Translations under genes and position numbers: made by a program
DNA from: Candidatus Portnoybacteria bacterium
GTDB taxonomy: Bacteria > Patescibacteriota > Minisyncoccia > Portnoybacterales > GWB1-42-6
DNA length: 64,000 nucleotides
Assembly: GCA_028688325.1 (NCBI GenBank)
Contig: JAQTYI010000001.1
Span: 302,620-366,619 of the forward strand
Reading direction: 5' to 3'
Notes under the pieces: model-generated
Seen by the model: only the letters and a program-made list of their open reading frames with translations
Databases searched by the model: none
Told to the model about the DNA's origin: nothing
Part shown: in pieces, positions 1 to 64,000 of the stretch
Layout of the letters: each line of letters opens with the position of its first letter
How positions within the stretch are numbered: the first letter of the stretch is position 1

Positions 1-768
1 CAAGCTTTCCAAAATCTTATACGGCAGCCGATACGCGCCGACATCCGCGGCGGGCTTTAAGATGGATAAAAATAATGAGTCGGAAGAAAAATAAATCATC
101 ACCAAAACACTGGCGACGGCCAAGGGATAGCTTTGTTTTAAAATGTTTTTCCAAAGCGGCCAGTTAAAAGACAATTTCAACGGACAATACTTGTTAGCCC
201 ACCAAAAAATTAAAATAAAATTGACCAGGCCGCTGATGCTTAGGGCCGCCACAATGGCTAAAAAGCCGCACCCCGTATATATGAACCAAGCGACCAGCCC
301 CAATTGAACTAAGCGCCCAAGAACTTCCGCCGCCGCCACTTTATACATTTGCAGATATTTTTGGAATAAACCCATCAACACCTGAGTGTTGGCTAAAAAC
401 CAGAAGCCGGCCATACCTATTAAGATGCCCCAGCGCGCCTCATTGGAATATGGAAAAAACAGCGCCGCCAAAGGGGCCAGCGCGAAAATAAAAAGACCAC
501 TAAGTAGTCGTATGGTAAAAATATTGCTGGTGATGGTTTTTTCGTCGGCTCCCTGCTTTGATATCTCGCGCACCATCAGTTGATAAAGCCCCATATCCGC
601 CAACACCGCGAATATTCCGCCGAAAGTTAGCACGATTGAGTAGTCGCCCCAGGCGCTTTTGCTAAAATAACGAGTGATAAGGCCGATGGTGAATAGCGCC
701 AGCAAGGTGCCTGCAATTCTGGCCAATGCGGAAATTATTGTATTGGCGGCAATTTTTTTTACTAACAT
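1..768 (-). CDS. MOP-superfamily polysaccharide/lipid-II flippase-like membrane protein (Wzx/MurJ-like); 5' part only, runs off the window
   Basis: Minus-strand reading frame open from the ATG at 768 to the window edge. Translation is multi-transmembrane and flippase-like (MLVKKIAANTIISALARIAGTLLALF...). Absent from the ORF track because no stop falls inside the window. Confidence 0.55.
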   Translation of the reverse strand, partial: MLVKKIAANTIISALARIAGTLLALFTIGLITRYFSKSAWGDYSIVLTFGGIFAVLADMGLYQLMVREISKQGADEKTITSNIFTIRLLSGLFIFALAPLAALFFPYSNEARWGILIGMAGFWFLANTQVLMGLFQKYLQMYKVAAAEVLGRLVQLGLVAWFIYTGCGFLAIVAALSISGLVNFILIFWWANKYCPLKLSFNWPLWKNILKQSYPLAVASVLVMIYFSSDSLFLSILKPAADVGAYRLPYKILESL

Positions 769-784
769 AAAGCCGCTGTTTTTG

Positions 785-1240
785 TTATTTGGGAATTATT
801 TTAATGCGCCGCTCTTCACCAACCCCCTCCGACTCTGTTTTAACTCCCGGAATATCCATCAGGGTTGTATGAATTATCCGCCTCTCATATGCATTCATGG
901 GCGGTAAATAACAGAAAGCTCCATGCTCGGCCACTTGGCGCGCTAAATTTTTTGCTGAATCCTTCAGTGTATCCAAGCGTTCCTGTTGATAATTATTCAC
1001 ATCCACCGTTAGGCGAACGCCCTCAATAATCTTCTTGCCGGCTAAAAGCCGGGCTAATTGCTGCAGAGCCCTAAGATTATCACCATTGCGGCCGATTAAA
1101 TATCCGGCTTCTTGGCTTTCTATATTAGCCAAAATGCCGCCACCGAGCTCTTCCGACAGCGACACGCGGCCGTCGACACCCACAACGCCGATCAGTCCCT
1201 CGATGACTTCTTTAATTGCCGTCAGTTTTTCTTGTTCCAT
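785..1240 (-). CDS. jag: Jag/KhpB R3H-domain RNA-binding protein (SpoIIIJ-associated)
   Basis: KH/R3H-like translation (GYLIGRNGDNLRALQQLARL...ERRIIHTTL). Sits downstream of yidC in the conserved rpmH-rnpA-yidD-yidC-jag origin cluster. Confidence 0.8.
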   Translation of the reverse strand: MEQEKLTAIKEVIEGLIGVVGVDGRVSLSEELGGGILANIESQEAGYLIGRNGDNLRALQQLARLLAGKKIIEGVRLTVDVNNYQQERLDTLKDSAKNLARQVAEHGAFCYLPPMNAYERRIIHTTLMDIPGVKTESEGVGEERRIKIIPK

Positions 1241-1370
1241 GCCAGGAAGTAGAAATTCAACTATATTTAATTTATCAAGATAAGTTAAATATAGTTAATT
1301 CACTTGTTTTTATAATTTTTGCCAGACAGTTCAAATAAAAATAAACTGTTGAATTTTCACTTCCTGGCGT
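1238..1370. mobile_element. MITE copy a. Terminal inverted repeats CATGCCAGGAAGTAGAAATTC / GAATTTTCACTTCCTGGCG flank about 90 bp of AT-rich core
   Basis: 22-bp terminal inverted repeats read directly. The jag ATG abuts the left repeat. The right repeat encodes the last codons ARK and the TGA stop of yidC. Confidence 0.8.
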
Positions 1371-2073
1371 GTTTTTTAATTACAAAATATTGTTGTATCA
1401 CTCCGGCCAAGGTCGTCACCACCCAATAAAGAGTGAGCCCGGCCGGCAAGCGCCAGGCGATAAAAACGGTGAAAAGCGGCATAAAATAAAGCATTTGCTT
1501 GTTAAGGGCGGCGCTGAAATCCGAGCCCTGGCCGGCCGCTGGCGGCTGGAAGCGGACCATCATTTTTGATTGCCAGAAAGTGAAAGCGCCGGCTAAAATA
1601 GCCAGCGCCACATTGGCATTAGCCAAACTTATCAACCCCAAAAACATCGGGTCCACCTGGCCTGGACTTGCGACAAAAGAATAAAGGGCATTTAAACTTT
1701 CGGGTTTTAATCCATTCAAAAAAACTTGATACAGCGCGATAAGAATGGGCAACTGTATCAAAAGCGGCAAACAACCGGAGGCCGGGTTGATGTTGTTTTT
1801 TTTATACAACTCCATCAGGGCTTGGGATTGCTTCACTTTGTCGGTTGAATATTTATTCTGGAGTTCTTTTATTTGGGGGGCGAGCGCCCCCAGGGATTTT
1901 TGTGAAGTAATGGCTTTTTGGTTCAATGGATACAGTATCAAGCGGATGATGACGGTAAGTAAAATTATTGCCACACCAAAATCGTGCGGCGGTATCGCGT
2001 TATATAAAAAAATAAGTCCGTTGAACAACGGCCGGTAAAGCACCTCATTAAACGCTATAGTGATGATATTCAT
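1357..2073 (-). CDS. yidC: Membrane protein insertase YidC (short Oxa1-type). The start was moved to the internal ATG so yidD is not overlapped
   Basis: Translation MNIITIAFNEVLYRPLF...AWRLPAGLTLYWVVTT... with a conserved YidC C-terminal region. Operon context. Confidence 0.85.
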   Translation of the reverse strand: MNIITIAFNEVLYRPLFNGLIFLYNAIPPHDFGVAIILLTVIIRLILYPLNQKAITSQKSLGALAPQIKELQNKYSTDKVKQSQALMELYKKNNINPASGCLPLLIQLPILIALYQVFLNGLKPESLNALYSFVASPGQVDPMFLGLISLANANVALAILAGAFTFWQSKMMVRFQPPAAGQGSDFSAALNKQMLYFMPLFTVFIAWRLPAGLTLYWVVTTLAGVIQQYFVIKKHARK

Positions 2074-2078
2074 AGGTG

Positions 2079-2309
2079 TTAAAGTAGGGGATCGTAGCCG
2101 CCGGGATTGAACGGGTGGCAATGCTTGATTCTAAACAACCCCTTAAGAATGCCCTTTATAACGCCATACTTCCCGACCGCCTGTTTAGTATATTCGGAGC
2201 ATGAGGGATAAAAACGGCAAGTCGGCGTAGATTTTCTGAAAATTCCTTTGTCGGGAGAAAGGGTCCGCTGATATGCTTCTATTAAAGATATGATTGTTTT
2301 TTTAAACAT
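2079..2309 (-). CDS. yidD: Membrane protein insertion efficiency factor YidD
   Basis: 76 aa with [11 protein letters not shown]...[11 protein letters not shown], a YidD signature. Lies between rnpA and yidC. Confidence 0.85.
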
Positions 2310-2643
2310 AAAGATTGCCGCTTCTTAATAATCCCGTCAAAGATTCTTTCAGCCGGCCGTATTCAACCCCCAAGCTCTTCGTTTTAGCCACTAACACCAC
2401 ATCAAAACCCGGTTTGATGTTTTTTTGGTTGAGCCGGAGTATCTCGCTCATTTGCCGGCGCAAACGGTTCCTATCAACCGCTCTTTTGGCCACCTTAGCG
2501 CTCACCACTATGCCGAAACGCGAATACTTAAAAGAGTTGGGAATATATCTTAAAACTAAAAAACCGTCCTGCTTGTTTTTGCCACACCCGAACACACCAT
2601 CAAAATCCTTCTGCTTATTCAAACGATTAACTCGCGACAACAT
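2302..2643 (-). CDS. rnpA: RNase P protein component
   Basis: 113-aa basic protein (…[21 protein letters not shown]…) immediately downstream of rpmH. Confidence 0.85.
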
Positions 2644-2648
2644 AAAAA

Positions 2649-2783
2649 TTAGACGGTCAGTTTTTTTCTTTGTTTGCGGCGCCTCTTAGTTAAAACCCGG
2701 CGGCCATAAGAAGTCCTTTGGCGAACCAAAAAACCATGCGTCCTTTTTCTTTTTCTTTTTTTGGGCTGATAAGTAACACTCAT
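2649..2783 (-). CDS. rpmH: 50S ribosomal protein L34. Shorter than 60 aa, so missing from the ORF track
   Basis: Translated by hand: [44 protein letters not shown], a canonical L34. Canonical position upstream of rnpA. Confidence 0.9.
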
Positions 2784-2983
2784 AGAGAATTCTTTAGTGG
2801 TTAATTGTTTTTCAGTATACTATTTAAAAGCAGGGAAGTCAATTTAATTTTTCTTTGTTTTTATTATCCACAACCAATCCACAATTTATCAACAAAAACG
2901 CTCTTTTTTGTATTTTTTTAAATTTAGGGGTATGCTATAATCGTTAACAGAGGGAGGGAAAAAGCCGTTTTTAGCTATTTATT
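2784..2983. promoter_or_regulatory. rpmH-dnaA intergenic region holding DnaA boxes and a dnaA promoter (extended -10 TGCTATAAT at 2933-2941). Candidate oriC or dnaA control region
   Basis: Perfect DnaA box TTATCCACA at 2864-2872. Variants AATCCACAA at about 2877 and TTATCAACA at about 2886. AT-rich stretch upstream of the dnaA ATG. Confidence 0.6.
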
Positions 2984-4360
2984 ATGACTAATGAGCAACT
3001 TTGGCAAACCGCCCTCGGCGAAATTGAGCTTAATATTTCACGGGCCAATTTTATAACTTGGTTCCGCGATACTTTTATCTTTAAAAACAAAGAGGGCGTC
3101 GCCACGATCGGCGTCCCCAACGGCTTCAGTAAAGAATGGCTGGAAAATAAATATAACAAGCTTATTTTGCGGGCGATAAGAAATGTCTCCAGTGATATAA
3201 AAGAACTGAGGTTTATAATTGTCGCCGCATCCTCATCTGTTTCTTCGCCAACTGAACGAATAATAAAAACACCCGGGATAAAAGGAACCCCTGTCGGACA
3301 GGCGCAATCCTTCCAAGAATTAGAGATTGACAAGGACACAAATCTCAACCCCAAATATACTTTTAGTAATTTCATCGTCGGCTCATTCAATGAGCTGGCC
3401 CAGGCCGCGGCTAAGGCCGTGGTTAACAATCCCGGCGAGGCCTATAACCCTCTTTTCATCTATGGCGGCACGGGGCTGGGCAAGACACACCTATTGCAAG
3501 CGATAGGTAACGAAGTCATTGAAAAATACAAAAAGAAAAAAAGGGTCAAATATATCAGCTCGGAAAAATTCACCTCAGAGCTCGTCAGCTCCCTGCATAA
3601 CGGCAAAATCGAGGAATTCAAAGAAAACTACCGCCAAGTCGATATCCTGATTATCGACGACATCCAGTTCTTGTCCGGTAAAGAAAAAACCCAAGAAGAA
3701 TTTTTTCATACTTTCAATTTTTTATACCAAAAAAACAAACAAGTCATCTTAAGCTCCGACCGCTCACCCAAGGCCATCGCCACACTGGAGGAACGCCTGC
3801 GTTCGCGTTTTGAGGGTGGGATGATAACCGACATCTCCCAACCCGACATGGAAACCCGTTTGGCGATCCTGAAGTGCAAGACCATTGAGAAAAAAATAGT
3901 GATTCCCGACGAAATACTCGCTTATATCGCCGCCCATGTCCAAAAGAACATCCGAGAGCTTGAAGGCGCGCTAAATCGCATCATCGCCGCCAACCACACC
4001 ATCACCAGCAATCCCGACATGGCTGTGGTGGCAAAAATACTAAACGACATCATCAACGCGCCAAAAAAATTAACCAACCATAAAAACATAATCCAAGCTG
4101 TAGCGGAATTTTATGATATCAGCGCCGCCGACCTCATCCATCGCTGCCGCCGGAAAGAAGTGGTGGGCCCCCGTCAAGTGGCAATGTATTTGATGAGGGA
4201 AGAGCTGAAAAAATCATTTCCTTTTATTGGGGAAAAATTAGGCGGGCGCGATCACACCACGGTGATGTATGCCTGCGATAAATTAACCAAAGAAGTTGAG
4301 AAAAATGAAATGCTGCAGCAGGAATTAAACCTGATAAAGGAAAAAATTTACAGTAAATAG
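2984..4360 (+). CDS. dnaA: Chromosomal replication initiator DnaA
   Basis: Walker A GTGLGKTHLLQAIGN. Sensor and arginine-finger region IIDDIQFL. C-terminal DnaA-box-binding helix-turn-helix. Confidence 0.95.
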   Translation: MTNEQLWQTALGEIELNISRANFITWFRDTFIFKNKEGVATIGVPNGFSKEWLENKYNKLILRAIRNVSSDIKELRFIIVAASSSVSSPTERIIKTPGIKGTPVGQAQSFQELEIDKDTNLNPKYTFSNFIVGSFNELAQAAAKAVVNNPGEAYNPLFIYGGTGLGKTHLLQAIGNEVIEKYKKKKRVKYISSEKFTSELVSSLHNGKIEEFKENYRQVDILIIDDIQFLSGKEKTQEEFFHTFNFLYQKNKQVILSSDRSPKAIATLEERLRSRFEGGMITDISQPDMETRLAILKCKTIEKKIVIPDEILAYIAAHVQKNIRELEGALNRIIAANHTITSNPDMAVVAKILNDIINAPKKLTNHKNIIQAVAEFYDISAADLIHRCRRKEVVGPRQVAMYLMREELKKSFPFIGEKLGGRDHTTVMYACDKLTKEVEKNEMLQQELNLIKEKIYSK

Positions 4361-4600
4361 TTAATAAGATGTTTATAAGTATGTTGATATATGTGTTGGT
4401 ATATTAATGAATAATTAATTAACAAAAACCTGATATCTTTTTTTAAAAAAAGAAGTTAATAATTATTAAATAAATAACAAGTGCTTATAAACATTCAAGG
4501 TTTATTGATTCCTTATAACCGTATTGATAAAAAAAGTTTTTCCACAAAATAATCAACACCTAATAATAACAATTTTTTTATTAATTAAGTATTTAAGAGT
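4361..4600. promoter_or_regulatory. Very AT-rich dnaA-dnaN spacer. Candidate DNA unwinding element or second oriC module
   Basis: 240 bp at more than 80% A+T with degenerate DnaA-box-like TTTTCCACA (about 4536-4544). Classic oriC placement between dnaA and dnaN. Confidence 0.45.
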
Positions 4601-5701
4601 ATGAAAGTGATTTGTTTGCAGGAAAATTTAAAATTCATTTTGAATATCACCCAAAACATCATCGGGAGGAATTTGACATTGCCAATATTGAATAATGTTT
4701 TACTCCAAACGGAAAACGGGCGGCTAAAGATTTCTTCCACCAACCTGGAAGTCGGCATTAATACCTGGGTTTCAGGAAAAGTTGAAAAAAACGGGGTAAT
4801 AACTTGTCCGGCGAAAGTTCTAGCCAACTTTGTGAATAATCTGCCCAATAAAAAAGTGGAGTTGGAAGTAAAAAATAACACCTTAACCATAAAATGCGAG
4901 AATTATAAGGCCAATCTAAATGGTTTGCCGGCCGATGATTTTCCTATTATTCCCAAAATAGAGGAGGATCCACTAGTTGAATTGAAGAGTGGTGTTTTAC
5001 GAGATGCCTTGCTTAAGGTGGTGGGTGCAGCTTCTTTATCTGAGTCCCGGCCGGAGATAACCGGCATCTTGTTTAAATTCGATAAAAGGGAATTGAAATT
5101 GGCCGCCACAGATAGTTTTCGTTTGGCGGAAAAGATAATTTTTGAAACAAACAAGAAATCAGAGGATGTTAAATCACTAATTATTCCCCAAAAGACCGTT
5201 CAAGAAATAATCAGGGCGTTGGGCGAAAAAGAAACAGATGTGAGGATTTGTCTTAGCGCGAGCCAGATCTTATTTGATGGTGGAGATATACAAGTGATTT
5301 CTAGGTTGATAGACGGCCAATATCCGGACTATCAACAGATAATCCCTAAAAACTTTTCCACTCAAGCGACGATAGATAGGTCTGAATTATTAAGTATTAT
5401 AAAAGTGGCGGCGGTTTTTAGTAATAAAACAAACAGTATTAATTTTTCATTAAACAACAACGAACTCGAGGTTTTATCGCAAGACCCAGAATTGGGAGAA
5501 AATAAATCAAAAATCGCCGCCAAGATCCAAGGTAAAAAAATTGAAGCCAATTTTAATTACCGGTATTTATTGGACGGATTAGCTAATATTGGAACAAAAC
5601 AAGTTTTTTTAGGGCTGAATTCCGATTCTAGCCCAGCCATAATTAAGCCAATAGGTGATGAATCGTATGTTTATTTAATAATGCCGATAAAGGCGAATTA
5701 A
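4601..5701 (+). CDS. dnaN: DNA polymerase III beta sliding clamp
   Basis: 366 aa with typical clamp N-terminus MKVICLQENLKFILNITQNIIGRN. Directly downstream of dnaA. Confidence 0.95.
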   Translation: MKVICLQENLKFILNITQNIIGRNLTLPILNNVLLQTENGRLKISSTNLEVGINTWVSGKVEKNGVITCPAKVLANFVNNLPNKKVELEVKNNTLTIKCENYKANLNGLPADDFPIIPKIEEDPLVELKSGVLRDALLKVVGAASLSESRPEITGILFKFDKRELKLAATDSFRLAEKIIFETNKKSEDVKSLIIPQKTVQEIIRALGEKETDVRICLSASQILFDGGDIQVISRLIDGQYPDYQQIIPKNFSTQATIDRSELLSIIKVAAVFSNKTNSINFSLNNNELEVLSQDPELGENKSKIAAKIQGKKIEANFNYRYLLDGLANIGTKQVFLGLNSDSSPAIIKPIGDESYVYLIMPIKAN

Positions 5702-5705
5702 AAAA

Positions 5706-6002
5706 ATGTCTTGGACCTCTATTGCTTGGGTAATGCCCAAAAAAATTAAAACCTTGGGATTGGAGAAATTTTTTCAACTCAATGGCCTAAAAAATGAATG
5801 GGATGGTGTTTTGGAAAAAATCGCCGGCGGGGGGTTTAAAAATAAATCCAAACCAATCAATTTAAAAAACAATGTTTTAATGGTTGACTGTTTGAATTCC
5901 GTCTGGGCCAATGAATTAAAAATGCGCGAAGGCCGGATACTGGAAGAGATAAAAAAAAGGAATCTGCGGATAGGGGTGGAAAAAATAAGTTTTATTTCTT
6001 AA
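5706..6002 (+). CDS. DUF721/DciA-like protein (candidate ancestral replicative-helicase operator)
   Basis: 98 aa with the DUF721 hallmark VLMVDCLNSVWANELKMREGRILEEI...ISFI. Immediately after dnaN, as DciA commonly is. Confidence 0.55.
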   Translation: MSWTSIAWVMPKKIKTLGLEKFFQLNGLKNEWDGVLEKIAGGGFKNKSKPINLKNNVLMVDCLNSVWANELKMREGRILEEIKKRNLRIGVEKISFIS

Positions 6003-6042
6003 AAAACCGTCTTTTTCGGGAAACGATAAGCGTGCTACGAAT

Positions 6043-6075
6043 AAGGGGCGCTCCGCAAAATGCGGAGCGCCCCTT
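6043..6075. terminator. Bidirectional intrinsic terminator hairpin between convergent genes
   Basis: Perfect inverted repeat AAGGGGCGCTCCGC-AAAA-TGCGGAGCGCCCCTT flanked by A and T runs. Confidence 0.75.
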
Positions 6076-6101
6076 ATAATTAGTTTTGGTTAAAATAAAA
6101 A

Positions 6102-8666
6102 TTATCGGTTTATATATACAATTGCTTTTGCCTCTTGTCGGTTAAAGGCCTGGTCATATACCCGCGCGGAGATGGTTGCTTGACCGTTGGGGATATTATC
6201 TTGAATCAAGGCGTTTATTTGGTAGGGGGCGGACATTGTTGATCCAATGAAGTTATCATTTAGAAAAAAATCCACCTGCCTGGCGCCCAGGGGCGCGGCT
6301 ACATCCGCCTGGATGAATATTTTCGATTGGGTGATGGTTTGGTAATTTACAGGAGCTATCATGTTGATCTTTGGCAGATTGACGGGCGAGCGAGAATTAT
6401 TCTGAGATGGAATGGTTTGACTCGCAATATTAAGCCCGTGCGAAACAAGCCATCTTTGCGCCGCGGCCTCCCAATTCTTGTATTGCTCATCATTGGCGGG
6501 GCTGGTCGGCGCATCGCCTTGCGGATTATCTTTTTGCACATAATAAAGGACGGAGTGGGCGCCAGTGATGGTTTTTTCTTCTACTATATCGGGCGGGGTT
6601 TGGTCCGTGGCGAGAGCCCCTGAAATTTTATCTATCTTAATGGTTTGAGCTGACAAATAAGAGCCATTAAGCATTGATTTATTAGTTTGGATCGGGTCGG
6701 GTTTGATGAATTGTTCGATATTTTTGGGCAGGCAAAAAGCATTAGCCGTTGAATTATCGCAGTTGGTTTTAAGCTTATAGGCCTTTTTTATAAAGTCGTG
6801 CCACAGCGGCCCGGCCGCGGCCAGCCCCGCCCCAGCGCGGGACATTGGGTCGTTGTTATTATTGCCAACCCAAACCCCAACCACCAATGACGGGGTGTAG
6901 CCGAGCGTCCAAGCATCGCGGTATTTTTGAGTGGTGCCGGTTTTGGCGGCTACCGGCCTGTCGGGAAAATATAAAGCGGAATTGGCGCCAAAGACCGGGG
7001 TGCGGGCATTGTTGTCGGATAATACATCCGAGATCAAGCGCGTGGTCTGCGGCTCAAGCACTTTTTCCGGTTGGGGTTTGTATTCCTCTAAAATATTGCC
7101 ATCTTTGTCTTCTATGTTCAGGATCGCCGTTTTTTCATTCTTGGTTCCATCGGCGGCAAAAACACCGTAAGCCGCCACTTCGTCCAATAGCTTCACTTCG
7201 CCGCCGCCCAGCACCAGCGACAAGCCATAATAATTGTCGTTTAAGGAAGTGATTCCCATAGCTTTGGCGGTTTTTATAGTATCTTCAATTCCAGCCAGAT
7301 ACAGTATTTCCACGGAAGGTATATTGAGTGATTGCGCCAAAGCTTCACGCGCGGTCAATGGCCCGCGGAATTTATCGTCGTAGTTTCCGGGGTGGTAGCA
7401 ATCCAGACCATATTGATCCTTCTCCTGGCTCGCGTCAGCGGGGCAATTGGGGTTGAACTCGGTTGGGACATCAAAAAGCACGGTATCGGCCGTGTAGCCC
7501 TTTTTAAAGGCCGTGGCATAGGCGAAAGGTTTAAAAGATGAACCGGGTTGGCGGTCGCGGATGGTCACATTAACATTGCCGTCATGGGCCGTATCAAAAT
7601 AATCATAAGAGCCGACCATAGTCAAAATTTGGCCGGTTTTGGGATCTATGGCTGTTAGGGCGGCGTTTCGCGCACCATATTTTTTCCAGTTGCTTTTGGC
7701 GCCGTCGCTTATTATCTGCTCGGCTGCTTGCTGCAGGTCCCAGTCCAGAGTGGTGTAAACCTTCAGGCCTTGTTTTTCAACGGCGTCCTGGCCATATTTA
7801 TTTTCTATGTATTCTTTGATATACATTACAAAATGCGGCGCCTTGATGCCGTGGGGGGCGGTGGAAAAATTCAGTGGTTCTTTTTTAGCGGCGGCGGCCT
7901 CTTCTTGGGCGATGTATCCGGTTTTAACCATGCGGTCCAGGACATATTCCTGGCGCGCTTTCAATTCTTCTGGATGAGAGCCGTAGGGCGAGAGGCGAGA
8001 GGGGGATTGAGGCAGCGCGGCCAGGAGGGCGCTTTCGACCAACGATAGGTCTTTGGCCGATTTATTGAAAAATGTCTGGCTGGCTGCTTCGATGCCGTAG
8101 GCGTTTGAGCCGTAAGGAACCTGGTTAAGATAGAGCGCCAATATCTCATCTTTGCCATAGCGCCTTTCAAGTTCCAGCGCCAGCACCGCCTCTTTTATCT
8201 TGCGCGTCAGAGAATATTCGTTGGTCAGGATGGAATTTTTTATGAATTGCTGGGTAATGGTTGAGCCACCGCCCGCGCTCCGATTTCTGGTAATGACTCC
8301 CAATGCCGCTCTGGCGATGCCTTTGAAGTCCAGTCCGAAGTGATTGTAAAAATTAGCGTCTTCGGTCGCGATCGTGGCTTTTTTCAGGTAATCGGATATT
8401 TGGTCGATGTTCACTATGGTTCGCTTTTCTTCGCCATGGATGTCATAAAGCAACACCTTGCCGGTGCGATCGTAAATTTTAGTGGATTGCGTGATTTGCC
8501 GTTCGTTTATATTATCGGGATTTGGCAGGTCTTTGGCGAAATAAAGAAAAGCCGCCAAACCAAAAACAACCCCGCAGATAAAAAGCCAAAGAACGAGCTT
8601 TAACAGGGGGCGCAAAAAACCCCAAGAACTTTTCTTATGAAAACGATAAAAAATACTTTTGCCCAT
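6102..8666 (-). CDS. Bifunctional class A penicillin-binding protein (PBP1A-type glycosyltransferase/transpeptidase)
   Basis: GT51 motifs (TITQQFIKN, RKIKEAVLALELE, LNQVPYG). Transpeptidase SSFKP (SxxK) and KTGTT. N-terminal transmembrane anchor. 854 aa. Confidence 0.9.
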   Translation of the reverse strand: MGKSIFYRFHKKSSWGFLRPLLKLVLWLFICGVVFGLAAFLYFAKDLPNPDNINERQITQSTKIYDRTGKVLLYDIHGEEKRTIVNIDQISDYLKKATIATEDANFYNHFGLDFKGIARAALGVITRNRSAGGGSTITQQFIKNSILTNEYSLTRKIKEAVLALELERRYGKDEILALYLNQVPYGSNAYGIEAASQTFFNKSAKDLSLVESALLAALPQSPSRLSPYGSHPEELKARQEYVLDRMVKTGYIAQEEAAAAKKEPLNFSTAPHGIKAPHFVMYIKEYIENKYGQDAVEKQGLKVYTTLDWDLQQAAEQIISDGAKSNWKKYGARNAALTAIDPKTGQILTMVGSYDYFDTAHDGNVNVTIRDRQPGSSFKPFAYATAFKKGYTADTVLFDVPTEFNPNCPADASQEKDQYGLDCYHPGNYDDKFRGPLTAREALAQSLNIPSVEILYLAGIEDTIKTAKAMGITSLNDNYYGLSLVLGGGEVKLLDEVAAYGVFAADGTKNEKTAILNIEDKDGNILEEYKPQPEKVLEPQTTRLISDVLSDNNARTPVFGANSALYFPDRPVAAKTGTTQKYRDAWTLGYTPSLVVGVWVGNNNNDPMSRAGAGLAAAGPLWHDFIKKAYKLKTNCDNSTANAFCLPKNIEQFIKPDPIQTNKSMLNGSYLSAQTIKIDKISGALATDQTPPDIVEEKTITGAHSVLYYVQKDNPQGDAPTSPANDEQYKNWEAAAQRWLVSHGLNIASQTIPSQNNSRSPVNLPKINMIAPVNYQTITQSKIFIQADVAAPLGARQVDFFLNDNFIGSTMSAPYQINALIQDNIPNGQATISARVYDQAFNRQEAKAIVYINR

Positions 8667-8735
8667 TGCCGCTATTATGGCAAAAAACAGCCAGTTTTAC
8701 AAGATTTTGCGGCCAAATCTGTCTTTTCGCCAAAA

Positions 8736-8770
8736 CAAAAATCCCCGATGGCGGGGATTTTTGTTTTTTA
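8736..8770. terminator. Hairpin plus T-run terminator
   Basis: AAAAATCCCCGATGGCGGGGATTTTTGTTTTTT. Confidence 0.6.
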
Positions 8771-8779
8771 TTAAAATCA

Positions 8780-8953
8780 TCATTCTATTTCCTCGCCCTC
8801 TTCGATGCCGTCATCTATCAGGTCATCGTCATCCACATCCAGATCGCTTTCCGTTTCGGTCTCTTCCGCCGAGTCGTCCATTGGGTCATCGGATGGATCG
8901 CTCTTTTTGGGATTCATATCATCTTCTTCGGGGTAAAAAAATTGATTCGTCAT
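8780..8953 (-). CDS. Putative small, highly acidic protein (57 aa)
   Basis: Hand translation MTNQFFYPEEDDMNPKKSDPSDDPMDDSAEETETESDLDVDDDDLIDDGIEEGEEIE*. Below the ORF-track size cutoff. No recognisable family. Confidence 0.3.
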   Translation of the reverse strand: MTNQFFYPEEDDMNPKKSDPSDDPMDDSAEETETESDLDVDDDDLIDDGIEEGEEIE

Positions 8954-9264
8954 TTTTAAAATATTTAAAAATTATTTAAATATACATTCGACCTTTCCTT
9001 CATTGTCTTATTAAAAAAGATTAAAATCCTTCGCGGAGTTTACCCCGATGAACATCGGGGCTCAGGATGACAGAAATGCAAATAATATTTTTTCCGTGCC
9101 GTTATTTTATTTTATAAAGAAAGGGGTGTCAACCCCGTTAGAAGTTTTTTATCCACAGTTCCGAGTATTTAAGTTGAGCCGTAGGCGAAATCGCCCGCCT
9201 GGTTGGTTGATAATAAAATACGGCCGGACTTCTATACGGGGTCAAGCGCCGCGGTTGGGGATAT

Positions 9265-9738
9265 CTATCCTTTCAAGGAATGCGCGCAACAAACGGCTAT
9301 TGCCAGGGCGTCGGCCGCGTCGTCGGGCCGGGGAATCTCCTTTAAATTCAAGATCATTTTGACCATTTGCTGGATTTGGTTCTTTTCCGCCCGGCCGTAG
9401 CCGGTGAGCGCCCGTTTTATCTGCAGCGGCGTGTATTCATAAATTTTCAAACCCTGCTGGGCCGCGGCCAGCAAGATCACACCCCTTGCCTGGCTCACCT
9501 TGATGGCGGTGGTTTGGTTCTTAAAAAAGAAAAGCTCTTCCACTGCCATGATATCCGGCTTGTGCTTTTTGATGAATCTGGTCAGTTGCTTGTGCAAGTC
9601 ATCAAGCCGCGCGGCGGTGCTATCGCCCGTACTGGTCGTAAAGCAGTCATAGCATTTTATAGCTGCTTTCTTGTTTTTGTATTCTATAAGCCCGGCGCCG
9701 ATTCGCGCGGTGCCCGGGTCAATGCCCAAAATCATCAT
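9265..9738 (-). CDS. ruvC: Holliday junction resolvase RuvC
   Basis: MMILGIDPGTARIGAGLIEY..., an RNase H-fold RuvC N-terminus. Adjacent to yebC. Confidence 0.9.
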   Translation of the reverse strand: MMILGIDPGTARIGAGLIEYKNKKAAIKCYDCFTTSTGDSTAARLDDLHKQLTRFIKKHKPDIMAVEELFFFKNQTTAIKVSQARGVILLAAAQQGLKIYEYTPLQIKRALTGYGRAEKNQIQQMVKMILNLKEIPRPDDAADALAIAVCCAHSLKG

Positions 9739-10460
9739 AGATTTACATTGGAATAAATTTCATTCACATCGTCATTGTCATCCAGCGCTTCAAATAATTT
9801 TTCCAGCCGCTCTTTATCTTTGGGGTCGGCGATGGCCGTTTCGTTCTTGGGCGTCCAGACGAGCGAAGCATCGCCGGCCTTGATATTTTTTTCTTCCAGC
9901 GCCTTTCTGGTTTTTTCCAGCTCTTCGGGCTTGGTATAAATTTCTAGGGTTTCTCCATCCGGCCAGTTGATATCCTGTGCGCCCGCGTCGATGGCTGCTA
10001 ATTCCAGCTCGTCTTTTTTGGCGGGAGATGATTTTACGGCCAGCGATCCTTGGTGTTCGAACATCCAAAGCACAGAGCCGGGATTGGCCAACTTGCTGTT
10101 GTGCTCAGAAAGCAGATATTTGATCTCTGAGACCGTGCGGTTGTGGTTGTCGGTCGCGCCTTCAATGAGCAGGGCTGAGCCGCCCGGGCCATAGGCCTCA
10201 AGCAAAAATTCCTCGATTTTGGAGCCCTCAAGTTCGCCGGCGCCCTTAGCAATGGCTCGTTCGATATTTTCTATCGGCATATTCAAAGAACGCGCCGTGT
10301 CTATCAGGGTGCGCAGCGTGGGATTGCTTTCGGGATCCTTGCCTTTGGCGCGCGCAGCAACCGCGATCAGCCGCACCATTTTGCTGAAGATCTTGCCCTT
10401 TTTGGCGTCGGTGATGGCCTTTTTATGTTTGATTTGAGACCACTTGGAATGACCGGACAT
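9735..10460 (-). CDS. yebC: YebC/PmpR-family DNA-binding regulator
   Basis: MSGHSKWSQIKHKKAITDAKKGKIFSKMVR..., a YebC signature. 4-bp overlap with ruvC. Confidence 0.9.
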   Translation of the reverse strand: MSGHSKWSQIKHKKAITDAKKGKIFSKMVRLIAVAARAKGKDPESNPTLRTLIDTARSLNMPIENIERAIAKGAGELEGSKIEEFLLEAYGPGGSALLIEGATDNHNRTVSEIKYLLSEHNSKLANPGSVLWMFEHQGSLAVKSSPAKKDELELAAIDAGAQDINWPDGETLEIYTKPEELEKTRKALEEKNIKAGDASLVWTPKNETAIADPKDKERLEKLFEALDDNDDVNEIYSNVNL

Positions 10461-10469
10461 GTAACATTA

Positions 10470-10637
10470 TTGTCATTCCGAGCCCCATTAAAGAAACTTC
10501 GTTTCTTTAATGGGGTAAACTCCGCGAGGAATCTCGCGGGAGCGTAGCGACCCGCGCAACAAATCTGGCATTCGCCCGCTTCGCCGTAGCTTCAGCGAGG
10601 TGAGCCAGAGATCCTTCACTTCGTTCAGGATGACAAT
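10470..10637. repeat. Family-1 palindromic repeat (TTGTCATTCCGAGC ... TTCAGGATGACAA), intergenic copy
   Basis: Shares GTCATYC(Y)G...GGAAT/GGATGACA termini and internal hairpins with at least 12 other copies in the window. Confidence 0.8.
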
Positions 10638-10657
10638 TTTTTTAAATCGCCTTTATC

Positions 10658-12034
10658 TTAATCGTCCGGGCTTTCGATGTCAAATTGTTTTTGCCGGCGA
10701 AAATAGATCAATCCGCCGGCGGCCAAGGAGGATAAGGCGATAACCCCAGCCAAGGCCAAAATAGATTCTAAACTGGAATTACTTTTTAGCGGTTCGCCGG
10801 TCGCGGCAGCCAGATTATTATCGGTTAATGTGTCGGTAGGAGCGCCCTCGCCAAGTTGTGAAATATTATTTTCAGTCGAAACTTCCATTGTTGGGGATTT
10901 CCGGCTGATTGCTGTTTTATCCGGCGAGGGCGCTCCTACCTGAATAGCGACCGCTTCTTCAATGGCCATAATCTTATTGCTTGGCGCGCTGGCCAATAAA
11001 ACAACCTCATTTTTCTCAACGAAAGATTTTTTGTTGGTTTGCCCCGGCGTGGGTTGGTTGGTCCACAACCAACCGGAATCAAATTTGGCTACGGCCCGGC
11101 CTTGCTGGGATTTATCGTAGGTCACCGAGTGCACCACTTGGTCGTCCGGCCAAAGCAGCCGCACTTTATCGCCATCGTTGTTTAAAGCATTTTTATTGAA
11201 AGAAATAACTAAAAAACCATTGGCATCAATGGTTGTATCGGCGGGAATCACTTGTGGCGAGGTGGAATTGTCCGCGTCGTCGATCTGCCAGCCGGATAAG
11301 TTTATGGCGCTTGAGTCGGCATTGAATAATTCCACCCATTCTTTGGCGTTGTCTTCCGGCCAAGACAGAAATTCGTTGATAAAAACTTTTTGCGAATATT
11401 CATAGCTTGGCGCGGCTGGAGTTGGCGTCGGTGTGGCACTGCTTTCGGTAGGGGATGCGCTCGGCGCGGCGCTGGGAGTTGCTCCGTTAGTTAAAACGCT
11501 ATTTGTCTGTCCCGGCGTGCCGCCGTCTACCGAGCTTTCTTTAAGCGCCGCGCCGTCCCATTCCAATGATTTGCCATTGCCCGCTGCCCCCATATTTTTT
11601 TCATAGAACATAGAAGCCAGATCAGTTGTGCTTTTAGTGTTTATGATCTTTAGGGTGTCGGAAGTATTATTTAGCGACATCACGGTGTCTATAATTGTGC
11701 CGGAGTAATTTAGAAGAGAAGTTGCCAATGATAATGCGTCATCAGCCAAGAGGGCATATTCTCCCGGAAGCAAGATCAGTGAACCGCGACCTCCATTTTT
11801 GGAAACACTTAATAAGTGATTTGTTCCGTCGTAAAATCTTATATCAGGAGAAGATAGATCGGCGTTTAAAGAGCCGTTATTAAAAAGCTCTATCCATTCA
11901 ATCCCGCCTTTTGCCGGAGAATACATTACTTCATTGATAATAATTTCCGCTGACGCAATTTTCGGCACAATAAAAAAAGCAGCGAGTAAAATTGTCGTTG
12001 CGGTAAATATCTTTTTATTCAGGCGCCCCATCAA
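10658..12034 (-). CDS. Secreted, surface-anchored protein with two lamin-tail domains
   Basis: Signal peptide. Two INEVMYSP...EWIELFN / INEFLSWPEDNAKEWVELFN lamin-tail motifs. Ser/Thr/Pro-rich linker. C-terminal transmembrane segment. Confidence 0.7.
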   Translation of the reverse strand: MMGRLNKKIFTATTILLAAFFIVPKIASAEIIINEVMYSPAKGGIEWIELFNNGSLNADLSSPDIRFYDGTNHLLSVSKNGGRGSLILLPGEYALLADDALSLATSLLNYSGTIIDTVMSLNNTSDTLKIINTKSTTDLASMFYEKNMGAAGNGKSLEWDGAALKESSVDGGTPGQTNSVLTNGATPSAAPSASPTESSATPTPTPAAPSYEYSQKVFINEFLSWPEDNAKEWVELFNADSSAINLSGWQIDDADNSTSPQVIPADTTIDANGFLVISFNKNALNNDGDKVRLLWPDDQVVHSVTYDKSQQGRAVAKFDSGWLWTNQPTPGQTNKKSFVEKNEVVLLASAPSNKIMAIEEAVAIQVGAPSPDKTAISRKSPTMEVSTENNISQLGEGAPTDTLTDNNLAAATGEPLKSNSSLESILALAGVIALSSLAAGGLIYFRRQKQFDIESPDD

Positions 12035-12039
12035 TGATT

Positions 12040-12684
12040 TTACTTCAAATTTTTTAAATAATCGGAAGTTATTTCGGACAAAGACATAATTAGATTATTG
12101 GTCGGATAAAGTCCGTTTTTATCTTTGACTAAGCCGATGCAAAACATATTGGCGCGTTTGGCTCCCTCCATGCCGTTGATGCCGTCTTCAATGACCACGC
12201 AATCTTGCGGCGCAACGCCTATCTTTGAAGCGGCCAGTAAAAAGCTTTCCGGGTCCGGCTTACCATTGGCCACCATATCGCCGCTCACGACCGCGCTAAA
12301 ATAAGGAGTTATTTTTAATGCTTCAAGAACGGAATGCACATAATCCGAAGTTGATGCCGAAGCCAAAGCCAGGGGATATTTTTCTTCGTATAATCTTTTT
12401 ATCAAGTCGACTGAGCCGGGGATCTCGTCAACTCCTAAAGAGGCGAGTTTAGCCATTTCTCCCCATTTTTCTTTCATCAATCCGTCCAAATCATAAGCCG
12501 CGCCCTGTTGTTTTAGTAAAACATCAAAAAATTCCCCGGTTCTGACCCCGGAATATTTTCGGGTGAGTTCTTCCGGCGTGATATTTACGCCGAATCGGTT
12601 CAGTATTTTAGCTTCAACCGCAGCGTGGAGTTTTTGGGTGTCGGAGATAACCCCGTCCATGTCAAAAATGATTCCTTTTACCAT
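12040..12684 (-). CDS. HAD-IA family hydrolase (beta-phosphoglucomutase-like)
   Basis: N-terminal DxD motif IIFDMDGVISDT. HAD motifs II to IV. Confidence 0.8.
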   Translation of the reverse strand: MVKGIIFDMDGVISDTQKLHAAVEAKILNRFGVNITPEELTRKYSGVRTGEFFDVLLKQQGAAYDLDGLMKEKWGEMAKLASLGVDEIPGSVDLIKRLYEEKYPLALASASTSDYVHSVLEALKITPYFSAVVSGDMVANGKPDPESFLLAASKIGVAPQDCVVIEDGINGMEGAKRANMFCIGLVKDKNGLYPTNNLIMSLSEITSDYLKNLK

Positions 12685-12688
12685 AATA

Positions 12689-13228
12689 TTATAGCTGGGC
12701 CCTAACGCCCATATTTTTCAGATAATCCTGATGCGCCTGCAAAATTTTATCTTGCACCATTTGCGGCTGGGGAATCTGCTTGAAAGCGACAGCATCGGCT
12801 TGGCCCGCTATCTTGATTTCCGCGTCGCCATATTTAAGGAGAGAGGAAAATGGCCCGCTGGTGCGCGTGGTTACGCCCTGGATATTGTCTATACCGTAGG
12901 TCATAATCAAACGTTTAAAAAGCCCCATTTGCTGGATGTCGATGATTTTTTGGTTCGTCAAAACCCAAATATCCAGATACCAGTCCAGCCAGATCAGAAC
13001 GCCCCAGCAAAAGCATAAGAGCCAAAAGAGCCAGGCAAAATACCAGAATAATGTGGCGAATGCCTGCTGATTGGCCAAAGACAGGTCAAAAAACGCCAGC
13101 GCGAAAGCGATGAGCCACGGCACCAGAGCCAGCGCCACGGCTTTCAGCAGCGACACAATCATAAAAAACCAATGCCGCCGGGCGGTTAAGATTATTTGTT
13201 CGTTTGGGGCAAGAATGAATGCAGGCAT
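12689..13228 (-). CDS. Membrane protein with a bacterial PH domain (YdbS/YdbT-like)
   Basis: Two transmembrane segments, then GIDNIQGVTTRTSGPFSSLLKYGDAEIKIAGQ. Confidence 0.6.
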   Translation of the reverse strand: MPAFILAPNEQIILTARRHWFFMIVSLLKAVALALVPWLIAFALAFFDLSLANQQAFATLFWYFAWLFWLLCFCWGVLIWLDWYLDIWVLTNQKIIDIQQMGLFKRLIMTYGIDNIQGVTTRTSGPFSSLLKYGDAEIKIAGQADAVAFKQIPQPQMVQDKILQAHQDYLKNMGVRAQL

Positions 13229-13234
13229 ATTTAG

Positions 13235-13350
13235 GAAATGGCAAATGACTAATTTCCAATGACAAATAAAACCCCAAGCTTAAATGTCAAAAATTTATGA
13301 TTTGACATTCGGTCATTGGTCATTTATTTGTCATTAGTCATTGGGATTTC
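13235..13350. repeat. Family-4 AT-rich repeat array (AATGACAAAT, TTCCAATGAC and ATTGGTCATT dyads)
   Basis: Repeated GTCATT or AATGAC half-sites at roughly 7-11 bp spacing. The same motif architecture recurs at 21395-21530, 38650-38750 and 48893-48960. Confidence 0.6.
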
Positions 13351-13355
13351 GTCAT

Positions 13356-13562
13356 TTATAAGGTTTCCCACGGCATACCCGAAAAAATCCAGTAACCGAC
13401 AAAAATAAAAATCAAAGCCAAAACCGCGATAACGGCAATCGGCGTTTTATAATTTTGTCCCGGCATCTGATATTGGAACAAATGATAAACAACCGCGCCC
13501 AGGAATATGGTGGCGGTAAGCAAAATTATTAAGCCGATGAAGAGAGAAATAACAAAGAGCAT
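13356..13562 (-). CDS. Small two-transmembrane membrane protein
   Basis: 68 aa, strongly hydrophobic. Confidence 0.4.
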   Translation of the reverse strand: MLFVISLFIGLIILLTATIFLGAVVYHLFQYQMPGQNYKTPIAVIAVLALIFIFVGYWIFSGMPWETL

Positions 13563-13564
13563 AT

Positions 13565-13825
13565 TTATTGGTAAATGTCGTGGTCGCCGACAGAGTAAAA
13601 GTAGGCGGTTTTTCTATCGTTGGTTAATTCAAAAATAATCCTGTATTTTTGACCGACAGAAAAAGACAAAAAACCAGTTAGTCGGCCCTTGAGCTTGTGG
13701 GTTTTTAACTTCGGATCAAAGGGATTTTTTCGAAAAACAATTTCTTGTTTTTCGGCTACAATTTTTATTGTCGCGGGGACTTTTTTATACTCACGGGCAA
13801 ACTTTGAGCCATAAATTATGAGCAT
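13565..13825 (-). CDS. RelE/ParE-family type II toxin
   Basis: KLKGRLTGFLSFSVGQKYRIIFEL...VGDHDIY, a RelE/ParE fold signature. Directly downstream of the antitoxin gene. Confidence 0.7.
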   Translation of the reverse strand: MLIIYGSKFAREYKKVPATIKIVAEKQEIVFRKNPFDPKLKTHKLKGRLTGFLSFSVGQKYRIIFELTNDRKTAYFYSVGDHDIYQ

Positions 13826-13870
13826 TGATTTTAGCAGCCCACCGTGCCGCACTTCTAATTATCATTTATA

Positions 13871-14086
13871 TTATCTTAATTCTTTTAATGATTTTAAAGT
13901 TTTACCCTTGCCGGCGGCAATTTCTATGCGGCTGGCACTCAATTCTTTGAGAATTTTATCTTCTTGCCAGTTCCGCAGAAGATCGCGAAAAAATTCGCTG
14001 ACAGAAGAATAGTTGCTAGATTTTACGGCACTTTTTACGACCTTGGCCATTTGAGGGGGTAGGGAAATGTTGATTATTTTGCGCAT
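13871..14086 (-). CDS. ParD/CopG-like ribbon-helix-helix antitoxin
   Basis: MRKIINISLPPQMAKVV...SEFFRDLLRNWQE, ribbon-helix-helix plus ParD-like. Upstream partner of the RelE/ParE gene. Confidence 0.6.
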   Translation of the reverse strand: MRKIINISLPPQMAKVVKSAVKSSNYSSVSEFFRDLLRNWQEDKILKELSASRIEIAAGKGKTLKSLKELR

Positions 14087-14193
14087 AGATTTGTACAATA
14101 TTATGTGTAATACAATGTATTACAATATTATCAAGCCGTAATTTGTTTGTCAAGCCCCTGTATTTTTGATTTCAATTTTAATGAATATTCATT

Positions 14194-15204
14194 TTAAAAC
14201 AATTTCTCCTGTTGTTCGTCCGGATATTTCAGCCCTAAATGTTCATAGGCAAAACGGGTGGCCATGCGCCCGCGCGGGGTGCGGCCGATAAAGCCCAATT
14301 GCATTAGATACGGCTCGTAAACATCTTCGATCGTGTCTTGCTCTTCGTGAGTCGCGGCCGCCAGGGCTTGGAGGCCCACGGGTCCGCCGTCAAATTTTTC
14401 AATGATGAGGCGCAAAATTTGCCGGTCAACCGGCTCAAGGCCCAGTTTATCGATTTCCAGCATGGCCAGCGCCTGGGTGGCCAGCTTGGGATTTATTTCG
14501 CCGTTGCCTCGGACTTGCGCAAAATCGCGCACTCGTTTTAACAGTCGGTTGGCCACGCGTGGAGTTGAGCGGGCGGACTGGGCGATGATATCTATCGCGT
14601 CGGGTTGGGCGGCAATATTTAAAATTTTGGCCGAGCGCTTGATGATCTTGGCGATATCTTCCTGCTGGTAAAAATCCAGGCGGAAGGTAATGCCAAAGCG
14701 CGAGCGCAGGGGAGAGGAGATAAGCCCGGGCCGGGTGGTCGCAAAAACCAATGTAAATTTTGGCAGGTCTAATTGAAGTGTACGCGCGCTCGGCCCTTTG
14801 CCGATAACGATATCCAGCTTGAAATCTTCCATCGCCGGATAAAGCACTTCCTCAATGAGCTTGTTTAAGCGGTGCGCTTCGTCGATGAACAAAATATCTC
14901 CGTCGCTAAGATTCGTTAAGATAGAGCCGAGGTCTCCCACACGCTCAATGGCCGGGCCAGATGTCACTTTGATGCCCACGCCCATTTCTTTGGCGATGAT
15001 ATGGGCCAGGGTTGTTTTGCCAAGGCCGGCCGCGCCGCAAAGCAAAACATGCTCAATGGGCTCGTTTCGGCCCTTGGCGGCCGCGATCAAAATGCGCAAG
15101 TTTTCCTTGATCTTTTCTTGGCCCAGATATTCATCAAAACCCTGCGGCCGCAGGGTTAAGTCGGTTTCCGGGTCTTGTTCGTTTTGTAACGGTGATGTAA
15201 GCAT
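14194..15204 (-). CDS. ruvB: Holliday junction branch-migration helicase RuvB
   Basis: AAA+ Walker [16 protein letters not shown]. RuvB N and C domains. 336 aa. Confidence 0.95.
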
Positions 15205-15252
15205 AAATTGACTATGTAATACGGATTTTTACGGATATACGGATGATTTTTC

Positions 15253-15335
15253 CCCTCTTTTGTAAAGAGGGGTTAGGGGAGATTTAAAGCAGGGGTTCTA
15301 AATCCCTCCTAACCTCCCTTTACGGAAAGGGAGGA
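15253..15335. repeat. Family-2 GC-rich hairpin repeat (CCCCTCTTTTGTAAAGAGGGGTTAGGGGAG modules)
   Basis: Perfect hairpin CCCCTC-N9-GAGGGG followed by TTAGGGGAG. At least 11 copies in the window. Confidence 0.8.
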
Positions 15336-15645
15336 GAAAGCCCTTGACAAGCATTCCGTCCCGTGATAACATATCAAATCGTGTCCGAAAGCCCTCCTTC
15401 GCCCAGCCGCACAGCGGGGCTACGGGAGGACAAGCCCTTTTTAATTTGCAGGTGATGGGACCTTTTTTTATACTTGGTCTTGGCGGGGTTTTGTTTAAAT
15501 ATGTGGATGCCTTGGCTTTGGCTGGGACACTCCTTGGCGAAACTTTTAACCTTCCCCCCAGTGGGAAGATATTACCTGCAGATTAAAGAGGGGTTGTGGG
15601 GTTGGATTTAACTAACGGGGGTGTTCTTTAAGAAAGGAAGAGGAT

Positions 15646-15852
15646 ATGTTAAAAATATTGGAGCTTCCGGAAGAGACGCGGCGCTTATTCTTTTTTATGG
15701 TAGGAAATCGTCATTCCTTGAATCACGCTGACGCACTGGTGAGCGCGGCCGTTGAAGCCACTGGGCTTTCCGTCTCTGAAACTAAAAAGGTGCTGCTGGA
15801 ACTTTATCAGATTATTTTTGATCAGTATCTTGAGGAAATCAAGAAGGCCTGA
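15646..15852 (+). CDS. Hypothetical small protein flanked by family-2 repeats
   Basis: Shine-Dalgarno sequence GGAAGAGGA 6 nt before the ATG. 68 aa. No family recognised. Confidence 0.35.
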   Translation: MLKILELPEETRRLFFFMVGNRHSLNHADALVSAAVEATGLSVSETKKVLLELYQIIFDQYLEEIKKA

Positions 15853-15932
15853 GCTGTCTCTTCTGTTGGCGCTGAGCATAATGGGTTCGGCGCTTTTTTA
15901 TTTCCCAAAAATTTCAAAAGAAGCGGTTTTGT

Positions 15933-16033
15933 TCCCCTCTTTTGTAAAGAGGGGTTAGGGGAGATTTAGTGGATACAAGCGGTTAGAGTGTGTCCGCTTA
16001 AATTCACCCCAACCCCTCCTTTACAAAAGGAGG
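15933..16033. repeat. Family-2 repeat copy
   Basis: TTCCCCTCTTTTGTAAAGAGGGGTTAGGGGAGATTTAG ... CCCCTCCTTTACAAAAGGAGGG. Confidence 0.8.
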
Positions 16034-16063
16034 GAGTTATTTTCGTACCCTCATTATTTATAG

Positions 16064-17740
16064 CTATCGCTCTCCTACAATGCTATCCAGCTCCTCAAAA
16101 GTCGTCATTTTTTGCAGGATTTTGATGACCCCGTCCTGGTACATTGAAACGAATCCCTTCTTTTTGACAAGCTCAATGATTTCCGCGTGAGAAGGGGACT
16201 TGGTGATGAGTTTTTCAATCTCCGTGTCTACCGGAATTATTTCAAACACGCCCACCCGGCCTTTGTAGCCGGTGTTGTTGCACTTGGCACAGCCCTTGCC
16301 TCGCGACAATTTGAAGTTGCCGGAAAAATCCGGGATCTCGATGGTTTTTGGAAGCTCGCCCAGGACCTTTTTTATTTTAGCTTTTTCTTCGGCGGTCGGC
16401 TCATAATCCTCGTGGCAGAATTTGCAGATGCGCCGCAACAAGCGCTGGGCCAGCATATCTATCAGCGCGGAAGAGAGAGAGGTTGGATTGGCGCCCATAT
16501 CGATGAAGCGGGGAATGGCGCCGGCCGCGTCATTGGTGTGAAGCGTTGAAAAAACAATGTGGCCGGTGAGCGCCGCCTGAATGGCGATCTCGGCGGTTTC
16601 TTTGTCGCGGATTTCACCGACTAAAATAACATCCGGATCTTGGCGCAAAATAGCGCGGAGCCCGGCCGCGAAGGTGTAGCCCTCTTCGGTTTCAACCTGG
16701 GTTTGGGTCACACCGTCCAAATGATATTCAATCGGATCTTCCAAAGTAATAATTTTAAGTTCCGGGTTGGTGACTTCTTTTAAAAAAGCATAAAGAGCCG
16801 TGGTTTTACCGGAGCCAGTGGGGCCGGTGGTAACGATCATGCCATTGGGCTTTTGAATTTCTTTGATCAAAAAATCGTAAGCGTCCTGGCGCAAGCCCAG
16901 ATCTTTGATATTGAGATTGATGCTTTTTGGGTTTAATAGACGCATCACCACATTTTCTCCGTTGGGCCCGGGAATCACTGAAACGCGCACTTCCACCTCC
17001 ATATCGCTCAACTTGATGGTGAAACGGCCGTCCTGCGCTTTGTCGCGCACATTAAGCACCATGCCCGACAACAATTTCAGGCGCGAGATTATCAGCGCGT
17101 AGGTTTTGGGAGATAAAAAAACCACATCGTGCAAAATGCCGTCGATGCGGTAGCGGAAAAGTGCGCCTTTGTCTTTTGATTCCAAGTGGATGTCGGAAGC
17201 GTCATTTTGCATGGCGCCGGCGATGGCGATTTCCAGAACGCCGGTGGCCGTGTCTTGCGGCGCGGTCTCTATTTTCTTTTTCACATCTTCCAGGGATTTG
17301 AGCTCTTCCTGGAGTTTTTGCAGCGACTCGGCGGAAATTTCCACCTGTCCTGTGATGTTTTTGCCTTTTTGTTTGGTGGTTTTGTAGCGGTCAAAGGCCT
17401 GTTCCAAGCTGTGTTTTGAAGCAATAAACAATTGGCAGGTAAAATTACGGCCAAGCTCCTCCAATATTTTTTTGGCGGCGGGATTTTGCGGGTCGGCCAG
17501 GGCGATTTTAAGTTCTTTGTCCGTCTGGCGCATAACAACGATTTGCCCGGCGCGCGCGTCTTTTTCGGGGATTAAAAAAAGAGCGTCAGAGTCAATGGGA
17601 ATGGCCGTGAGATTAACATAGGTAAGTTCGAGTTGATCGGCCAAAAGTTCAGCCCGAGTTTCCTCTTCTTGGTGCCGGACCTCGCTCAATTTTTGTTCCA
17701 GCTTTTCTTCCAAAGCCGGCTTTTTTGGCGTTTTGGGCAT
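16064..17740 (-). CDS. Type IV pilus / type II secretion assembly ATPase (PilB/GspE family)
   Basis: Walker A GPTGSGKTTALYA. Asp box, His box and C-terminal Zn tetracysteine (CKFC...CAKC). Confidence 0.9.
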   Translation of the reverse strand: MPKTPKKPALEEKLEQKLSEVRHQEEETRAELLADQLELTYVNLTAIPIDSDALFLIPEKDARAGQIVVMRQTDKELKIALADPQNPAAKKILEELGRNFTCQLFIASKHSLEQAFDRYKTTKQKGKNITGQVEISAESLQKLQEELKSLEDVKKKIETAPQDTATGVLEIAIAGAMQNDASDIHLESKDKGALFRYRIDGILHDVVFLSPKTYALIISRLKLLSGMVLNVRDKAQDGRFTIKLSDMEVEVRVSVIPGPNGENVVMRLLNPKSINLNIKDLGLRQDAYDFLIKEIQKPNGMIVTTGPTGSGKTTALYAFLKEVTNPELKIITLEDPIEYHLDGVTQTQVETEEGYTFAAGLRAILRQDPDVILVGEIRDKETAEIAIQAALTGHIVFSTLHTNDAAGAIPRFIDMGANPTSLSSALIDMLAQRLLRRICKFCHEDYEPTAEEKAKIKKVLGELPKTIEIPDFSGNFKLSRGKGCAKCNNTGYKGRVGVFEIIPVDTEIEKLITKSPSHAEIIELVKKKGFVSMYQDGVIKILQKMTTFEELDSIVGER

Positions 17741-17754
17741 AAATAATTTGCCTC

Positions 17755-17850
17755 TTCCCCTTAGTCGTGAGGGAGATGGAGAGGGGGTGATGAAATTTTA
17801 CAACATCACTTTACCCCGGCCCTCTCCTTAATTGAGGAGAGGGGAAAAAA
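17755..17850. repeat. Family-2-related GC-rich hairpin repeat
   Basis: CCCTCTCCTTAATTGAGGAGAGGG and related stems. Confidence 0.6.
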
Positions 17851-17875
17851 TCAATAATTCTGCCTCAATTTTAAA

Positions 17876-18997
17876 TCAAGAAAGTGAATTTAGCAATACG
17901 GCTATTTTTTCCTTGGCATCTTTGGCGGCCATACCGGCCATTTTTACCAACAGGCGGTCGTTTTTAACGGAACCGCCGATCTCCAGGCATAGTTTTTGCA
18001 GATGCTCGGCTCTCTTGCTTTGTGCCAAGATATAAGTAGAGCCGTTATCGTCGGGCCACAAAATTATGGCCAGGTTGATTGAAGGAAAGAGGTCGTAGAT
18101 TTCGTCCAGAACGAACGGCAGGTCTTTGGCCGAAGTGCCGGTGGCGATAAAATCTTCGCGCTGGGCGAATATCCAGGCGATCTTTTCCCGATCGTCAAAT
18201 TCCAGGCGGCCCAAGAGCCGGCCCCAAAGCTTTAAGCAATTGAGCGGTTTGGTTTTGTATAGATTTTTAACGATGGTTTCTTGTTCCGCTCCCTTGATTA
18301 TCAAAAGCGACGCCAAATTCAGCGCTTGGGGAGTGGTTCGGGAATTTTGCCAGCTGTGCGTTTTAACGATGAGCCCCGCCAGCAGGAGCGTAGCAATATT
18401 GGCATCAATCGAATTTGGCGCGAGTCCCTCGATAAGTCCGACAACAATTTCCGCGCAGGCCGCGGCCGTCGGCTCGACCAAGTTCACTTCGCCGAAATAT
18501 TCATTGCCCGCCTTGCAATCGATGTTCAGGATGGATTTGTTGAAAAAAAGTTCGGTGTTGCTGTTAAAAATATCGCCCAGCGATTCCAGGTCCGGCGCGT
18601 CGATGACGATTATCAGGTCGTAGTAGAACGGGCCCGGTTCCAGCTTGATATCGCGCTGTTCTATTTTTTGCGGCGTGGCCAAAAATATTTTCAAGACGCT
18701 GCCTTCCGCTTCGTAGCGCAAGCGAGAAATCTTATTTTGGCTGGTATCCACGGAAATAACAAAATCGCGCAAAGAGGTCAGTTTATTTCTCAAGGCATCG
18801 ATGCCAGGCAGAAAGGCCAGCTTGTCCGGCGCGGCTTCCTGAGAGGCGAGTTCAACTTTTTTGCCGAGTTTTTTGAGAGTCGCTTCCAGCGCCAGAGCCG
18901 AGCCCAAAGAGTCGGCATTCAACGACTCAGGCAGAGCAATCAGGATATTTTTACTTTTCTGGATGAGGTCGATGGCTTGTTGAAGGGGGGTGAGCAT
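17876..18997 (-). CDS. DHH-family phosphoesterase (NrnA-like)
   Basis: NrnA-like N-terminus NILIALPESLNADSLGSALAL. DHH/DHHA1 architecture. 373 aa. Confidence 0.7.
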   Translation of the reverse strand: MLTPLQQAIDLIQKSKNILIALPESLNADSLGSALALEATLKKLGKKVELASQEAAPDKLAFLPGIDALRNKLTSLRDFVISVDTSQNKISRLRYEAEGSVLKIFLATPQKIEQRDIKLEPGPFYYDLIIVIDAPDLESLGDIFNSNTELFFNKSILNIDCKAGNEYFGEVNLVEPTAAACAEIVVGLIEGLAPNSIDANIATLLLAGLIVKTHSWQNSRTTPQALNLASLLIIKGAEQETIVKNLYKTKPLNCLKLWGRLLGRLEFDDREKIAWIFAQREDFIATGTSAKDLPFVLDEIYDLFPSINLAIILWPDDNGSTYILAQSKRAEHLQKLCLEIGGSVKNDRLLVKMAGMAAKDAKEKIAVLLNSLS

Positions 18998-19132
18998 ACC
19001 GGGTAGTAGAAATTTGACTTAATAATTAATTCCTGGATGGTTTATTAATTTCTATGCATTTACCGAGGTTGTAATAATTTGGCAGAATCTACATATAAAA
19101 AATAACCAGTCAAATTTTCACTACCCGGCATG
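18995..19132. mobile_element. MITE copy b
   Basis: Terminal inverted repeats CATACCGGGTAGTAGAAATTTGAC / GTCAAATTTTCACTACCCGGCATG. The left repeat abuts the DHH start codon. Confidence 0.8.
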
Positions 19133-19187
19133 GTTTTCACTAAAGCGTTATGTCAATTTATCGCATCGGTAAAGTTAGGTCAAGGTC

Positions 19188-19215
19188 TTGACAAAATGCG
19201 TATATTTGGTATAAT
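19188..19215 (+). promoter_or_regulatory. Strong sigma-70-type promoter (TTGACA-16-TGGTATAAT) upstream of the lipoprotein pair
   Basis: Consensus -35 hexamer and an extended -10 element read directly. Confidence 0.6.
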
Positions 19216-19307
19216 ACAATATATATAATTTTGGCTTATTGTAGCTAAAAAAATCGGTTAGCAGCTTAAAAATATTTTATAACATTTCCCGAAAGGAGGG
19301 GTTGGTG

Positions 19308-19973
19308 ATGAAGCTGAAAACAAGGGAGGAACTGGCGGGAGCTTTGGTAGGTATCGGGGCCGCCGTCATAATCGTGATGGCAATCGTGCTATCGGGCTGC
19401 GGCGCTCCGCGGCATGTCGCGCAAATGGAAATTTCGCGCAATGCGGCGGTGAATAACCAACAAATGCGGGCCGGAAGTTTGTTCTTGGATGTCAATCCGC
19501 ATACCTGCACCTGGGTGGTGGATCGCATCTATCGCGGTTATCTTCCTCGCGAGCAAGCGATTGGCAATGTGAACGGGCTGACGGTGTTTTATAACGACTA
19601 TCTCTACAAGATAGAATTAACAAACGCCGTCACCTATAACCAAGAGAATGGTTCGCTTGCTCCGAATGTCGCTCGGGTTATTTTAGAACCAGACACTACT
19701 TACACGGTGGTGCGTTATGTGGGCTCGGGACAATGGATATTTCATCGGGATTATAATTTGCAAATTCTCTATTTCAGTACGGATTCCAATGCTGCTCGCC
19801 AGTATTGGACAAATAAGTTCGGGGCGTCGGAATTCGCCAATATTGTAAGTATTGCTGTTGGCAGCGAAACGCCGTCTTTCAGTTCCCTGGATTTGCATTT
19901 TCAGGTTAGCGGCACAGAAATTGGCAGAAAAATTGTCGGTTCGGCGGTGGAAATTGTCGGAAGAGGGAGGTAG
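19308..19973 (+). CDS. Lipoprotein, function unknown
   Basis: Shine-Dalgarno sequence AAAGGAGG. Signal peptide with lipobox LSGC. Higher GC than the neighbouring sequence. Confidence 0.6.
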   Translation: MKLKTREELAGALVGIGAAVIIVMAIVLSGCGAPRHVAQMEISRNAAVNNQQMRAGSLFLDVNPHTCTWVVDRIYRGYLPREQAIGNVNGLTVFYNDYLYKIELTNAVTYNQENGSLAPNVARVILEPDTTYTVVRYVGSGQWIFHRDYNLQILYFSTDSNAARQYWTNKFGASEFANIVSIAVGSETPSFSSLDLHFQVSGTEIGRKIVGSAVEIVGRGR

Positions 19974-19975
19974 CT

Positions 19976-20422
19976 ATGAAAAAAATCGTTTTTTGCCTTC
20001 TGGCCGGCCTGTTTATCGCGGGTTGCACCACAGTTCACTATGTGCGCGATTTGCGCCAGTTTCCAACCTATAGGTTGGGGCTGGTGCAAATTGACTGGAT
20101 GGATCCGAATCTCCGCGTAGACATTTGGATAAATTCCCGGCCGCCCGACAACCCGTCTTTCACTCTTTTGCCGGGATGGCAAAAGGAATGGGAGGCAAGA
20201 TCCGATGAAGAGGTCTCGGTCTACGCGAAAGCGTGGATATGGGACAAGGGTCGGAAGCTGGTTGTGGGGGAAACGAAGAACCCTATATGCGTTGCGGTCT
20301 CCAAAGCGCGCAACTGGGATGGCTATGGCTGGCAGATATGGTTGGGCGCTTCGGACTTCGGTCTGGAAAACAACCGTTTTATCGCCAATCAGACCTTCGA
20401 TTTTCGCTATTTCATTTGGTAG
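19976..20422 (+). CDS. Lipoprotein, function unknown
   Basis: Signal peptide with lipobox IAGC. Translationally coupled to the upstream lipoprotein gene. Confidence 0.6.
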   Translation: MKKIVFCLLAGLFIAGCTTVHYVRDLRQFPTYRLGLVQIDWMDPNLRVDIWINSRPPDNPSFTLLPGWQKEWEARSDEEVSVYAKAWIWDKGRKLVVGETKNPICVAVSKARNWDGYGWQIWLGASDFGLENNRFIANQTFDFRYFIW

Positions 20423-20443
20423 AAGCAGCCGTTCTTTATTTAG

Positions 20444-20481
20444 GCGCCGGGCCGGAACAATAAGTTCCTGCCCGGTTTTTT
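20444..20481 (+). terminator. Intrinsic terminator
   Basis: GCCGGGCCGGAAC-AATAA-GTTCCTGCCCGG, then TTTTTTTATTT. Confidence 0.65.
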
Positions 20482-20591
20482 TATTTGTTCACGAATAAAA
20501 ATGCTATACTATATAATAAAAGATATGTCGTTTAAATGTCAGTTAAAGCGTTGCACCCCCCTTGTAAAGGGGGGTGAGGGGGGTTAAAATC

Positions 20592-20873
20592 ATGTTTACG
20601 CAAGCTATAAAATTTATTCCTTACAATAAAAATTTAAGCGATAAAGCCGGTAAGTTAAGAAGCCATATGACAGCCGCCGAAAAGAAGTTGTGGTTCAATT
20701 TTCTGCGCGGATACAGATATCGGTTCGTCCGTCAAAAAGTCGTCGCGAACTATATTCTCGATTTTTATTGCCAAAAATTAAAATTGGGCGTTGAAATTGA
20801 CGGAGATTCGCATATTGGAGATAGCAATGAAGTTACGCAAATCATTGATGGGAAGGTAAACGAACAAATATAA
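20592..20873 (+). CDS. DUF559 endonuclease-domain protein (Vsr/restriction-endonuclease-like fold)
   Basis: AEKKLWFNFLRG...YRFVRQKVV...YILDFYCQKLKLGVEIDGDSH. Flanked on both sides by family-2 repeats. Confidence 0.6.
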   Translation: MFTQAIKFIPYNKNLSDKAGKLRSHMTAAEKKLWFNFLRGYRYRFVRQKVVANYILDFYCQKLKLGVEIDGDSHIGDSNEVTQIIDGKVNEQI

Positions 20874-20909
20874 CCCCCAGCCCCCCTTTGCGCAAGGGGG
20901 CCAAAAAAT

Positions 20910-21413
20910 ATGGATTTTATCACAAAAAACGCCGGCGAAACCCAATTGCTATCCGGTAAAATTTTAAAAGAATTAATGGCGCAACGGCGCCGCGTGGCGA
21001 GCGAAGCGAGTTTTACTCGGGGTGCGCTGGTTTTGGCGTTGCAAGGCGAGCTTGGCGCTGGTAAGACGACTTTTATCCAGGGTTTGGCGCAAGCACTGGG
21101 CATAAAAGAAAAGATATTGAGCCCGACATTCGTGATAATGAAACATTTTAAAATAGCGGCTAGCGACTGGCGCCCCTCGACTTCGCTCGGGGTAAAATTT
21201 AAGAATTTTTACCACATGGATTGTTATCGTCTGGAGGGCGGTAAGGACTTGGAAGCTTTTAATTTTAAAGAAATTTTAAAGAACAAAAATAACTTAGTGG
21301 TCATCGAATGGGCCGAACGCGTAAAAGATATCTTGCCCGAAGATACGATCTGGCTGGAATTTGAACACGGAGGAGAAGATATACGGAAAATCCTAATGAC
21401 TAATGACAAATGA
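20910..21413 (+). CDS. tsaE: tRNA threonylcarbamoyladenosine biosynthesis ATPase TsaE
   Basis: P-loop GELGAGKTTFIQG, SPTFV and HMDCYRL motifs. Carries an in-frame PSTSLG mini-repeat insertion. Confidence 0.8.
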   Translation: MDFITKNAGETQLLSGKILKELMAQRRRVASEASFTRGALVLALQGELGAGKTTFIQGLAQALGIKEKILSPTFVIMKHFKIAASDWRPSTSLGVKFKNFYHMDCYRLEGGKDLEAFNFKEILKNKNNLVVIEWAERVKDILPEDTIWLEFEHGGEDIRKILMTNDK

Positions 21414-21530
21414 CAAATCAATGTCAAAGCTCAGAATCCAAAAGAATTAATTTTTGACATTTGGATTTGGGATTTGATTGGTCATTGGAAATTGGTCATT
21501 TGAAAGTTAAGATAAGATGGGATTATAAAA
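21395..21530. repeat. Family-4 AT-rich repeat array upstream of polA
   Basis: AATGACAAATGACAAAT ... TTGGTCATTGGAAATTGGTCATTTG. Confidence 0.6.
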
Positions 21531-21546
21531 ACAGATTAATTAGTAA

Positions 21547-23883
21547 ATGCTCAAAAAACCTGAACAGAAAACCCTGGTTCTTATAGATGGCCACGCTTTG
21601 GTCCATCGCGCCTATCACGCCTTGCCGCCGTTAAATACGGGCAAAGGGGAATTGGTGAACGCGGTTTTCGGGTTTTCTTCGATTTTGTTGAGGGTGCTGA
21701 AAGATTTGTCGCCCGACTATATCGCGGCGACTTTCGATTTGCCCGGCCCGACTTTCCGGCACAAGGAATTTGAGGAATATAAGGCCACGCGTGTCAAAGC
21801 GCCCGATGAGCTCTACGCGCAGATCAAACGCGTGAAAGATGTTTTGGCGGCTTTCAATGTTCCGGTTTTTGAAAAAGCGGGCTATGAGGCCGACGATCTT
21901 TTGGGAACGATCGTACACCAACTAAGAACTAACCTCTCGACTGCGCTCGGGATAAAAAAACATCAACTAAAAACCGTTATCGTGACGGGGGACCTTGATA
22001 CTCTGCAGTTGGTTGATAAAAACACCAGCATTTACACTCTGAAAAAAGGCGTGAAAGACACGATGGTGTATGGCGAGGCGGAGGTCAAAGAGAGGTTCGG
22101 CGGTCTTTTGCCCGAACAAATGAACGACTATAAGGGGCTGAAGGGCGACCCATCCGACAATATTCCGGGCGTGCCGGGAATTGGCGACAAGACCGCGATA
22201 CAGCTGTTGAAAGAATATGGGAATTTGGAAAATTTATATAAGCAGATAGAAAAACAAATAGGCAACCCTTCGACTTCCCTCGATAAATCTCGGGATAAAC
22301 CGCTCAGGGTAAATTCCAAAAAGCTTTTGGAAAAGCTTTTGGAATTTAAAGAACAGGCGATGTTCAGCAAATATCTGGCCACCATCAAACAGGACGCGCC
22401 GATAAAATTCAAGTTGAAGGACGCGCTGACGCGGGATTTTAACAAAGATGAGGTTGTGAAAATTTTCAAGGACCTGGGTTTTTATTCGCTGGTTAACCGT
22501 TTGCCGGAATTCGACAAAAATGGGCAAATTAAAAAAGCCGAGCCGATAAAATCGGCCGAAACAAAGAAGAAAGACAACTCTCAGCTGCCGATGGATCTAG
22601 CGCCCAGCGTTGCCGAAAAAATAGAGCAGGCGCGCGAGCAAGGCGTTTTGTCGGAGAAGGTCTATCAGTTGGAAAAGGATCTGGCGCCGATCATCGCGCA
22701 AATGGAAAAAAACGGCATTAAACTCGATATCGCGTATCTGAAAAAGCTCAGCCAGCGTGTTGACGGCGAGCTGGCATCGCTGGAAAAGGAGATCGTGGAA
22801 TTGGCCGGCGAAGAATTTAATGTTAATTCGCCCCAACAATTATCCCAGATATTATTTGTTAAGCTTGGTTTGCAGGTGAAGGGCTTGAAAAAGACGCCCG
22901 GCAAAGTGATTTCCACCGCGGCCTCGGAATTGGAAAAAATGCGCGGCCAGCATAAAATTATTGATTTGATAATCAGATACCGGGAGCTGGCTAAGCTGAA
23001 AAATACCTATATTGACGCCTTGCCGCTGTTGGTGGCGCCCGATGGCCGCTTGCACACAAGCTATGATTCTTTAGGCACGACCACGGGGCGTCTGTCTTCC
23101 AAAAATCCCAATCTGCAGAATATTCCCATTCGCACTGAGCTTGGCAATGAGATACGCAAGGCGTTCGTGGCAGCCGACGGCTGTAAACTCTTGTCAGCCG
23201 ATTATTCGCAAATTGAACTGCGCGTGGTGGCGCATCTGGCCAACGACAAGGAAATGATAAGGGTTTTCAAAGAGGGCAAGGATATTCATACCGCCACGGC
23301 CGCGGAGGTTCTGGGAATCAAAGAATTGGAAGTGGATAAAGACAGCCGGCGCATGGCCAAAGTTTTAAATTTTGGCGTCATCTACGGCATGAGCATTCAT
23401 GGGTTTGCGCAAGCGGCCGGGGTTGATGTGGCGCGCGCCAAGGAATTTATCAAAAAATATTTTGCCGAGTTTGCCGGCGTGGCCAGATTCATAGAAAAGA
23501 CCAAAAAAAATGCGGCGCACGATTTGTTTGTGCAAACGCTTTTTGGCCGCAAGCGCCTCATTCCGGAAATAAATTCTTCCGCCTGGAATCTGCGCCAAGC
23601 CGCCGAGCGCATGGCGATAAATATGCCGGTTCAGGGTACGGCCGCGGATCTGTTAAAAATGGCGATGGTGAGCATAGCCAAGAGCGAATGGCTTATGGCC
23701 AATAGCAAGATGTTGCTTCAGGTGCACGATGAATTGATTTTTGAAGTGGCGGACGACAAAGTCAAAAAAACGGCGGAAGAAATTAAGAAAATAATGGAAA
23801 ACATTTATCAACTGTCCGTGCCGCTGGCGGTGGATATCGAGGCGGGGGATAATTGGGGAGAACTCGTCCGTTTAATTTTTTAA
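21547..23883 (+). CDS. polA: DNA polymerase I (5'-3' exonuclease plus polymerase domains)
   Basis: 5'-nuclease N-terminus. Polymerase motifs A (DYSQIELR), B (RRMAKVLNFGVIYG) and C (VHDELIFE). 778 aa. Two in-frame mini-repeat insertions (…LSTALGIKKH…, …STSLDKSRDK…). Confidence 0.95.
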   Translation: MLKKPEQKTLVLIDGHALVHRAYHALPPLNTGKGELVNAVFGFSSILLRVLKDLSPDYIAATFDLPGPTFRHKEFEEYKATRVKAPDELYAQIKRVKDVLAAFNVPVFEKAGYEADDLLGTIVHQLRTNLSTALGIKKHQLKTVIVTGDLDTLQLVDKNTSIYTLKKGVKDTMVYGEAEVKERFGGLLPEQMNDYKGLKGDPSDNIPGVPGIGDKTAIQLLKEYGNLENLYKQIEKQIGNPSTSLDKSRDKPLRVNSKKLLEKLLEFKEQAMFSKYLATIKQDAPIKFKLKDALTRDFNKDEVVKIFKDLGFYSLVNRLPEFDKNGQIKKAEPIKSAETKKKDNSQLPMDLAPSVAEKIEQAREQGVLSEKVYQLEKDLAPIIAQMEKNGIKLDIAYLKKLSQRVDGELASLEKEIVELAGEEFNVNSPQQLSQILFVKLGLQVKGLKKTPGKVISTAASELEKMRGQHKIIDLIIRYRELAKLKNTYIDALPLLVAPDGRLHTSYDSLGTTTGRLSSKNPNLQNIPIRTELGNEIRKAFVAADGCKLLSADYSQIELRVVAHLANDKEMIRVFKEGKDIHTATAAEVLGIKELEVDKDSRRMAKVLNFGVIYGMSIHGFAQAAGVDVARAKEFIKKYFAEFAGVARFIEKTKKNAAHDLFVQTLFGRKRLIPEINSSAWNLRQAAERMAINMPVQGTAADLLKMAMVSIAKSEWLMANSKMLLQVHDELIFEVADDKVKKTAEEIKKIMENIYQLSVPLAVDIEAGDNWGELVRLIF

Positions 23884-23897
23884 GAATAATTTTTAGT

Positions 23898-24932
23898 ATG
23901 AAACGATTCTTACCTATAATTTTACTGATAATATTGCTGGGCATTGGCGGCTATTATATTTCCCGCAGCCATGGGAATGTGATAGATATTTCTGGCAATC
24001 AATCCGGCGCCAAGACCGCTTCCTTGGAAGAAGAAGCAAAGTTGCCCGTAAGCCCCATCAGCGGCTTGCCCTGTGCCAACGCGCAAAGCCGGCCCATTGC
24101 CGTAATGCTGGCGGGCGACGCTGTGACGCGGCCGTTGTCGGGCCTGTCGGAGGCAGACCTGGTTTTTAATATGCCGGTCATCACCGACAGTATGACGCGC
24201 TTGTTGGCGGTTTTTGTTTGCAATTCGCCAAAAGAGATCGGTTCGGTGCGTTCAACTCGTCACGATTTTATTCCTCTGGCTATGGGATTGAACGCTATTT
24301 TGGCCCATTGGGGCGGCTCGCATTTTGCTTTGGATAAACTGGACAAAGGAATTATGGATAATATTGATGCGTTGAAAAATACCGATAATGCATATTTTCG
24401 CAAATCGGGGATTGCTTCGCCCCATAACGGATTTACCTCATACGGCCGCTTGCTTGATGCGGCCAGGCAGTTGGGTTACCGCCTGGATGGAAAATTCAGC
24501 GGCTATTTGCATTTACCGGAATCCGCGTTATCCGCAACCGGCGAAGCCAAAATATTGGCGATTGGCTATCCGGGCGCCTTTGAGGTTAAATATGCTTATG
24601 ACCCGGCCAGTAATTCTTATTTGCGCTGGCGGGGCGGTCTTAAAGAAGTGGACAGAAACAATAGTCAGCAGGTAGCGGCTAAAAATGTGGCGGTGATGAT
24701 TGCCGAATCGCATCAGATCGAAGGGCAATACAACGATGTGGCGGTCGAGGGCTCGGGCAAGGCGCAAATTTACCGCAACGGGGAAGAAATCTTGGGTACC
24801 TGGAAAAAAAGCGCGGCAAGCCAAGATAGCAAATTATATTTCTACGACAACGCCGGCAATGAAATAAAATTCGTTCCCGGCCAGATCTGGATCGAGGTGG
24901 TACAGACGAATCAGGCGATAACTTACAAATAA
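23898..24932 (+). CDS. DUF3048 (YerB-like) secreted or lipid-anchored protein
   Basis: N-terminal transmembrane or signal segment. RPIAVMLAGD...ADLVFNMPV resembles DUF3048. Confidence 0.55.
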   Translation: MKRFLPIILLIILLGIGGYYISRSHGNVIDISGNQSGAKTASLEEEAKLPVSPISGLPCANAQSRPIAVMLAGDAVTRPLSGLSEADLVFNMPVITDSMTRLLAVFVCNSPKEIGSVRSTRHDFIPLAMGLNAILAHWGGSHFALDKLDKGIMDNIDALKNTDNAYFRKSGIASPHNGFTSYGRLLDAARQLGYRLDGKFSGYLHLPESALSATGEAKILAIGYPGAFEVKYAYDPASNSYLRWRGGLKEVDRNNSQQVAAKNVAVMIAESHQIEGQYNDVAVEGSGKAQIYRNGEEILGTWKKSAASQDSKLYFYDNAGNEIKFVPGQIWIEVVQTNQAITYK

Positions 24933-25095
24933 ATAATCGCTCGGACTTCCTTTCTGAAAACATAAAATTTCCCCAGCCAGGAAATTTTATTCGCTCAGTT
25001 TTATTCGCTCTCCGCCCCGGGCGGAACCATGCCCGCTCACAAAACTGAGCGTTTCAGAAAGTAAATCCTCGCTCCCGGTCTAATTAAAATTTTAT

Positions 25096-26091
25096 ATGGT
25101 TTTCTTCTTTTACGGCGTGGACGGCTATCGCATCCGCCAAAAAACCAACAGCGTGATAGAGGGCTACAAAGCCAAACATAAAAGCGGCCTTAATTTCGGC
25201 CGGTTTGATTTTGGCGAGCCGGAAACACTTGATAGATTCAAAAACTTTATTGATTCCTACTCGATGTTTGCGGAAAAAAAACTGGCTATCGCCGAAAATC
25301 TGTTCACGGCGGGAAAAGATATTCGGGAGAAGTTTTTAGAGTATCTAAAAAAGAGCGATGTTTCAAAAAACGACGATAAATTCTTGGTTGTGGCGCAGGA
25401 ACTGGCGCCGGCGGAAGACAAGCGAAGCAAGCAAAAATATGTTCTGAAAAACAGCCAAGAATTGTTTAAAGCACTAGTAAATAAAAATATAAAATCAGAG
25501 GAGTTTGACTATCTGGCCGGCGCCAAGTTAGAAGCGTGGATAAAAAAAGAAGCCGAATTGGCCGGCGCCAAGATAAGCGCGGGGGCCGTCAAAAAGCTGG
25601 CCATATTTGTCGGCCCCGATCTTTGGCAAATGAAAAATGAGACAGATAAATTAGTTTCTTTTGCCAACGGGGAGACAATTAACGAAGCAATGATCGAGGA
25701 GTTGGTTAAGGCCAGAATAGAAAACGATATTTTCAAGACCATCGACGCTTTGGCCCAGCGCAACAAGCAGGCGGCTTTAACTTTTTTGCACCGCCATTTG
25801 GCCGAGGGGGAGTCGGAAATTTATCTGCTTTCTATGCTGGTTTATCAATTCCGTAATTTGCTGCTGGTTAAAAGCGAGATTGAACGCGGGATGCAATTTC
25901 AGGCCCTGGCTAAGACCATAAAAATGCATCCGTTCGTGCTGCGCAAAAGTTTTGAGCAAGGCAGAGGGTTTACTTTGCAGGCGCTTAAAAAGATCTACGA
26001 GCGGCTGTTGGAACTTGATTGTGCCATCAAATCCGGCCGCATCGAACCGCAGGTAGCGTTGGATCTGGTGGTGGGGGAGATTGCAGGATAG
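25096..26091 (+). CDS. holA: DNA polymerase III delta subunit
   Basis: HolA N-terminal pattern MVFFFYGVDGYRI. 331 aa. Confidence 0.75.
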   Translation: MVFFFYGVDGYRIRQKTNSVIEGYKAKHKSGLNFGRFDFGEPETLDRFKNFIDSYSMFAEKKLAIAENLFTAGKDIREKFLEYLKKSDVSKNDDKFLVVAQELAPAEDKRSKQKYVLKNSQELFKALVNKNIKSEEFDYLAGAKLEAWIKKEAELAGAKISAGAVKKLAIFVGPDLWQMKNETDKLVSFANGETINEAMIEELVKARIENDIFKTIDALAQRNKQAALTFLHRHLAEGESEIYLLSMLVYQFRNLLLVKSEIERGMQFQALAKTIKMHPFVLRKSFEQGRGFTLQALKKIYERLLELDCAIKSGRIEPQVALDLVVGEIAG

Positions 26092-26160
26092 TTTTTAACT
26101 AAATTTTTACTTTATTTCTATACTATTGACAAGGGTATCAAAAGCGTCAATAATTCAATT

Positions 26161-26490
26161 ATGAGTATGATAAAAATGGTTAAAGATTGGCTTATAAGGG
26201 CTCTTTGGGGTAAAAATGTAATTCCTAGGGGCCTATTTGATTTGGGCCAGTATTTTAGGGGATTTGGCCCTATTGTTTTTAGGCACGAAAAAGGAGAAGA
26301 CGGCTCTATTATTGCTATCAGCACTAATTTTAGATACGGATCCATAGTGACATCTGGTAGGGACGAAAAAGAGTTAGACAAGAATATTAAGGACGCGATA
26401 TTAACTTCTTTTAAGGTGCCGTCTTCTTATGCAAAAGAAGCTAAAATTATAAGAACGGACGAAAAGAAAAAAGAGTATGCCCTCGCGTAG
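26161..26490 (+). CDS. hicB: HicB-like antitoxin (UPF0150 / RNase H-like fold)
   Basis: PIVFRHEKGEDGSIIAISTNFRYGSIVTSGRDEKELDKNIKDAIL. Low-GC pair with the hicA-like gene. Confidence 0.5.
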   Translation: MSMIKMVKDWLIRALWGKNVIPRGLFDLGQYFRGFGPIVFRHEKGEDGSIIAISTNFRYGSIVTSGRDEKELDKNIKDAILTSFKVPSSYAKEAKIIRTDEKKKEYALA

Positions 26491-26722
26491 CGAATTACCG
26501 GGTGAGATTAAAAGAAAAAAATTTATTAGAGCGCTTATACGGCTTGGTTTCGAAATTGATAAAGGCGGTGGAGATGGTAGCCATTACTTGGCAATTTGGA
26601 GAAAAACTCAAAAATCAGTCACTATTCAATGTAAATTGAGAAAAGATGTCTTGTATTACTTGCTTAAAGAAATTGAATCGTATACTGGTTTAACCTGGGA
26701 TGATATAAAAAAGGAACTATAA
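26477..26722 (+). CDS. hicA: HicA-like mRNA interferase toxin
   Basis: KRKKFIRALIRLGFEIDKGGGDGSHYLAIWRK, the HicA GSH motif. 81 aa. Confidence 0.6.
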   Translation: MPSRSELPGEIKRKKFIRALIRLGFEIDKGGGDGSHYLAIWRKTQKSVTIQCKLRKDVLYYLLKEIESYTGLTWDDIKKEL

Positions 26723-26724
26723 AA

Positions 26725-26752
26725 CCCCCGCTTTTGGCGGGGGTTTTTCGTC
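26725..26752. terminator. Bidirectional terminator
   Basis: AAACCCCCGC-TTTTG-GCGGGGGTTTTT between hicA (+) and rpsT (-). Confidence 0.75.
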
Positions 26753-26769
26753 CGGATCTACAAAGTAAA

Positions 26770-27027
26770 TTACTTGTTCAGCGCTTTCATCAGTCGGGAT
26801 TTTTTCCGAGCAGCGGCGTTCTTTTTAATAACGCCTCGTTTGGCCGCTTTATCGATGGCCTGATAAGCAACGGAAATCATTTTTTTAGCTTCGTCTTTCT
26901 TGCCGGCCAGCATCAATTTGCTGATTTGTTTGAGTGCGTCTTTCATTGTCTTTTGCCGCTTCACATTCAAAACGCGGCGTCTCTTGGCCTTGCGCAGTTC
27001 TTTCTTGGCTGATTCTTTGATTGGCAT
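26770..27027 (-). CDS. rpsT: 30S ribosomal protein S20
   Basis: MPIKESAKKELRKAKRRRVLNVKRQ... The 5' extension in the ORF track is a translation of the MITE terminal repeat. Confidence 0.85.
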   Translation of the reverse strand: MPIKESAKKELRKAKRRRVLNVKRQKTMKDALKQISKLMLAGKKDEAKKMISVAYQAIDKAAKRGVIKKNAAARKKSRLMKALNK

Positions 27028-27161
27028 ACCAGGTAGTAGAAATTCGGCTATATTCATAAATCCAGCGGATCTAATCAATCTTACCGATTTCTATGGTTTT
27101 ATAAAATTTTGTCAGACAATGATAATTTAGCTAAACAGCCGAATTTTCACTACCTGGCATG
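27025..27161. mobile_element. MITE copy c1
   Basis: CATACCAGGTAGTAGAAATTCGGC ... GCCGAATTTTCACTACCTGGCATG. The left repeat donates or abuts the rpsT ATG. Confidence 0.8.
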
Positions 27162-27240
27162 GTTTGGTTGTTGATTTATAATTATTTGTTTTCGGTTCAG
27201 AGGTTGAATAGAATATAGCAGATAAATTACTTTTTGGCAA

Positions 27241-27310
27241 GCCAGGAAGTGAAAATTCGGCAGTGACTTAATTTGCCGCCATGGCGGCAGCCGAATTTCT
27301 ACTTCCTGGC
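27241..27310. mobile_element. Mini-MITE copy c2 (two terminal repeats around a 26-bp palindromic core)
   Basis: GCCAGGAAGTGAAAATTCGGCAG / GCCGAATTTCTACTTCCTGGC. The right repeat encodes the last codons ARK and the TAG stop of uvrB. Confidence 0.75.
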
Positions 27311-29453
27311 AAGTTTTTTTAATTTGTCTATTTCTTCTTTCAGCCGCATGGACTCATCAAATTGCAGATTGCGGTTGGCCAGGTCCATTTTAAATTGCAG
27401 TTCGCGGATATATTCTTTGAGATAGTTCGTGTCCTCCGAAGCTTTAGCGAAGGAGGATCTGCCGGTTTTCACTTCCGCCAGAACTTCCACAATGCTTGCT
27501 CGAATATCCTTAGTTATGGCTTGTGGCGAGATGCGATGTTTTTTATTGTATTCTTCCTGTGTCTGGCGGCGGCGGTTGGTTTCATTGATGGCGCGGCGCA
27601 TCGATTGGGTTACCTTATCTGCATACAAGATTGCCTGGCCATCAAGGTGGCGCGAAGCGCGACCGATGGTCTGGATAAGAGTGGTTTCATTGCGCAAAAA
27701 TCCCTCTTTGTCCGCGTCCAGAATCGCCACGAGCGAAACTTCGGGCAAGTCCAGCCCTTCGCGCAAAAGATTTATGCCGACCAACACATCAAATTCTCCT
27801 TGGCGCAATTTTTTCAAGATTTCCGGCCTCTCCAGCGTCTTGACCTCTGAGTGCAGGTAAGCCGTCTTGATCTTTTCTTCTGTCAGATATTCGGCCAGAT
27901 CCTCGGCCATTCTTTTGGTGAGAGTCGTTACCAGCACCCGCTGTTTTTTTGCCACGCGTTTTTTGATCTCTTTAATGAGATCGGGGATCTGGTTCTGGCT
28001 GGGGCGGACATCGATTTTCGGGTCCAAAAGCCCCGTCGGACGGATGAGTTGTTCAATCACATATTTATTTGTCATCCCGGGTCACCCGCCTCGCCCGACG
28101 AGCGTGCGAGTCGAGGCGGGTGACCCGGGATCCAGATTTGGAAATTTGGGCCTGGATTCCCGCTTCCAGTTTACCCCGCACTTGATGCGGGGCGGGAATG
28201 ACAGAAGAGAAAGGTTTACAATTCACGGCTTGTGTTTTGGCGGTCTCGTATTTCCCCGGCGTGGCGGAGGTATAAATAACCTGGCTTATCTTTTTTTCAA
28301 ATTCCGGGAATTTCAGCGGCCGGTTATCCAGGGCGCTGGGCAAGCGGAAGCCAAAATCAATGAGCGTTTGTTTGCGCGAACGGTCGCCTTCATACATCGC
28401 GCCGATCTGGGGCACGCTCATATGCGACTCATCAATTATCATCAAGAAATCATTCGGATAATAATCCAGCAGGGTGGAGGGGGCGGTGCCGCCTTGGCGC
28501 AGTTCCAGGTGCCGGGAATAATTTTCAATGCCGTGGCAATAGCCGACTTCTTTTAACATTTCCAAATCATAATTGGTGCGCCGGCTCAGGCGCTCGGCTT
28601 CCAAACTTTTGCCATCTTTCCCCAATCTTTTTAATTGTTCGTCCAGTTCGGCACGGATGTTGGCGATGGACGCGTCTATTTTTTTCTGCGGCGAAACCCA
28701 AAATTTCGCCGGATATATCCTGGCGGAATTTATTTGCTCATCTTGTCCGGCAAAGATGTCTTTTAAGGATCGCAGGGGCTTTGCGCTGATGCGGGTTATT
28801 TTATGGGCTTCAAATTCGGCCTTAATTGTCAACTCGCCCGTGGCCAGCCATATCTCAACGATGTTGCCGCGCACCCGGTATGTGCTGCGTTTAAAATCAA
28901 TATCGGAGCGAGTATATTGCAATGCGGCCAGCTGGCGCAAAAAAACTTGCCGGGAAATTTCTTGGCCTTGTTTTATCTCCACGCTCAATCCCTGATAGTC
29001 ACCGGGCGAGCCGATGTTGTAGATGCAGGAAACCGACGCCACCACGATAGCGTCTTCGCGCGTCAGCAAAGATTGCGTGGCGGCATGGCGCAGCCGGTCC
29101 AGCTCCTCGTTTATCTTGGCGTCTTTTTGTATGTAGGTGTCAGTGGTGGGAATATATGCTTCCGGCTGGTAGTAGTCATAATAGGAGACGAAATAGTTTA
29201 CGGAATTATTTGGAAAGAATTCTTTGAATTCCTGGTATAATTGCGCGGCCAAGGTTTTGTTGTGAGAAATTATCAGCGTGGGCTTTTGCACTTTTTCAAT
29301 GACATTGGCCATAGTGAAAGTTTTGCCGCTGCCGGTCACGCCCAAAAGCACCTGGTGCTTGGCGCCGGCGTTCAGATTTTTGACTAATTTATTTATGGCG
29401 TTCGGCTGGTCGCCTGTCGGCTTGTATGGGGCGTGGATTTTGAATTGCGGCAT
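27299..29453 (-). CDS. uvrB: Excinuclease ABC subunit B (UvrB). Reading frame broken by a roughly 140-bp family-1 repeat at about 28068-28207, leaving two overlapping ORFs (27299-28075 and 28065-29453). Possible pseudogene or sequencing frameshift
   Basis: N-terminal ORF has helicase motifs [10 protein letters not shown] and DESH plus the beta-hairpin region. C-terminal ORF resumes at [13 protein letters not shown] and ends with the UvrB C-terminal coiled coil. The N-terminal ORF reads through the repeat and stops in a different frame. Confidence 0.8.
28068..28207. repeat. Family-1 repeat inserted inside uvrB
   Basis: TTGTCATCCCGGGTCACCCGCC...CCCGCACTTGATGCGGGGCGGGAATGACAGAAG. About 140 bp, not a multiple of three. 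Confidence 0.8.
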
Positions 29454-29501
29454 AACGATTGAAAAAAGGGGGACGGTAGAGTAATATTAAATCAATGCTT
29501 T

Positions 29502-29554
29502 GATGTCCGACATCCCGAATATTAATGCATTTTAATTTTTGGATGTCGGACATC
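29502..29554. promoter_or_regulatory. Two copies of a perfect 13-bp palindrome GATGTC-N-GACATC (centres 40 bp apart) in the divergent uvrB/ruvA promoter region. Candidate operator
   Basis: GATGTCCGACATC at 29502-29514 and GATGTCGGACATC at 29542-29554. Each is the reverse complement of the other. Confidence 0.5.
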
Positions 29555-29567
29555 ACAAAATTGAATT

Positions 29568-30149
29568 ATGATCTCATCCCTTGAGGGCAAAATCACTCTG
29601 TGCGCGGAAAAACATATAATTTTGGAGGCCAACGGCATCGGCTATAAGATTTGGTGTTCTGAAAAAACACTCTCCAAATTACCACAAATCGGCGAGACAG
29701 TAAAGCTGTTCACATACCTGTCCGTCAAAGAAACCAGCTGGGACCTGTTCGGGTTTCTGGCTTTTGACGAGCTGGAATTTTTTGAACTGCTTATTTCCAT
29801 TTCCGGCATCGGTCCCAAGACCGCCGCCAATATTTTATCCGTGGCCACGGCGGAGGATTTGCAAGAGGCCATCGTTCTGGGCGACGAAACTATCTTGAGC
29901 CGGGTCTCGGGCATCGGCAAGAAGGTGGCGCAAAAAATTGTCATTGAGCTAAAATCCAAGGTCAAAAAATTATCCAAAGGTTCGGGAGATAAATTCCGCG
30001 TGGCCGATGATATCGAAATAATCGATGCTTTGGTGGCGATGGGGTATAAGGTCTACGAAGCGCGGGAAGCGTTAAAATCCGTGCCGATGGAAGTTAAAGG
30101 CGTGGAAAACAAAATAAGGGAAACGCTGAAAAGATTGGGGAAGCGATAA
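29568..30149 (+). CDS. ruvA: Holliday junction DNA helicase subunit RuvA
   Basis: MISSLEGKI...GIGYKI. Helix-hairpin-helix motifs GIGPKTAANIL / VSGIGKKVAQKIV. 193 aa. Confidence 0.9.
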   Translation: MISSLEGKITLCAEKHIILEANGIGYKIWCSEKTLSKLPQIGETVKLFTYLSVKETSWDLFGFLAFDELEFFELLISISGIGPKTAANILSVATAEDLQEAIVLGDETILSRVSGIGKKVAQKIVIELKSKVKKLSKGSGDKFRVADDIEIIDALVAMGYKVYEAREALKSVPMEVKGVENKIRETLKRLGKR

Positions 30150-30158
30150 CGCATTTTT

Positions 30159-31343
30159 ATGGATAAACAAACTTGGAATAAATTTGTTTTAGAAAATGGT
30201 GGTAGCTTTTTGCAATCCTGGGAATGGGGCGAATTTCAAGAAAACATTGGCAGGCGTGTTTTTAGGTTTTTGCATTGTCATCCCGAATTTATTTCGGGAT
30301 CTGATTCAGAGGCCCTGAAACAAGTTCAGGGCGACAAAGGGGGCTGGCGAGCTCAATTCATTGCTAACAAACTACCTGGTGTTAATAAATTTTATTGGCA
30401 TTGTCCGCGCGGGCCGGTTTTGGCCAATGGCGATGAGCAAATGGCAAATAGCCAAATACGGAAAATCATAGACGCGGTTAAAAAATCAGCGGATAAAAAA
30501 GTTATATTTTTTCGTTTTGGGCCCGAGTGGCCTCTTGATTGTCATTCCGGGCTTGACCCGGAATCCAGATCTGGATCCCGCATCGAGTGCGGGATGACAG
30601 AAAAGGATTTAAAAAATATTGGCTTCAAGCAGCTATCATACGATATCGAGCCCTCACAAACGCAAATTTTAGATATTTCAAAAACCGAAGACGAATTGTT
30701 GGCGCAGATGCACGAAAAATGGCGCTACAATATCCGCCTGGCGCAGAAGAAGGGTGTGCAGATAAAATTCACGCAGTCAGAGTGCGTGAATTTTGAGTAT
30801 TATTTTGAGGAATTTTATCGGCTGGTGAGCCAAGGCACTTCGGAGCGCAACAATATCAAGCATCATCCGAAAGAATATTATAGAAAGCAGTTGAAAATTG
30901 GCGCTAAATCTCCCCTGACCCCTCTTTACGAAAGAGGGGAAGACCCTCCTTTTGTAAAGGAGGGCGAGGGAGGATTTAGAGAAACATTATTTGTGGCCGA
31001 ATATGAAGGCAAGGTTATTGCGGCAAATATTGTCGTGATCTTTGGCAATCGCGCCACTTATCTTCACGGCGCCACAAGCAGCGAGCATCGCGAAGTTATG
31101 GCGCCGCATCTTTTGCAATGGGAGCAGATAAAATATGCCAAAGCGCAGGGCTGTTCGGAATACGATTTCTGGGGAGTTGTGAACGAACACACCTTGGACA
31201 GACGCGGCAAATCCTGGGAGGGCTTCACTCGCTTCAAAAAGGGCTTTGGCGGTAAAGAAGCGAATTACATCGGTTATTGGGATTATCCATTTGACAAGAA
31301 GTGGTATTCGTTATATAGATTAGTGCAAAAGTTTAGGAGATAA
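30159..31343 (+). CDS. FemAB-family peptidoglycan bridge aminoacyltransferase-like protein, carrying two in-frame repeat insertions
   Basis: FemAB N-terminus (WNKFVLENGGSFLQSWEWGEFQ). Family-1 insert translated as DCHSGLDPESRSGSRIECGMTEKD. Family-2 insert translated as SPLTPLYERGEDPPFVKEGEGGFRE. Confidence 0.7.
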   Translation: MDKQTWNKFVLENGGSFLQSWEWGEFQENIGRRVFRFLHCHPEFISGSDSEALKQVQGDKGGWRAQFIANKLPGVNKFYWHCPRGPVLANGDEQMANSQIRKIIDAVKKSADKKVIFFRFGPEWPLDCHSGLDPESRSGSRIECGMTEKDLKNIGFKQLSYDIEPSQTQILDISKTEDELLAQMHEKWRYNIRLAQKKGVQIKFTQSECVNFEYYFEEFYRLVSQGTSERNNIKHHPKEYYRKQLKIGAKSPLTPLYERGEDPPFVKEGEGGFRETLFVAEYEGKVIAANIVVIFGNRATYLHGATSSEHREVMAPHLLQWEQIKYAKAQGCSEYDFWGVVNEHTLDRRGKSWEGFTRFKKGFGGKEANYIGYWDYPFDKKWYSLYRLVQKFRR

Positions 31344-31353
31344 TTCGCATGGT

Positions 31354-31474
31354 TTGTCATCCCGGGCTTGACCCGGGATCCAGAGCTTGTCCCCGCGAAA
31401 GCGGGGATCCATTGGGCCTGGATTCCCGCTTCCAGCTTACCCCGCACTTGATGCGGGTCGGGAATGATAGAAGT
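31354..31474. repeat. Family-1 repeat, intergenic
   Basis: TTGTCATCCCGGGCTTGACCCGGGATCCAG ... GGATTCCCGCTTCCAG...CGGGAATGATAGAAG. Confidence 0.8.
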
Positions 31475-31510
31475 ATATAATTTTATTGCAAAGGGTTAGG
31501 GGATAAAAAA

Positions 31511-32296
31511 ATGAGTGATTTTGAAGAAAAAATTCAAGAGTTATTAAAATTAAAAGGTTTGGATTTTGTTCAGGGTCTTTTGAAGATAGAAGAAGATCGC
31601 TTTAATAAGGAATTTTTAAAGGGTTCTGTATACGAAGAAATAAATGCTGATTTTGGGCTTTTCCCTCCCTTAAAAATTTATCCAGTTTATTTTTTGGGCA
31701 ACATAGCAAGACCGGAGAATAAAAGAGTTTTTATAGGAATAAATCCTGGTTATGATAGAAGCAATTCTTTGGAACAGAAATTTTTAGAAGAAAGAGGCTG
31801 TTTTGATGGCTATTGTAATATTTTTGGAGATTTTTTAAGAAAAAAACACAAAGGGCTTTCCTCTAAATATTTTTCTAATATAGCAGGTTTTTTAAAGCGT
31901 TTTTACGAATTAGACGAAATAAATAATTGGACTTGGTTTCAGGATAATATTATAAATTTGGATTTCATTCCTTATCATTCAAAAAATGCCGCCGGTATAA
32001 GAATAAATAATATCGAGAAGTTCAGAAAAGTGTATTTTCAGATATTATTAAAATTTTTAGAACATATTAATCCGCGTGACTATATTTTTGTAAATGGATT
32101 CCCAACTTTTGAAGGATATTTCCAAAATGATATTTTTATTAAAGCTATACAATTTAAAAAGGTGGATAATTTTTGGATAGGGAATATTGGCAGATTTAAA
32201 TTTATAGGATTGCCGTTTTTAACTCAAGTATCTGGTGGCAAGGATAATTTAGTAAATAATATTCGTAGATATTTAGCAGATGAAGCAACTTCTTAA
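31511..32296 (+). CDS. Hypothetical protein with low-GC coding sequence
   Basis: 261-aa ORF, markedly more AT-rich than its neighbours. No motif recognised. Confidence 0.45.
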   Translation: MSDFEEKIQELLKLKGLDFVQGLLKIEEDRFNKEFLKGSVYEEINADFGLFPPLKIYPVYFLGNIARPENKRVFIGINPGYDRSNSLEQKFLEERGCFDGYCNIFGDFLRKKHKGLSSKYFSNIAGFLKRFYELDEINNWTWFQDNIINLDFIPYHSKNAAGIRINNIEKFRKVYFQILLKFLEHINPRDYIFVNGFPTFEGYFQNDIFIKAIQFKKVDNFWIGNIGRFKFIGLPFLTQVSGGKDNLVNNIRRYLADEATS

Positions 32297-33779
32297 AAAA
32301 CTGATTCCCGACAGGATGCTGAGCATCTATCATTTCAAATTGGCGCTTTTGGGGGCGCTGGTTTTTGGTTTCCCGAGTAGGAAATTGAGGGTTATTGGCG
32401 TGACGGGAACAAAAGGGAAGTCGACCGTGGTGATGTTGGCGGGGAAGATATTGCAGGAGAATATAACCTCACCCCAACCCTCTCCTTCAAAAGGAGAGGG
32501 GGAAGTTTTTAACCCCCCAACCCCCCTTTGCGTAAGGGGGGATGAAAACGGGGATTTTTGTGAAAGCGGGCAAGCCGAATTTGCCCCCCTTGTAAAGGGG
32601 GGCGCAGGGGGGTTAAAAAATGTCGGATGGATCTCTTCGCTCACGATAAACGACGGGAAAAATGAAACGATGAACCCCTATCATATGACGATGCCAGGCA
32701 GGTTTTTTATTCAAAAGACGCTGGCGCAGATGATAAAAAACGGCTGCGAATACGCGCTGGTTGAAGTGACCAGCGAAGGAATAAAACAGCACCGGCATCG
32801 CTTCATCAACTGGGCGGGCGCGGCGTTCACTAACCTCGCGGCTGAGCATTTGGAAGCGCACGGCGGGTTTGAAAATTACAGAAAAGCCAAAGAGAAACTA
32901 TTTGCCGCCGCGGCAAAAAATGAAGATAGTTTCGGGGTGTATAACCTGGATGATGAAAATGTCGGTGAGTTTTTGAAGTATGGGATCGCAAGAAAAATTG
33001 GATACGGAATTCTTAACCCCCCAACCCCCCTTTGCGTAAGGGGGGATGAAAACGGGGATTTTTGTGAAAGCGGGCAAGCCGAATTTATCGTAAAGGGGGG
33101 CGAAGAGGGGTTAAAGAATTTACGAATTTCCAATATTCAATTATCTGGCAGTGGCTCGGAATTTGTCATCAACGGCGTGGAATTTAAAACCAAATTCTTG
33201 GGTGAGTTCAATATTTATAACTGCGCCGCCGCCGCGGCTATCGGGCAGGTCTGCGGCGTGCCGCTAAAAGTTGCGGCGCAGGCGCTCGCAAAGATAAAAT
33301 CTATTCCGGGTCGATTGGAAATAATTGATGAGGGTCAGGATTTTACGGTCGTGGTTGATCTGGCGCACACGCCGGATTCTTTTGAACAAGTTTTCAGATT
33401 GTTCGGAGAGTTGAAGCAAAATAAAATCATCTCGGTTTTCGGCGCGGCCGGCGGCGGGCGCGATAAATGGAAGCGGCCGGAACTTGGCAGAATCGCCTCG
33501 GCTTATTCGGACCAGGTTTTTATTACCAATGAAGACCCGTATGAGGAGGACCCTCTTAAAATAGCGGATGAAATATTGGCCGGGTGCGATAAGAGTAAAA
33601 CCGACATAATCTTGGACCGCCGGCAGGCCATTGCCCGCGCCTTGTCTTTGGCGCGCAAGGGTGATATAGTTTTAATCCTCGGTAAAGGAACGGAACAAAC
33701 GATGGTTGCCAGCGATAAAAAATATGATTGGGATGACAGAAGGGTCGTTCGCGAGGAATTGAAAAAAATAGTTCATTAA
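32280..33779 (+). CDS. murE: Mur ligase family protein (MurE-like UDP-MurNAc-tripeptide synthetase) with two in-frame copies of a roughly 100-bp GC-rich repeat
   Basis: P-loop VIGVTGTKGKSTV. DLAHTPDS. C-terminal SVFGAAGGGRDKWKRPELGRIA...ITNEDPYEEDP. Both inserts translate to the identical stretch NPPTPLCVRGDENGDFCESGQAEF. Confidence 0.7.
   Translation: MKQLLKKLIPDRMLSIYHFKLALLGALVFGFPSRKLRVIGVTGTKGKSTVVMLAGKILQENITSPQPSPSKGEGEVFNPPTPLCVRGDENGDFCESGQAEFAPLVKGGAGGLKNVGWISSLTINDGKNETMNPYHMTMPGRFFIQKTLAQMIKNGCEYALVEVTSEGIKQHRHRFINWAGAAFTNLAAEHLEAHGGFENYRKAKEKLFAAAAKNEDSFGVYNLDDENVGEFLKYGIARKIGYGILNPPTPLCVRGDENGDFCESGQAEFIVKGGEEGLKNLRISNIQLSGSGSEFVINGVEFKTKFLGEFNIYNCAAAAAIGQVCGVPLKVAAQALAKIKSIPGRLEIIDEGQDFTVVVDLAHTPDSFEQVFRLFGELKQNKIISVFGAAGGGRDKWKRPELGRIASAYSDQVFITNEDPYEEDPLKIADEILAGCDKSKTDIILDRRQAIARALSLARKGDIVLILGKGTEQTMVASDKKYDWDDRRVVREELKKIVH
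32470..32630. repeat. Family-2b GC-rich repeat inside murE (copy 1)
   Basis: CCCCCCAACCCCCCTTTGCGTAAGGGGGGATGAAAACGGGGATTTTTGTGAAAGCGGGCAAGCCGAATTT... identical over about 70 nt to the copy at 33015-33115. Confidence 0.8.
33015..33115. repeat. Family-2b repeat inside murE (copy 2)
   Basis: Same sequence as copy 1. Confidence 0.8.
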
Positions 33780-33790
33780 AATAAAACCCC

Positions 33791-33941
33791 GCAGAGGGCG
33801 GAGAAACCAGGCGATGGCAGCCAAGATGGGCTCATAACCCATCTTTGACGAGGCGATGTTGGCGTTAATTCATCCGGCGCCAATTACTTTTGTATGTTAA
33901 TTCGTTTCTCGTTGCGGGTTCGATTCCCGTCCGCCCTCTGC
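33791..33941 (+). ncRNA. tRNA-like structured RNA. Canonical T-arm plus 7-bp acceptor (extendable to a 12-bp terminal helix), a CAU 'anticodon-like' hairpin, and a roughly 70-nt extra segment. Possible intron-containing or insertion-bearing tRNA(Met/Ile2-CAU), or a tRNA-like attachment site
   Basis: 5' GCAGAGGGCGGA pairs perfectly with 3' TCCGCCCTCTGC. T-arm GCGGG-TTCGATT-CCCGT. Hairpin GATGGG-CTCATAA-CCCATC. No canonical D-arm or spacing could be fitted. Confidence 0.35.
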
Positions 33942-34044
33942 TCCTAAATAACGCCTCGAGCGATTCTGCCGGGGCTTTTTATTTCCGATCTTCGCTTGGG
34001 TTTTAATTTAAATGCTTCAGTATAATAGTATACTGAAGCATTTT

Positions 34045-34083
34045 TGGGATCAATAAAAAAGCCCCGATGAGGTTCCATCGGGG
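34045..34083 (-). terminator. Intrinsic terminator downstream of the reverse transcriptase gene
   Basis: CCCCGATG-AGGTTC-CATCGGGG followed on the minus strand by a T-run. Confidence 0.6.
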
Positions 34084-34085
34084 TG

Positions 34086-35039
34086 TTAATTTTGCAGTTG
34101 TTTGTTTATTTGTTTTTTGATTTTTGGCGGGCAATCAATGTCTTGTCTTTTTTTCAAATAGCCGAGCAGAGGGGTTAAGAGCTGGTTAGATATCTTTTTC
34201 TCAATGCCCATGGCGTAGGCGATAATGCCAAAGACCTGTTTTTCGGAAACGGAATTATCCATTTTTGCCCGGCCGATCATTCCGCGAAACCGCCTTATTT
34301 TTTTAGGCGGAATTTTAGGTTTTTTATCAACGATATTTATTCCTGTAATGCGCAAGGCGCCTTTTTTTATTGAACCATAGCGGGTTTTTTCGGGATTGAT
34401 CTTGAATCCAGCTTCTTCCAGCTTCTTGGCGATAATATTCTCAAAGCTTTTTGGTATTTTGACGCTGGAACTGAAAGTCAAGTCATCCACATAACGCGAA
34501 TAGCGCAATCGATGTTCAGCCACCTTCTGGTTGCTAAAAGATAAGTCAATATTCAGCAGATTTGTGGCTCCCAGAAGAGCATTAAATATGGCCAATGAGG
34601 TTGGCGCTCCTTGCGGAAGTTGGTTGCGGAAGGTGGTTAATTTGGTTAGAATCTTGGCCAGTTGCGGCGAAGCGTTCATTATTCTGAAAAACCAGTAAAC
34701 CATTTTATCGTCAACGGTCGGATAAGCGTTCTTTATGTCGATAGTAATAAGGTATTTGCTTTGTTTGTGGACAAGGGCGTTAGTCCGAGCGGATTTTTTG
34801 GCTATTCCGCCATGCGCTTGAGACGGGATGCAAAAAGGCAATTCTTTTAACAAGATTCGCTGAATTTTTTTCAGCGGTTCTTCGGGTGCCGCAATCTCGC
34901 GCTTACTGCCGTCTGATTTTTTCTTGTACCAGACACGATAATGGCTCTTAATGTTTTGTGACAACATTAGTAATTCCGTAGTGTCGAGATCGAACATTTT
35001 AGAAAAATTCTCTAAAGAAATTTTATTTTTCTTTTTCAT
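34086..35039 (-). CDS. Reverse transcriptase, retron-type (317 aa)
   Basis: Reverse transcriptase motifs: A (ITIDIKNAYPTVD), B' (LPQGAPTSLAIFNALL), C (YSRYVDDLTFSS, the YxDD box), D (GFKINPEKT) and an ITG/VTG-like segment (LRITGINIV). Strong Shine-Dalgarno sequence AAGGAGG. Compact retron size. Confidence 0.75.
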   Translation of the reverse strand: MKKKNKISLENFSKMFDLDTTELLMLSQNIKSHYRVWYKKKSDGSKREIAAPEEPLKKIQRILLKELPFCIPSQAHGGIAKKSARTNALVHKQSKYLITIDIKNAYPTVDDKMVYWFFRIMNASPQLAKILTKLTTFRNQLPQGAPTSLAIFNALLGATNLLNIDLSFSNQKVAEHRLRYSRYVDDLTFSSSVKIPKSFENIIAKKLEEAGFKINPEKTRYGSIKKGALRITGINIVDKKPKIPPKKIRRFRGMIGRAKMDNSVSEKQVFGIIAYAMGIEKKISNQLLTPLLGYLKKRQDIDCPPKIKKQINKQLQN

Positions 35040-35045
35040 TTGTTC

Positions 35046-35294
35046 CTCCTTGATAAATGAAAAAACGCGGACGGGCTTCCATGACCCATACTGGGCATGT
35101 GAAGAGAAGCATGGTGAGGTGTCTTTTGGCCGCGATAGCGCAGGGGCTCGTCGCCGGAGCGATAGCGGGCAAAAGACATCTGGGCACGCGTATTGTTACA
35201 TACGCAGAGCTTAATGGTAAGTCAAACTTCTTTCCGCCAGATGCTGGCAGGCCGATGGCTCGCAGAGCCACCTAAGTCAAGCCCGTCCGCGTTT
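35046..35294 (-). ncRNA. Candidate retron msr/msd non-coding RNA locus bounded by perfect 16-bp inverted repeats (a1/a2)
   Basis: AAACGCGGACGGGCTT at 35063-35078 is the exact reverse complement of 35279-35294. The intervening roughly 200 nt is GC-rich with several hairpins. It ends 24 nt before the reverse transcriptase ATG. The ORFs the track places here (35023..35271, 35057..35275) look non-coding. Confidence 0.55.
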
Positions 35295-35398
35295 ATTGTT
35301 AAGGTGCTAAACAAAGATAATTGATAGTAGCTATTTTTATTAAGGAAGTCAAGAAATAAAAAACCCCGCGCTTGATGTTGATGCGCGGGGTCGAGTTT

Positions 35399-35782
35399 CT
35401 AATGCGTGTTGATTATTTCGCCGGCCATTTGCGTGGCTTCGGCGAGAAGCTTTTTGGGAATATCGTCTATCCCGAAGCCATCGCTGTTGGGCGAGGTATA
35501 GATGACTTGCGGGCCCTTGCCGTAATCGGCGAAGGTGATAACAATATCTAGCACGGAAAGGGTGGCGGATTTTTCTCGACAGGACTCCATGATAAGCCGA
35601 ATCTTTTTGTTATGGAGCCGCAGAGAAAGAATATCGCCGCCTTTTTTGTCAAATTCCCTGAACTGGCGAATGGCCTCCGGGCTTATATGGCCGGCTCCTT
35701 CGCCATCGCAATTAGGGCACCGGCCGACTCGTTGGCTGGGATACCGATAACCGCACTTGAGGCAGAACCTATCTTTGCTCAT
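35399..35782 (-). CDS. Zinc-ribbon protein with an acidic C-terminal domain, possibly TOPRIM- or NYN-like. Candidate retron-associated effector
   Basis: CLKC...CPNC zinc ribbon at the N-terminus. C-terminal IRLIMESCRE...LDIVITFADYGKG...SPNSDGFGIDDI with conserved acidic residues. Immediately upstream of the retron locus on the same strand. Confidence 0.4.
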   Translation of the reverse strand: MSKDRFCLKCGYRYPSQRVGRCPNCDGEGAGHISPEAIRQFREFDKKGGDILSLRLHNKKIRLIMESCREKSATLSVLDIVITFADYGKGPQVIYTSPNSDGFGIDDIPKKLLAEATQMAGEIINTH

Positions 35783-35909
35783 AAGACCCTCCTTGTGGGT
35801 GGTATGGGTAGCTGATAAGAACTATATCTGATAGTTATATTATATCAAAACGCTATGAATATGTCAATAGTAGCGCTAAAATACCGGAAAGTGTATAATA
35901 TATCGGTAT

Positions 35910-36221
35910 GCCAGGTAGTAGAAATTCGACAGCGATTATGTTCTATTATGTTTATATTTTAGAGAGTTTAAAGAATAAGGAATTGTATGTCGGTTACACG
36001 GGTGATTTAAACAAGAGAATAAAAGAACATAATCGCGGATTGGTTTTTTCTACAAAACCATATCTGCCTTGGCTAATTATATTTTACGAGGCCTATAGGA
36101 GCGAAAAAGACGCCAGAAGGAGAGAGGCGTATTTAAAGACCAGCCAAGGCAGCAGATTGTTAAAAAGAATGCTTAAAGAATATTTTTATAATAAAGAATA
36201 AGTCGAATTTTCACTACCTGG
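35910..36221. mobile_element. Autonomous-looking member of the MITE family: terminal inverted repeats enclosing a GIY-YIG nuclease gene
   Basis: Left repeat GCCAGGTAGTAGAAATTCGACAGCG. Right repeat GTCGAATTTTCACTACCTGG. The same repeats as the non-coding MITE copies. Confidence 0.75.
35938..36201 (+). CDS. Small GIY-YIG nuclease family protein (87 aa) carried inside the repeat-flanked element
   Basis: MFYYVYILESLKNKELYVGYTGDLNKRIKEHNRG...R...AYLKT...LLKRML. GIY...YVG and catalytic R/E/N spacing. Confidence 0.75.
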   Translation: MFYYVYILESLKNKELYVGYTGDLNKRIKEHNRGLVFSTKPYLPWLIIFYEAYRSEKDARRREAYLKTSQGSRLLKRMLKEYFYNKE

Positions 36222-36348
36222 AATGAAAAACTACGCTTCAGCCAGGGCGGGAAGGGGCAAAACGACCTATCGCACGCCGAGCGTATTTAAATATCAGAAG
36301 TGCCGGAAGGTGGAGAAAATTAAAATGGTTAATAAAAATATTAAACAA

Positions 36349-36486
36349 TTGTCATCCCGGGCCTGACCCGGGATCCAGGCCCTGAAGCCCAACCGTCGCT
36401 AAAGCTTTGGCGAGGCAAGCAAGTTCAGGGCGACAAAAAACCTGGATTCTCCCCGCACTTGATGCGGGGCGGGAATGACAAAATGA
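36349..36486. repeat. Family-1 repeat ending inside the annotated 5' end of the next gene
   Basis: TTGTCATCCCGGGCCTGACCCGGGATCCAGG ... CCCCGCACTTGATGCGGGGCGGGAATGACAAAATGACAA. Confidence 0.8.
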
Positions 36487-37871
36487 CAATCATGAAACTA
36501 CATTTTCACGGCGGGGCGGAGGCGGTAACAGGCGTCAATTATCTGCTGGAAACCGGGAAATCAAAGATTTTGGTTGATTGCGGTTTGTTCCAGGGGCCGA
36601 AGGAGTTGGAAGCCAGGAACTCAAAGCCATTCGAGTACGATGCCAAAACCATCGACGCGGTGATAATCACGCACTCGCATCTTGATCATGTTGGCCGCTT
36701 GCCCCAGCTCATCGACGCGGGATTTCGCGGCAAGATATTTGCCACGCCTCCGGCGGTTAATTTCACGCGCCTTATTTTGGAAGACAGTGTGCGGGTTTTG
36801 GCGGAAAAAGCCCAGCATGCGGGAGTCGTGCCGATGTTTTCCCAAGAAGAAGTCAACCAGGTGATGAGCCAGTTTGTGCCGGTTGATTATTATAAAAAAA
36901 CCAAAGCCGCGGAAGATATTGAATTTACATATCATAACGCGGGTCATATTCTGGGCTCGGCCATCGTTGAGCTTGACTCCGAAGGAAAGAAAATAGTTTT
37001 TTCCGGTGACTTGGGTCATCCGCCCGCGCCATTGTTGCGCGCGCCGGATTATTTAATCTGCGCCGATTATGTGCTGGTGGAGTCAACTTATGGCGACCGA
37101 AACCACGAATCGCCGGAAGAAGGCGAAGAAAGAATAGAGAATGTCATCGAGGACACCATTTCCAAGGGCGGCGTCTTGATGATTCCCAGCTTTGCCATGG
37201 AACGCACCCAACAGCTGCTTTATCATATAAATGACCTGATCGAACACAAGCGCATTCCGAGGATACCTGTTTATATTGATAGCCCCTTGGCTACGCATAT
37301 CACTGAAGTTTATAAAAAATATCCGCAATACTATAACAAAGAGGCGGCTTCCGAGATTGACTCGGGCGATGATGTTTTTAATTTTCCAGGACTGCGTTTC
37401 ACTCTTTCTTCCAAGGAATCAAAAGAAATAAATGATTCGCCGTCTCCCAAAGTTATCATCGCGGGGTCGGGCATGAGCAACGGCGGCCGCATCGTGCATC
37501 ATGAAGTGCGGTATCTGAGCGACCCGAAAAACACCTTACTGATGGTGGGCTATCAGGCCGAAGGTACGCTGGGCCGGCGCATCGCCGACGGGCAGAAAAG
37601 GGTTGTTGTTCTGGATCAGGAAGTGGAGGTGCGGGCAAAAGTGGAAAAAATTTCCGGCTACTCGGCGCACGCCGACCAGTTTTATCTGATGGACTGGATA
37701 AAGAGTTTCAAAAAAATCGCTTGCGGCGATGGCAGCGGCAAGCATAAATTGACGAAAGTTTTTGTGGTGCAAGGCGAAGCCAAACCGGCCGCGGCTCTGG
37801 CCAGTTTGATCCGCGATGAGCTTGGCATTACTACGGAGGTGCCAAAGCTCGGTGAAACGGTTGAGCTTTGA
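36483..37871 (+). CDS. Beta-CASP metallo-beta-lactamase-fold ribonuclease (RNase J / CPSF-like)
   Basis: HxHxDH motif (ITHSHLDHVGRLPQL). Beta-CASP motifs. C-terminal RMBL-like region. The start was trimmed to the ATG after the repeat. Confidence 0.75.
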   Translation: MTIMKLHFHGGAEAVTGVNYLLETGKSKILVDCGLFQGPKELEARNSKPFEYDAKTIDAVIITHSHLDHVGRLPQLIDAGFRGKIFATPPAVNFTRLILEDSVRVLAEKAQHAGVVPMFSQEEVNQVMSQFVPVDYYKKTKAAEDIEFTYHNAGHILGSAIVELDSEGKKIVFSGDLGHPPAPLLRAPDYLICADYVLVESTYGDRNHESPEEGEERIENVIEDTISKGGVLMIPSFAMERTQQLLYHINDLIEHKRIPRIPVYIDSPLATHITEVYKKYPQYYNKEAASEIDSGDDVFNFPGLRFTLSSKESKEINDSPSPKVIIAGSGMSNGGRIVHHEVRYLSDPKNTLLMVGYQAEGTLGRRIADGQKRVVVLDQEVEVRAKVEKISGYSAHADQFYLMDWIKSFKKIACGDGSGKHKLTKVFVVQGEAKPAAALASLIRDELGITTEVPKLGETVEL

Positions 37872-37911
37872 TGGACTTAACCGTGTTTTTAAATTAAAAT
37901 AACATTATTAT

Positions 37912-38042
37912 GCCAGGCAGTGAAAATTCGGCAGTTTATACGGATTATCATTGGTTGGTAAAGATAGATAAAACTATAGAGTTTGGCATCATTAATTAAG
38001 TTCGTTGAATTTAATTAATATAGCCGAATTTCTACTGCCCGG
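37912..38042. mobile_element. MITE copy e (inverted orientation)
   Basis: GCCAGGCAGTGAAAATTCGGCAG ... GCCGAATTTCTACTGCCCGG, then T and the ATG of the downstream gene. Confidence 0.8.
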
Positions 38043-38043
38043 T

Positions 38044-38649
38044 ATGGAAGAAATAGCCAAAAGCCATTTGAAATACAAGATCTGCGTTTCGGGCGCGGCG
38101 CGCACGGATTGTTGCTCCGAAGATGCAATGGATAAGACCAAGGAATTGGGGCGCGAGATAGTGCGCCAGAACGGCATTGTGGTCACCGGCGCCACCACGG
38201 GGGCTCCCTACTGGGCGGCCATTGGCGCCAAAGAAGAGGGCGGTATTTCCATCGGATTCTCGCCCGCGTCTTCCGAGGCCGCGCATGTAAAAACATACCA
38301 CCTGCCCATAGATTATTTTGATATGATTGTTTACACGGGCTTTGAATATTCCGGCCGCAATTTGATATTGACCCGGGCGGCCGATGCGGTGGTCTTTGTC
38401 TGCGGGCGGCTGGGCACGCTGAATGAATTCACCATCGCCTTTGAAGATAAAAAGCCCATTGGCGTTCTGACGGGCACCGGCGGCATGGCCGACGAGATAA
38501 AAGAAATAGTGGCCAAAGGAAACCGCGGTCCGGGAAAAATCGTTTATAACGACAATCCGAAAGTTTTGGTGGAAAAAGTTATAGAAATGATAAAAAAAGA
38601 AAAGGACATCGAGGTTGAGTTTGGAACGGGCAAAGGAGGGGGAGAATAA
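38044..38649 (+). CDS. TIGR00725/LOG-like Rossmann-fold protein
   Basis: KICVSGAAR...GIVVTGATTG...GGISIGF...VVFVCGRLGTLNEF. The start codon abuts the MITE repeat. The extension the track places upstream is a translation of that repeat. Confidence 0.6.
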   Translation: MEEIAKSHLKYKICVSGAARTDCCSEDAMDKTKELGREIVRQNGIVVTGATTGAPYWAAIGAKEEGGISIGFSPASSEAAHVKTYHLPIDYFDMIVYTGFEYSGRNLILTRAADAVVFVCGRLGTLNEFTIAFEDKKPIGVLTGTGGMADEIKEIVAKGNRGPGKIVYNDNPKVLVEKVIEMIKKEKDIEVEFGTGKGGGE

Positions 38650-38750
38650 AAATAAATATCAAATGTCAAATTTCCAATGACTAAAAAATCCCGCAGAGCG
38701 GGATAGGATTGAAAATTGGTCATTGGGATTTGGAAATTTTTGAGAGGGGG
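38650..38750. repeat. Family-4 dyad repeat (TTTCCAATGAC ... GTCATTGGGATTTGGAAA) with a central GC hairpin
   Basis: Inverted CCAATGAC / GTCATTGG arms around TCCCGCAGAGCGGGA. Confidence 0.6.
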
Positions 38751-39013
38751 TGAGCAGTATGGCAGAAGAAAAATTGATAGGAAAAATTACCCATTATTTC
38801 GGCAATATAGGAGTTGGCATCATCGGGCTGACGGATTCTTTCCGCGTGGGCGACAGGATTCGCGTTAAGGGTTCGACCACGGATTTTGAGCAGGCGGTTA
38901 ATTCTATGCAAGTTGACCGCAAGGATATCAGTGAAGCCAAATCGGGCGATGAGGTCGGCGTAAAATTGGAGCAAAAGGTCAAAGAAGGCGATAAGGTGTA
39001 TAAGATTTTGTAA
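38750..39013 (+). CDS. Hypothetical small protein (beta-barrel-like)
   Basis: 87-aa ORF (…GKITHYFGNIGVGIIGLTDSFRVGDRIRVKG…). No family recognised. Confidence 0.4.
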   Translation: MSSMAEEKLIGKITHYFGNIGVGIIGLTDSFRVGDRIRVKGSTTDFEQAVNSMQVDRKDISEAKSGDEVGVKLEQKVKEGDKVYKIL

Positions 39014-39016
39014 AAA

Positions 39017-39280
39017 ATGGAAGAGCAGAATCCAAATCAAATACGGGCCAAAGCGGAAGATAAGCTGGTCATTTCTTCCAAAAAAAAGTGGCTGTGGCTG
39101 GGAATTTTGGTGGCGGCGGTGAACCCGGTCTTTGCCGGGCTCATTATGGGCGCGGTTTATTTGAGCGAACCGGAATTGCGCAAAGAAGGCCGCATCATCG
39201 CGGCAATCGCCATCTTATGGGGCGCGGCGCTGTTTTATTTTATCAGCAAGAACTTAACGATAAATCCTTTTTCTCTGTAG
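39017..39280 (+). CDS. Small membrane protein
   Basis: Two predicted transmembrane helices. Coupled to the downstream permease. Confidence 0.4.
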   Translation: MEEQNPNQIRAKAEDKLVISSKKKWLWLGILVAAVNPVFAGLIMGAVYLSEPELRKEGRIIAAIAILWGAALFYFISKNLTINPFSL

Positions 39281-39305
39281 TTTGCTCTCGCGCCTAATTT
39301 TGAAT

Positions 39306-40463
39306 ATGTCGAAAATTTTAAAAAATTACCGATTTTTTTGCGCGGTCGCCGTTTTGACAGGAACCATTATCGGCGCGGGAACTTTCGGCCTTCCGTTCGT
39401 TATGGCGCAAGCCGGGTTCGGCCTGGGCCTTTTTTATTTGATAATTTTAACGGGTGTTGTCATTTTGATACATCTTTCTTACGGCGAAGTTGTTTTGCGC
39501 ACGCAGCATCCCCACCGGCTCGTGGGCTACGCGGAAAAATATCTGGGGCGCGGGGCCAAGATATTCGCCACTATTGTGGCGCTTTTTGAATATTACGGTT
39601 CTCTTTTGGCTTATATCATTTTGGGAGGAGAATTTTTACGGATAATCTTGAGCCGGTTCTTCGGCGGTTCGGAAACCCTTTGGGTGCTGGTATTTTTCGC
39701 CTTAGGGATGCTGGCTGTGCTTTTCGGCCTGAAATTCATTTCTGGCAGTGAGCTGATAATGACCTTGATATTTGTCGGCACGATGGGCCTGCTTGTTTTT
39801 AAGGGCTGGCCGCTTATTAACGCGAATAATTTTTCCGGCTTTAACGGGTCAAACTGGCTCTTACCCTACGGCGTGATGCTTTTTGCCCTGGCCGGCTCGG
39901 TGGCCGTGCCGGAAATGCGCCAGATCCTGCGAGGCCAGGAAAAAAATCTGAAAACGGCGATTTTTTACGGAACCGTAATTTCAGCGGTATTTTATCTTAT
40001 TTTTGTCTGGGCGGTGGTCGGAATTTCCGGCGCCGCCACCAGCGAGGAAGCAATTTCTGGGTTGGTGCCGCATCTTGGCGCCTGGGTTATTCAGATCGGC
40101 GCGATATTCGGCCTGCTGGCCGTTTACACTTCCTTCATAGTGGTTGGCCATAGCTTAAGGAATATTTATCGCGACGATTATCATTTAAGCGAGTGGCCGG
40201 CCTTTTTCTTGACTTGCGCCATACCTTTGACGGCATATTTGGCCGGGATTAAAAGCTTTATTTTTGTCATCGGCTTTGTGGGTGCGATAATGGCGGGATT
40301 GGACGGCATTTTGACGATGGCTATTTATATCAAAGCCAAAAAAAATGGCGACCGTTGGCCCGAATACAGCTTATCCGGCGCCAAGACACTGGGGCTCTTT
40401 CTGATTTTTATTTTTACCCTGGGAATTATCGTTAATCTTATTTCTTTCTTAACAAGCAGATGA
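39306..40463 (+). CDS. Amino-acid permease (aromatic or hydroxy amino acid HAAAP/APC-like transporter)
   Basis: About 11 transmembrane segments. N-terminal GTIIGAGTFGLPFVMAQAGF, typical of Trp/Tyr permease-like transporters. Confidence 0.6.
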   Translation: MSKILKNYRFFCAVAVLTGTIIGAGTFGLPFVMAQAGFGLGLFYLIILTGVVILIHLSYGEVVLRTQHPHRLVGYAEKYLGRGAKIFATIVALFEYYGSLLAYIILGGEFLRIILSRFFGGSETLWVLVFFALGMLAVLFGLKFISGSELIMTLIFVGTMGLLVFKGWPLINANNFSGFNGSNWLLPYGVMLFALAGSVAVPEMRQILRGQEKNLKTAIFYGTVISAVFYLIFVWAVVGISGAATSEEAISGLVPHLGAWVIQIGAIFGLLAVYTSFIVVGHSLRNIYRDDYHLSEWPAFFLTCAIPLTAYLAGIKSFIFVIGFVGAIMAGLDGILTMAIYIKAKKNGDRWPEYSLSGAKTLGLFLIFIFTLGIIVNLISFLTSR

Positions 40464-41842
40464 CCTGGTTGATAAAAATTGAAAAAGCGCTGTTTTATTT
40501 TTTCACTTTCGCTTTTTTTTGGCAGTTGCGCCTGGTTTGGCAACCATTCGGCGGCGCGTTCAATGAGTGGGCTTCCGTTTATCTTTACGCCACAGATATC
40601 ATCATCGTGGCGATTTTATTTTTATGGGCTGTCAGGATTTTAAAAGATGGCATCAAAATAAAATGTGGCCGGCCGGAAATATTCTTGAGCGTATTTTTAA
40701 TGATTGTCGGCGCTTCGGTTGTTTTTGCCCAGAATAAATTATTGGCCGGTTACGGGTTTTTAAAATTGCTGGAAATGTCCGCGTTGTTTCTTTATGTCAA
40801 GCATAATTTTTCCGTGCTTTACGGCTTGAAAAGTTTCTGGCGTTGGTTCATTGCCGGAGCGGCATTGAATAGCGCGGTGGCGATAAACCAGTTTTTTGCC
40901 CAAAAAAGCTTGGGCTTGAAAATTTTTGCTGAAAGCCCGTTGGCGTCAAATATCGACGGCGTGGCGAAAATTATCGTCAACGGGGCCAAAATAATGCGCG
41001 CCTATGGCTTGGTGCCGCATCCCAATATTTTGGCGGCGATCTTAATGGCGGCAATTTTTGGAATGGCGTGGCTGTGGCTGAAACAATACAATGAGTGTCA
41101 TCATGGGTCGAGCTCGGGATCCAGGTCTTGGATTCCCGTTTTCACGGGAATGACAAAGAGAGCTGATTGTTTTTTGTCCGCATCGATTTTCATTTTTTTG
41201 TTATCCGCCCTTTTTTTCACCTTTTCCCGCGGCGTAACTATTGTCGGATTTGCGGCGCTTGCGGCCTGGTTGATTTTTGTCTGGCTGAAAAATAAAGAAT
41301 ACAGGAAGCCGATTTTGGGTATTTTTTTGCTATTTGCTATTTGCTATTCGCTATTGGCTATTATCTGCCGGCCTTATGTTTCTGCGCGCTACGATGCCGG
41401 CGCGCTATCTGGAAGCCAGGCCGTCAATTTAAGATACTTTTACAACCAGGAAGCGCTGACGATGATAGAAAAAAATCCCTTCCTGGGAGTTGGGCAGGGA
41501 AATTTTGTCTGGGCGCTGACTCGTTCGGATATTGCCAATTTTGAGCCGTGGATGGCTCAGCCCGTGCACAATATTTATTTGCTTATCGCTTCAGAAACCG
41601 GCCCGTTGGGCTTGCTTGCATTTTTGCTGTTTTTATTCTTTACTATAAGGGCCGCGTGGAAATATCGACATAATTTGTCGGAAAGTCATTTGCTGTTTAT
41701 TGTCGGCGCATTGCTGCTCATTGGACTTTTCGACCATTTTTTGTGGGATTTGCAGCAAGGGCAAATTTTGTTCTGGCTGGTGCTGGGAATTTTAGCGAGC
41801 TTTAGTTTAAATGATCAAGTAGAGTCGAGCCCTCGTAGTTGA
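40460..41842 (+). CDS. O-antigen ligase (WaaL/Wzy_C) family membrane protein with an in-frame family-1 repeat insertion. The 3' end overlaps the tRNA-Arg gene
   Basis: Multi-transmembrane protein with HNIYLLIASETGPLGLLAFLLF, a Wzy_C signature. Insert translated as ECHHGSSSGSRSWIPVFTGMTKRAD. Confidence 0.7.
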   Translation: MTWLIKIEKALFYFFTFAFFWQLRLVWQPFGGAFNEWASVYLYATDIIIVAILFLWAVRILKDGIKIKCGRPEIFLSVFLMIVGASVVFAQNKLLAGYGFLKLLEMSALFLYVKHNFSVLYGLKSFWRWFIAGAALNSAVAINQFFAQKSLGLKIFAESPLASNIDGVAKIIVNGAKIMRAYGLVPHPNILAAILMAAIFGMAWLWLKQYNECHHGSSSGSRSWIPVFTGMTKRADCFLSASIFIFLLSALFFTFSRGVTIVGFAALAAWLIFVWLKNKEYRKPILGIFLLFAICYSLLAIICRPYVSARYDAGALSGSQAVNLRYFYNQEALTMIEKNPFLGVGQGNFVWALTRSDIANFEPWMAQPVHNIYLLIASETGPLGLLAFLLFLFFTIRAAWKYRHNLSESHLLFIVGALLLIGLFDHFLWDLQQGQILFWLVLGILASFSLNDQVESSPRS

Positions 41843-41903
41843 ATGGATCCAATATCTCCCTCCGAAGGAGAAGCTGCAGGTTCGATTCCTGCCGAGGGCA
41901 CCA
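41829..41903 (+). tRNA. tRNA-Arg (anticodon CCG), CCA encoded
   Basis: Manual fold: acceptor GCCCTCG/CGAGGGC. D-arm GTTG-AATGGATC-CAAT. Anticodon arm TCTCC-CTCCGAA-GGAGA. T-arm GCAGG-TTCGATT-CCTGC. Discriminator A, then CCA. Confidence 0.85.
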
Positions 41904-42004
41904 GAATAAACCCTGTCTTTACATATTTCTCGCGAGAGATACAATTATTATGCAAGAGTAACTAATTAGTTCTTCTCTAAGGGCTCTTAATAAGGAGGTG
42001 GAGA

Positions 42005-42496
42005 ATGAGGCATTTTGAGGGGCATGTCGACAAATCGGCGATTGTTCTTAAGGATGTTTTTCCGGGAAGCGATTTGGTGATTTCTTCACCGTTCGAATTC
42101 AGCGGCAAGCGGTCTGGTGTCTATATCGAGGGCGCACCCGAGCATGTGGAAATAGTTTTCGGCAAGCTAACGGAACTGCTGGGCGCCTACATCGACGAGA
42201 AAATGTTCGGTCGTTGGATCGCGGCGACGCCGCCCGAAGATGATCTGCCTCGCGCAATCCTGCACTATGAGGCCTCGGCTAATTTTGAAAAAATGCGCCT
42301 GCTGAATTTCGTTTTTCGGGAACAGCTGGCGAAGATCTGTAATTTTCATCTGTCGGAGATTTCCGTTCTGCTGGTTCGGGCTGAGGGCAGGGAAATTGAC
42401 AAGAGGTGGGTTGCCTTGCCGGCCGGTTTTCCGAATGGGAGCGTCAGGCTGCCTGAGATAAAAAAAGAAGAAACAGAGAGGAATTCTTTTCATTAA
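42005..42496 (+). CDS. Hypothetical protein
   Basis: Strong Shine-Dalgarno sequence AAGGAGGTGGAG. 163 aa. GC-rich. No family recognised. Confidence 0.5.
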   Translation: MRHFEGHVDKSAIVLKDVFPGSDLVISSPFEFSGKRSGVYIEGAPEHVEIVFGKLTELLGAYIDEKMFGRWIAATPPEDDLPRAILHYEASANFEKMRLLNFVFREQLAKICNFHLSEISVLLVRAEGREIDKRWVALPAGFPNGSVRLPEIKKEETERNSFH

Positions 42497-42497
42497 G

Positions 42498-42546
42498 AAA
42501 TCCCCAACGCGATAAGCGTTGGGGATTTATTTTTCAGAGATTTGTG
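42498..42546 (+). terminator. Intrinsic terminator
   Basis: AAATCCCCAACGC-GATAA-GCGTTGGGGATTT followed by TTTTTC. Confidence 0.75.
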
Positions 42547-42606
42547 GTAAAATCTAATCAATAAATGAGGCAAGGAGGGCTTAGGCCTTTTTTAATTTAT
42601 TCTTTT

Positions 42607-43926
42607 ATGTCTTTTATCGCTGATTTCCATATCCATTCCAAATATTCCCGCGCCACATCCAAAGATATGGATCTGGAAACTCTGGATAAGTGGGCGCGCA
42701 TCAAAGGGGTTGATATCCTGGGAACGGGGGACTTCACCCATCCGGCGTGGCTTAAAGAATTAAAGAGCAAGCTGGAACCGGTTGAGCCGGGCCTTTTTAA
42801 ATTGCGTAAAGTCAATAAAATAAAACTGAATAACGGTTGGCATCTGCCGAATGATAATGCCGAAAGTTTCGGTGTGCGATTTTTATTGACCAGCGAGATA
42901 AGCTGCATCTATAAAAAACGAGGCAAGACGCGCAAGGTGCATGTGTTGGTTTTTGCGCCGAGCTTTGCGGCGGTGGAAAAGATCAACGCGCATTTGGGCT
43001 GGATAGGCAACTTGAAAGCCGACGGCCGGCCTATTCTGGGGCTCGACGCTAAAGAGCTGGCCAAAATCGTCTTGAATATTTCGCCGGAAGCGATGATAGT
43101 GCCGGCGCATATCTGGACCCCGCATTTTTCGGTTTTTGGTTCCGAGTCGGGCTTTAATTCTTTGAAGGATTGTTTTGATGAATACGCTCGCCATATCTAC
43201 GCGCTGGAAACCGGGTTGTCCAGCGACCCGGCCATGAACTGGCGCTTGTCTGATTTAGACAATATTTCTTTGATTTCCAATTCCGATTCTCATAGCCCTC
43301 ATCGCATAGGCCGGGAAGCGAATATTTTTGAGGGTAAGATCGAGGGCTACAAACCCATTATGGAAGCGTTGCGCCTGGGCGTCAAAGCGCCTTCGTCAGT
43401 CAAAAACCGCCTGGCCAAAACTATCGAGTTTTTTCCCGAAGAAGGAAAATATCACTATGACGGCCATCGCAACTGCAAAATATCTTTTTCGCCGGAAGAA
43501 ACAAAAAAACACAAAGGCATCTGCCCTGTCTGCAAAAAGAAACTGACTATCGGCGTGTTAAGCCGCGTCTATTCTCTGGCGGATAGGCCCATCGGCGGCC
43601 AGCCCGCGCGGGTCGTGCCGTTCACCTGTTTGATACCGCTTGAAGAGATCATCGCCGACAATTTCGGCGTGGGCACAGGCACAAAAAAAGTGGACACGAC
43701 TTACCAGGAACTGATAAATAGATTCGGCAATGAATTTAAGATTTTGACCGAGTTGCCGAAAGAAGAATTGTTAAGAGCGGCCAAGCCCGAAGTGGCCGAG
43801 GCCATCATGCGCGTGCGGGAGGGGAAGGTTAAAATCCATCCGGGCTACGACGGCGAATACGGCAAGGTGGAAATTTATAACGAAGAAGAGCGGAAGCATC
43901 TTAACAAACAAAAAACGCTGTTTTAA
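42607..43926 (+). CDS. PHP-domain endonuclease Q (EndoQ / TIGR00375-like) with a C-terminal zinc finger
   Basis: N-terminal PHP motif FIADFHIHSKYSRATS. Central His/Asp metal ligands. CPVCKKK zinc ribbon. Confidence 0.55.
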   Translation: MSFIADFHIHSKYSRATSKDMDLETLDKWARIKGVDILGTGDFTHPAWLKELKSKLEPVEPGLFKLRKVNKIKLNNGWHLPNDNAESFGVRFLLTSEISCIYKKRGKTRKVHVLVFAPSFAAVEKINAHLGWIGNLKADGRPILGLDAKELAKIVLNISPEAMIVPAHIWTPHFSVFGSESGFNSLKDCFDEYARHIYALETGLSSDPAMNWRLSDLDNISLISNSDSHSPHRIGREANIFEGKIEGYKPIMEALRLGVKAPSSVKNRLAKTIEFFPEEGKYHYDGHRNCKISFSPEETKKHKGICPVCKKKLTIGVLSRVYSLADRPIGGQPARVVPFTCLIPLEEIIADNFGVGTGTKKVDTTYQELINRFGNEFKILTELPKEELLRAAKPEVAEAIMRVREGKVKIHPGYDGEYGKVEIYNEEERKHLNKQKTLF

Positions 43927-43929
43927 TGA

Positions 43930-44010
43930 CTATTTGCCCCTCCCTTTTTAAAGGGAGGTTGGGAGGGATTTAAATCCACCCCCACCCCTCCTTTAAAAAG
44001 GAGGGAGAAA
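43930..44010. repeat. Family-2 repeat
   Basis: CCCCTCCCTTTTTAAAGGGAGGTTGGGAGGGATTTAAATCCACCCCCACCCCTCCTTTAAAAAGGAGGGAG. Confidence 0.8.
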
Positions 44011-44097
44011 ATAAATAAGTTTTATTTAGTCATTGTTCTTGACTCCCCATTTTAACGGTAATATTATTAAAATAAGATAATCATTAACCATAAACCT

Positions 44098-44181
44098 ATG
44101 TCTACAACAGCGTGGGTTTGGACCATAGTGGTCGTGCTGGTGGTTGTCGGCCTCATTTGGTGGTGGGTGGCGTCCAAGTAA
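44098..44181 (+). CDS. Possible 27-aa single-transmembrane peptide
   Basis: Hand-translated MSTTAWVWTIVVVLVVVGLIWWWVASK*. A short hairpin plus T-run follows. Confidence 0.25.
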   Translation: MSTTAWVWTIVVVLVVVGLIWWWVASK

Positions 44182-44313
44182 AATAGAATAGAGCGTCTGA
44201 GTTCAATGCTCCGATCGGCAAAATATTGGTGCGATATTTTTGGTAAGTCAAAATACTCCCGCGAGGAGTTTTTTTGTTTGCAAAAATGGTAAAATGTGCC
44301 ATATTTAAACCAT

Positions 44314-44441
44314 GCCAGGTGGTGAAAATTTGACGCTTTAATTATAAATATGCGAGTATCTGGTAATATAAAAAGTAGGGAATAATACAAGGATTAATAA
44401 TTTTTTAATGAGTAATTCTTGGTCAAATTTCTACTACCTGG
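44314..44441. mobile_element. MITE copy f
   Basis: GCCAGGTGGTGAAAATTTGACGC ... GTCAAATTTCTACTACCTGG, then T and the ATG of the downstream gene. Confidence 0.8.
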
Positions 44442-44442
44442 T

Positions 44443-45558
44443 ATGAAAAAACAGGTAAAAGCGCTGGTTTTGCTCTCGGGCGGCTTGGATTCTATCCTGG
44501 CCGTCAAATTGTTATTGGAGCAGGGAATCATTGTTGAGGCGGTGAATTTTCGCACTAATTTTTGCGGGCCGAGCAAGGCGCGCCTCGCCGCAAAAATGCT
44601 CGGAGTAAACTTAAGAGAGGTGAATATCAGGAAAGATTTTTTGCCCATTTTGAAACACCCCAGGCACGGCTACGGCACGGGCTTGAATCCTTGCATCGAT
44701 TGCCACGCTTTGATGCTGAAAAAAGCCGGGGAAATTATGCGTGCGGAGGGATTTGATTTCATTGCCACGGGCGAGGTGCTGGGCGAGCGGCCAATGAGCC
44801 AACATAAAAAGGCCTTGGATATTGTGGCTAAAGACGCGGATATTGTCGGCTATCTTTTGCGGCCGCTGTCGGCTAAATTGCTTGAGCCGACCATCGCGGA
44901 GAATGAAGGGGTGGTGGATAGGGAAAGATTATTGAATATTTCCGGCCGGAGCCGCAAAATACAGATGGCACTGGCCGAGCAATACGGCATCAAAGAATAT
45001 CCGACCCCTGCCGGCGGCTGCGCGCTGACGCAAAAGGGTTTTGCGGACCGCTTGCGCGAGCTGATGGCCAACAAGTCGGATTTTAATTCAGACGATGTGG
45101 ATCTGGTGGCGATAGGGCGGCATTTTTGGGTCGCCGTTTCTTGTCATCCCGGACTTGATCCGGGATCCAGTATCTCGAATGAAGACATGGATTCCCGCTT
45201 TCCCTCCTTCGCCTGCGGCTTTGGAAGGGCGCGGCGCGGGAATGACAGAAGAGAGAGCGGTGTCCAAATTATTCTCGGCCGCAACCAGGAAGAAAATAAT
45301 ATTTTAGAAAACATAGCCGGGCAAGGTGATATTTTGGTTGCGCCGGATAATTTTGTCGGACCTCTGGCTTTGGTCCGCGGCGCTACTTTTTGTCATCCTG
45401 AACTTGGTTCAGGATCTCAAGACAAGGGATCCCGAAACGAGTTCGGGATGACAGAAAAAGATATAATTGACAAAGCCAAGGAATTAATCTTGCAATTTTC
45501 GCCCAAAGCGAAGGACTTGGGAAAAGAGGATTTAAGGTTTAAGATTAAATTAATATGA
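44443..45558 (+). CDS. PP-loop ATP pyrophosphatase (ThiI/MnmA-like tRNA sulfurtransferase family) with two in-frame family-1 repeat insertions
   Basis: SGGLDS PP-loop. NPCIDCH. ATGEVLGERPMSQ. Inserts translated as CHPGLDPGS...GNDRRE and CHPELGSGSQDKGSRNEFGMTEKD. Confidence 0.55.
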   Translation: MKKQVKALVLLSGGLDSILAVKLLLEQGIIVEAVNFRTNFCGPSKARLAAKMLGVNLREVNIRKDFLPILKHPRHGYGTGLNPCIDCHALMLKKAGEIMRAEGFDFIATGEVLGERPMSQHKKALDIVAKDADIVGYLLRPLSAKLLEPTIAENEGVVDRERLLNISGRSRKIQMALAEQYGIKEYPTPAGGCALTQKGFADRLRELMANKSDFNSDDVDLVAIGRHFWVAVSCHPGLDPGSSISNEDMDSRFPSFACGFGRARRGNDRRESGVQIILGRNQEENNILENIAGQGDILVAPDNFVGPLALVRGATFCHPELGSGSQDKGSRNEFGMTEKDIIDKAKELILQFSPKAKDLGKEDLRFKIKLI

Positions 45559-47270
45559 TAAATCAAAGTATCTCAAAAATCTTCTACCAGATCTCCGAAT
45601 ACTATGCCATGGATGATGTGGCGTTCAAACCGCAGGCCTACGAGCGGGCCGCGCGGGTTATTGAAGGCGTGGAAGACGATCTGGCGGATATCTATGAAAA
45701 AGGCGGAGTAAAATCGTTGATGGCCATTGAAGGCGTTGGCCAAGGTCTGGCGGAGAAGATCGAAGAATTTATCAAAACGGGGAAGATAAAAGAATATGAA
45801 AAACTGAAAAAGGCCTGTCCGGTGGATTTGGAACATTTAACGCTTGTTCAGGGGCTGGGGCCAAAGTCCGTAAAGGTTTTGTATGAAAAATTACGCGTAA
45901 AAACTTTGCAAGACCTGGAAAAAGTGGCCAGGGCAGGCAAGATCGCCAAATTGCCGCGTTTTGGCAAAAAGACCCAGGATAATATTTTACGGGGTTTGGA
46001 ATATGTCAAAGGCGGCCAGGGGCGCGTTTTGCTGGGAGATATTTTGCCGCTGGCGAGAAAATTTGAGGCGCGCTTAGCGGGGATTAAAGGCGTTAGCGCG
46101 GCGGTTGCGGCCGGGTCCATCAGGCGGCGCAAAGAGACCGTGGGTGACATCGATGTTTTAGCCATCACAGATGATTCCGCCAAGGCCATGGATTATTTTT
46201 GCAATATCCCCGAAGTGGAAAAGATTCTGGCCAAAGGCGAGAACAAATCATCCGTCAGATTGCACAACGGCCTGAATGCCGATTTTTTGGTCGTGCCCGA
46301 AGAATCGTTCGGCGCGGCGCTGCAATATTTTACCGGCAATAAAGACCACAATATTGAGCTGCGCAAGATTGCGGAAAGCAAAAAGTATAAGCTGAATGAG
46401 TATGGACTATTTCACGGCAAAAAGTCCGTTGCCGGAAAGACTGAGAAAGAGATTTATGAAAAATTGGGCCTGGAATATATCGAGCCGGAGATGCGCGAAA
46501 ACACGGGCGAAATAGAGGCCGCGCGAGAAGGTAATCTACCAAATTTAGTGAAATACGAAGATGTAAAAGGCGATTTGCAGATGCATTCAACTTGGTCCGA
46601 CGGCTCTTTCTCTATTCTGGAAATGGCCGAAGCGGCTAAAAAATTGGGCCGCGAATATATTGCCATAACGGACCACGCCGGCTATCTGGCCATCGCCGGC
46701 GGAATGAAAGAAAAAAAGCTGTTAAAATATATGGCCGAGATTGAGAAGGCGGACAAAAAAATATCAGGCATAAAAATTCTGAAGGGCGCGGAAGTGGATA
46801 TAAATAAAGACGGGGGATTGGAAATAAAAGATGAGGTGCTGGCAAAGTTGGATATAGTGCTCGCTTCCATCCACGACAATTTCAAGATGGATAAAGAGGC
46901 AATGACAAAAAGGGTCTGCCGCGCGATGGCCAATCCCCATATGGATATCTGGGCGCATCCTTCCGGCCGGGTGCTGGGCCGGCGCGAGGGCTACGAAGTT
47001 GATTGGAATATTGTTTTCAAGCAGGCGGTAAAAACCGGCACGGCGATTGAAATCAACGCTTATCCGGAGCGGTTGGATTTGACCTGGCAGAATGTTAAGC
47101 GGGCTATTGCTATGGGCGTTAAACTTTCCATCGGCACAGATGCTCACGATGCCGGACACCTGGGATATTTGGAATTGGGCGCATCAGTGGCGCGCCGCGG
47201 CTGGTGTGAAAAAAAAGATATTATAAATTGCTTAAGTTGGGAGGACTTGCTTAATTTTTTGAACAAATAA
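45555..47270 (+). CDS. DNA polymerase X family protein with a C-terminal PHP domain
   Basis: Helix-hairpin-helix motifs (GVGQGLAEKI, GLGPKSVKVL). Nucleotidyltransferase GSIRRRKETVGDIDVL. PHP histidines (LQMHSTWSDG, ITDHAG). Confidence 0.9.
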   Translation: MINQSISKIFYQISEYYAMDDVAFKPQAYERAARVIEGVEDDLADIYEKGGVKSLMAIEGVGQGLAEKIEEFIKTGKIKEYEKLKKACPVDLEHLTLVQGLGPKSVKVLYEKLRVKTLQDLEKVARAGKIAKLPRFGKKTQDNILRGLEYVKGGQGRVLLGDILPLARKFEARLAGIKGVSAAVAAGSIRRRKETVGDIDVLAITDDSAKAMDYFCNIPEVEKILAKGENKSSVRLHNGLNADFLVVPEESFGAALQYFTGNKDHNIELRKIAESKKYKLNEYGLFHGKKSVAGKTEKEIYEKLGLEYIEPEMRENTGEIEAAREGNLPNLVKYEDVKGDLQMHSTWSDGSFSILEMAEAAKKLGREYIAITDHAGYLAIAGGMKEKKLLKYMAEIEKADKKISGIKILKGAEVDINKDGGLEIKDEVLAKLDIVLASIHDNFKMDKEAMTKRVCRAMANPHMDIWAHPSGRVLGRREGYEVDWNIVFKQAVKTGTAIEINAYPERLDLTWQNVKRAIAMGVKLSIGTDAHDAGHLGYLELGASVARRGWCEKKDIINCLSWEDLLNFLNK

Positions 47271-47752
47271 TGAAGAGATTTTTTATTTGGCGAAAGACGA
47301 CCGGAGCGGTGATTTTTTACCGTTCTGCCGGCGGGAAAATAGAATATTTGCTTTTGAGGCACAGGCGCTATTGGGGTTTCCCTAAGGGTGGGACGGAAAA
47401 AGAGGAAACGGAATTGGCCGCGGCCAGGCGCGAGATAAAAGAAGAGACAAATCTTAGTGATATAGTTTTTATTTCCGGCTTCAAGATCAAGAAAAAACTT
47501 TTATACCGGGGCACGCAGAATTCCCGCAAAGCGGAACAGCGCGGGCGGGTGGTTTTCACGGAAATGGTTTTTTTCCTGGCGCAAAGCAGGAGCAAGAACG
47601 CCAAGATCTCCAGCGAGCATCTGGGCTTTGCTTGGCTGGATTTTGAAACGGCTAAAAAACGGCTGACAGAATCGGGCAATAATCATAAGGTTCTGATCGA
47701 GGCCGATAAATTTTTACGCGCCTATCCGGTAAAAAATAAAAAACAAGGGTGA
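47270..47752 (+). CDS. NUDIX hydrolase
   Basis: Nudix box GFPKGGTEKEETELAAARREIKEETNL. Confidence 0.85.
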   Translation: MKRFFIWRKTTGAVIFYRSAGGKIEYLLLRHRRYWGFPKGGTEKEETELAAARREIKEETNLSDIVFISGFKIKKKLLYRGTQNSRKAEQRGRVVFTEMVFFLAQSRSKNAKISSEHLGFAWLDFETAKKRLTESGNNHKVLIEADKFLRAYPVKNKKQG

Positions 47753-47831
47753 TAGCGGCGAAAATAAAATTATTGAAAAAAGAGTGAGGGAAGATTGAAA
47801 ATGGGAGAGCGGCAAATCTTCAAACATAAAT

Positions 47832-47894
47832 TTGTCATCCCGCATTTGATGCGGGATCCAGGCCCCGGATTCCCGTTTTCACGGGAATGACAGG
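47832..47894. repeat. Family-1 repeat (short form)
   Basis: TTTGTCATCCCGCATTTGATGCGGGATCCAGGCCCCGGATTCCCGTTTTCACGGGAATGACAGG. Confidence 0.8.
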
Positions 47895-47904
47895 ACGCAT
47901 CTTT

Positions 47905-48294
47905 ATGAAAAAATTCTTTAATTATTGGCTGCCGGTAATTTTCTGGGCCGGCGTTATTTTTTATTTGTCCGGTGTTTCCGGGCTGGCTTCCAATATGACG
48001 GTTTTTTGGGATGTGTTCTGGCGCAAGCTTTTCCATGCCGGAGAATTCGGCTTGTTGAATCTGTTGCTTTGGCGCGTGCTTTATTATGGCGAGAATGTCA
48101 GTTTCAAAAAAGCGCTGCTCCGGTCTTTGCTTTTGACTGTACTTTACGCCGCTTCCGATGAATTTCACCAGTATTTCGTGCCCTTGCGCGAAGCGCGCTG
48201 GAAAGATGTGATGCAGGATTGCCTGGGGGCGCTGGCGGTGAGTTTTGTTTTATTGCTGTCTAAATATAAAAATATTTTGACACCTCATAAATAG
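47905..48294 (+). CDS. VanZ-family membrane protein
   Basis: Four transmembrane segments with YAASDEFHQYFVPLREARWKDV, a VanZ signature. The start was placed at the MKKFFNYW ATG. Confidence 0.65.
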   Translation: MKKFFNYWLPVIFWAGVIFYLSGVSGLASNMTVFWDVFWRKLFHAGEFGLLNLLLWRVLYYGENVSFKKALLRSLLLTVLYAASDEFHQYFVPLREARWKDVMQDCLGALAVSFVLLLSKYKNILTPHK

Positions 48295-48298
48295 TGGT

Positions 48299-48490
48299 TG
48301 TCATCCCGCACTTGCCTTGCCCTTCTATAGCTTTTAGCGAAGGAGGGATCGGGATCCAGGTCCTAAACTAAATCCCTCCCAACCTCCCTTTACGGAAAGG
48401 GAGGGGTAAGATTAAATCCACCTCACCCCTCCTTTTATAAAGGAGGGAGTTCCTCCCTTTGAAAAAGGGAGGTTAGGAGGGAGTTTAAAT
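48299..48490. repeat. Composite family-1 plus family-2 repeat block
   Basis: TTGTCATCCCGCACTTG...GGGATCCAGG followed by three family-2 hairpins (CCTCCCTTTACGGAAAGGGAGG and others). Confidence 0.8.
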
Positions 48491-48493
48491 AAT

Positions 48494-48525
48494 AAAAAAA
48501 ACCGCGTATGAAGCGGTTTTTTTAA
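48494..48525. terminator. Terminator of the infC-rpmI-rplT operon (bidirectional hairpin)
   Basis: AAAAAAAACCGCGTATGAAGCGGTTTTTTT. Confidence 0.75.
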
Positions 48526-48531
48526 GTTCAA

Positions 48532-48879
48532 TTATTTTCTCGCCATCTCCACTATTTCCTTGAAGGCCTGCGGTTGCATTTGGGCCAGCTGCGACAGGAC
48601 CTTTCGGTCGAGCCCCACCTTCTTTTTGGTCAGTCCTTCGATGAACCGGCTGTAGGTCATGCCCAGTTCGCGCGTGGCCGCGTTTATCTGCAAGTTCCAC
48701 AAGCGGCGGGCGTTGCGTTTCTTTTTGCGCCGGTCCACATAAGCGTGAACCAAAGCGTGCTTGACCGCGTCTTTGGCTGTGCGGTAACGTTTGGAGCGGC
48801 CCCACATATATCCTTTGGCCAGCTTGAATATCTTCCTTCTTTTTTTCTTGGCGCCGACGGCGCGTTTTACTCTTGCCAT
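48532..48879 (-). CDS. rplT: 50S ribosomal protein L20
   Basis: MARVKRAVGAKKKRRKIFKLAKGY..., a canonical L20. Confidence 0.95.
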   Translation of the reverse strand: MARVKRAVGAKKKRRKIFKLAKGYMWGRSKRYRTAKDAVKHALVHAYVDRRKKKRNARRLWNLQINAATRELGMTYSRFIEGLTKKKVGLDRKVLSQLAQMQPQAFKEIVEMARK

Positions 48880-48892
48880 ATTTTTAGTTTAT

Positions 48893-48960
48893 CAATTTCG
48901 AATCTCAATTTTCAATCATTGGTCATTGGAAATTGGTAATTGGAAATTTGGGTTAAGTAT
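48893..48960. repeat. Family-4 repeat in the rpmI-rplT spacer
   Basis: ATCATTGGTCATTGGAAATTGGTAATTGGAAATTTGG. Confidence 0.6.
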
Positions 48961-48961
48961 A

Positions 48962-49153
48962 TTATCTTTCCAGTATCCTTTTGAAAACATCGGTCTGGCC
49001 TTTAGCCATGCTGCGCAGGCCTCGTTTTTGGCGCGACTGATCGCCCGTCTGTTTGGCGTTAAAATGGTTTTGGCGGCTCGGCCGGAAAAGCACTTTGCCC
49101 TTCTTGGTCAGCTTCAATCTTTTGGTCGCCATTTTTATTGTCTTGGTGCTCAT
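48962..49153 (-). CDS. rpmI: 50S ribosomal protein L35
   Basis: MATKRLKLTKKGKVLFR...., an L35 signature. Lies between infC and rplT. Confidence 0.85.
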   Translation of the reverse strand: MSTKTIKMATKRLKLTKKGKVLFRPSRQNHFNAKQTGDQSRQKRGLRSMAKGQTDVFKRILER

Positions 49154-49262
49154 AAATTTATTTTCCTTTGTCCCGTTAGAAATTACTGGATACGCCTTCT
49201 GGCTTTTAATAAATTATTTTAGCTATATAGTATATTTTTGCAATAAGTTTACGGGATAATTT

Positions 49263-49799
49263 TTAACGGGATTTGCTGATTAACATATAAAATCCTCTGG
49301 GTTCTTTGGTGATGGGCTGGTCGATGATCGTCGGAATCTGGATATAATTTTTAAAATCTTCCAATTTTTCTTTGGCGAGGTGGCCGAAGGCCTTTTCTCG
49401 TCCCCGCAAAACTATGGAGATTCTGGCGCGGTCGCCCTTTTCCAAGAATTTCTGCGTTTGGGCCGCTTTCATTTCCAGGTCGTGTTTGGCGATATTGAAG
49501 CTCAGCCGGATATTTTTAATTTCAACCTTATGGGTCTTGGTCATCTCCTTGGCTTTCTTTTCTTTCTGGTACAGGAATTTGCCGTAGTCGATTATCTTGC
49601 AGACCGGCGGAACGGCTTTGTCCGTTATCTCCACCAGGTCCAGCCCCCGATCATACGCCAGGGCCAGCGCGTCGGCGGTTTTCATCACGCCAAGCTGCAC
49701 TCCTTTTTCATCAACCACGCGAACTTCCGCCGCACGGATGAAACCGTTGATGCGATTCTGTGGCTGCCTCGGCTGGTTAAAAAATGGTTTTCTTATCAA
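49263..49799 (-). CDS. infC: Translation initiation factor IF-3
   Basis: INGFIRAAEVRVVDEKG...VCKIIDYGKF..., IF3 N and C domains. Confidence 0.9.
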   Translation of the reverse strand: MIRKPFFNQPRQPQNRINGFIRAAEVRVVDEKGVQLGVMKTADALALAYDRGLDLVEITDKAVPPVCKIIDYGKFLYQKEKKAKEMTKTHKVEIKNIRLSFNIAKHDLEMKAAQTQKFLEKGDRARISIVLRGREKAFGHLAKEKLEDFKNYIQIPTIIDQPITKEPRGFYMLISKSR

Positions 49800-50065
49800 G
49801 GTTTGGGGTTAGTGATTAAATGATTTGCCAGTTGTTTTTTCAAAAATTTTCTGCCCGATCCGCTTTTGAGGAATTTTTCTCTGCCCAGTGCATCAAATTT
49901 ATTCAAATATAATTCCGCGTATATCAATTCCCAGTTATCCTTCTTGCTCGTATACGGGGATTTTTTATATTTATGTTCTTGCAGTCGTTGCTTTAGATTC
50001 GAAGTAAAACCAATATACCAGCTTTTATCATTTTGGTTTTCAAGAATATATACAACGTAATGCAT
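49796..50065 (-). CDS. Small GIY-YIG nuclease family protein (second copy) lodged between the tmRNA 3' end and infC
   Basis: MHYVVYILENQNDKSWYIGFTSNLKQRLQEHKYKK... Start-stop overlap ATGA with infC. Confidence 0.7.
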   Translation of the reverse strand: MHYVVYILENQNDKSWYIGFTSNLKQRLQEHKYKKSPYTSKKDNWELIYAELYLNKFDALGREKFLKSGSGRKFLKKQLANHLITNPKP

Positions 50066-50222
50066 ATTTGACGAAGTTTTACGGGCCGTGGCCCGTGGCG
50101 GGCTTTACGGGCTGCGCCGCGTGATCATGAGCGAAATTAATGATGTTGCCCCGTAAAATAATTTGCTGACGCAAATTACCACGGGGCGCGTTAAATCCTT
50201 CGCTTCGCTCATGATTTTACGC

Positions 50223-50610
50223 GGTGGAGACGGGGAGATTGAACTCCCGTCCAAAAAATATTCTTAAAATACATCTACAAACTTAGCCTGATTTATTTGA
50301 TGGGATCTGAAGCTGTGAATCAGGCAAAAACGTTTCAGACCCTATCCGGTAATTTTTCAATCGCATCCCCCGGAAAGGATACTATCTATTCCGAAAAGAT
50401 TACACCCGGGCTCTGCCTATCGGAAGTCGTCAGGCCGGATGGGTTTTGGGCTATTTTATTAGGCCAGAACCGGAGCATAAGAAGGCGCGAACGCATTCTT
50501 GATGCCTGTCATAAAGTTGACATTTGTTTGTTTGCTGAAAGTTTATCGAGATTTTAGCACACTCGGTTTGCGTATTTTTAAGGACATTTGATGTCGAAAC
50601 TTGCGCCCCC
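50223..50610 (-). ncRNA. ssrA: tmRNA (ssrA), standard one-piece form
   Basis: Minus-strand 5' end GGGGGCGCAAGTTTCGACA, a tRNA-like 5' domain. 3' end GGACGGGAGTTCAATCTCCCCGTCTCCACC, a T-arm plus acceptor that pairs with the 5' end. Internal tag reading frame ...NAFAPSYAPVLA followed by TAATAA. Adjacent to smpB. Confidence 0.65.
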
Positions 50611-50735
50611 CTTCGTTCCGCTTCTTGCCTCGACTCGCCGTCAAGGTGAGGCGGGCGCTCGCTCGGGGTAAACCCCAAGAAGCAAGAAATGAAGCAAAGG
50701 CGAACGCAACTTAATTCAAATTGTAAAAAATAGCA

Positions 50736-50814
50736 TTGTCATCCTGAACCGCCAGTGGGCGGTGAAGGATCTATAGATTCTTCAGTCGCTATGCTCCCTC
50801 AGAATGACAGAAGG
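50736..50814. repeat. Family-1 repeat
   Basis: TTGTCATCCTGAACCGCCAGTGGGCGGTGAAGGATC ... CAGAATGACAGAAGG. Confidence 0.75.
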
Positions 50815-50822
50815 AGCAGATA

Positions 50823-51275
50823 TTATTCAATTTTTCCTCTCACCGCCCGCCGGATGCGCCGGTCCGATTCGCGCTTGCCGATGATATCCCGTTTGTCGAT
50901 GGTCCTTTTGCCGCGGCCCAGGGCGAACTCCAACTTGATTTTACCCGATTTATTATAAACCCGAATAGGCACCAAAGTCAACCCGGTCTGCTTCGTTGAG
51001 CCGATAAGCGAGCGGATCTCGTTCTTATGGAGCAGAAGCTTGCGCGAGCGGGTGGGGCTGTAGTCGGCCGGGACATTGCCCGCTTGGTAGGGGGCGATAG
51101 TGGCGTTTAACAGCCACGCTTCTTCGCCCTTGATGACCACAAAAACCCCTTGGAGCGAAATATGGCCCCCGCGCACGGATTTGACTTCTTGGCCGCTCAA
51201 AACCAGCCCTGCTTCGTAGGTTTCCAAAAAAGCGTAGTCATAGCTGGCTTGCCGGTTGAAAGCGTAGTCGGACAT
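50823..51275 (-). CDS. smpB: SsrA-binding protein SmpB
   Basis: ...IAPYQ...RKLLLHKNEI...TLVPIRVY...KIKLEFALGRGKR..DKR..., an SmpB signature. The ATG abuts the MITE repeat. Confidence 0.9.
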   Translation of the reverse strand: MSDYAFNRQASYDYAFLETYEAGLVLSGQEVKSVRGGHISLQGVFVVIKGEEAWLLNATIAPYQAGNVPADYSPTRSRKLLLHKNEIRSLIGSTKQTGLTLVPIRVYNKSGKIKLEFALGRGKRTIDKRDIIGKRESDRRIRRAVRGKIE

Positions 51276-51408
51276 ACCGGGTAGTGAAAATTTGATATAT
51301 TAATTATTGTTCTATGCACTTGCCAAGTAGTATAAATTTCGGAGGGTATTGAACTATAGTATGCGCTGATATAAGGGATACCCAATCGAATTTCTACTAC
51401 CCGGCATA
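51273..51408. mobile_element. MITE copy g
   Basis: CATACCGGGTAGTGAAAATTTGATAT ... ATCGAATTTCTACTACCCGGCAT. Confidence 0.8.
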
Positions 51409-51416
51409 TTAAGTTT

Positions 51417-51545
51417 ACCCCGTAGTAGAACTTCGATTCGTGTGATTTAATAAGATTTATTAACTTATTTACCTGCCATAATTTGTTTGGCTACTCTTAT
51501 TCTAACCGAAAAACATAAAATATCGAAGTTTCACTACGGGGTTTT
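51417..51545. mobile_element. MITE copy h (divergent subfamily, CCCCG instead of CCGGG termini)
   Basis: ACCCCGTAGTAGAACTTCGAT ... ATCGAAGTTTCACTACGGGGT. Both arms carry the same divergent terminus, so the two ends stay complementary. Confidence 0.7.
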
Positions 51546-51607
51546 ACTTTATCACGATTATTGGCTAAACTAAAGGCAGAGAAAGCGTTTTTAAATCTAT
51601 ATTTTTT

Positions 51608-51812
51608 TTGTCATTCCCGCCTGCTTCGCCAAAGCTCCAGCGAGGCGAGCAAAAGCGGGATCCAGGCCCTATTTGAATTGTCATCCCGCACTTGATGCGG
51701 GATCCAGGTCTTTAAAGTTGTCATCCTGAGCGAAGCGAAGGATCTCTGGCGAATGCCAGATTAGTTGCCCGCATACGCGGGAGATTCCTCGTTGCACTCG
51801 GAATGACAAAGA
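51608..51812. repeat. Three tandem family-1 repeat units upstream of argS
   Basis: TTGTCATTCCCGCC...GGGATCCAGG / TTGTCATCCCGCACTTGATGCGGGATCCAGG / TTGTCATCCTGAGCGAAGCGAAGGATC...GGAATGACAAAG. Confidence 0.8.
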
Positions 51813-51819
51813 ATGATTT

Positions 51820-53442
51820 ATGATCCGTTCCCAAATCCAAAAACTCCTCAACCTTCCCGACGCCGCGATCGACCGGCCGGAAAATCCCGGCTTTGGCGAC
51901 TATTCCACCAACGCGGTTTTGAAATTGGCAAAAAAAGAAGGCAAAAATCCGATGATTTTAGCGCAAGCGTTGGTTCAAAAAATATTGGTGTCTGACACCC
52001 ATATATTTTCCAAAATTGAAGTTGCTTCGCCCGGGTTCATCAATTTCACGCTGTCCAACGAATTTTTCCGCCAACAGGTGGCGGAAATTTTAAAAGCCAA
52101 AGAAAATTACGGCGCAATAAATATCGGCGAAAATAAAAAAGTGCAGGTGGAATTCATTTCCGCCAACCCCACGGGCCCGTTAACGCTGGGCAACGGCCGG
52201 GGCGGATTTTTCGGCGATGTGCTGGCCAATGTGCTGGCGCGCGCCGGTTTTGATGTTAAACGGGAATATTTTGTCAACGACGCGGGTTATCAGGTGGAAG
52301 TGCTGGGTCATTCCGTGCTCAAAGATGAGCAGGCGCAATACAAAGGCGAGTATATCGATAAATTGAACAAAAAATTCATTTGCTGGCTCTGTTCCAAAGA
52401 TCCAAAAAAAGTCGGCCAAAAAGCCGCCAAATATATTTTGGCAAAAATGCTCCAGCCCACCATCAAAGACAGGATGAAAATAAAATTCGATGAATGGGTT
52501 TCGGAAAACTCGTTGCGGCTGTCGGGTGAAACGGATGAAGTTTTGCAAATGCTCAAAGCCAAGAACTTAACCTACGAACAAGACGGCGCCGTGTGGTTTA
52601 AGTCCACCCAATTTGGCGACGATAAAGATCGCGTGCTGATAACTTCCGCCAAAGACGGCAAAAGCGCCGCCGCCACCTACCTTTTGCCGGACGCCGCTTA
52701 TCATTACAAAAAATTCGTCAAAGATAAATTCGATAAAGTCATCAATGTTTGGGGCGCGGATCACCACGGCTATATTTTGCGTTTGCAGGCCGTCAAAAAA
52801 GCCCTGGATATGCCGGGGGAGCTGGAAGTCGTTATCATGCAGCTGGTGCGGCTGATGGTCAAAGGCCAGGAAGTTAAAATGTCCAAGCGCTTGGGGACAT
52901 ATATAACCCTGGATGAATTGCTGGAAGAAATTCCGCTGGATGTGGCGCGATTTTTCTTTTTGATGCGCGCGCCCAACACCCATATGGACTTTGACCTGGA
53001 CCTGGCCAAGGAACAGTCGCAAAAAAATCCGGTCTATTATGTCCAATACGCCTACGCGCGGATCTGCAGTATTCTACGAAAAGCATCGGAAAGTGGTTTC
53101 CCTCCTTCAGGAGGGGTTAGGGGAGATGTTGTATCCGACTATAAGCTACAAGCTAACAGCTATCAGCTACTCTCCCATCCATCAGAATTGGCATTAATCA
53201 AACAACTCATCCGCCTGCCAGAAATCATCGCCGACACCGCCACCGACTATGGTGTCCATCGCCTGCCCCAATACTCCATGGATCTTGTTCGCAGTTTTCA
53301 TAAATTCTACGAGGACTGTAAGGTTATAGATGAGACAAATAAAGATTTAACTGTTGCCCGCTTAGCATTATGCGAGGCGACCAGAATAACCCTCAAGAAT
53401 ACTTTAGACTTGATGGGAATAAGCGCGCCAGAAAAGATGTAA
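51820..53442 (+). CDS. argS: Arginine--tRNA ligase with an in-frame family-2 repeat insertion
   Basis: N-terminal Add-1 domain. HIGH region (SANPTGPLTLGNGRG). KMSKS-like MSKRLG. Anticodon-binding DALR domain. Insert translated as SGFPPSGGVRGDVVSDYKLQANSYQLL. Confidence 0.9.
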   Translation: MIRSQIQKLLNLPDAAIDRPENPGFGDYSTNAVLKLAKKEGKNPMILAQALVQKILVSDTHIFSKIEVASPGFINFTLSNEFFRQQVAEILKAKENYGAINIGENKKVQVEFISANPTGPLTLGNGRGGFFGDVLANVLARAGFDVKREYFVNDAGYQVEVLGHSVLKDEQAQYKGEYIDKLNKKFICWLCSKDPKKVGQKAAKYILAKMLQPTIKDRMKIKFDEWVSENSLRLSGETDEVLQMLKAKNLTYEQDGAVWFKSTQFGDDKDRVLITSAKDGKSAAATYLLPDAAYHYKKFVKDKFDKVINVWGADHHGYILRLQAVKKALDMPGELEVVIMQLVRLMVKGQEVKMSKRLGTYITLDELLEEIPLDVARFFFLMRAPNTHMDFDLDLAKEQSQKNPVYYVQYAYARICSILRKASESGFPPSGGVRGDVVSDYKLQANSYQLLSHPSELALIKQLIRLPEIIADTATDYGVHRLPQYSMDLVRSFHKFYEDCKVIDETNKDLTVARLALCEATRITLKNTLDLMGISAPEKM

Positions 53443-54485
53443 TGGGTGATTATACAATACAATTTTTATTGAATATTATGTCAAAAATCAAAGAATTGTT
53501 AGCGGGTAAAAATGATCAAATCGACTACGAAAAAATAGTTAATGAATACCCCTGGATAATAAAGAAAGGGCAGAATTGTATTTTAAGCCCGGATAGCGAT
53601 GGTTTGTTATGCGGATTATTTATGTCGTCATATTTGGGATGGAAGATAAAAGGGTTTTACGACGGTAAGGTTATGCTGTTAGATAAAAAAACCTCTGTTA
53701 AAGATTGTATTTTTTTAGATATGGAAATTTTTAGAGAAGAGATAAAGAGTGTTGGGCATCATATGGTGCAATTTAATAAAAAGAAAAAGCCCAGCAATTG
53801 GGATAATTTTAAAAATTGTATTCAGGCGAATAATTTAAGAAACTACGATGGCTATAATGATTTTCGTCTAAAATATCCCTTGGCCACAATTCATTTATTA
53901 ATGGGAATAGTTGGTTCAAAAATAAAATTGACGATTCCAAAAACTGCAATTTGTCCACTGCTTTATGTCGATGGCGTGTTTAAAAATTTATTTAGCTATC
54001 CTGAGAACTGCATTGATTGGTTAAGATATCTGAAAGCAGATTTGAGCGCCAACAAATTGAACGATATATTTTTTAACGAACATTATTCTGTTTATGATTT
54101 AATGCTTGCCTTGAAGGATTTTTTCACAAGGATTGACGAAATAAGCGACGGTCGAGGGAGAAATGATAAAATAAAAATTTCTGATTCAAAAGGAAACCCA
54201 ATCAATATTATTAAAAAAGATGATGTTTATGAAATTGATAAAGAAGAAAGTAAAAAGGCGATCATCTTTTTAGAAATTTTGTCGAAGTTAACTAAGTGGG
54301 GATATGATAAAAATGATTGGCAATGGAATAATTTAAAACTTTATCGTTTCAATAAAAGCAGTATTCAGCCAAGTAATAGAAATTTTGAAGAAATGATAAA
54401 AAACAATCCGCTGTCTTGGGCTATGACCAGCGGATTGGCGATAGAATATACCTTAGAAGATAAGAAAAATGCTCTATTAAAATAA
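53442..54485 (+). CDS. Hypothetical low-GC protein (347 aa) with a DHH-like acidic motif series. Possible nuclease partner of the adjacent methyltransferase
   Basis: ATG overlaps the argS stop (TAATG). ILSPDSDGLL...IFLDMEIF...VGHHMV resembles DHH motifs I to III, but spacing is atypical and the third motif has Gly in place of the usual Asp. Clearly lower GC than the flanking genes. Confidence 0.4.
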   Translation: MGDYTIQFLLNIMSKIKELLAGKNDQIDYEKIVNEYPWIIKKGQNCILSPDSDGLLCGLFMSSYLGWKIKGFYDGKVMLLDKKTSVKDCIFLDMEIFREEIKSVGHHMVQFNKKKKPSNWDNFKNCIQANNLRNYDGYNDFRLKYPLATIHLLMGIVGSKIKLTIPKTAICPLLYVDGVFKNLFSYPENCIDWLRYLKADLSANKLNDIFFNEHYSVYDLMLALKDFFTRIDEISDGRGRNDKIKISDSKGNPINIIKKDDVYEIDKEESKKAIIFLEILSKLTKWGYDKNDWQWNNLKLYRFNKSSIQPSNRNFEEMIKNNPLSWAMTSGLAIEYTLEDKKNALLK

Positions 54486-55925
54486 TGTTTTATTGAATAC
54501 ACCTTCTTCTTTTAGGCGTTTTTTTGCCAATTCACAGTATTCAGTTGATGTATCTATTCCAATGTAATTTCTATTTAATTGAATAGCAGCCAAGGCGGTT
54601 GTGCCGCTTCCAATAAATGGGTCTAAAACAACGCCATTTTCCGGGCAGAAGCATTGGATAAAGTCGAGGGGAAGTTTATCGGGAAATGTTGCCGGATGCT
54701 GGTGTTTAAGGCGAGTGCCATCTCCCGCCGTCAGATATTCCCAAATGGTGCCGCGACATTTAGTTGGGTTAATAGTGATCGGCCGAGTGGCAATCCTCAC
54801 GCCATTAGTAAGGCGAGTGCCTCCGCCGGTCAATGTTTTACCGCCGTGTTTTGAGGGAATTTTCAGGGGTTCCTTATTAAAGTATCGCGGCCTCTCTCCT
54901 TTTAGAAAAATCGGCATATATTCATGGTCAACGCGAAATCGTTTATTCCACCAGGCGCCCTCTGCGCCGTATTTTCTGTAAATAACCGTTTCGAATAATT
55001 TAAAGCCGGCATTATCAACCCAGTCCACTATTGTTTTAAACGAGGTTAGCGATTTGCCGAAGTTTTTTGTTTGATCCTGAATAACCATGGCGGCAATGCC
55101 GCCTTCTTTTAATACGCGATATATTTCTTTACCGGTAGCATGTAAATCAAAAGTAAATCCATTATATTTTCTGATTCCGTCATAGGGCGGGGAGGTGACA
55201 ACTAAATCAATTGAGTTATCAGGGATTTTTTTTAGTTCCGCAACTGAATCGCCACAAATAATTTTATTTAGAGGCAGCGCCCCATATTTTTTTGTTTCCT
55301 TTTGCGGCAATAACTCTTCTGCTTGTAGCTCCTTTTCGTTTTTTATTATATCTATAACAATACCTTGTATAGAAATTTCTCTGCCTTTCTTAATTATTAT
55401 TGGTTCAATGGTTTTGTTTGCCGGCTGTAAACGGATATACCCTTTTTCTTTATAGTATTTTTTTAGTGTTGCTTCACAACTATCTATAAGGGCTACTACT
55501 TTTTGTCCATTTTCGGCTGTTTTTTGTTGTCGCACTAAAACAATATCCCCGTCGTTTATATTCTCATCAATCATGCTGTTGCCAATTACACGAAGAGCAT
55601 AGACCTCCGATGACGGGGGAACCTTACTTTTTGGGATAGCGATCGTTTCTCTTTCTTGAATTGCCTCAATCGGCTGACCAGCCGCGATTTGTCCTAGTAG
55701 AGGTACTCTGACTAAGTGGGACGGTTCTGATATTGAAATCCCTCTTGCGCGTCCAGGAATTTTTTCTATGTATCCTTTATTTAGGAGCATATCAAAATGT
55801 TCGTGCGCAGTCGACGGAGAGATTCTAACTCGGCGAGCTATTTCTCGTTCTGTTGGGGCTACGCCATTTTTTAGTATGGCTTTATTTATAAGGTCTTTAA
55901 TTTGTTTTTGCCTTGGGGTAAGCAT
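54477..55925 (-). CDS. Fusion protein: complete LexA (winged helix-turn-helix plus S24 autopeptidase) joined to a C-terminal DNA amino-methyltransferase (N6-adenine/N4-cytosine, SPPY type)
   Basis: LexA helix-turn-helix MLTPRQKQIKDLINKAILKNGVAPTEREIARRV. Ala-Gly cleavage site IAAGQP. Catalytic Ser (VIGNSM) and Lys (EATLKKY). Then a linker. Methyltransferase motif IV DLVVTSPPY and motif I DPFIGSGTT. Confidence 0.75.
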   Translation of the reverse strand: MLTPRQKQIKDLINKAILKNGVAPTEREIARRVRISPSTAHEHFDMLLNKGYIEKIPGRARGISISEPSHLVRVPLLGQIAAGQPIEAIQERETIAIPKSKVPPSSEVYALRVIGNSMIDENINDGDIVLVRQQKTAENGQKVVALIDSCEATLKKYYKEKGYIRLQPANKTIEPIIIKKGREISIQGIVIDIIKNEKELQAEELLPQKETKKYGALPLNKIICGDSVAELKKIPDNSIDLVVTSPPYDGIRKYNGFTFDLHATGKEIYRVLKEGGIAAMVIQDQTKNFGKSLTSFKTIVDWVDNAGFKLFETVIYRKYGAEGAWWNKRFRVDHEYMPIFLKGERPRYFNKEPLKIPSKHGGKTLTGGGTRLTNGVRIATRPITINPTKCRGTIWEYLTAGDGTRLKHQHPATFPDKLPLDFIQCFCPENGVVLDPFIGSGTTALAAIQLNRNYIGIDTSTEYCELAKKRLKEEGVFNKTLF

Positions 55926-56095
55926 ATATATATTATACTATGTATACCCGAGCAAAACCCGAGCAGTTATCCACAGGAGAAGTATTGACAGTTTTTTATA
56001 CAGGTCTATACTTGAGTTGATAGAGTAGCTTAACAGACTAACAACTTTTCCTTTAAATCAGAGATTTTAATCAATAATTTATTAAATTAACTACC

Positions 56096-56353
56096 ATGAT
56101 TGAAGAAAATAATATTATAAACAAAGACATTTCCGAGCTTAACAAGCGATTGGGAGTAGTTATATCACTTCTTCTGCGTATGACACCAAGTGATAGGCCG
56201 AGTAGAAGCTTGAAGGAGCAGGTAGGGATTTTAGATGATCTTGGTATTCGTCCTCGCGATATAGCCGAAATCTTAGGTCGAACCCAGCCGCATATTAACA
56301 AAGAGCTAGTCGGGCTTCGTAGAGAAAAGCACAAAAAACATGAGCAAAAGTAA
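56096..56353 (+). CDS. Small helix-turn-helix protein, sigma-70 region-4-like (paralog A of six)
   Basis: ...LGVVISLLLRM...GIRPRDIAEILGRTQPHINKELVGLRR. Confidence 0.5.
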   Translation: MIEENNIINKDISELNKRLGVVISLLLRMTPSDRPSRSLKEQVGILDDLGIRPRDIAEILGRTQPHINKELVGLRREKHKKHEQK

Positions 56354-56588
56354 AAAGAATAAGCTATTTATTGATAAAGACTTGTCGCTTGCGCGCCTGG
56401 ATGCATTACTGGTCCTCTTAAGTGAACTATTATGTCAGCTTTCGAAAGATAAAGCATCTGCGAAAGGCGCTAGAGAAAAATCGGCTGTAATTCTTGTGTC
56501 TGGCGGAATGACGCAGGAGCGAGCCGCCAAAGTATTAGGTATGCAGAAAAAAACAGTCGTTGAAGCAATTAAAAATATAAAAATATGA
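56340..56588 (+). CDS. Small helix-turn-helix protein, sigma-70 region-4-like (paralog B)
   Basis: LARLDALLVLLSELL...GMTQERAAKVLGMQKKTVVEAIKNIK. Overlaps paralog A by 14 nt. Confidence 0.5.
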   Translation: MSKSKKNKLFIDKDLSLARLDALLVLLSELLCQLSKDKASAKGAREKSAVILVSGGMTQERAAKVLGMQKKTVVEAIKNIKI

Positions 56589-56809
56589 AAGACAAAAATC
56601 AAGATTTATTTGAACAAGTCTCAAAAAAGTTGAGTGCCCTAATAGCACTTTCGTTTATTGAAGATGTTTCAAAGATGACAAATGAAAAGGGCGTAGAAGT
56701 GCTTAACCGCTTTGGGTTAAGCAATCAAGATATCGCGAATATTATAGGCACCACTAAAAAAACAGTCGAGGTATTAAAAAGTCGTATTAAAAATAAAAAA
56801 ATAAAATAA
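56585..56809 (+). CDS. Small helix-turn-helix protein, sigma-70 region-4-like (paralog C)
   Basis: LSALIALSFI...GLSNQDIANIIGTTKKTVEVLKSRIKNKK, the closest of the six to the sigma region 4.2 consensus. Confidence 0.55.
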   Translation: MKDKNQDLFEQVSKKLSALIALSFIEDVSKMTNEKGVEVLNRFGLSNQDIANIIGTTKKTVEVLKSRIKNKKIK

Positions 56810-56810
56810 T

Positions 56811-57014
56811 ATGGATAATAAAATTATTAACGAGCTTAAAAATTTAAATGAGGTCGTAAAAGACTTATTTATATTTCTTATGTGTAGAGAGGGATTTGGT
56901 CAAAAGGAAATCAGAACTGTCTTTGGAAAAATAGATTGTGCAAGGATAACGAAAATTGCCTCGGGTATTAAAAAGGTTGCTGCGCAGAAAATTAAAAATG
57001 ATAAGAAAAAATAA
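56811..57014 (+). CDS. Small helix-turn-helix protein, sigma-70 region-4-like (paralog D)
   Basis: LNEVVKDLFIFLMCREGFGQKEIRTVFGKIDCARITKIASGIKK. Confidence 0.5.
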   Translation: MDNKIINELKNLNEVVKDLFIFLMCREGFGQKEIRTVFGKIDCARITKIASGIKKVAAQKIKNDKKK

Positions 57015-57015
57015 T

Positions 57016-57204
57016 ATGGCAAAAACAATTGGTAGACATCCCTTGGATAGAAAATTAAATAGAATTATTTATTTGCTTGAATCTCTTCTTGCTTTAGAGT
57101 TTAACCGAACCAATCTTGATCGTAATAAAATTCGTGCTCGTTTAAGTATTGATAAAGCAAAAGTAAATAAAATACTGGATGGTATCAAAAGATCGAATAA
57201 TTAA
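57016..57204 (+). CDS. Small helix-turn-helix protein (paralog E). Start moved to the ATG just after the stop of paralog D
   Basis: MAKTIGRHPLDRKLNRIIYLLESLLALEFNRTNLDRNKIRARLSIDKAKVNKILDGIKRS. Confidence 0.45.
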   Translation: MAKTIGRHPLDRKLNRIIYLLESLLALEFNRTNLDRNKIRARLSIDKAKVNKILDGIKRSNN

Positions 57205-57216
57205 AATAATGAAAAT

Positions 57217-57378
57217 ATGGACAAAAAAATAATAAAACTGCTTGAAGACATTAAAAAACTCATGATTCTTAATCTTGTTGAGCGCGGTATACAGGCGAGC
57301 GCCGTTGCTGGCATACTAAAAGTTACCAAGGGAACACTTAGTAAGATGGTGCCAGCTAGAAAGATTAAGAAGGGTTAA
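57217..57378 (+). CDS. Small helix-turn-helix protein (paralog F, 53 aa, below the ORF-track cutoff)
   Basis: Hand-translated MDKKIIKLLEDIKKLMILNLVERGIQASAVAGILKVTKGTLSKMVPARKIKKG*. Confidence 0.4.
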   Translation: MDKKIIKLLEDIKKLMILNLVERGIQASAVAGILKVTKGTLSKMVPARKIKKG

Positions 57379-57381
57379 TTT

Positions 57382-58248
57382 ATGTTTCATTCTCCAGTTA
57401 GGGTCACAGATACGCTTTCTAATTATAATGATCAGCTTGCAACAGCTGCGAAAATTTTAGGTCGCTCTAAAGTGAGAAGGCGAATTTTCGAGGCAATTTA
57501 TAGAGGTAAGAAAGAAATAAAGACTATTAAAGAGCTTATGAGATTTACTGGATATTCTCAAACTCATATTCTAAAAGAAGGTGGCAAGATGGATGGATTC
57601 TTGATCGAAAAAATTTCCAATGGATATAGAAAAAGAAAAGAATTTTCGCCGAGATATAGAGACATTATTGAGCTAGTAAAAAATAAGAAAAAATTAGAAA
57701 AATTATCAACTAAAACGCATCCAAAAACCGCTGTTAATATAGGGCGAGTCTCTGTCTCTTTTCCTATCTCGGCTCAAAATGCTCATTATATTACCATCGA
57801 CGATATAGGATCTTTTTCAAAGGTGAGGGGGGCGTTGGCAGGTTCTCCTGTTAAGGGTCTCAGGGAGAACGAAATCAAAGATCTTTTTAAAAGGATTCTG
57901 AAAGAAAAGGGGACATTTAAAGATTGGGGTGGAGAAAAAAGCGATTTATTTTCAACTCGATTAATTTTAAAATCGAAGCGTTTAAGATGTGCCATTGCTT
58001 TTAAAGGAAGAGGAACTAAAGGAAAACTAGTTCCTGCTAAAATGGGAAAGAATGGTGATCAAATTACTAGACTTTTTGATGAGCCAGCGGATTTATATCT
58101 AATTGTTTATAATGGACAGATTGATTCTTCAATAGTATCTCAAATGCAGGCCTTCGCTGTCGTTAAGGCGATTAGTGGCCAGACGGTTTATTATGGTGTA
58201 ATTGATGGGGCAGACTTGAGCCTAATTTTTGCTGCATATAAACAATAA
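57382..58248 (+). CDS. Winged-helix DNA-binding protein with a C-terminal domain of unknown fold (possible restriction-endonuclease-like domain)
   Basis: N-terminal helix-turn-helix RRRIFEAIYRGKKEIKTIKELMRFTGYSQTHILKE. C-terminal ...GGEKSDLF...RCAIAFKGRGTKGKLVPAKMGKNGDQITRL...DLYLIVYNGQ. Last gene of the low-GC island. Confidence 0.4.
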   Translation: MFHSPVRVTDTLSNYNDQLATAAKILGRSKVRRRIFEAIYRGKKEIKTIKELMRFTGYSQTHILKEGGKMDGFLIEKISNGYRKRKEFSPRYRDIIELVKNKKKLEKLSTKTHPKTAVNIGRVSVSFPISAQNAHYITIDDIGSFSKVRGALAGSPVKGLRENEIKDLFKRILKEKGTFKDWGGEKSDLFSTRLILKSKRLRCAIAFKGRGTKGKLVPAKMGKNGDQITRLFDEPADLYLIVYNGQIDSSIVSQMQAFAVVKAISGQTVYYGVIDGADLSLIFAAYKQ

Positions 58249-58315
58249 TGAAAATTAACTAGTATGGAAATCTATCGAAGTCTGACATCGGTAAATCGCT
58301 TGATTTTATTAAACC

Positions 58316-58915
58316 ATGGACCAAACTCAAAAGGATAAATTGCTTTTGGCGATAAAGGAGGAAGTTATCGCTTGCCAAAAATGCGGGTTGTATAAGAGTC
58401 GGGTTTTGCCAGTGGTGGGGCAGGGGAATCATGATGCGCAGGTTATGTTCATCGGCGAGGCGCCGGGGGCCAATGAGGCCAAAACAGGCGTGCCGTTTTG
58501 CGGCAGCGCCGGCAAGATTTTGGATCAGCTGCTGGCCTCGGTCGGCATCAAGCGGGAAGAGGTGTATATCGCCAATATCCTGAAAGACCGGCCGCCGGGC
58601 AACCGCGAGCCGGCGCCGGATGAGATTGCTGCCTGCACGCCGTATCTTTTGCGCCAGATCGCGATAATCAATCCCAAGATCATCGCCACGCTGGGAAACT
58701 ACTCAACGCATTTCATCCTGGATAAATTCGGGGTGCCGGAAAGCCAGAAGGGCATCAGCCAGCTGCGGGGCCGGAAATTTGCGGTTCAAGATCCTCAAAA
58801 CCAGAATTCTTACACCATCATTCCATTATTTCATCCCGCCGTCGCCGTCTACGACAACAGCAAGCTGGACACCCTGAAGCAAGATTTCAAAATCATCAAA
58901 GAGCATTTAAAATAA
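58316..58915 (+). CDS. Uracil-DNA glycosylase, family 4
   Basis: CQKCGLYKSRVLPVVGQGNHDAQVMFIGEAPGANE...PFCGSAG and HPAVAVYDN motifs. Confidence 0.85.
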   Translation: MDQTQKDKLLLAIKEEVIACQKCGLYKSRVLPVVGQGNHDAQVMFIGEAPGANEAKTGVPFCGSAGKILDQLLASVGIKREEVYIANILKDRPPGNREPAPDEIAACTPYLLRQIAIINPKIIATLGNYSTHFILDKFGVPESQKGISQLRGRKFAVQDPQNQNSYTIIPLFHPAVAVYDNSKLDTLKQDFKIIKEHLK

Positions 58916-58945
58916 CATCCTTACAAACTTGAGAATGTAAGGATG
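58913..58945. repeat. 33-bp hairpin and terminator unit (AACATCCTTACAAACTTGAGAATGTAAGGATGT). First of two direct copies that bracket the arsR-like gene
   Basis: Perfect stem CATCCTTACA / TGTAAGGATG. A near-identical copy lies at 59249-59281. Confidence 0.7.
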
Positions 58946-58962
58946 TGGTATATAATGAAAGT

Positions 58963-59250
58963 ATGAGAAAATTGAAGACCGCAAAACAAATGGAGCGGCA
59001 CTTGAAGGGAATGGCGAACCATTACCGGATAGAGATATTGTTTTCGATCGCCGCTCAAGACGGGATCACTTTGGAGGAGATAGTGAGAACTCTTGGCGCG
59101 AACGAGAAAACGATAGGCGAGCACACCCGGCGGCTTTTCCAGGCGGGGCTGATAGATAAAAAATACAAGGGAAAATTCGTGGAGCATAAATTGTCGCCCT
59201 ATGGAAAAACATTCGTCCGATTCTTGGATTCATTCCGCGCCACACAATAA
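58963..59250 (+). CDS. ArsR/SmtB-family winged-helix transcriptional regulator
   Basis: HYRIEILFSIAAQDGITLEEIVRTLGANEKTIGEHTRRLFQAGLI. Confidence 0.65.
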   Translation: MRKLKTAKQMERHLKGMANHYRIEILFSIAAQDGITLEEIVRTLGANEKTIGEHTRRLFQAGLIDKKYKGKFVEHKLSPYGKTFVRFLDSFRATQ

Positions 59251-59281
59251 CATCCTTACAAACTTGAGAATGTTGGGATGT
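59249..59281. repeat. Second copy of the 33-bp hairpin unit, followed by a T-run (terminator)
   Basis: AACATCCTTACAAACTTGAGAATGTTGGGATGTTTTTTTAT. Confidence 0.7.
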
Positions 59282-59355
59282 TTTTTTATCGCAAAATATT
59301 TTGACCCGAAATTGCTTTTCGGCTAAGATATGGGGGTTAAAAGCAGATAATATAT

Positions 59356-60495
59356 ATGGAACCATTGGCGTCAAAAATCAGGCCCAAGAGCTTGGAGGAA
59401 TTCGTGGGGCAGGAGCATCTGGTGGGGGAAGGCAAACCCCTCAATGTTGCGATAAAGAGAAAGCATCTTTTTTCGTTCATCTTATGGGGCCCGCCGGGCA
59501 CCGGCAAAACGACCCTGGCGAAAATTTACGCCAGGAGTTTGAACGCCAAAATATATGAGCTCTCCGCGGTTTCGGCCGGCAAAGCGGATATCAAAAAAAT
59601 CCTGGATGAAAGAAGCTTTATGGGTATTCCCCGGGTGCTGTTTCTGGACGAGATACACCGCTTCAACAAGTCCCAGCAGGATTTTTTGCTGCCGTATGTT
59701 GAGCGGGGTGATATAACCCTGATTGGAGCAACAACCGAAAATCCGAGTTTTGAGGTCATCGCGCCCCTGCTTTCCCGATGCAGGGTTTTTGTTTTAAATG
59801 AGCTGACGAATGAGAATATGGCGACGATCATCAAGCGGACCGGTTTTAAAATGGATAAAAAAGCGCAGGACTGGTTAATTGCCATGGCCAATGGAGATGC
59901 ACGCCAGGCCATCACGATGCTGGAAAACACCGGCCAGCTTTATAAAAAGATCACCGTTGAAAATTTAAAAAACACGCTGCAGTCAAAGTTTTTAAGATAC
60001 GATAAGGTTGGCGAAGAACATTACAATACGATTTCCGCGTTCATCAAAAGCATGCGGGCGAGCCAGCTCGACGCGGCACTGTATTATCTGGCGCGTATGC
60101 AAGAATCCGGCGAAGACCCAAAATTCATCGCGCGGAGAATGGTGGTTTTTGCTTCCGAAGACATTGGCCTGGCCCAGCCCACGGCGCTGGTGGTGGCCAA
60201 TGATGTTTTTCGAGCCGTTGAAACCATCGGAGCGCCGGAATGTTTTATTAATTTGGCGCATGGCACGGCTTTTTTGTGCCTGTGTAAAAAAGACCGCAGC
60301 GCCTATGACGCTTACCAGGAAGCGAAGGCGGATGTTAAAAAATTCGGCAATTTGCCTATTCCCCTGAATGTGCGCAACGCCGTGACTAAATTGATGAAGG
60401 AGCTGAATTACGGCAAGGGCTACGAAAAATATTCCAAAGAATCTTTTTTGCCGGAAAAGTTGAAAGGGAAAAAATACCTGGAAAATCAGCCCTAA
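59356..60495 (+). CDS. rarA: Replication-associated recombination protein A (RarA/MgsA AAA+ ATPase)
   Basis: Walker A WGPPGTGKTTLAKIYA. Walker B LFLDEIHRFNKSQQD. Sensor and arginine-finger regions. C-terminal MgsA domain. Confidence 0.85.
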   Translation: MEPLASKIRPKSLEEFVGQEHLVGEGKPLNVAIKRKHLFSFILWGPPGTGKTTLAKIYARSLNAKIYELSAVSAGKADIKKILDERSFMGIPRVLFLDEIHRFNKSQQDFLLPYVERGDITLIGATTENPSFEVIAPLLSRCRVFVLNELTNENMATIIKRTGFKMDKKAQDWLIAMANGDARQAITMLENTGQLYKKITVENLKNTLQSKFLRYDKVGEEHYNTISAFIKSMRASQLDAALYYLARMQESGEDPKFIARRMVVFASEDIGLAQPTALVVANDVFRAVETIGAPECFINLAHGTAFLCLCKKDRSAYDAYQEAKADVKKFGNLPIPLNVRNAVTKLMKELNYGKGYEKYSKESFLPEKLKGKKYLENQP

Positions 60496-60560
60496 CCTTA
60501 TTCTATTGTTCTTGAGAGCATTAGAATAAGGATTTTACCTTTGGTTTTTCACTAATTAAA

Positions 60561-60600
60561 AGAGCCCGATGCGTTGTTTTGCATCGGGCTCTTGTTTTTT
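60561..60600. terminator. Bidirectional terminator
   Basis: AGAGCCCGATGC-GTTGTTTT-GCATCGGGCTCT followed by TTGTTTTTT. Confidence 0.75.
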
Positions 60601-60619
60601 ATGGAATCGCAGTGATTAT

Positions 60620-61336
60620 TTAATAGAACCGGATTCGGGGCGGAAGGCCTTTGGGTTGGCAGCCGGGGACTGTGTCAATGAACTCGATTTCGTCGGGGAT
60701 TGCATGGTGGTTCAGGGTTAATTTTTCCAAGTAGGCGCGTACTTTTTTTCTGGTCAAAAGTCGATCTATTGCTCGCAAAACTTGTTTATCGCGGATATCC
60801 TTATAATATTTGGATTGGCGGAACGGATTTCGGTCGCGGCGGTCGTAGACCGACACATACCAGAAGACCAAATGATGGCCGATTTGGATATCGGCATACG
60901 CCGGCCCGTCTTCATGACACTTAAAATTAAAAAGCCGTATAAAGTCGACCGGAATACGCAAACTGCCTGGCCAGCTTGACGGCGTGAACCAGGGTAAGTT
61001 CGGCCTTTCAACCGATTTGATAAAGGTCGACAATTCATCTTTTCGGGCAACCAGATATTCATCGGCGACAGCCAGACATAAGACATCTTCCAGTAGGGCC
61101 TTGGGTGTCGGGCGATGCTTTAGCTTGTGAATGATGGGAACATCCAGCAAGCGGATATTCGCCCCGGTTGTGTTCTGGGAAAAATCGCCATTTGGTTTTT
61201 TGGTAAAAACAAAAGAGTGCATCGTAAAGCCATCGCGCCCGACCTCCACGGATCCCCAGGCGCTCTCTTTTTCTTTTCCCAGAAACAAGTGAGATAGCCG
61301 CAAAGCGTCCACTTTTATCCAGATTCTTTTTTTCAT
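60620..61336 (-). CDS. Hypothetical protein (239 aa with the start placed at MKKRIWIKV). The longer ORF in the track probably over-extends into the ileS promoter region
   Basis: No family recognised. The upstream extension translates to low-complexity sequence and overlaps an AT-rich divergent promoter region. Confidence 0.4.
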   Translation of the reverse strand: MKKRIWIKVDALRLSHLFLGKEKESAWGSVEVGRDGFTMHSFVFTKKPNGDFSQNTTGANIRLLDVPIIHKLKHRPTPKALLEDVLCLAVADEYLVARKDELSTFIKSVERPNLPWFTPSSWPGSLRIPVDFIRLFNFKCHEDGPAYADIQIGHHLVFWYVSVYDRRDRNPFRQSKYYKDIRDKQVLRAIDRLLTRKKVRAYLEKLTLNHHAIPDEIEFIDTVPGCQPKGLPPRIRFY

Positions 61337-61472
61337 ATGCCGACCTCCTTTTTGGGCTTGTTTGTTAGGAACATTCCATTGTTTCCCATAATGAAGTATT
61401 AAAGCAGATTGCCAGTTTTTAGTCAATAGCGGGGATTTACTTTTAAGCCATTTTCGGCTAATATATGAGGGT

Positions 61473-64000
61473 ATGAATTTACCGCAAATTGAGGAAAATT
61501 TACTCAAAGTTTGGCGCAAGAAAAAGATATTTGCCAAGAGCTTAAAGAAAAACAAAGGGCGTGAGCGTTTTATCTTTTTTGAGGGTCCGCCGACCGCCAA
61601 CGGCCGGCCCGGCATCCACCATGTGGAGGCCCGCGCTTTTAAGGATGTTTTGCCCCGCTACAAAACCATGCGGGGATTTTTGGTGGACAGAAAAGCCGGC
61701 TTTGACACGCATGGTTTGCCCGTGGAAATTCAGGTGGAAAAAGAGCTGGGGCTCAAAAGCAAAAAAGACATTGAAAAATACGGCTTGGTCAAATTCAACA
61801 AGATGTGCCGCGAGAGCGTTTGGAAATATAAGGCCGAGTGGGAAAAGATCACCGAGCGCATCGCTTTCTGGGTGGACATGAAAGAAGCGTATGTCACTTA
61901 TGAAAATGATTACATCGAAAGCGTTTGGTGGATAGTGAAGCAAATCTGGGAGAAAGGACTGCTTTATAAAGATTATAAAGTGGTTCCGTATTGCCCGCGC
62001 TGCGGGACCCCGCTGTCTTCCCACGAAGTGGCGCAGGGCTATAAAGCCGTCAAAGAAAAATCCATTTATTTCAAGTTGCCGCTCAAGGCCGAGCCGGGTT
62101 CTTTCTTTTTGGTTTGGACCACGACTCCCTGGACTTTGCCGGCCAATGTCGCCATCGCGATCGGGGAAAATATCACCTATGTTAAAGTGAAAGTCGGCGA
62201 AGAAAAATATATTCTGGCCAAAGACAGACTATTTGTTCTAAATGAGGAATACGAGATCGAGGGCGAATTTCTGGGTGGCACACTGATCGGTCGGGAATAC
62301 GACGCGCTTTATGAAATGAAACTGGAAAAGCCGGGGTATCGGGTTATCAGCGCGGAATTTGTTTCGGTGCAGGACGGCACAGGCATCGTGCATATCGCGC
62401 CGGCTTTTGGCGTGGAAGATATGGAAGCGGGCCGGGCCAATGATCTGCCGGTTTTAATGACCGTGGATGAAGCGGGAAATTTCAAGGAAGAGGTGGCGCA
62501 ATGGGAGGGCCAATTCGTTAAAGACGCGGATCCGGAAATTGTCGCGGACTTGAAAAAGCGCAAACTTTTATACAAAGAAGAAATGTATGAGCACGAGTAT
62601 CCTTTTTGCTGGCGGTGCTCAACACCTTTGCTTTATTACGCCAAGACATCCTGGTTCATCAAGATGACGGCATTGAAAGATCAGCTTTTGGCCAACAATG
62701 AACTCATCAATTGGACGCCCGATTATCTAAAGCACGGGCGCTTTGGCGAATGGCTAAAAGAAGTTAAGGACTGGACGCTGTCTCGCGACCGGTTCTGGGG
62801 AACGCCTTTGCCGATCTGGGAATGCGACAAATGTCAGGAAATCAAGGTTGTGGGCAGCGTCAAAGAATTCAGCAAAAAACTGAAAGATCTGCACAAGCCC
62901 TATATTGATGAGGTGGTTTTTGAGTGTTCAAAATGCGCCGGCACGATGCACCGCACTCCGGAAGTGATGGATGTGTGGTTTGATTCGGGCACCATGCCGT
63001 TTGCGCAGTGGCACTACCCGTTTGAAAATAAAAATAAGATCGACGAAGGCGAAGCTTTTCCGGCCGAATTTATCTGCGAAGCCATCGACCAGACCCGCGG
63101 CTGGTTTTACACGCTGCTGGCCATTTCCACGCTGCTGGGCAAAGGGCCGGCGTATAAAAATGTGATTTCCCTGGGTCATGTTTTGGACGCCAAGGGGCTC
63201 AAGATGAGCAAGTCGAAAGGCAATATTGTTGAGCCGATGACCATCATCAACGAATTTGGTGCGGACACCGCAAGGTGGTATTTGTATACCGTTAATCAGG
63301 CCGGCGACCCCAAGCGTTTTGATATCAAGGATATTAAGGATAAATACAACCGGTTTTTCGGCACGCTCTATAACACCTTCATTTTCTTTAAGACCTACAC
63401 CGACAAGACATTCAAGCCGCAAAAATCGTTTACCGCCAAAAATATTTTGGATAAGTGGATTTTATCTTTATTGAATTCTCTGATAATCGAGGTTTCAGAC
63501 AGCTTGGATAAATATGATGTGGTGGCTGCCGCTCGCGCCATCGAGGGTTTTGTGGGCGAGCTTTCCAATTGGTTTGTGCGCCGCTCGCGCCGCAGGTTCC
63601 AGAAACCGGAAACCAAGAGCGAAAAGAACGAAGCGGCGCAAACCTTGTATATCGTTTTGCTGACTCTGGCGAAACTTTGCGCGCCGTTCATTCCGTTTTT
63701 GAGCGAGGAAATATATTTGGGCCTGAAAAAATCCAAGATGGCCGAATCCGTGCATCTTTGCGACTGGCCGGAAGCGGATAAAAAACTCGTGAACAAATCT
63801 CTGGAAGAAAAAATGGCACAGGCCCGTGCCATAGTGGTTTTGGCCTTGGCCCAGCGGGCCTCGGCGGGATTGAAAGTTCGCCAGCCGCTGGCATCGCTGA
63901 AAGTAAAAAGCAAGAATGATAAACTGAAAGCCGACAAGGAATTGCTGGAAATAATTAAGGACGAGGTCAATATCAAAGAAGTACTTTTTGATGAAACGAT
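61473..64000 (+). CDS. ileS: Isoleucine--tRNA ligase (5' roughly 840 codons; runs off the window)
   Basis: HIGH motif PPTANGRPGIHH. CP1 editing domain. KMSKS motif (LKMSKSKGN) at about 63200. No stop before the window end, so it is absent from the ORF track. Confidence 0.9.
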   Translation, partial: MNLPQIEENLLKVWRKKKIFAKSLKKNKGRERFIFFEGPPTANGRPGIHHVEARAFKDVLPRYKTMRGFLVDRKAGFDTHGLPVEIQVEKELGLKSKKDIEKYGLVKFNKMCRESVWKYKAEWEKITERIAFWVDMKEAYVTYENDYIESVWWIVKQIWEKGLLYKDYKVVPYCPRCGTPLSSHEVAQGYKAVKEKSIYFKLPLKAEPGSFFLVWTTTPWTLPANVAIAIGENITYVKVKVGEEKYILAKDRLFVLNEEYEIEGEFLGGTLIGREYDALYEMKLEKPGYRVISAEFVSVQDGTGIVHIAPAFGVEDMEAGRANDLPVLMTVDEAGNFKEEVAQWEGQFVKDADPEIVADLKKRKLLYKEEMYEHEYPFCWRCSTPLLYYAKTSWFIKMTALKDQLLANNELINWTPDYLKHGRFGEWLKEVKDWTLSRDRFWGTPLPIWECDKCQEIKVVGSVKEFSKKLKDLHKPYIDEVVFECSKCAGTMHRTPEVMDVWFDSGTMPFAQWHYPFENKNKIDEGEAFPAEFICEAIDQTRGWFYTLLAISTLLGKGPAYKNVISLGHVLDAKGLKMSKSKGNIVEPMTIINEFGADTARWYLYTVNQAGDPKRFDIKDIKDKYNRFFGTLYNTFIFFKTYTDKTFKPQKSFTAKNILDKWILSLLNSLIIEVSDSLDKYDVVAAARAIEGFVGELSNWFVRRSRRRFQKPETKSEKNEAAQTLYIVLLTLAKLCAPFIPFLSEEIYLGLKKSKMAESVHLCDWPEADKKLVNKSLEEKMAQARAIVVLALAQRASAGLKVRQPLASLKVKSKNDKLKADKELLEIIKDEVNIKEVLFDET

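Follow-up and report, generated by a model that had tools for sequence, protein, structure and literature searches.

The window analysed here, a stretch of 64,000 nt from a Candidatus Portnoybacteria genome (GCA_028688325.1, contig JAQTYI010000001.1, positions 302,620-366,619), holds nine copies of a repeat element (Table 1). The sequence CTACCYGGYATG, allowing at most one mismatch, has 12 matches in the window where 0.41 would be expected, a number that 0 of 100 shuffles reached, and an nhmmer profile combined with an arm search found no elements beyond the nine. Each element is bounded by two 20-bp inverted arms, the B arm (CCAGGTAGTGAAAATTCGAC) and the A arm (GTCGAATTTCTACTACCTGG), whose complementarity is 78-95% among the window copies. 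There are three size classes of about 76, 135 and 320 bp. The two smaller ones are non-coding and MITE-like (<300 bp, terminal inverted repeats, a fixed 4-bp duplication, and presence or absence at orthologous sites), while the longest has identical arms and encodes a GIY-YIG nuclease. Two copies reach into the 3' ends of genes: the yidC stop codon (TGA, 1357-1359) lies inside the B arm of E1, giving a C-terminus that ends in HARK, and the uvrB stop codon (TAG, 27299-27301) comes from the A arm of E3b, giving one that ends in LARK. At the long copy, E4, TGTATAAT is found in the upstream flank 8 nt 5' of the duplicate ATG, and the downstream AATG opens a 47-codon ORF.

Table 1. Repeat elements of the window, with their arms, target-site copies and neighbouring reading frames.
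Element	Class	Span	Strand	Target-site copies	A arm	B arm	Adjoining start codon or reading frame
E1	mid-size, 134 bp	1238..1371	-	1238-1241 (contains jag start codon); 1368-1371	1242-1261	1348-1367	jag 1240..1238 (-); between yidC and jag
E2	mid-size	18995..19132	-	18995-18998 (TATG on minus strand, contains DHH start codon); upstream relic CATG 19129-19132	18999-19018	19109-19128	DHH 18997..18995 (-)
E3	mid-size	27025..27161	-	27025-27028 (contains rpsT start codon); relic CATG 27158-27161	27029-27048	27138-27157	rpsT 27027..27025 (-)
E3b	short, 76 bp	27238..27313	+	CAAG/CAAG	27290-27309	27242-27261	in last codons of uvrB C-terminal ORF
E4	long coding, 319 bp	35907..36225	+	upstream TATG 35907-35910; downstream AATG 36222-36225	35911-35930, then 7-nt linker	36202-36221	GIY-YIG ORF 35938-36201, 87 aa; frame open from ATG at 35908
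E5	mid-size	37909..38046	+	TATG/TATG; upstream 37909-37912; downstream 38043-38046	38023-38042	37913-37932	TIGR00725/LOG 38044 (+)
E6	mid-size	44311..44445	+	upstream CATG 44311-44314; downstream TATG 44442-44445	44422-44441	44315-44334	ThiI-like 44443 (+)
E7	mid-size, minority orientation	51273..51408	+	CATA/CATA; 51273-51276 (contains smpB start codon); 51405-51408	51385-51404	51277-51296	smpB 51275..51273 (-)
E8	degenerate mid-size, 5 bp from E7	51414..51545	-		arms 51418-51437 and 51522-51541		no gene start

The arms are highly conserved across candidate phyla (94-99% at most positions), and where they change they tend to change together. Across 22 scored positions there were 100 matched double changes against about 32 expected, 88 of them within the 20-nt arms, and the variants alter both arms even around the ORF, as with TCAAG...CTTGA in locus L267. 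As RNA, the element forms a long hairpin, with a folding energy of -49.5 kcal/mol (z = -6.1); arm hairpins or cruciforms would carry a tandem G-T/A-C mismatch. An Rfam scan of the window at gathering thresholds returned tmRNA and tRNA only, with no match to the element; none was found across E4 and E5 even at E <= 1, and the arms had no match in viral contigs.

Start-codon junctions and the duplicated target site

Six of the nine window copies adjoin the ATG of a conserved gene, and these junctions, picked out by a first-pass annotation made from the sequence alone, are real. The N-termini fit their families, as the annotation had maintained: the S20 model is matched over positions 1-84 of 84, and the SmpB, ThiI-like, TIGR00725 and DHH matches begin at model positions 1-13. 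All 10 of 10 ThiI homologues begin at the same Met, most of the 120 TIGR00725 matches listed are 201 aa long like the window protein, and for jag, DHH and smpB no other start codon lies between the upstream stop and the arm-adjoining ATG. The window Jag is without the Jag_N domain (match at model positions 57-201 only). Five of the six genes adjoin the A arm and smpB the B arm.

The register of these junctions was examined on a wider set of 117 mid-size copies, drawn from the window together with many other contigs of Patescibacteria. The A arm ended exactly 1 nt from the ATG of a long ORF in 84 of the 117 copies, any other arm-to-ATG offset within 0-60 nt occurring in only eight. The orientation is likewise biased, a gene being faced by the A arm in 85 copies and by the B arm in five. 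Of the two explanations first offered for the junctions, that of targeting is borne out: the elements are directed to translation starts, to the exact nucleotide.

The outer 4 nt of the element, usually TATG, come from the target site: the start codon of the host gene is duplicated on insertion. They match as a direct repeat at 4/4 positions in 27 of 45 copies, the inverted reading giving mostly 2/4, and in an independent sample they match 4/4 in 56 of 78 copies; position by position, 103-115 of 128 copies agree. The commonest pairs are TATG/TATG (61), CATG/TATG (12) and AATG/AATG (7), and about three quarters of copies have a duplication of the form N-ATG, TATG in most cases; non-ATG duplications (CAAG/CAAG, AAAA/AAAA, CTCA/CTCA, TATA/TATA) are also present. 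Since the ATG of N-ATG is the host start codon and is duplicated, each element end carries one ATG and the gene start stays intact beside the arm. In tandem arrays, neighbouring elements have one duplicated copy in common. The pairing of CATG upstream with TATG downstream is systematic (12 of 15) and would not be predicted by a simple staggered-cut duplication. A 3-bp duplication with an element-borne T was considered and ruled out by AATG/AATG, GATG/GATG and CAAG/CAAG, which duplicate the first base; the near absence of pairs with A upstream and T downstream also counts against it.

Empty and filled sites could be compared at two of the window genes. At the ThiI-like locus the element-free L241 reads gccatatttaaacCATGaaaaaaca, whereas the window reads gccatatttaaacCATG, the element and then TATGaaaaaaca; L244 is empty as well. 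At the TIGR00725 gene the element is missing from L246, L248 and L249 and present in L250. The empty loci of both genes already have C/T-ATG at the junction. Where the annotation had allowed that orthologues might start upstream of the element, we found that they use the same start codon and that none starts upstream. The repeats are thus probably a family of small mobile DNA elements, spread across Patescibacteria, that duplicate a host ATG and have a nuclease-coding parent.

The long coding element and its nuclease

All 11 complete long copies, including the one in the window, encode a conserved GIY-YIG protein of 86-91 residues and contain nothing else. The gene fills the space between the arms, starting 7 nt past one of them and ending with a stop codon directly against the other, and no remnant of a non-coding interior is left. 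The protein matches Pfam PF01541 above the curated cut-off (E = 2e-16); Y4, Y6, G19, R27, H31 and E63 are invariant in 34 homologues, and Y17 and E51 nearly so. The predicted structure has the expected strand-helix layout (pLDDT 84.7) and consists of the catalytic domain and one C-terminal helix, with no separate DNA-binding domain. Its nearest relatives in fold and sequence are UPF0213/YhbQ and Slx1 (1zg2, 1ywl, 7cq2, 4xlg), Foldseek giving E = 1.7e-4 for UPF0213 and 6e-3 for Slx1 against about 2 for I-TevI. There are 602 close homologues, and the taxon names among the matches listed are almost all Patescibacteria. A median dN of 0.19 with saturated dS gives a dN/dS of about 0.1, and these substitution patterns indicate strong purifying selection on the nuclease in each complete long copy apart from the frameshifted L160. 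Long copies lie within operons, co-directional with neighbouring genes, and some lie off gene starts (L267).

We tentatively propose that the unit of ~311 bp (two 20-bp arms and the 87-residue Slx1/UPF0213-like GIY-YIG gene) may be an autonomous DNA transposon that lands on start codons and has its nuclease expressed by host signals, the 76- and 135-bp repeats being its derivatives. The GIY-YIG nuclease would be the mobility enzyme and, with host repair functions, would drive the mobility of all three classes via their common arms; the non-coding derivatives would inherit the identical target choice in trans.

The long element could in addition serve as a start-codon trap. The upstream duplicate ATG would retain the promoter and initiation context of the host gene and would open a frame of 10 codons (MPGSENSxxI) that runs on into the nuclease; translation of the host gene would then be initiated again 21 nt past the nuclease stop. 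In nine of the 11 long copies the ORF starts 30 nt past the duplicate ATG and in frame with it (the other two are out of frame), and in nine of 11 the nuclease stop lies 20-21 nt from the host ATG. This layout, with the duplicate ATG mostly in frame and the stop 21 nt before the host ATG, suggests that the element borrows host start signals. The arm-encoded MPGS[E/R]NS leader appears in the annotation of 33 of 60 database homologues. By chance, an open leader of nine codons is not improbable. For the mid-size copies, translational coupling via a short ORF from the upstream ATG was considered and rejected, the stops varying between 9 and 30 codons among the window copies.

The best surviving alternative to the nuclease as mobility enzyme is that all three classes are non-autonomous, that a conventional transposase encoded elsewhere acts on the arms and produces the 4-bp duplication, and that the GIY-YIG gene is carried along between the arms as a passenger or selfish rider. 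A fixed 4-bp duplication next to terminal inverted repeats is the hallmark of DDE-type cut-and-paste elements. GIY-YIG enzymes are known as hydrolytic nucleases rather than strand-transferases, and none is known to catalyse strand transfer. Each identical nuclease protein (P0018, P0014), moreover, is found at a single locus in many samples, giving no sign of very recent transposition of a long copy. Against this, 240 element-rich loci (~1.6 Mb) showed neither a transposase nor any element above 400 bp with credible arms, the single candidate pair, 4.6 kb apart in L235, having weak arms. Lone arms, considered as traces of a longer autonomous element, proved to belong to nested copies that had been mis-paired, to lie at contig ends, or to be solo arms. 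A passenger is also hard to square with long copies that are ORF only, with the selection on that ORF, and with arms that vary together in ORF-bearing L267 as elsewhere. We consider the passenger reading unlikely.

Choice of target

The association with start codons could instead be one of survivorship, in which insertion has a plain preference for TATG and a compact genome retains those insertions that spare its genes. TATG start codons are common (T precedes ATG in 49-58% of genes), insertions at the 1397 TATG sites of coding regions would presumably be purged, and insertions in last codons, ended by the stop codon of an arm, also survive. Host selection, however, should tolerate an insertion anywhere in the 5' untranslated region, whereas 84 of the 92 gene-proximal copies lie at exactly 1 nt. 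Start codons make up only about 25% of non-coding TATG sites, other non-genic TATG outnumbering them by about 3:1, yet 71 TATG insertions are at starts and at most six elsewhere; insertions off gene starts are mostly in 4-mers other than TATG. Survivorship is thus an improbable explanation, and targeting of starts is preferred.

What marks the targeted starts was sought in their flanks. Outside the 4-mer no conservation was seen that could form a longer DNA target motif, and start-codon TATG was only weakly separated from other non-genic TATG by a PWM of the 20-nt flanks (AUC 0.75). Leaderless-promoter targeting, with transcription starting at the A of ATG, was rejected as too weak, TANNNT at -12 being present at 15% of targeted genes against a background of about 4%. 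Shine-Dalgarno use is low, as the first-pass annotation had remarked: GGAG or GAGG occurs at -18 to -5 in about 15% of genes, and in four of 86 targeted genes.

The annotation had also raised the idea that the element carries its own ATG, perhaps with a promoter and leader, and so donates a start codon or portable module to the adjoining gene. ATG or CAT does stand at most element ends, gene-less ends included, the low use of Shine-Dalgarno sequences would suit such a module, and a strand-biased interior motif, [CT]GG[CT]A followed by AT-rich sequence, points toward the gene in a subset of copies (49 forward vs 17 reverse). Donation is nevertheless contradicted by end 4-mers that are direct repeats dependent on the site, some of them non-ATG, and by the ATG already present at the same codon in empty orthologous sites. 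The CAT/ATG, taken to belong to the repeat consensus, does so in appearance only, because the target site is duplicated. Nor is there a sign of an internal outward promoter in the mid-size copies, the best -10-like scores (4.42 vs 4.40) and the TGnTAnnnT counts (15 vs 15) being the same on both strands, which speaks against a portable promoter and leader. An element-donated start is therefore very improbable. Least credible of all is an immobile structured RNA or regulatory leader, conserved and evolved in place upstream of many genes: the hairpin fold and the covarying, conserved arms would suit it, but it is at odds with presence and absence at orthologous sites with clean 4-bp duplications, with tandem arrays, copies inside gene 3' ends and a protein-coding version, and with the lack of any Rfam match.

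Relation to known elements and significance

Among the described repeats closest to these elements are the Correia elements. These MITEs of Neisseria are ~70-150 bp long, with terminal inverted repeats and many copies beside genes, and are probably co-transcribed as hairpins. The elements described here resemble them in size, inverted ends, short duplication, many gene-adjacent copies, probable co-transcription as hairpins and the existence of a longer relative with the same ends. They differ in arm sequence (CCAGGTAGTGAAAATTCGAC appears unrelated to the 26-bp Correia consensus), in a 4-bp N-ATG duplication where Correia elements duplicate TA, in their start-codon register, in a coding relative with a GIY-YIG nuclease rather than a DDE transposase, and in their Patescibacteria hosts. 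The IS5 group, IS1380 and IS701 are 1-2 kb long, encode a DDE transposase and make a 4-bp duplication, IS5 at the target YTAR. Inverted ends, a 4-bp direct repeat and a loosely palindromic target (here YATR) are shared with them, whereas the only ORF between the arms here is the 87-residue GIY-YIG domain and no DDE gene was found between such arms in the 240 loci. Unlike IS200/IS605 and REP/RAYT, which have subterminal hairpins, no duplication and an HUH Y1 enzyme, the present elements have terminal repeats, a 4-bp duplication and no HUH protein.

With GIY-YIG homing endonuclease genes (T4 seg, relatives of I-TevI) the long copies share the arrangement of a selfish nuclease gene between co-transcribed host genes. 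Homing genes, however, occupy one cognate locus, have a separate DNA-binding domain, and are without inverted ends, duplications or miniature derivatives, whereas the elements here are inserted at many unrelated genes and their protein is a bare catalytic domain. UPF0213/YhbQ and Slx1 are single-copy cellular genes without arms or duplications, in contrast to the arm-bounded nuclease, and Slx1 additionally has a RING domain and needs its partner Slx4. The cleavage of branched and hairpin DNA by Slx1 is in keeping with the substrate that paired arms would form. Finally, mycobacterial MIRUs are tandem minisatellites without inverted ends, and Rickettsia palindromic elements insert in frame inside genes. 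Both interlock with the translation signals of their neighbours, through overlap with stops and starts or by being translated as part of a protein, much as the arms here supply stops to yidC and uvrB, but no link to start codons or a nuclease gene exists in either. Full-text literature searches brought up neither an inverted-end element with a GIY-YIG gene nor MITEs at start codons in CPR bacteria; one paper (PMC12455944) mentions GIY-YIG solely as a horizontally transferred gene.

For annotation, the consequence is that gene callers often choose starts inside the element or read an arm into the nuclease, as in the MPGSENS leaders. Should the nuclease drive mobility, it would represent a new enzymatic class for DNA transposition, and a widespread family of small GIY-YIG proteins, at present without a function, would acquire one; if the reading as an autonomous transposon is true, the element would be the smallest known and the first with a GIY-YIG nuclease as its mobility enzyme. 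It is also a candidate compact tool for start-codon-directed insertion. Regardless of the enzyme, these repeats exemplify a low-cost parasite lifestyle in very compact genomes, and the element is a natural probe of what marks translation or transcription starts in Patescibacteria, where Shine-Dalgarno sequences are barely used.

Arm-bounded elements and their duplicated targets

The motif CTACCYGGYATG occurs 12 times in the window with at most one mismatch (0.41 expected by chance), and a search for the 20-nt core that allowed mismatches found 17 terminal arms, which pair into nine elements (see table); a profile search of the window returned no further elements. The 20-bp inverted arms of each element mismatch at two central positions (B arm ...AGTGAAAATT..., A arm ...AGTAGAAATT...), an asymmetry that is universal among copies, and across all copies most arm positions are 94-99% conserved. 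When one genome per species was scanned for the pattern, the element turned up in many assemblies of Patescibacteria (labelled Parcubacteria GW2011_GWB1_40_14, Yanofsky-, Portnoy-, Moran-, Doudnabacteria and others), and a scan of metagenome contigs for just the A arm added 120 loci as an independent sample. Arm-to-arm distances fall into short (40-90 bp, 37 pairs), mid-size (120-160 bp, 79) and long (310-360 bp, 10) classes; long copies lie both ways, and mid-size copies nearly always have the A arm on the gene side.

Repeat features of the window, by position
Feature	Positions	Remark
E1	1238-1371	
E2	18995-19132	
E3	27025-27161	
E3b	27238-27313	76 bp
E4	35907-36225	319 bp
E5	37909-38046	
E6	44311-44445	
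E7	51273-51408	
E8	51414-51545	degenerate
Second repeat family	28074-28213, 30269-30600, 31348-31480, 36349-36490, 41096-41130, 45135-45260, 45384-45458, 47826-47874, 51672-51746	
Third family	15247-15340, 15929-16040, 20549-20595, 30904-30985, 32463-32623, 33010-33121, 43931-44013, 48368-48486	
Fourth repeat type	13236-13372, 21387-21516, 38654-38754, 48918-48957	

As the first-pass annotation had proposed, six genes have as their start codon an ATG adjoining an arm: jag, the DHH phosphoesterase gene, rpsT, the TIGR00725/LOG-family gene, the ThiI-like gene and smpB. The arm is B at smpB and A at the other five. The observation is confirmed, with support from model alignments and from the starts and lengths of homologues, and the arrangement extends to other genomes. 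The accompanying claim that the N-termini fit family expectation holds for S20 (the rpsT product, aligned over model positions 1-84 of 84), SmpB, the ThiI-like protein, TIGR00725 and DHH, with a qualification for Jag, which lacks the Jag_N domain. Alignments of the proteins other than S20 and Jag begin at model positions 1-13; the same initial methionine is found in ten of ten ThiI homologues, and the TIGR00725 protein (201 aa) has the length of most among the 120 homologues listed.

It had further been supposed that the element donates the ATG, as part of the repeat consensus. The triplet instead belongs to a target-site duplication of the host start codon, outside the element proper. The outer 4 nt match perfectly as a direct repeat in 27 of 45 copies and at three of four positions in another 15, and the inverted reading mostly gives two matches of four; perfect 4-bp direct repeats also flank 56 of 78 mid-size copies in the independent sample. 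The duplicated 4-mer varies with the site: TATG/TATG (61), AATG/AATG (7) and GATG/GATG occur, as do the non-ATG pairs CAAG/CAAG, TAAG/TAAG, AAAA/AAAA, CTCA/CTCA, TATA/TATA and CACA/CACA, and neighbouring copies in a tandem array (locus L128) have one 4-mer in common. At the ThiI-like locus an element-free orthologue (L241, 72% protein identity) reads ...gccatatttaaacCATGaaaaaaca, and the window reads ...gccatatttaaacCATG, then E6, then TATGaaaaaaca. At the TIGR00725 gene one related locus (L250) is occupied at the position of E5, and three without an element (L246, L248 and L249, 86-90% identity) read ...T ATG G... Because element-free orthologues have the ATG at the junction, the start codon pre-exists and is duplicated by insertion; at neither of these two loci do the orthologues compared start at a different, upstream codon. 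We are highly confident that the copies are mobile elements that duplicate the host ATG.

Where the upstream duplicate is CATG, the gene-side duplicate is TATG in 12 of 15 cases (E2, E3 and E6 in the window), and element-free sites show C to be ancestral at the ThiI-like gene; the pairing suggests a biased post-insertion change or a further step in the mechanism. Head-to-tail pile-ups with one duplicated 4-mer in common lie at L128 (1-430), window 51273-51545 and L193 (~8530-8880), where the regenerated target beside an existing copy seems to have been re-used. The 545-bp spacer upstream of smpB is almost wholly three repeat copies (E7, E8 and one of the second family), and smpB is followed directly by a tmRNA gene (112.8 bits; coordinates for the pair, 50222-50610 and 50823-51275).

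The two arms also vary together: matched double changes number 100 over 22 scored positions (88 within the 20-nt arms) against ~32 expected under independence, with the mirrored variants CCGGG/CCCGG, TCAGG/CCTGA and TTCAAC/GTTGAA. This covariation fits either one protein recognising both ends or a pairing requirement between the arms. The RNA fold of E5 (-49.5 kcal/mol, z = -6.1) has both duplicates, AUG included, in the stem, and E3b folds as single-stranded DNA at -26 kcal/mol (z = -7.9).

Insertion at translation starts

In 84 of 117 oriented mid-size copies exactly 1 nt separates the A arm from the ATG of a long ORF, and only 8 show another distance between 0 and 60 nt; the gene-facing arm is A in 85 copies and B in 5. 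Reconstructions of the uninterrupted sequences (284 kb; 297 crude gene calls) contain 1397 coding TATGs, 394 outside genes and 135 formed by T and a start codon, and TATG-duplicating insertions number 71 at starts and at most 6 elsewhere. Both the 1-nt offset and this distribution support insertion targeted at translation starts, one of the two readings offered in the first-pass annotation. Selection against gene disruption was rejected as the source of the single-nucleotide register, since it would allow insertion anywhere in the 5' leader.

No extended target motif was found beyond the 4-mer; the flanking 20 nt predict a start-codon TATG with an AUC of 0.75. Only 15% of targeted genes have a -10-like hexamer at -12, and 4 of 86 have a Shine-Dalgarno sequence. 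In the genome as a whole GGAG or GAGG precedes only ~15% of genes, which bears out the earlier remark on little Shine-Dalgarno use, and the base at -1 of the ATG is T in 58% of window genes and, at related loci, in 49%. This initiation context, with T before ATG and few Shine-Dalgarno sequences, is unusual and matches the element's preferred TATG target.

Insertions away from starts and other repeats

Off-start insertions mostly duplicate 4-mers other than TATG. About a third fall within the final codons of a gene, and an arm TAG or TGA then closes its ORF. Two window elements supply stop codons from their arms: the uvrB C-terminal ORF ends ...KKLARK with its TAG in the A arm of E3b, and yidC ends ...KKHARK with its TGA in the B arm of E1, the element at the jag start. 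The short (76-bp) class at gene 3' ends frequently shows CAAG/CTTG duplications (E3b and loci L134, L182, L185 and L231), a target habit that differs from that of the 135-bp class.

Three further repeat types occur in the window. The second family (TTGTCATCCCGGGCTTGACCCGGGATCCAG ... GCGGGGCGGGAATGACA) inserts within coding sequence and is read as protein, giving the peptides CHPGLDPGSS... and CHPELGSGS... in the ThiI-like gene, whose product is 371 aa rather than ~310 aa because of these insertions; in other genomes, ThiI homologues show comparable peptides (CHAELVSAS...) at these hot spots. A second-family insertion also marks the point where uvrB (27299-29453, minus strand) is split into two overlapping ORFs, one for the N-terminal part (28065-29453) and one for model positions 402-652 (27299-28075); a frameshift, a pseudogene and a split gene are the possible readings. 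The third family comprises GC-rich palindromic intergenic repeats (CCCCTCTTTTGTAAAGAGGGGTTAGGGGAGATTTA and variants), with similar repeats at orthologous spacers in L241 and L248, and the fourth type (ATTGGTCATTGGAAATTGGTCATTT and its complement) forms mostly inverted pairs downstream of genes.

The GIY-YIG nuclease and a proposed start-codon trap

All ten complete long copies of the arm-distance scan, and E4, encode the same protein (consensus MFYYVYILxSxKNxxLYIGYTxDLxKRLxEHNRGLNFSTKPYxPWxLIHYEAYxNEKDAKRREKYLKTSQGSRLLKRMLKEYFY), which matches the Pfam GIY-YIG domain at E = 2e-16. A database search gave 602 close homologues, the taxon names given being almost all Patescibacteria; one of them, from a Candidatus Portnoybacteria assembly, is 100% identical. 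The DNA copies have a median dN of 0.19, saturated dS and dN/dS of ~0.1. Its nearest structures are UPF0213 proteins (1zg2, 1ywl), then the structure-specific endonuclease Slx1, in a profile search of solved structures and in Foldseek queried with an AlphaFold model (pLDDT 84.7); I-TevI is a far weaker match in the same searches. The layout is very tight: 4-bp duplicate, 20-nt arm, 7 nt, the ORF from ATG to stop, 20-nt arm, 4-bp duplicate. This ~311-bp unit, an unexpected result, is the putative coding parent of the family. Neither a transposase nor a credible longer arm-bounded element was seen in 240 loci, and the arm had no match in viral contigs. We lean slightly towards the nuclease as the driver of mobility; a putative Slx1-like action on a hairpin or cruciform of the arms is an attractive idea.

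The elements belong to no family that we can name, and no published description of them was found in the freely accessible full-text literature. Short and mid-size copies are anatomically MITEs, with inverted ends, a fixed duplication and filled and empty sites, and resemble Correia-type elements in interlocking with neighbouring genes. They have neither a DDE nor a HUH transposase, their arms are different and their duplication is 4 bp long. The coding relative is similar to free-standing GIY-YIG homing endonuclease genes, but differs in its inverted ends, its duplication, the many loci it targets and its miniature derivatives, and its nuclease lacks a DNA-binding domain.

With gene callers and with longest-ORF logic, host genes come out too long and reach into the element, as in L250 (1001-1636, called as 211 aa versus 201 aa) and in the ORFs from TTG starts inside E3, E5 and E6 (window 26770-27078, 38005-38649 and 44419-45558). 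The arm-encoded leader appears in the annotation of 33 of 60 database homologues, as MPGSENS or MPGSRNS according to which arm comes first. Host-gene over-extension and the MPGSENS leaders of GIY-YIG entries are a systematic annotation artefact in these genomes. Downstream of E4, a 47-codon ORF (MKNYASARAGRGKTTYRTPSVFKYQKCRKVEK..., 36223-36366) with no family match opens at the duplicate ATG and runs into a second-family repeat; for the RNase J-like beta-CASP gene, ATG 36493 is the probable start, not TTG 36459.

Of 11 long copies, 9 have their nuclease ORF in the frame set by the upstream duplicate ATG, which reads in as ATG CCA GGT AGT GAA AAT TCG ... (leader MPGSENSxxI, then MFYYVY). Nuclease ORF and host gene are co-directional in 10 of the 11, and in 9 a gap of 20-21 nt separates the nuclease stop from the host ATG downstream. 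Long copies are found inside operons, one preceding gene ending 4 nt before the duplicate ATG, and the upstream flank of E4 has TGTATAAT 8 nt before its own duplicate ATG. The layout itself is observed, and it would suit a proposed start-codon trap: the nuclease may be expressed from the promoter, initiation context and start codon of the host gene, while the duplicate ATG would leave the host ORF intact and the host gene would be re-initiated.

Follow-up and report, generated by a model that had tools for sequence, protein, structure and literature searches.

Shared Ala-Arg-Lys-stop tails of yidC and uvrB in a Portnoybacteria genome as probable by-products of small inverted-repeat elements, one form of which encodes a predicted GIY-YIG nuclease

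Bacterial MITEs are known to fuse in frame to host open reading frames and so to alter protein ends (PMC10969869); the same 2024 review of MITEs does not mention GIY-YIG proteins (PMC10969869). In the REP/REPIN systems with their RAYT genes (REPtrons), a small nuclease-type gene lies between inverted copies of a dispersed, hairpin-forming repeat, and upstream inverted repeats of Neisseria (REP2) and Borrelia bring an ATG and expression signals to genes (PMC3184786). GIY-YIG homing enzymes carry long DNA-binding domains and enter one cognate site by gene conversion, with no inverted ends or duplications (PMC1564403). In one paper GIY-YIG genes appear among the frequently transferred genes of Patescibacteria, with no element described.

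Here we set beside these systems a family of short inverted-repeat elements found in a 64-kb stretch of Candidatus Portnoybacteria DNA (the whole 64,000 nucleotides analysed, hereafter the window). The first-pass annotation had pointed out that yidC and uvrB share an Ala-Arg-Lys-stop (ARK-stop) tail inside a repeat entered in the same frame, and both sequences were confirmed. We conclude, at a probability of roughly 0.9, that both tails arose as by-products when members of one family of small mobile elements inserted. The elements and the genes that they adjoin are as follows.

785 to 1240, minus strand: jag/khpB (R3H and KH domains); its ATG (1240-1238) falls within the duplicated target, and 1 nt separates it from the TAG arm of element a.
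1242 to 1367, plus strand: element a, a 126-bp MITE of the CCAGGAAG variant; TAG arm 1242-1261, TGA arm 1348-1367; target duplication CATG 1238-1241 and CGTG 1368-1371 (one mutation); RNA fold -42.6 kcal/mol, z -8.1; empty site in L120/L121.
1357 to 2112, minus strand: yidC; last three codons and stop (1368-1357) from the G of the duplication and the TGA arm of element a.
17876 to 18997, minus strand: DHH-family gene; its ATG adjoins element b.
18999 to 19128, plus strand: element b, a 130-bp MITE; duplication CATA 18995-18998 and CATG 19129-19132.
26770 to 27027, minus strand: rpsT.
27029 to 27157, plus strand: element c1, a 129-bp MITE exactly at the rpsT start codon; duplication CATA 27025-27028 and CATG 27158-27161; absent in L124 and L085.
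27212 to 27240, minus strand: putative rpsT promoter, by consensus match (TTGCCA, 17 nt, TATATT, with an upstream TG).
27242 to 27309, minus strand: element c2, a 68-bp short MITE of the CCAGGAAG variant; TGA arm 27242-27261, TAG arm 27290-27309; flanks CAAG 27238-27241 and 27310-27313 (CTTG on the gene strand); fold -42.4 kcal/mol, z -7.6; orthologous copy in L085.
27299 to 28075, minus strand: C-terminal part of uvrB; final GCC AGG AAG TAG (27310-27299) supplied by c2.
35911 to 36221, plus strand: element d, the 311-bp full-length form; TAG arm 35911-35930, a 7-nt spacer, GIY-YIG ORF 35938-36201, TGA arm 36202-36221; flanks TATG 35907-35910 and AATG 36222-36225.
37913 to 38042, minus strand: element e, a 130-bp MITE; TATG duplication on both sides; its TAG arm adjoins the ATG (38044) of a SLOG-family gene.
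44422 to 44441, minus strand: solo TAG-type arm with no partner found; it lies upstream of a ThiI-like gene, 1 nt from the ATG (44443).
50823 to 51275, minus strand: gene of unassigned family (150-aa ORF); its ATG adjoins the TGA arm of element f.
51277 to 51404, plus strand: element f, a 128-bp MITE; CATA duplication on both sides.
51417 to 51542: further degenerate copy beside element f.

On the minus strand yidC ends ...AAA AAA CAC GCC AGG AAG TGA (stop 1359-1357), where the arm at 1348-1367 covers the CC of GCC onward and the G is the final base of the 4-bp duplication. The gene is identified by Pfam 60KD_IMP (E=1e-52), homology reaching to 6 residues from the protein end, and the NCBI YidC of the same genome (P0001, 100% identical) likewise ends HARK; the window ORF has 251 aa, the NCBI-annotated start being later. 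In a 95%-identical relative (P0002) YidC ends ...IKKHGTRKTNGN, with the native ending ...KKHGTRKTNGN, and on the corresponding contigs (L120/L121) yidC and jag share 29 nt, CATG is present once and an element is absent; the window has CACG[element a]CATG at this point. Removing element a and one duplicated CATG from the window restores ...IKKHGTRKTDGN*; the eight residues of the native GTRKT(D/N)GN have been lost and ARK gained, in a protein whose tail varies widely among orthologues. The jag start, as the element-free relative has it, was formerly embedded in the 3' end of yidC. Comparison of the two loci shows that element a hit the jag start codon inside the yidC/jag overlap and parted the two genes, jag keeping an ATG.

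At the second locus the minus strand of uvrB, a gene identified by Pfam Helicase_C and UvrB domains, ends ...AAA AAA CTT GCC AGG AAG TAG (stop 27301-27299); the arm at 27290-27309 again covers the CC of GCC onward, and the G is the last base of the duplication. The five closest UvrB orthologues end ...KK[LIVF]AKK, and an element-free locus (L124) has uvrB, 64 nt and rpsT. With c2, c1 and one duplication each taken out, the window equals L124 base for base and ...KLKKLAKK* is restored; the native uvrB end, GCC AAA AAG TAA, persists just past c2 at 27232-27241. Element c2 thus sits at a CTTG 9 nt ahead of the native stop and turned AKK* into ARK*. This CTTG also begins the putative rpsT promoter, and c2 entered within its -35 box, TTGCCA. 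Its duplication left intact the putative -35 box of rpsT, which overlaps the original uvrB end, and the promoter-like site is conserved in L124 and in a second Portnoybacteria genome (L085). That second genome has an intact UvrB ending ...KKVARK* with an orthologous c2 at the same site and c1 absent, which shows that c2 inserted long ago and has been tolerated; a and c1 are more recent insertions. Two further observations belong to this locus: uvrB of the window consists of two ORFs, split by an unrelated 169-nt repeat insertion at 28064-28232, and GCCAAAAAGTAA downstream of c2, considered as an older, decayed arm, was rejected as such because it is native sequence conserved in the element-free L124.

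Alignment of C-termini with orthologues, the check suggested along with the original observation, therefore gives GTRKT(D/N)GN replaced by ARK in YidC and AKK by ARK in UvrB. Of the two explanations offered at the time, that insertion replaced the native C-termini holds for both genes, on the evidence of the orthologue tails and of the element-free loci L120 and L124.

The family has a well-defined anatomy. A degenerate arm pattern has 10 matches in the window, against 0.01 expected from shuffles. The elements end in 20-nt terminal inverted repeats (20-24 nt across copies; 50 arm pairs in the first sample, 150 overall), and in each element one arm reads CCAGG(T/A)AGTAGAAATTCGRC and the opposite arm CCAGG(T/A)AGTGAAAATTCGRC. 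The paired arms are always unlike, ...AGTAGAAATT... in the TAG arm (GTAG) and ...AGTGAAAATT... in the TGA arm (GTGA), with symmetric pairs (AG/AG or GA/GA) at 0 of 150. Besides elements a and c2, the rare arm variant CCAGGAAG occurs in copies at three other loci (L020, L148, L199), where it ends no gene. As single strands the units fold into a stem of about 20 bp with one internal mismatch (about -42 to -50 kcal/mol, z about -6 to -8). An Rfam scan of the window at gathering thresholds returned a tmRNA and one tRNA only, so that the arms belong to no curated RNA family. Integron attC sites were considered and rejected: copy a fits RYYYAAC/GTTRRRY, but other copies carry GGC/GCC there.

Three forms of the element occur, of about 70 and about 130 bp (non-coding) and about 315 bp (coding); in the window they are represented by c2 (68 bp), by a, b, c1, e and f (126-130 bp), and by d (311 bp). 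Across 150 pairs from dozens of genomes the spacing between arms falls into classes of 60-100, 120-160 and 300-400 nt only, the last being over-represented because metagenome loci were picked via the nuclease gene. None of the 150 pairs lies 400-10,000 nt apart, and none of them encloses a transposase ORF of about 1 kb or more.

Several lines of evidence indicate mobility. Firstly, exact 4-bp direct repeats flank 33 of 50 elements, with the consensus CAT(A/G) when the TAG arm is set left; on the gene strand the target is (T/C)ATG. Secondly, duplications of other sequence (CTTG, CAAG, GAGG, TTTT, TATT) are matched as well, and among the 20 copies whose left flank is not CATA, 11 still match exactly; unlike flanks that match each other argue for a target-site duplication and not for a longer fixed end. 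Thirdly, orthologous sites are polymorphic for presence and absence: L120/L121 lack a, L124 lacks c1 and c2, and L085 has c2 and lacks c1. Inverted repeats, site-specific duplications and presence/absence polymorphism are the marks of MITEs, or non-autonomous TIR elements. Alongside these MITEs exists a coding form with identical ends and duplications, whose product is a predicted GIY-YIG nuclease; its copies have an exact 4-bp duplication in 39 of 55 cases, CATA in 33.

In a distribution scan with the arm pattern, run on one genome per species and yielding many chance single hits, every locus with paired TAG and TGA arms came from a Patescibacteria (CPR) assembly, among them Parcubacteria GW2011_GWB1_40_14, Portnoybacteria, Yanofskybacteria, Komeilibacteria, Moranbacteria and Nealsonbacteria. 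Viral contigs gave no exact arm match and thus no sign of phage carriage.

The elements prefer (T/C)ATG at true start codons. In about 35 of the first 50, a single nucleotide separates the arm from the ATG of a long ORF that points outward; cases in the window are jag, the DHH-family gene, rpsT, the SLOG-family gene, the ThiI-like gene (at the solo arm) and, beside f, the ORF of 150 aa. Of 136 non-redundant elements, 83 (about 60%) adjoin the ATG of an ORF that is 60 codons long or longer. When the empty sites are rebuilt, the frame stays open upstream of the ATG for a median of 5 codons, which points to true starts as opposed to internal Met codons, and start-like sites account for 57% of elements, compared with 12% of control TATG sites. 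This preference may be built into the mechanism or may be a residue of selection. Leaders hit by the elements are AT-rich, and just 13% of them contain an SD-like motif, for which reason we rejected the idea that insertions are tolerated because the hairpin bridges SD and ATG. According to the fold prediction the downstream host ATG lies at the base of the 20-bp stem, where initiation should be hindered unless translation or an internal promoter opens the stem.

The 315-bp form contains one gene only, which encodes a predicted GIY-YIG nuclease of 87 aa, UPF0213/Slx1-like; in element d the 87-aa ORF lies exactly between the arms, and a 319-bp element of Komeilibacteria (L073) has a homologue 72% identical to it. 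A metagenome search with these two proteins as queries returned 80 loci. Both arms flank 62 of 82 copies of the gene, and the arm usually ends 7 nt before the ATG. The 20-nt arm and the 7-nt spacer together make 27 nt with no stop in the nuclease frame, which places an abutting host ATG in frame with the nuclease ORF. By the listed lengths, 32 of 41 ATG-flanked long copies, d included, open in frame and 9, L073 among them, do not, although the copies are related by descent and neither the in-frame count nor the association with arms represents independent events. The nuclease gene always has the same orientation as the downstream host gene.

In element d the ORF is open from the flanking ATG at 35908 (MPGSRNSTAI-MFYY...), and about 85% of the 120 nearest database proteins are called from a captured ATG and begin MPGSENS or MPGSRNS. 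A TGTATAAT box stands 8 nt before the captured ATG of element d, which suggests a leaderless host transcript.

The encoded protein matches Pfam GIY-YIG (PF01541) at 60.3 bits against a cut-off of 22.6 bits (E=2.3e-16). Its predicted fold (pLDDT 83) is strand-strand-helix-strand-helices, which agrees with the GIY-YIG fold, with the seven arm-encoded first residues predicted to be disordered. Foldseek matches are 1zg2, 7cq2, 4xm5 and 6seh, with 1zg2 and Slx1 at the top; by sequence the nearest solved relatives are the UPF0213 proteins 1zg2 (E=1e-5) and 1ywl and the Slx1 nuclease domain. In 60 homologues Y27, R37, H41, N42 and E73 are invariant, and Y16 and E61 are conserved in at least 90%. By analogy with I-TevI and Slx1, the conserved Tyr, Arg, His and Glu are candidate catalytic positions.

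What drives the movement of the family can be approached from this arrangement. We put it at a little below an even chance that the GIY-YIG nuclease mobilises the family by cutting the element ends and, with a 4-nt stagger, the target, host repair then joining the ends and filling the gaps. An Slx1-like nuclease would act both on the hairpin-forming ends and on the target; Slx1 itself cleaves branched and stem-loop DNA, an activity that would match an element with hairpin ends, and differs from the element protein by an extra RING domain and by its partner, Slx4. The host ATG next to the element would become the start codon of the nuclease ORF (start-codon capture), the host initiation region would translate the nuclease, and capture would be its route to expression; the element would form the first cistron of the host gene, which would restart at the duplicated ATG past the far arm. 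It speaks against this proposal that GIY-YIG enzymes are, to our knowledge, hydrolases with no strand-transfer chemistry, and that we know of no route by which a bare 87-aa hydrolytic GIY-YIG domain achieves strand transfer or sequence recognition; joining would have to fall to the host. Excision of a cruciform by Holliday-junction-type resolution was discarded on topological grounds, as it gives hairpin-capped breaks and no excised element.

A serious alternative, if below even odds, is that a conventional transposase encoded elsewhere and acting in trans (for example a DDE enzyme with 4-bp duplications) moves the elements, the GIY-YIG gene being a passenger or a homing-type colonist of the MITE interior. 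Terminal inverted repeats with a short duplication are the classic DDE signature, the hydrolytic chemistry of GIY-YIG enzymes as generally known favours this alternative too, and non-coding forms made up 48 of 50 arm pairs in the unbiased sample drawn by arm sequence. Yet the 150 arm pairs enclose nothing longer than 400 nt, their only cargo being the GIY-YIG gene, and the arm-to-ATG spacing and open frame are conserved across proteins of 65-79% identity; such conservation fits an integral gene better than a passenger.

Returning to the nuclease as the driver, we propose only tentatively, at rather below even odds, that the unit of about 315 bp is an autonomous transposable element whose sole protein is a bare GIY-YIG nuclease. 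If it is, its transposase type would lie outside the DDE, serine, tyrosine, HUH and Cas1 classes, and even the smallest insertion sequences, at about 700 bp, would be more than twice as long. Insertion would take place immediately behind a host start codon and would return a duplicated ATG to the host gene; the element's ORF, which has no start signals of its own at the edge, would be translated from the host initiation region.

Why both tails read ARK-stop follows from the arms themselves. Read inward, an arm has stops in one of three frames, N|CC AGG (A/T)AG TAG or TGA, and is open in the other two; yidC and uvrB share an entry frame because arm stops exist in that frame only. The Lys is present because both copies carry the rare CCAGGAAG variant, and the Ala because a G closes both duplications and turns the preceding codon into GCC. 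ORFs of other genomes that end in arms in the same frame finish ...YAR*, ...SR* or ...WTG*, and ORFs that enter arms in the second frame finish ...CQVVEI*, where the upstream stop overlapped the targeted ATG (ATGA). The frame-specific selection that had been proposed as the other explanation is thus not needed, since a single entry frame has the stops.

It is improbable that ARK-stop is a selected C-terminal tag with a function of its own, or that the entry frame is under selection. Both copies that supply it are of the rare variant, in which Lys takes the place of an earlier stop, the ARK of UvrB closely resembles the AKK that is native and conserved there, two diverged genomes have retained it, and the immediate-stop frame is the commonest among ORFs ending in arms. 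However, the native YidC tail is unrelated to ARK and belongs to a protein with variable tails, the AAG variant is also present in the three copies that end no gene, and other genes end AR*, SR*, TG* or CQVVEI* (a small sample of related copies); which frame is entered depends on the way in which the upstream gene overlapped the targeted ATG. No evidence for ARK as a selected tag was found among these tails. Insertions that leave short, native-like tails may survive better, and the change from AKK to ARK in UvrB is strikingly conservative.

A still smaller chance attaches to the arms being resident regulatory signals (leader, promoter or terminator) and not mobile DNA. Arms stand 1 nt from many start codons, promoter-like hexamers occur in or near them, and a precedent exists in the Neisseria REP2 and Borrelia repeats, which carry promoter, RBS and ATG (PMC3184786). 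This reading is contradicted by the site-specific 4-bp duplications and the element-free orthologous sites, and more than 60 loci have a nuclease gene enclosed by the same arms. Promoter scans gave consensus-level matches in and beside the arms, and since element interiors are poorly conserved between genomes we claim no element promoter; a regulatory side effect of inserted copies is possible.

That the ARK read-in is an artefact of ORF extension and the real proteins stop before the repeat, the outcome that the first-pass annotation had named as fatal to its observation, has a negligible probability: nothing was found in its favour, neither yidC nor uvrB has an earlier in-frame stop, the native orthologue tails are as long or longer, and Pfam YidC homology continues to 6 residues from the end.

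The mobile-element reading has consequences beyond these two genes. Elements flush against start and stop codons in the small genomes of Patescibacteria shape predicted protein ends, many database nuclease entries begin MPGSENST, and insertions separate genes that formerly overlapped. The ARK coincidence itself is ordinary, given that MITEs are known to rewrite ORF ends; here the states before and after insertion have both been recovered. If the nuclease drives movement, the family would be a transposon of a new kind, moved by a new enzymatic route, and its selfish gene would be borrowing host expression signals very economically.

Among known systems, Rickettsia palindromic elements, Correia elements and intragenic ERIC/BOX resemble the present family as small, hairpin-forming, dispersed inverted repeats that remodel ORFs. 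The ORF-remodelling MITEs differ from it in arm sequence, in the CAT(A/G) duplication, in the exact start-codon preference and in the coding GIY-YIG parent found here. Correia elements of Neisseria duplicate TA, and both this duplication and their TIR sequence are unlike those of the present element, which places it outside that family. REP/RAYT systems share a nuclease-type gene bracketed by a repeat that is also dispersed as non-coding doublets; RAYTs, however, are HUH/Y1 enzymes related to IS200/IS605, whereas the enclosed gene here is GIY-YIG, and the family does not belong with them. REP/RAYT units are not known to leave a target duplication, in contrast to the 4-bp duplication and gene-start placement seen here.

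I-TevI and the Seg proteins are alike in that a selfish unit has a GIY-YIG nuclease as its sole product. The present element differs from homing endonuclease genes in its bare 87-aa catalytic domain, inverted ends, duplications and many sites, and is not one of them. The REP2 and Borrelia repeats supply promoter, RBS and ATG, whereas here the ATG is the host's own, duplicated, with the upstream copy serving the element ORF. UPF0213 proteins (BH0048, EF2693) and the Slx1 domain are the best sequence and fold matches to the element protein, and the searchable literature records no mobile-element role for UPF0213 proteins. Searches of the full-text literature, whose coverage is incomplete and may miss an earlier description, turned up no GIY-YIG element of prokaryotes that has inverted ends and duplicates its target. 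This family joins inverted ends to a 4-bp duplication, a GIY-YIG gene and a predicted start-codon capture, a combination that none of the systems compared with it shows.

The two arms of each element, the 20-nt terminal inverted repeats, are not equivalent. Comparing arm pairs across the window and loci L001-L206, drawn from other genomes and metagenomes, revealed that the arms of every pair differ by one constant dinucleotide (GTAGAAA versus GTGAAAA) and that none of 150 pairs is symmetric, whereas the remaining arm positions co-vary freely. The TAG arm adjoins the start of the host gene in ~85-90% of copies. In the minority with a reversed element the nuclease gene is reversed as well, and because it turns with the element it is still co-oriented with the host gene.

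Many ~130-bp copies carry a third, forward arm-like unit, CCAGnTAGTGAtAT, ~35 nt inward of the TGA arm (e.g. window 1322-1336 and 27113-27127). Base pairing between this unit and the TGA arm can give a ~70-nt local hairpin that is similar to the short form; the unit can also be read as a -35-like TTGCCA/TTACCA box.

A second target class recurs at the 3' end of a conserved gene, where short elements, frequently in tandem, are flanked by the duplication TGGA (TCCA) and yield ...(F/Y)(Y/W)WTG* tails on the conserved gene (L145, L166, L167, L170, L187, L188, L192, L194, L196, L201 and L206). A GIY-YIG gene, with more divergent arms of its own, follows ~75 nt downstream of these elements.

In the window, a 169-nt insert belonging to another palindromic repeat family (TGTCATTCCCGC...GCGGGAATCC and GGATCCCGGGTCACCC...GGGTGACCCGGGATGACA) divides uvrB between residues 413 and 415, as numbered on the intact UvrB of the Portnoybacteria locus L085:

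28065-29453, minus strand, N-terminal uvrB ORF, continuing across the insert
28064-28232, minus strand, 169-nt insert
27299-28075, minus strand, C-terminal uvrB ORF, its start ATG contributed by the end of the insert

No database protein matching either half was found. For the window uvrB there are two readings, a pseudogene and a split gene.

Further loci include a candidate structured RNA and a tmRNA gene:

35060-35297, G+C-rich stretch of ~240 nt with a 19-nt inverted repeat at its two ends (35060-35078/35279-35297)
50222-50610, minus strand, tmRNA gene (Rfam, 112.8 bits)
50823-51275, minus strand, 150-aa ORF

The G+C-rich stretch contains no long ORF and has no Rfam match at E<=0.1; we consider it a candidate structured RNA. 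The 150-aa ORF, whose start codon adjoins the 128-bp MITE f, lies ~200 nt from the tmRNA gene and, judged on position and size, could be smpB.

Other repeat families are also present in the window:

15933-16035, 32506-32619, 43931-44013, 48370-48485, third palindromic family, core CCCCTCCCTTT..AAAGGGAGG(G), dispersed through intergenic spaces
30276-30301, 30540-30599, 45137-45178/45417-45458, additional copies of the GTCATCCCG...CGGGATGAC family, some of them apparently within ORFs
36223-36366, plus strand, 47-codon ORF directly 3' of the GIY-YIG element

The last codons and stop of the 47-codon ORF (QLSSRA*) come from a TTGTCATCCCGGG...CCCGGGATCC repeat copy that begins at ~36348. These repeats are a second family that supplies an ORF with its end and stop, as the arms do for yidC and uvrB.

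Follow-up and report, generated by a model that had tools for sequence, protein, structure and literature searches.

Rickettsia palindromic elements (RPEs) are short palindromic repeats present in multiple copies, many of which lie in frame within unrelated housekeeping genes and are translated (reviewed in PMC10969869). MITEs, among them Correia/NEMIS, ERIC, BOX and the QMITE of Coxiella, are non-autonomous elements with terminal inverted repeats and stable hairpins; they are found near gene starts and can disrupt or fuse open reading frames (ORFs) (PMC10969869). REP elements are extragenic, with a GTAG or CGTC tag at one end (PMC3733652).

The uvrB gene examined here lies in a 64 kb stretch of a Candidatus Portnoybacteria genome (the whole stretch of DNA analysed, hereafter the window) and is interrupted by a member of a repeat family bounded by TGTCAT and ATGACA. 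This TGTCAT family appears to be closest in its behaviour to RPEs and to those MITEs that make in-frame fusions. The likeness to RPEs is one of behaviour and resides in the four other intragenic copies of the window (in two genes) and the copies in the UvrB of relatives, all of which are in-frame, translated inserts. The differences are the host, which belongs to an unrelated phylum (Patescibacteria), the build of the repeats, which are GC-rich, modular, 60–165 nt in length and carry hairpins within loops, and the out-of-frame state of the uvrB copy studied here. If a multi-copy palindromic element that is in frame, free of stops and absent from orthologs is taken as RPE-like, then the copies in a FemAB-family gene, in a ThiI-like gene and in the UvrB of relatives are of this kind, but the studied uvrB copy is not. 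GC-rich hairpin units in composite arrays recall REP elements and BIMEs, which are mobilised by RAYT transposases, but the termini of the family are TGTCAT/ATGACA, 5 of the 13 copies in the window are intragenic, and no RAYT-like gene is present in the window; the family does not fit the REP definition. Terminal inverted repeats are shared with MITEs, but no target-site duplication (TSD) could be defined, the ~30 window proteins scanned included no transposase, and TGTCAT lengths vary by loop growth rather than by internal deletion.

The arrangement of this uvrB resembles split genes of the Nanoarchaeum type in having neighbouring ORFs that overlap and are separated at a domain boundary, but the split lacks conservation across lineages and expression of both parts is only putative. 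Template switching in quasi-palindromes perfects imperfect hairpins and commonly adds or removes bases, giving frameshifts. One hairpin of the uvrB element (hairpin 3, below) similarly has a perfect 18 bp stem running through sequence that is loop in other copies. However, neighbouring sequence is not the source of its new 36–37 nt; template switching is thus insufficient by itself, and a nested insertion would also be needed. The event at uvrB is an ordinary kind of mutation, and the repeat biology surrounding it is the more interesting. Literature searches found no description of such repeats in CPR/Patescibacteria, nor of a split uvrB, and the locus points to a repeat system in Patescibacteria.

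The uvrB Gene Is Present as Two Overlapping ORFs

The minus strand of the window carries uvrB as two ORFs in different frames (28065–29453 and 27299–28075), an arrangement given in the preliminary description and supported by the ORF list and by PDB and Pfam searches. The ORF list and the sequence show that they overlap by 11 nt. The first ORF (28065–29453; the N-part, 462 aa) matches residues 4–404 of PDB UvrB (E 5e-158) and carries the Pfam domains ResIII/DEAD and UvrB_inter, its residues 1–417 corresponding to UvrB domains 1a/2/1b. The second (27299–28075; the C-part, 258 aa) matches residues 405–657 (E 8e-83) and carries the Pfam domains Helicase_C and UvrB, comprising the Helicase_C lobe (domain 3), the UvrB motif and the C-terminal helix. 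All of the sequence features of UvrB, that is, the N-terminal helicase lobe, the UvrA-interaction domain, the Helicase_C lobe and the C-terminal motif, are found across the two ORFs; no single polypeptide carries both ATPase lobes. The division of the Pfam and PDB domains between the ORFs places the break exactly in the short linker between these lobes. The ATP site of UvrB has to be built by domains 1a and 3 together (PMC3458569), and the N-part on its own cannot function as UvrB.

The N-part enters the repeat element as S-V-I-P-A and reads 45 codons of it (VIPAPHQ...RVTRDDK), which form the tail of the product (residues 418–462), and then reaches a TAA at 28067–28065, ending 5 nt past the element. 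The ATG of the C-part (28075–28073) is part of the terminal ATGACA of the element, and the product begins MTNKYVIEQ.... Both the run of the upstream ORF through the repeat to a stop and the restart at an ATG formed by the repeat terminus had been recognised at first inspection. The stop/start overlap ATGACAAATAA occupies 28065–28075 on the minus strand, with the C-part ATG 5 nt upstream of the N-part TAA. Such an overlap is well suited to translational coupling, an observation that runs against a simple loss of the gene.

Anatomy of the Element at the Junction

A repeat at the junction had been placed at 28065–28207 in the preliminary description. A member of the TGTCAT family does lie there, but that extent was slightly generous: the palindromic repeat element spans 28070–28203 (134 nt) and consists of TGTCAT, three hairpins and ATGACA. 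Folded over 176 nt, it gives a minimum free energy of −82.9 kcal/mol (z = −7.35 compared with shuffled controls). A single ORF is restored by removing 133 or 136 nt, and not by removing 134 nt.

The element can be compared module by module with its in-frame counterpart in the uvrB of a relative (locus L082, described below). Eight fixed modules are common to both: TGTCAT, TCCCGC, GCGGGA, ATCCAG, CTGGAT, CCCGKG, CMCGGG and ATGACA. Hairpin 1 (28158–28197), with TCCCGC/GCGGGA arms, has a loop of 28 nt compared with 4 nt in L082, a frame-neutral increase of 24 nt, and within this loop is a nested CCCCGCA-CTTGA-TGCGGGG hairpin (28174–28192). Hairpin 2 (28130–28157), with ATCCAG/CTGGAT arms, has a loop of 16 nt compared with 4 nt in L082 (+12, also frame-neutral). 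Hairpin 3 (28076–28129) has CCCGGG arms around 42 nt (28082–28123), where the usual loop is 5 nt, and in this enlarged form it makes a perfect 18 bp stem with an 18 nt loop. By this parse, loop 3 (42 nt in this genome and 5 nt in L082, a difference of +37) is the sole frame-breaking difference. A 5 nt CTTGA loop occurs at the equivalent hairpin in six other copies in the window, and no second copy of the enlarged stem of hairpin 3 was found in the window or among the fetched loci. The right arm of the enlarged hairpin also supplies a TGA (28082–28084, minus strand) in the frame of the C-part, three codons before its ATG.

The TGTCAT Repeat Family in the Window

Thirteen TGTCAT-bounded copies were delimited in the 64 kb window. 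They are 60–165 nt long, contain GC-rich hairpins, and share termini and modules. Nearly all have terminal inverted repeats of the form TGTCAT(C/T)CC... / ...GG(A/G)ATGACA, and in the window copies the base before the element is always T and the base after it is a purine. The 30 nt right end of the uvrB element occurs three times in the window (0 expected). No consistent TSD was found and, because the in-frame copies measure 60, 61, 63 and 109 nt, there is no fixed length of element plus TSD. A scan of about 30 proteins encoded in the window revealed no transposase or parent IS, and Rfam gave no family match, returning only sub-threshold miRNA-hairpin noise over the uvrB element. Peptides encoded by the repeats, used as queries against proteins, yielded no scorable candidates.

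Five of the copies are intragenic, two being in the FemAB-family gene, two in the ThiI-like gene and one in uvrB. The four FemAB and ThiI-like copies are open in the frame of the host gene and read from CH[PS]... to GMT or GNDR, so that the preliminary statement that other intragenic copies keep the frame holds for these four members of the same family. Since the other intragenic copies can be read straight through in the frame of their host genes, intron-like removal at the RNA level was rejected for the uvrB copy. The ortholog of the FemAB-family gene in the closest relative (L084) lacks both copies, which are therefore recent insertions.

The Element Is in Frame in the UvrB of Relatives

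The repaired UvrB sequence was aligned with 36 close homologs (66–82% identical), taken from the best 55 matches. In these, the linker between the SATPGKYE..K[ST] and [IV]... motifs contains from 0 to ~90 extra residues, always in frame. The linker is also in frame at the 11 loci of relatives where it could be located (it could not be located in 4 others). A metagenome scan with the C-terminal 77 aa returned 12 loci, and in the 8 where the linker could be located it was in frame in all 8. Relatives recovered by a contig scan with the repaired UvrB were 52–62% identical among the matches listed. No other split UvrB was found among the 36 homologs drawn from the best 55 matches or at the 11 loci where the linker could be located, and a search of JGI metagenome contigs for the exact 22 nt uvrB flank gave no independent copy.

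Two relatives with ~70–74% identical UvrB (P0008/L082 and P0032/L083) carry the same element, in frame (L082, 61 nt; L083, 109 nt). The translated element reads ...KSPQSVIPAKAGIQNTGSRVKHGMTNKYIVEQL in P0008 and QIANRKSLKSVIPA...GPGMTNRYVIEQL in P0032. Points of entry and exit are common to L082, L083 and the uvrB studied here: the element is entered at Q-x-x-N-x-K-x-x-x-S followed by VIPA, and left at GMT followed by N[KR]Y.. EQL. An ungapped alignment with P0032 (QIANRKSLKS) covers the ten residues that precede the element. The right junction, CCCGGGATGACA followed by AAT AAA TAT, is colinear with CACGGGATGACA followed by AAC AAG TAC in L082, and with CCCGGGATGACA followed by AAC AGA TAC in L083.

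Because relatives have this element in their UvrB as well, in frame and with both junctions the same, the resident element as a whole is probably old or fixed at this site, and not a recent arrival. Judged from these alignments, the simplest history would be that of an old in-frame element whose third hairpin was enlarged later. The preliminary description was right that a family repeat splits the gene and that the length of the repeat breaks the frame, but its proposal of a recent inactivating insertion is not supported, as the element as a whole is found in frame, with the same junctions, in relatives.

The closest relative (P0001) has a UvrB that is 74% identical by BLASTP and 82% identical in the alignment of 36 homologs, and its linker contains other repeat families in place of the TGTCAT element. 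Repeat turnover at this linker hotspot is evidently ongoing. With other repeats at the P0001 linker, re-insertion at a preferred site is possible, an observation that goes against in-place enlargement of a resident copy. A protein of the P0001 cluster (P0123, 665 aa) was considered as a possible presence/absence polymorphism and rejected, as it reflects only a truncated contig end.

Authenticity of the Frame Break

All 1 nt deletions and 2 nt insertions between 28000 and 28300 were simulated, and the only place where such a change gives a single ORF (717/718 aa) is an 18 nt stretch at 28067–28084. Indels further upstream cannot rescue the ORF because of the TGA at 28084–28082 in the C-part frame. 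The rescue stretch contains only 3 nt runs; the ATGACA within it is the family terminus, and its CCCGGG pairs perfectly with the opposite arm. An indel inside the GC-rich hairpin, which had been raised as an explanation of the split, is not supported by these results, as most hairpin indels cannot rescue the ORF, and the one stretch where rescue can occur is colinear with the relatives.

The ~30 other window genes that were checked are intact, indicating that indel errors are uncommon in this assembly. Contigs of sister records in the same accession block are named in SPAdes style, a sign of probable Illumina data, in which indel rates are low. The identical 462-aa product (P0049), with its tail and stop, is recorded under two NCBI accessions, which may not be independent, on two contigs of 0.2–1 Mb. 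One of these records is from a Candidatus Portnoybacteria MAG (assembly GCA_028710785.1, contig JAQTTM010000001.1, 788,852 bp). A simple indel error at uvrB appears unlikely, given that rescue is limited to 28067–28084, a stretch that matches both the relatives and the consensus, and that there are two accessions.

Expression and State of the Two Halves

No promoter-like site was found upstream of the C-part. The 25 bases upstream of its start are GC-rich and lie within the hairpin, whereas AT-rich sequence is the general rule upstream of other genes. A well-placed Shine–Dalgarno (SD) match is absent in 26 of the 27 other window genes listed. A promoter or SD sequence belonging to the C-part itself was rejected on these checks of the promoter and upstream region. 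Independent initiation of the C-part appears improbable, because there is no promoter-like site and the start is GC-rich and buried in a hairpin. Termination–reinitiation at ATGACAAATAA would be the only plausible route to the C-part.

Both halves of uvrB retain all of the invariant residues, and the frame break is the only lesion. At clade-conserved positions, the N-part has 12 substitutions compared with 10 in P0001, and the C-part has 4 compared with 3. No sign of pseudogene decay (excess substitutions, extra stops or indels) was found in either half. This absence of decay would be as expected of a functional two-piece gene as of a very recent lesion; a recent disruption is favoured over a tolerated arrangement because no other split UvrB occurs among the relatives covered. 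Neither uvrA nor uvrC is present in the 64 kb window.

Origin of the Split and Alternative Explanations

We consider it moderately probable that the break in uvrB is real and recent and that the gene is inactivated or badly impaired, making it an incipient pseudogene. The genome is peppered with GC-rich, modular palindromic repeats, among which the TGTCAT...ATGACA family appears to be tolerated within genes while in frame and then to be translated into an inserted peptide. In this clade, the linker joining the two helicase lobes of UvrB is a long-standing site of such insertions. The element resident there would have kept its termini and three stems while its loops grew, two of the increments being multiples of three. 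The third increment, from a 5 nt loop to a 42 nt perfect palindrome (+37 nt), would have displaced the frame by one and introduced a TGA into the reading frame downstream. Under standard translation, the product would then be a 462-aa N-terminal fragment with a repeat-coded tail of 45 residues, leaving the 258-aa domain 3, which supplies half of the ATP site, unfused. The 37 nt may have come from nested hairpin insertion, from template switching in a quasi-palindrome that made the stem perfect, or from both. The sequences show the anatomy of the element, its in-frame orthologous copies, where the frame breaks and the absence of decay; we infer this mode of origin, the appearance of the 37 nt after an in-frame state, and the loss of function.

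A functional two-piece UvrB, the main rival, has a smaller but real chance of being correct. Here, both parts would be translated from one mRNA, with reinitiation at the ATG supplied by the repeat, and the lobes would assemble in trans, so that nucleotide excision repair (NER) is kept. The 11 nt overlap ATGACAAATAA is in keeping with this, as is the position of the cut, precisely in the linker between the lobes, where relatives accommodate 0 to ~90 additional residues. Neither half has excess substitutions, the window has many briefly overlapping gene pairs (40460/40463 and 45555/45558, for example), and a translating ribosome would presumably melt the hairpin that buries the start. However, there is no second split UvrB among the 36 homologs (from the best 55 matches) or at the loci where the linker could be located, domains 1a and 3 form the ATP site jointly (PMC3458569) with no sign that they bind as separate chains, and the lack of decay is equally expected from a recent lesion. 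Should the true dominant sequence be in frame, the break would be an artefact of assembly or consensus, or a minority allele taken as consensus, which we regard as unlikely. Sequencing and assembly are difficult through perfect, GC-rich palindromes and repeated modules, the exact-flank scan of JGI metagenomes gave no independent copy, and the protein collection lacks the C-part product. Against this, the ORF can be rescued only by indels in 28067–28084, where there are only 3 nt runs, a match to the consensus and colinearity with relatives. The modules shared with other copies reach ~30 nt of exact match (in the one case measured), too short to mislead an assembler, and the enlarged stem is novel sequence, not duplicated from neighbours. 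The identical truncated product under two accessions, the intact state of other window genes and the SPAdes-style names of sister records, from which Illumina data with low indel rates may be surmised, also argue for a genuine break.

Recent, out-of-frame insertion of the whole element into a clean uvrB linker is very unlikely. The family has been active recently, the two FemAB copies being absent from the ortholog of the closest relative, and the closest UvrB homolog lacks a TGTCAT element, but in L082 and L083 the element is entered and left at exactly the same position and in the same frame, and the residues before the element align ungapped with P0032. All of the fixed modules are shared, with the frame break confined to one loop. 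The least probable explanation, which we regard as highly improbable, is recoding, whether by a programmed +1 frameshift or by bypass of the hairpin, to give full-length UvrB. The +1 shift would be needed in a short stretch just before the stop (GAC AAA TAA), with a strong hairpin just upstream. Bypass of GC-rich hairpin inserts, as in T4 gene 60 and Magnusiomyces mitochondria, speaks for such a mechanism. At uvrB, however, a shift from AAA to AAU re-pairs poorly and there is no prfB-like stimulatory element, while for bypass there are no matching take-off and landing codons. The permissible stretch is only ~15 nt. Inspection of 28067–28084 (ACC CGG GAT GAC AAA TAA) revealed no +1 site competent for re-pairing and no matching codons. 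Host frames stay open through the other intragenic copies, which points to ordinary translation of these elements.

Implications for the Organism and Its Annotation

If the break is real and recent, as favoured above, the uvrB locus would be a clean, datable example of translated palindromic repeats that evolve in place by loop growth, and of how a single step can break a gene. At the level of the organism, the question is whether a CPR bacterium with a reduced genome has just lost, or has re-engineered, its only UvrB. A broader proposal, that a CPR lineage carries out NER with a two-piece UvrB made via reinitiation and that the TGTCAT family is an undescribed RPE-like, loop-growing system that remodels linkers, is one that we hold to be doubtful. 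If true, the repeat that split uvrB would also supply the start codon of the second piece, used through a melted hairpin, and TGTCAT elements would remodel the surface linkers of core Patescibacteria proteins, occasionally splitting them into separately translated domains.

The product of the C-part was not found in the protein collection, and the NCBI product name of the N-part is only 'DEAD/DEAH box helicase family protein'. With the N-part named generically and the C-part having no product on record, pathway reconstructions would miscount nucleotide excision repair for this genome.

Repeat copies within genes

Hairpin repeats of the TGTCAT family (GC-rich, with TGTCAT…ATGACA ends) lie within two genes whose reading frames remain open across them. 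The FemAB-family gene (30159–31343) carries copies at 30276–30340 and 30540–30599, and the ThiI-like gene (44419–45558) carries copies at 45142–45247 and 45391–45453. Their translations are CHPEF… and CHSGL…GMT in the FemAB-family protein, and CHPGL…GNDR and CHPEL…GMT in the ThiI-like protein. The FemAB ortholog of the closest relative (locus L084) is without both copies, an absence that marks the two FemAB copies as recent in-frame insertions.

The genes also carry in-frame, translated copies of a second repeat family, whose hairpins are made of C/G runs (e.g., AACCCCCCTTTGCGTAAGGGGGG). The Mur-ligase gene (32280–33779) contains two 77 nt copies (32506–32582 and 33010–33086) that are 99% identical and spaced 504 nt apart, and a further copy is found in the FemAB gene (30904–30985). 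In the closest relative, it is this family that fills the UvrB linker, the stretch between the two helicase lobes. UvrB of relatives has a second variable insertion site directly past LLDY[FY] in the N-terminal lobe, seen in L084 uvrB and at columns 341–357 of an alignment of the repaired UvrB with 36 close homologs; it holds up to about 17 extra residues in relatives and is empty in this genome.

Repeats at gene ends and translation starts

Among intergenic copies of the TGTCAT family, the ATGACA end lies 0–12 nt from the start codon in four genes: 47887 (VanZ-like), 36475/36483 (ORF 36459–37871), 51820 (argS) and 10460 (yebC). The earliest possible start of the VanZ-like ORF is the repeat's own ATG, as in the ORF for the C-terminal part of the split uvrB. 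Across the window, the regions upstream of 28 start codons are mostly AT-rich and nearly all lack a Shine-Dalgarno match, and TATAAT-like hexamers occur a few bases 5′ of the ATG in several genes (e.g., starts 12684, 55925 and 59356). Together these features suggest leaderless or SD-independent initiation.

A third repeat family, CATRCCAGGTAGTGAAAATTYGRC, occurs as inverted pairs bracketing the ends of genes (27025–27054/27136–27165 and 27238–27272/27288–27317). One copy contains the uvrB stop codon (27299–27301) and the final codons (..LARK*).

Other features

The divergent uvrB-ruvA intergenic region carries two 13 bp near-palindromes, GATGTCCGACATC (29502–29514) and GATGTCGGACATC (29542–29554), spaced 40 nt apart and with no further exact copy anywhere in the window. 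They could represent an operator pair (perhaps an SOS box) or a long stem.

A solitary reverse transcriptase ORF (RVT_1, 317 aa; 34086–35039, minus strand) adjoins the Mur-ligase gene; it may be part of a retron or of a diversity-generating element, or of what remains of a group II intron. An unusual fusion is seen in a single 482 aa ORF (54477–55925, minus strand), where a LexA DNA-binding domain is joined with S24 peptidase and N6/N4 DNA methylase domains.
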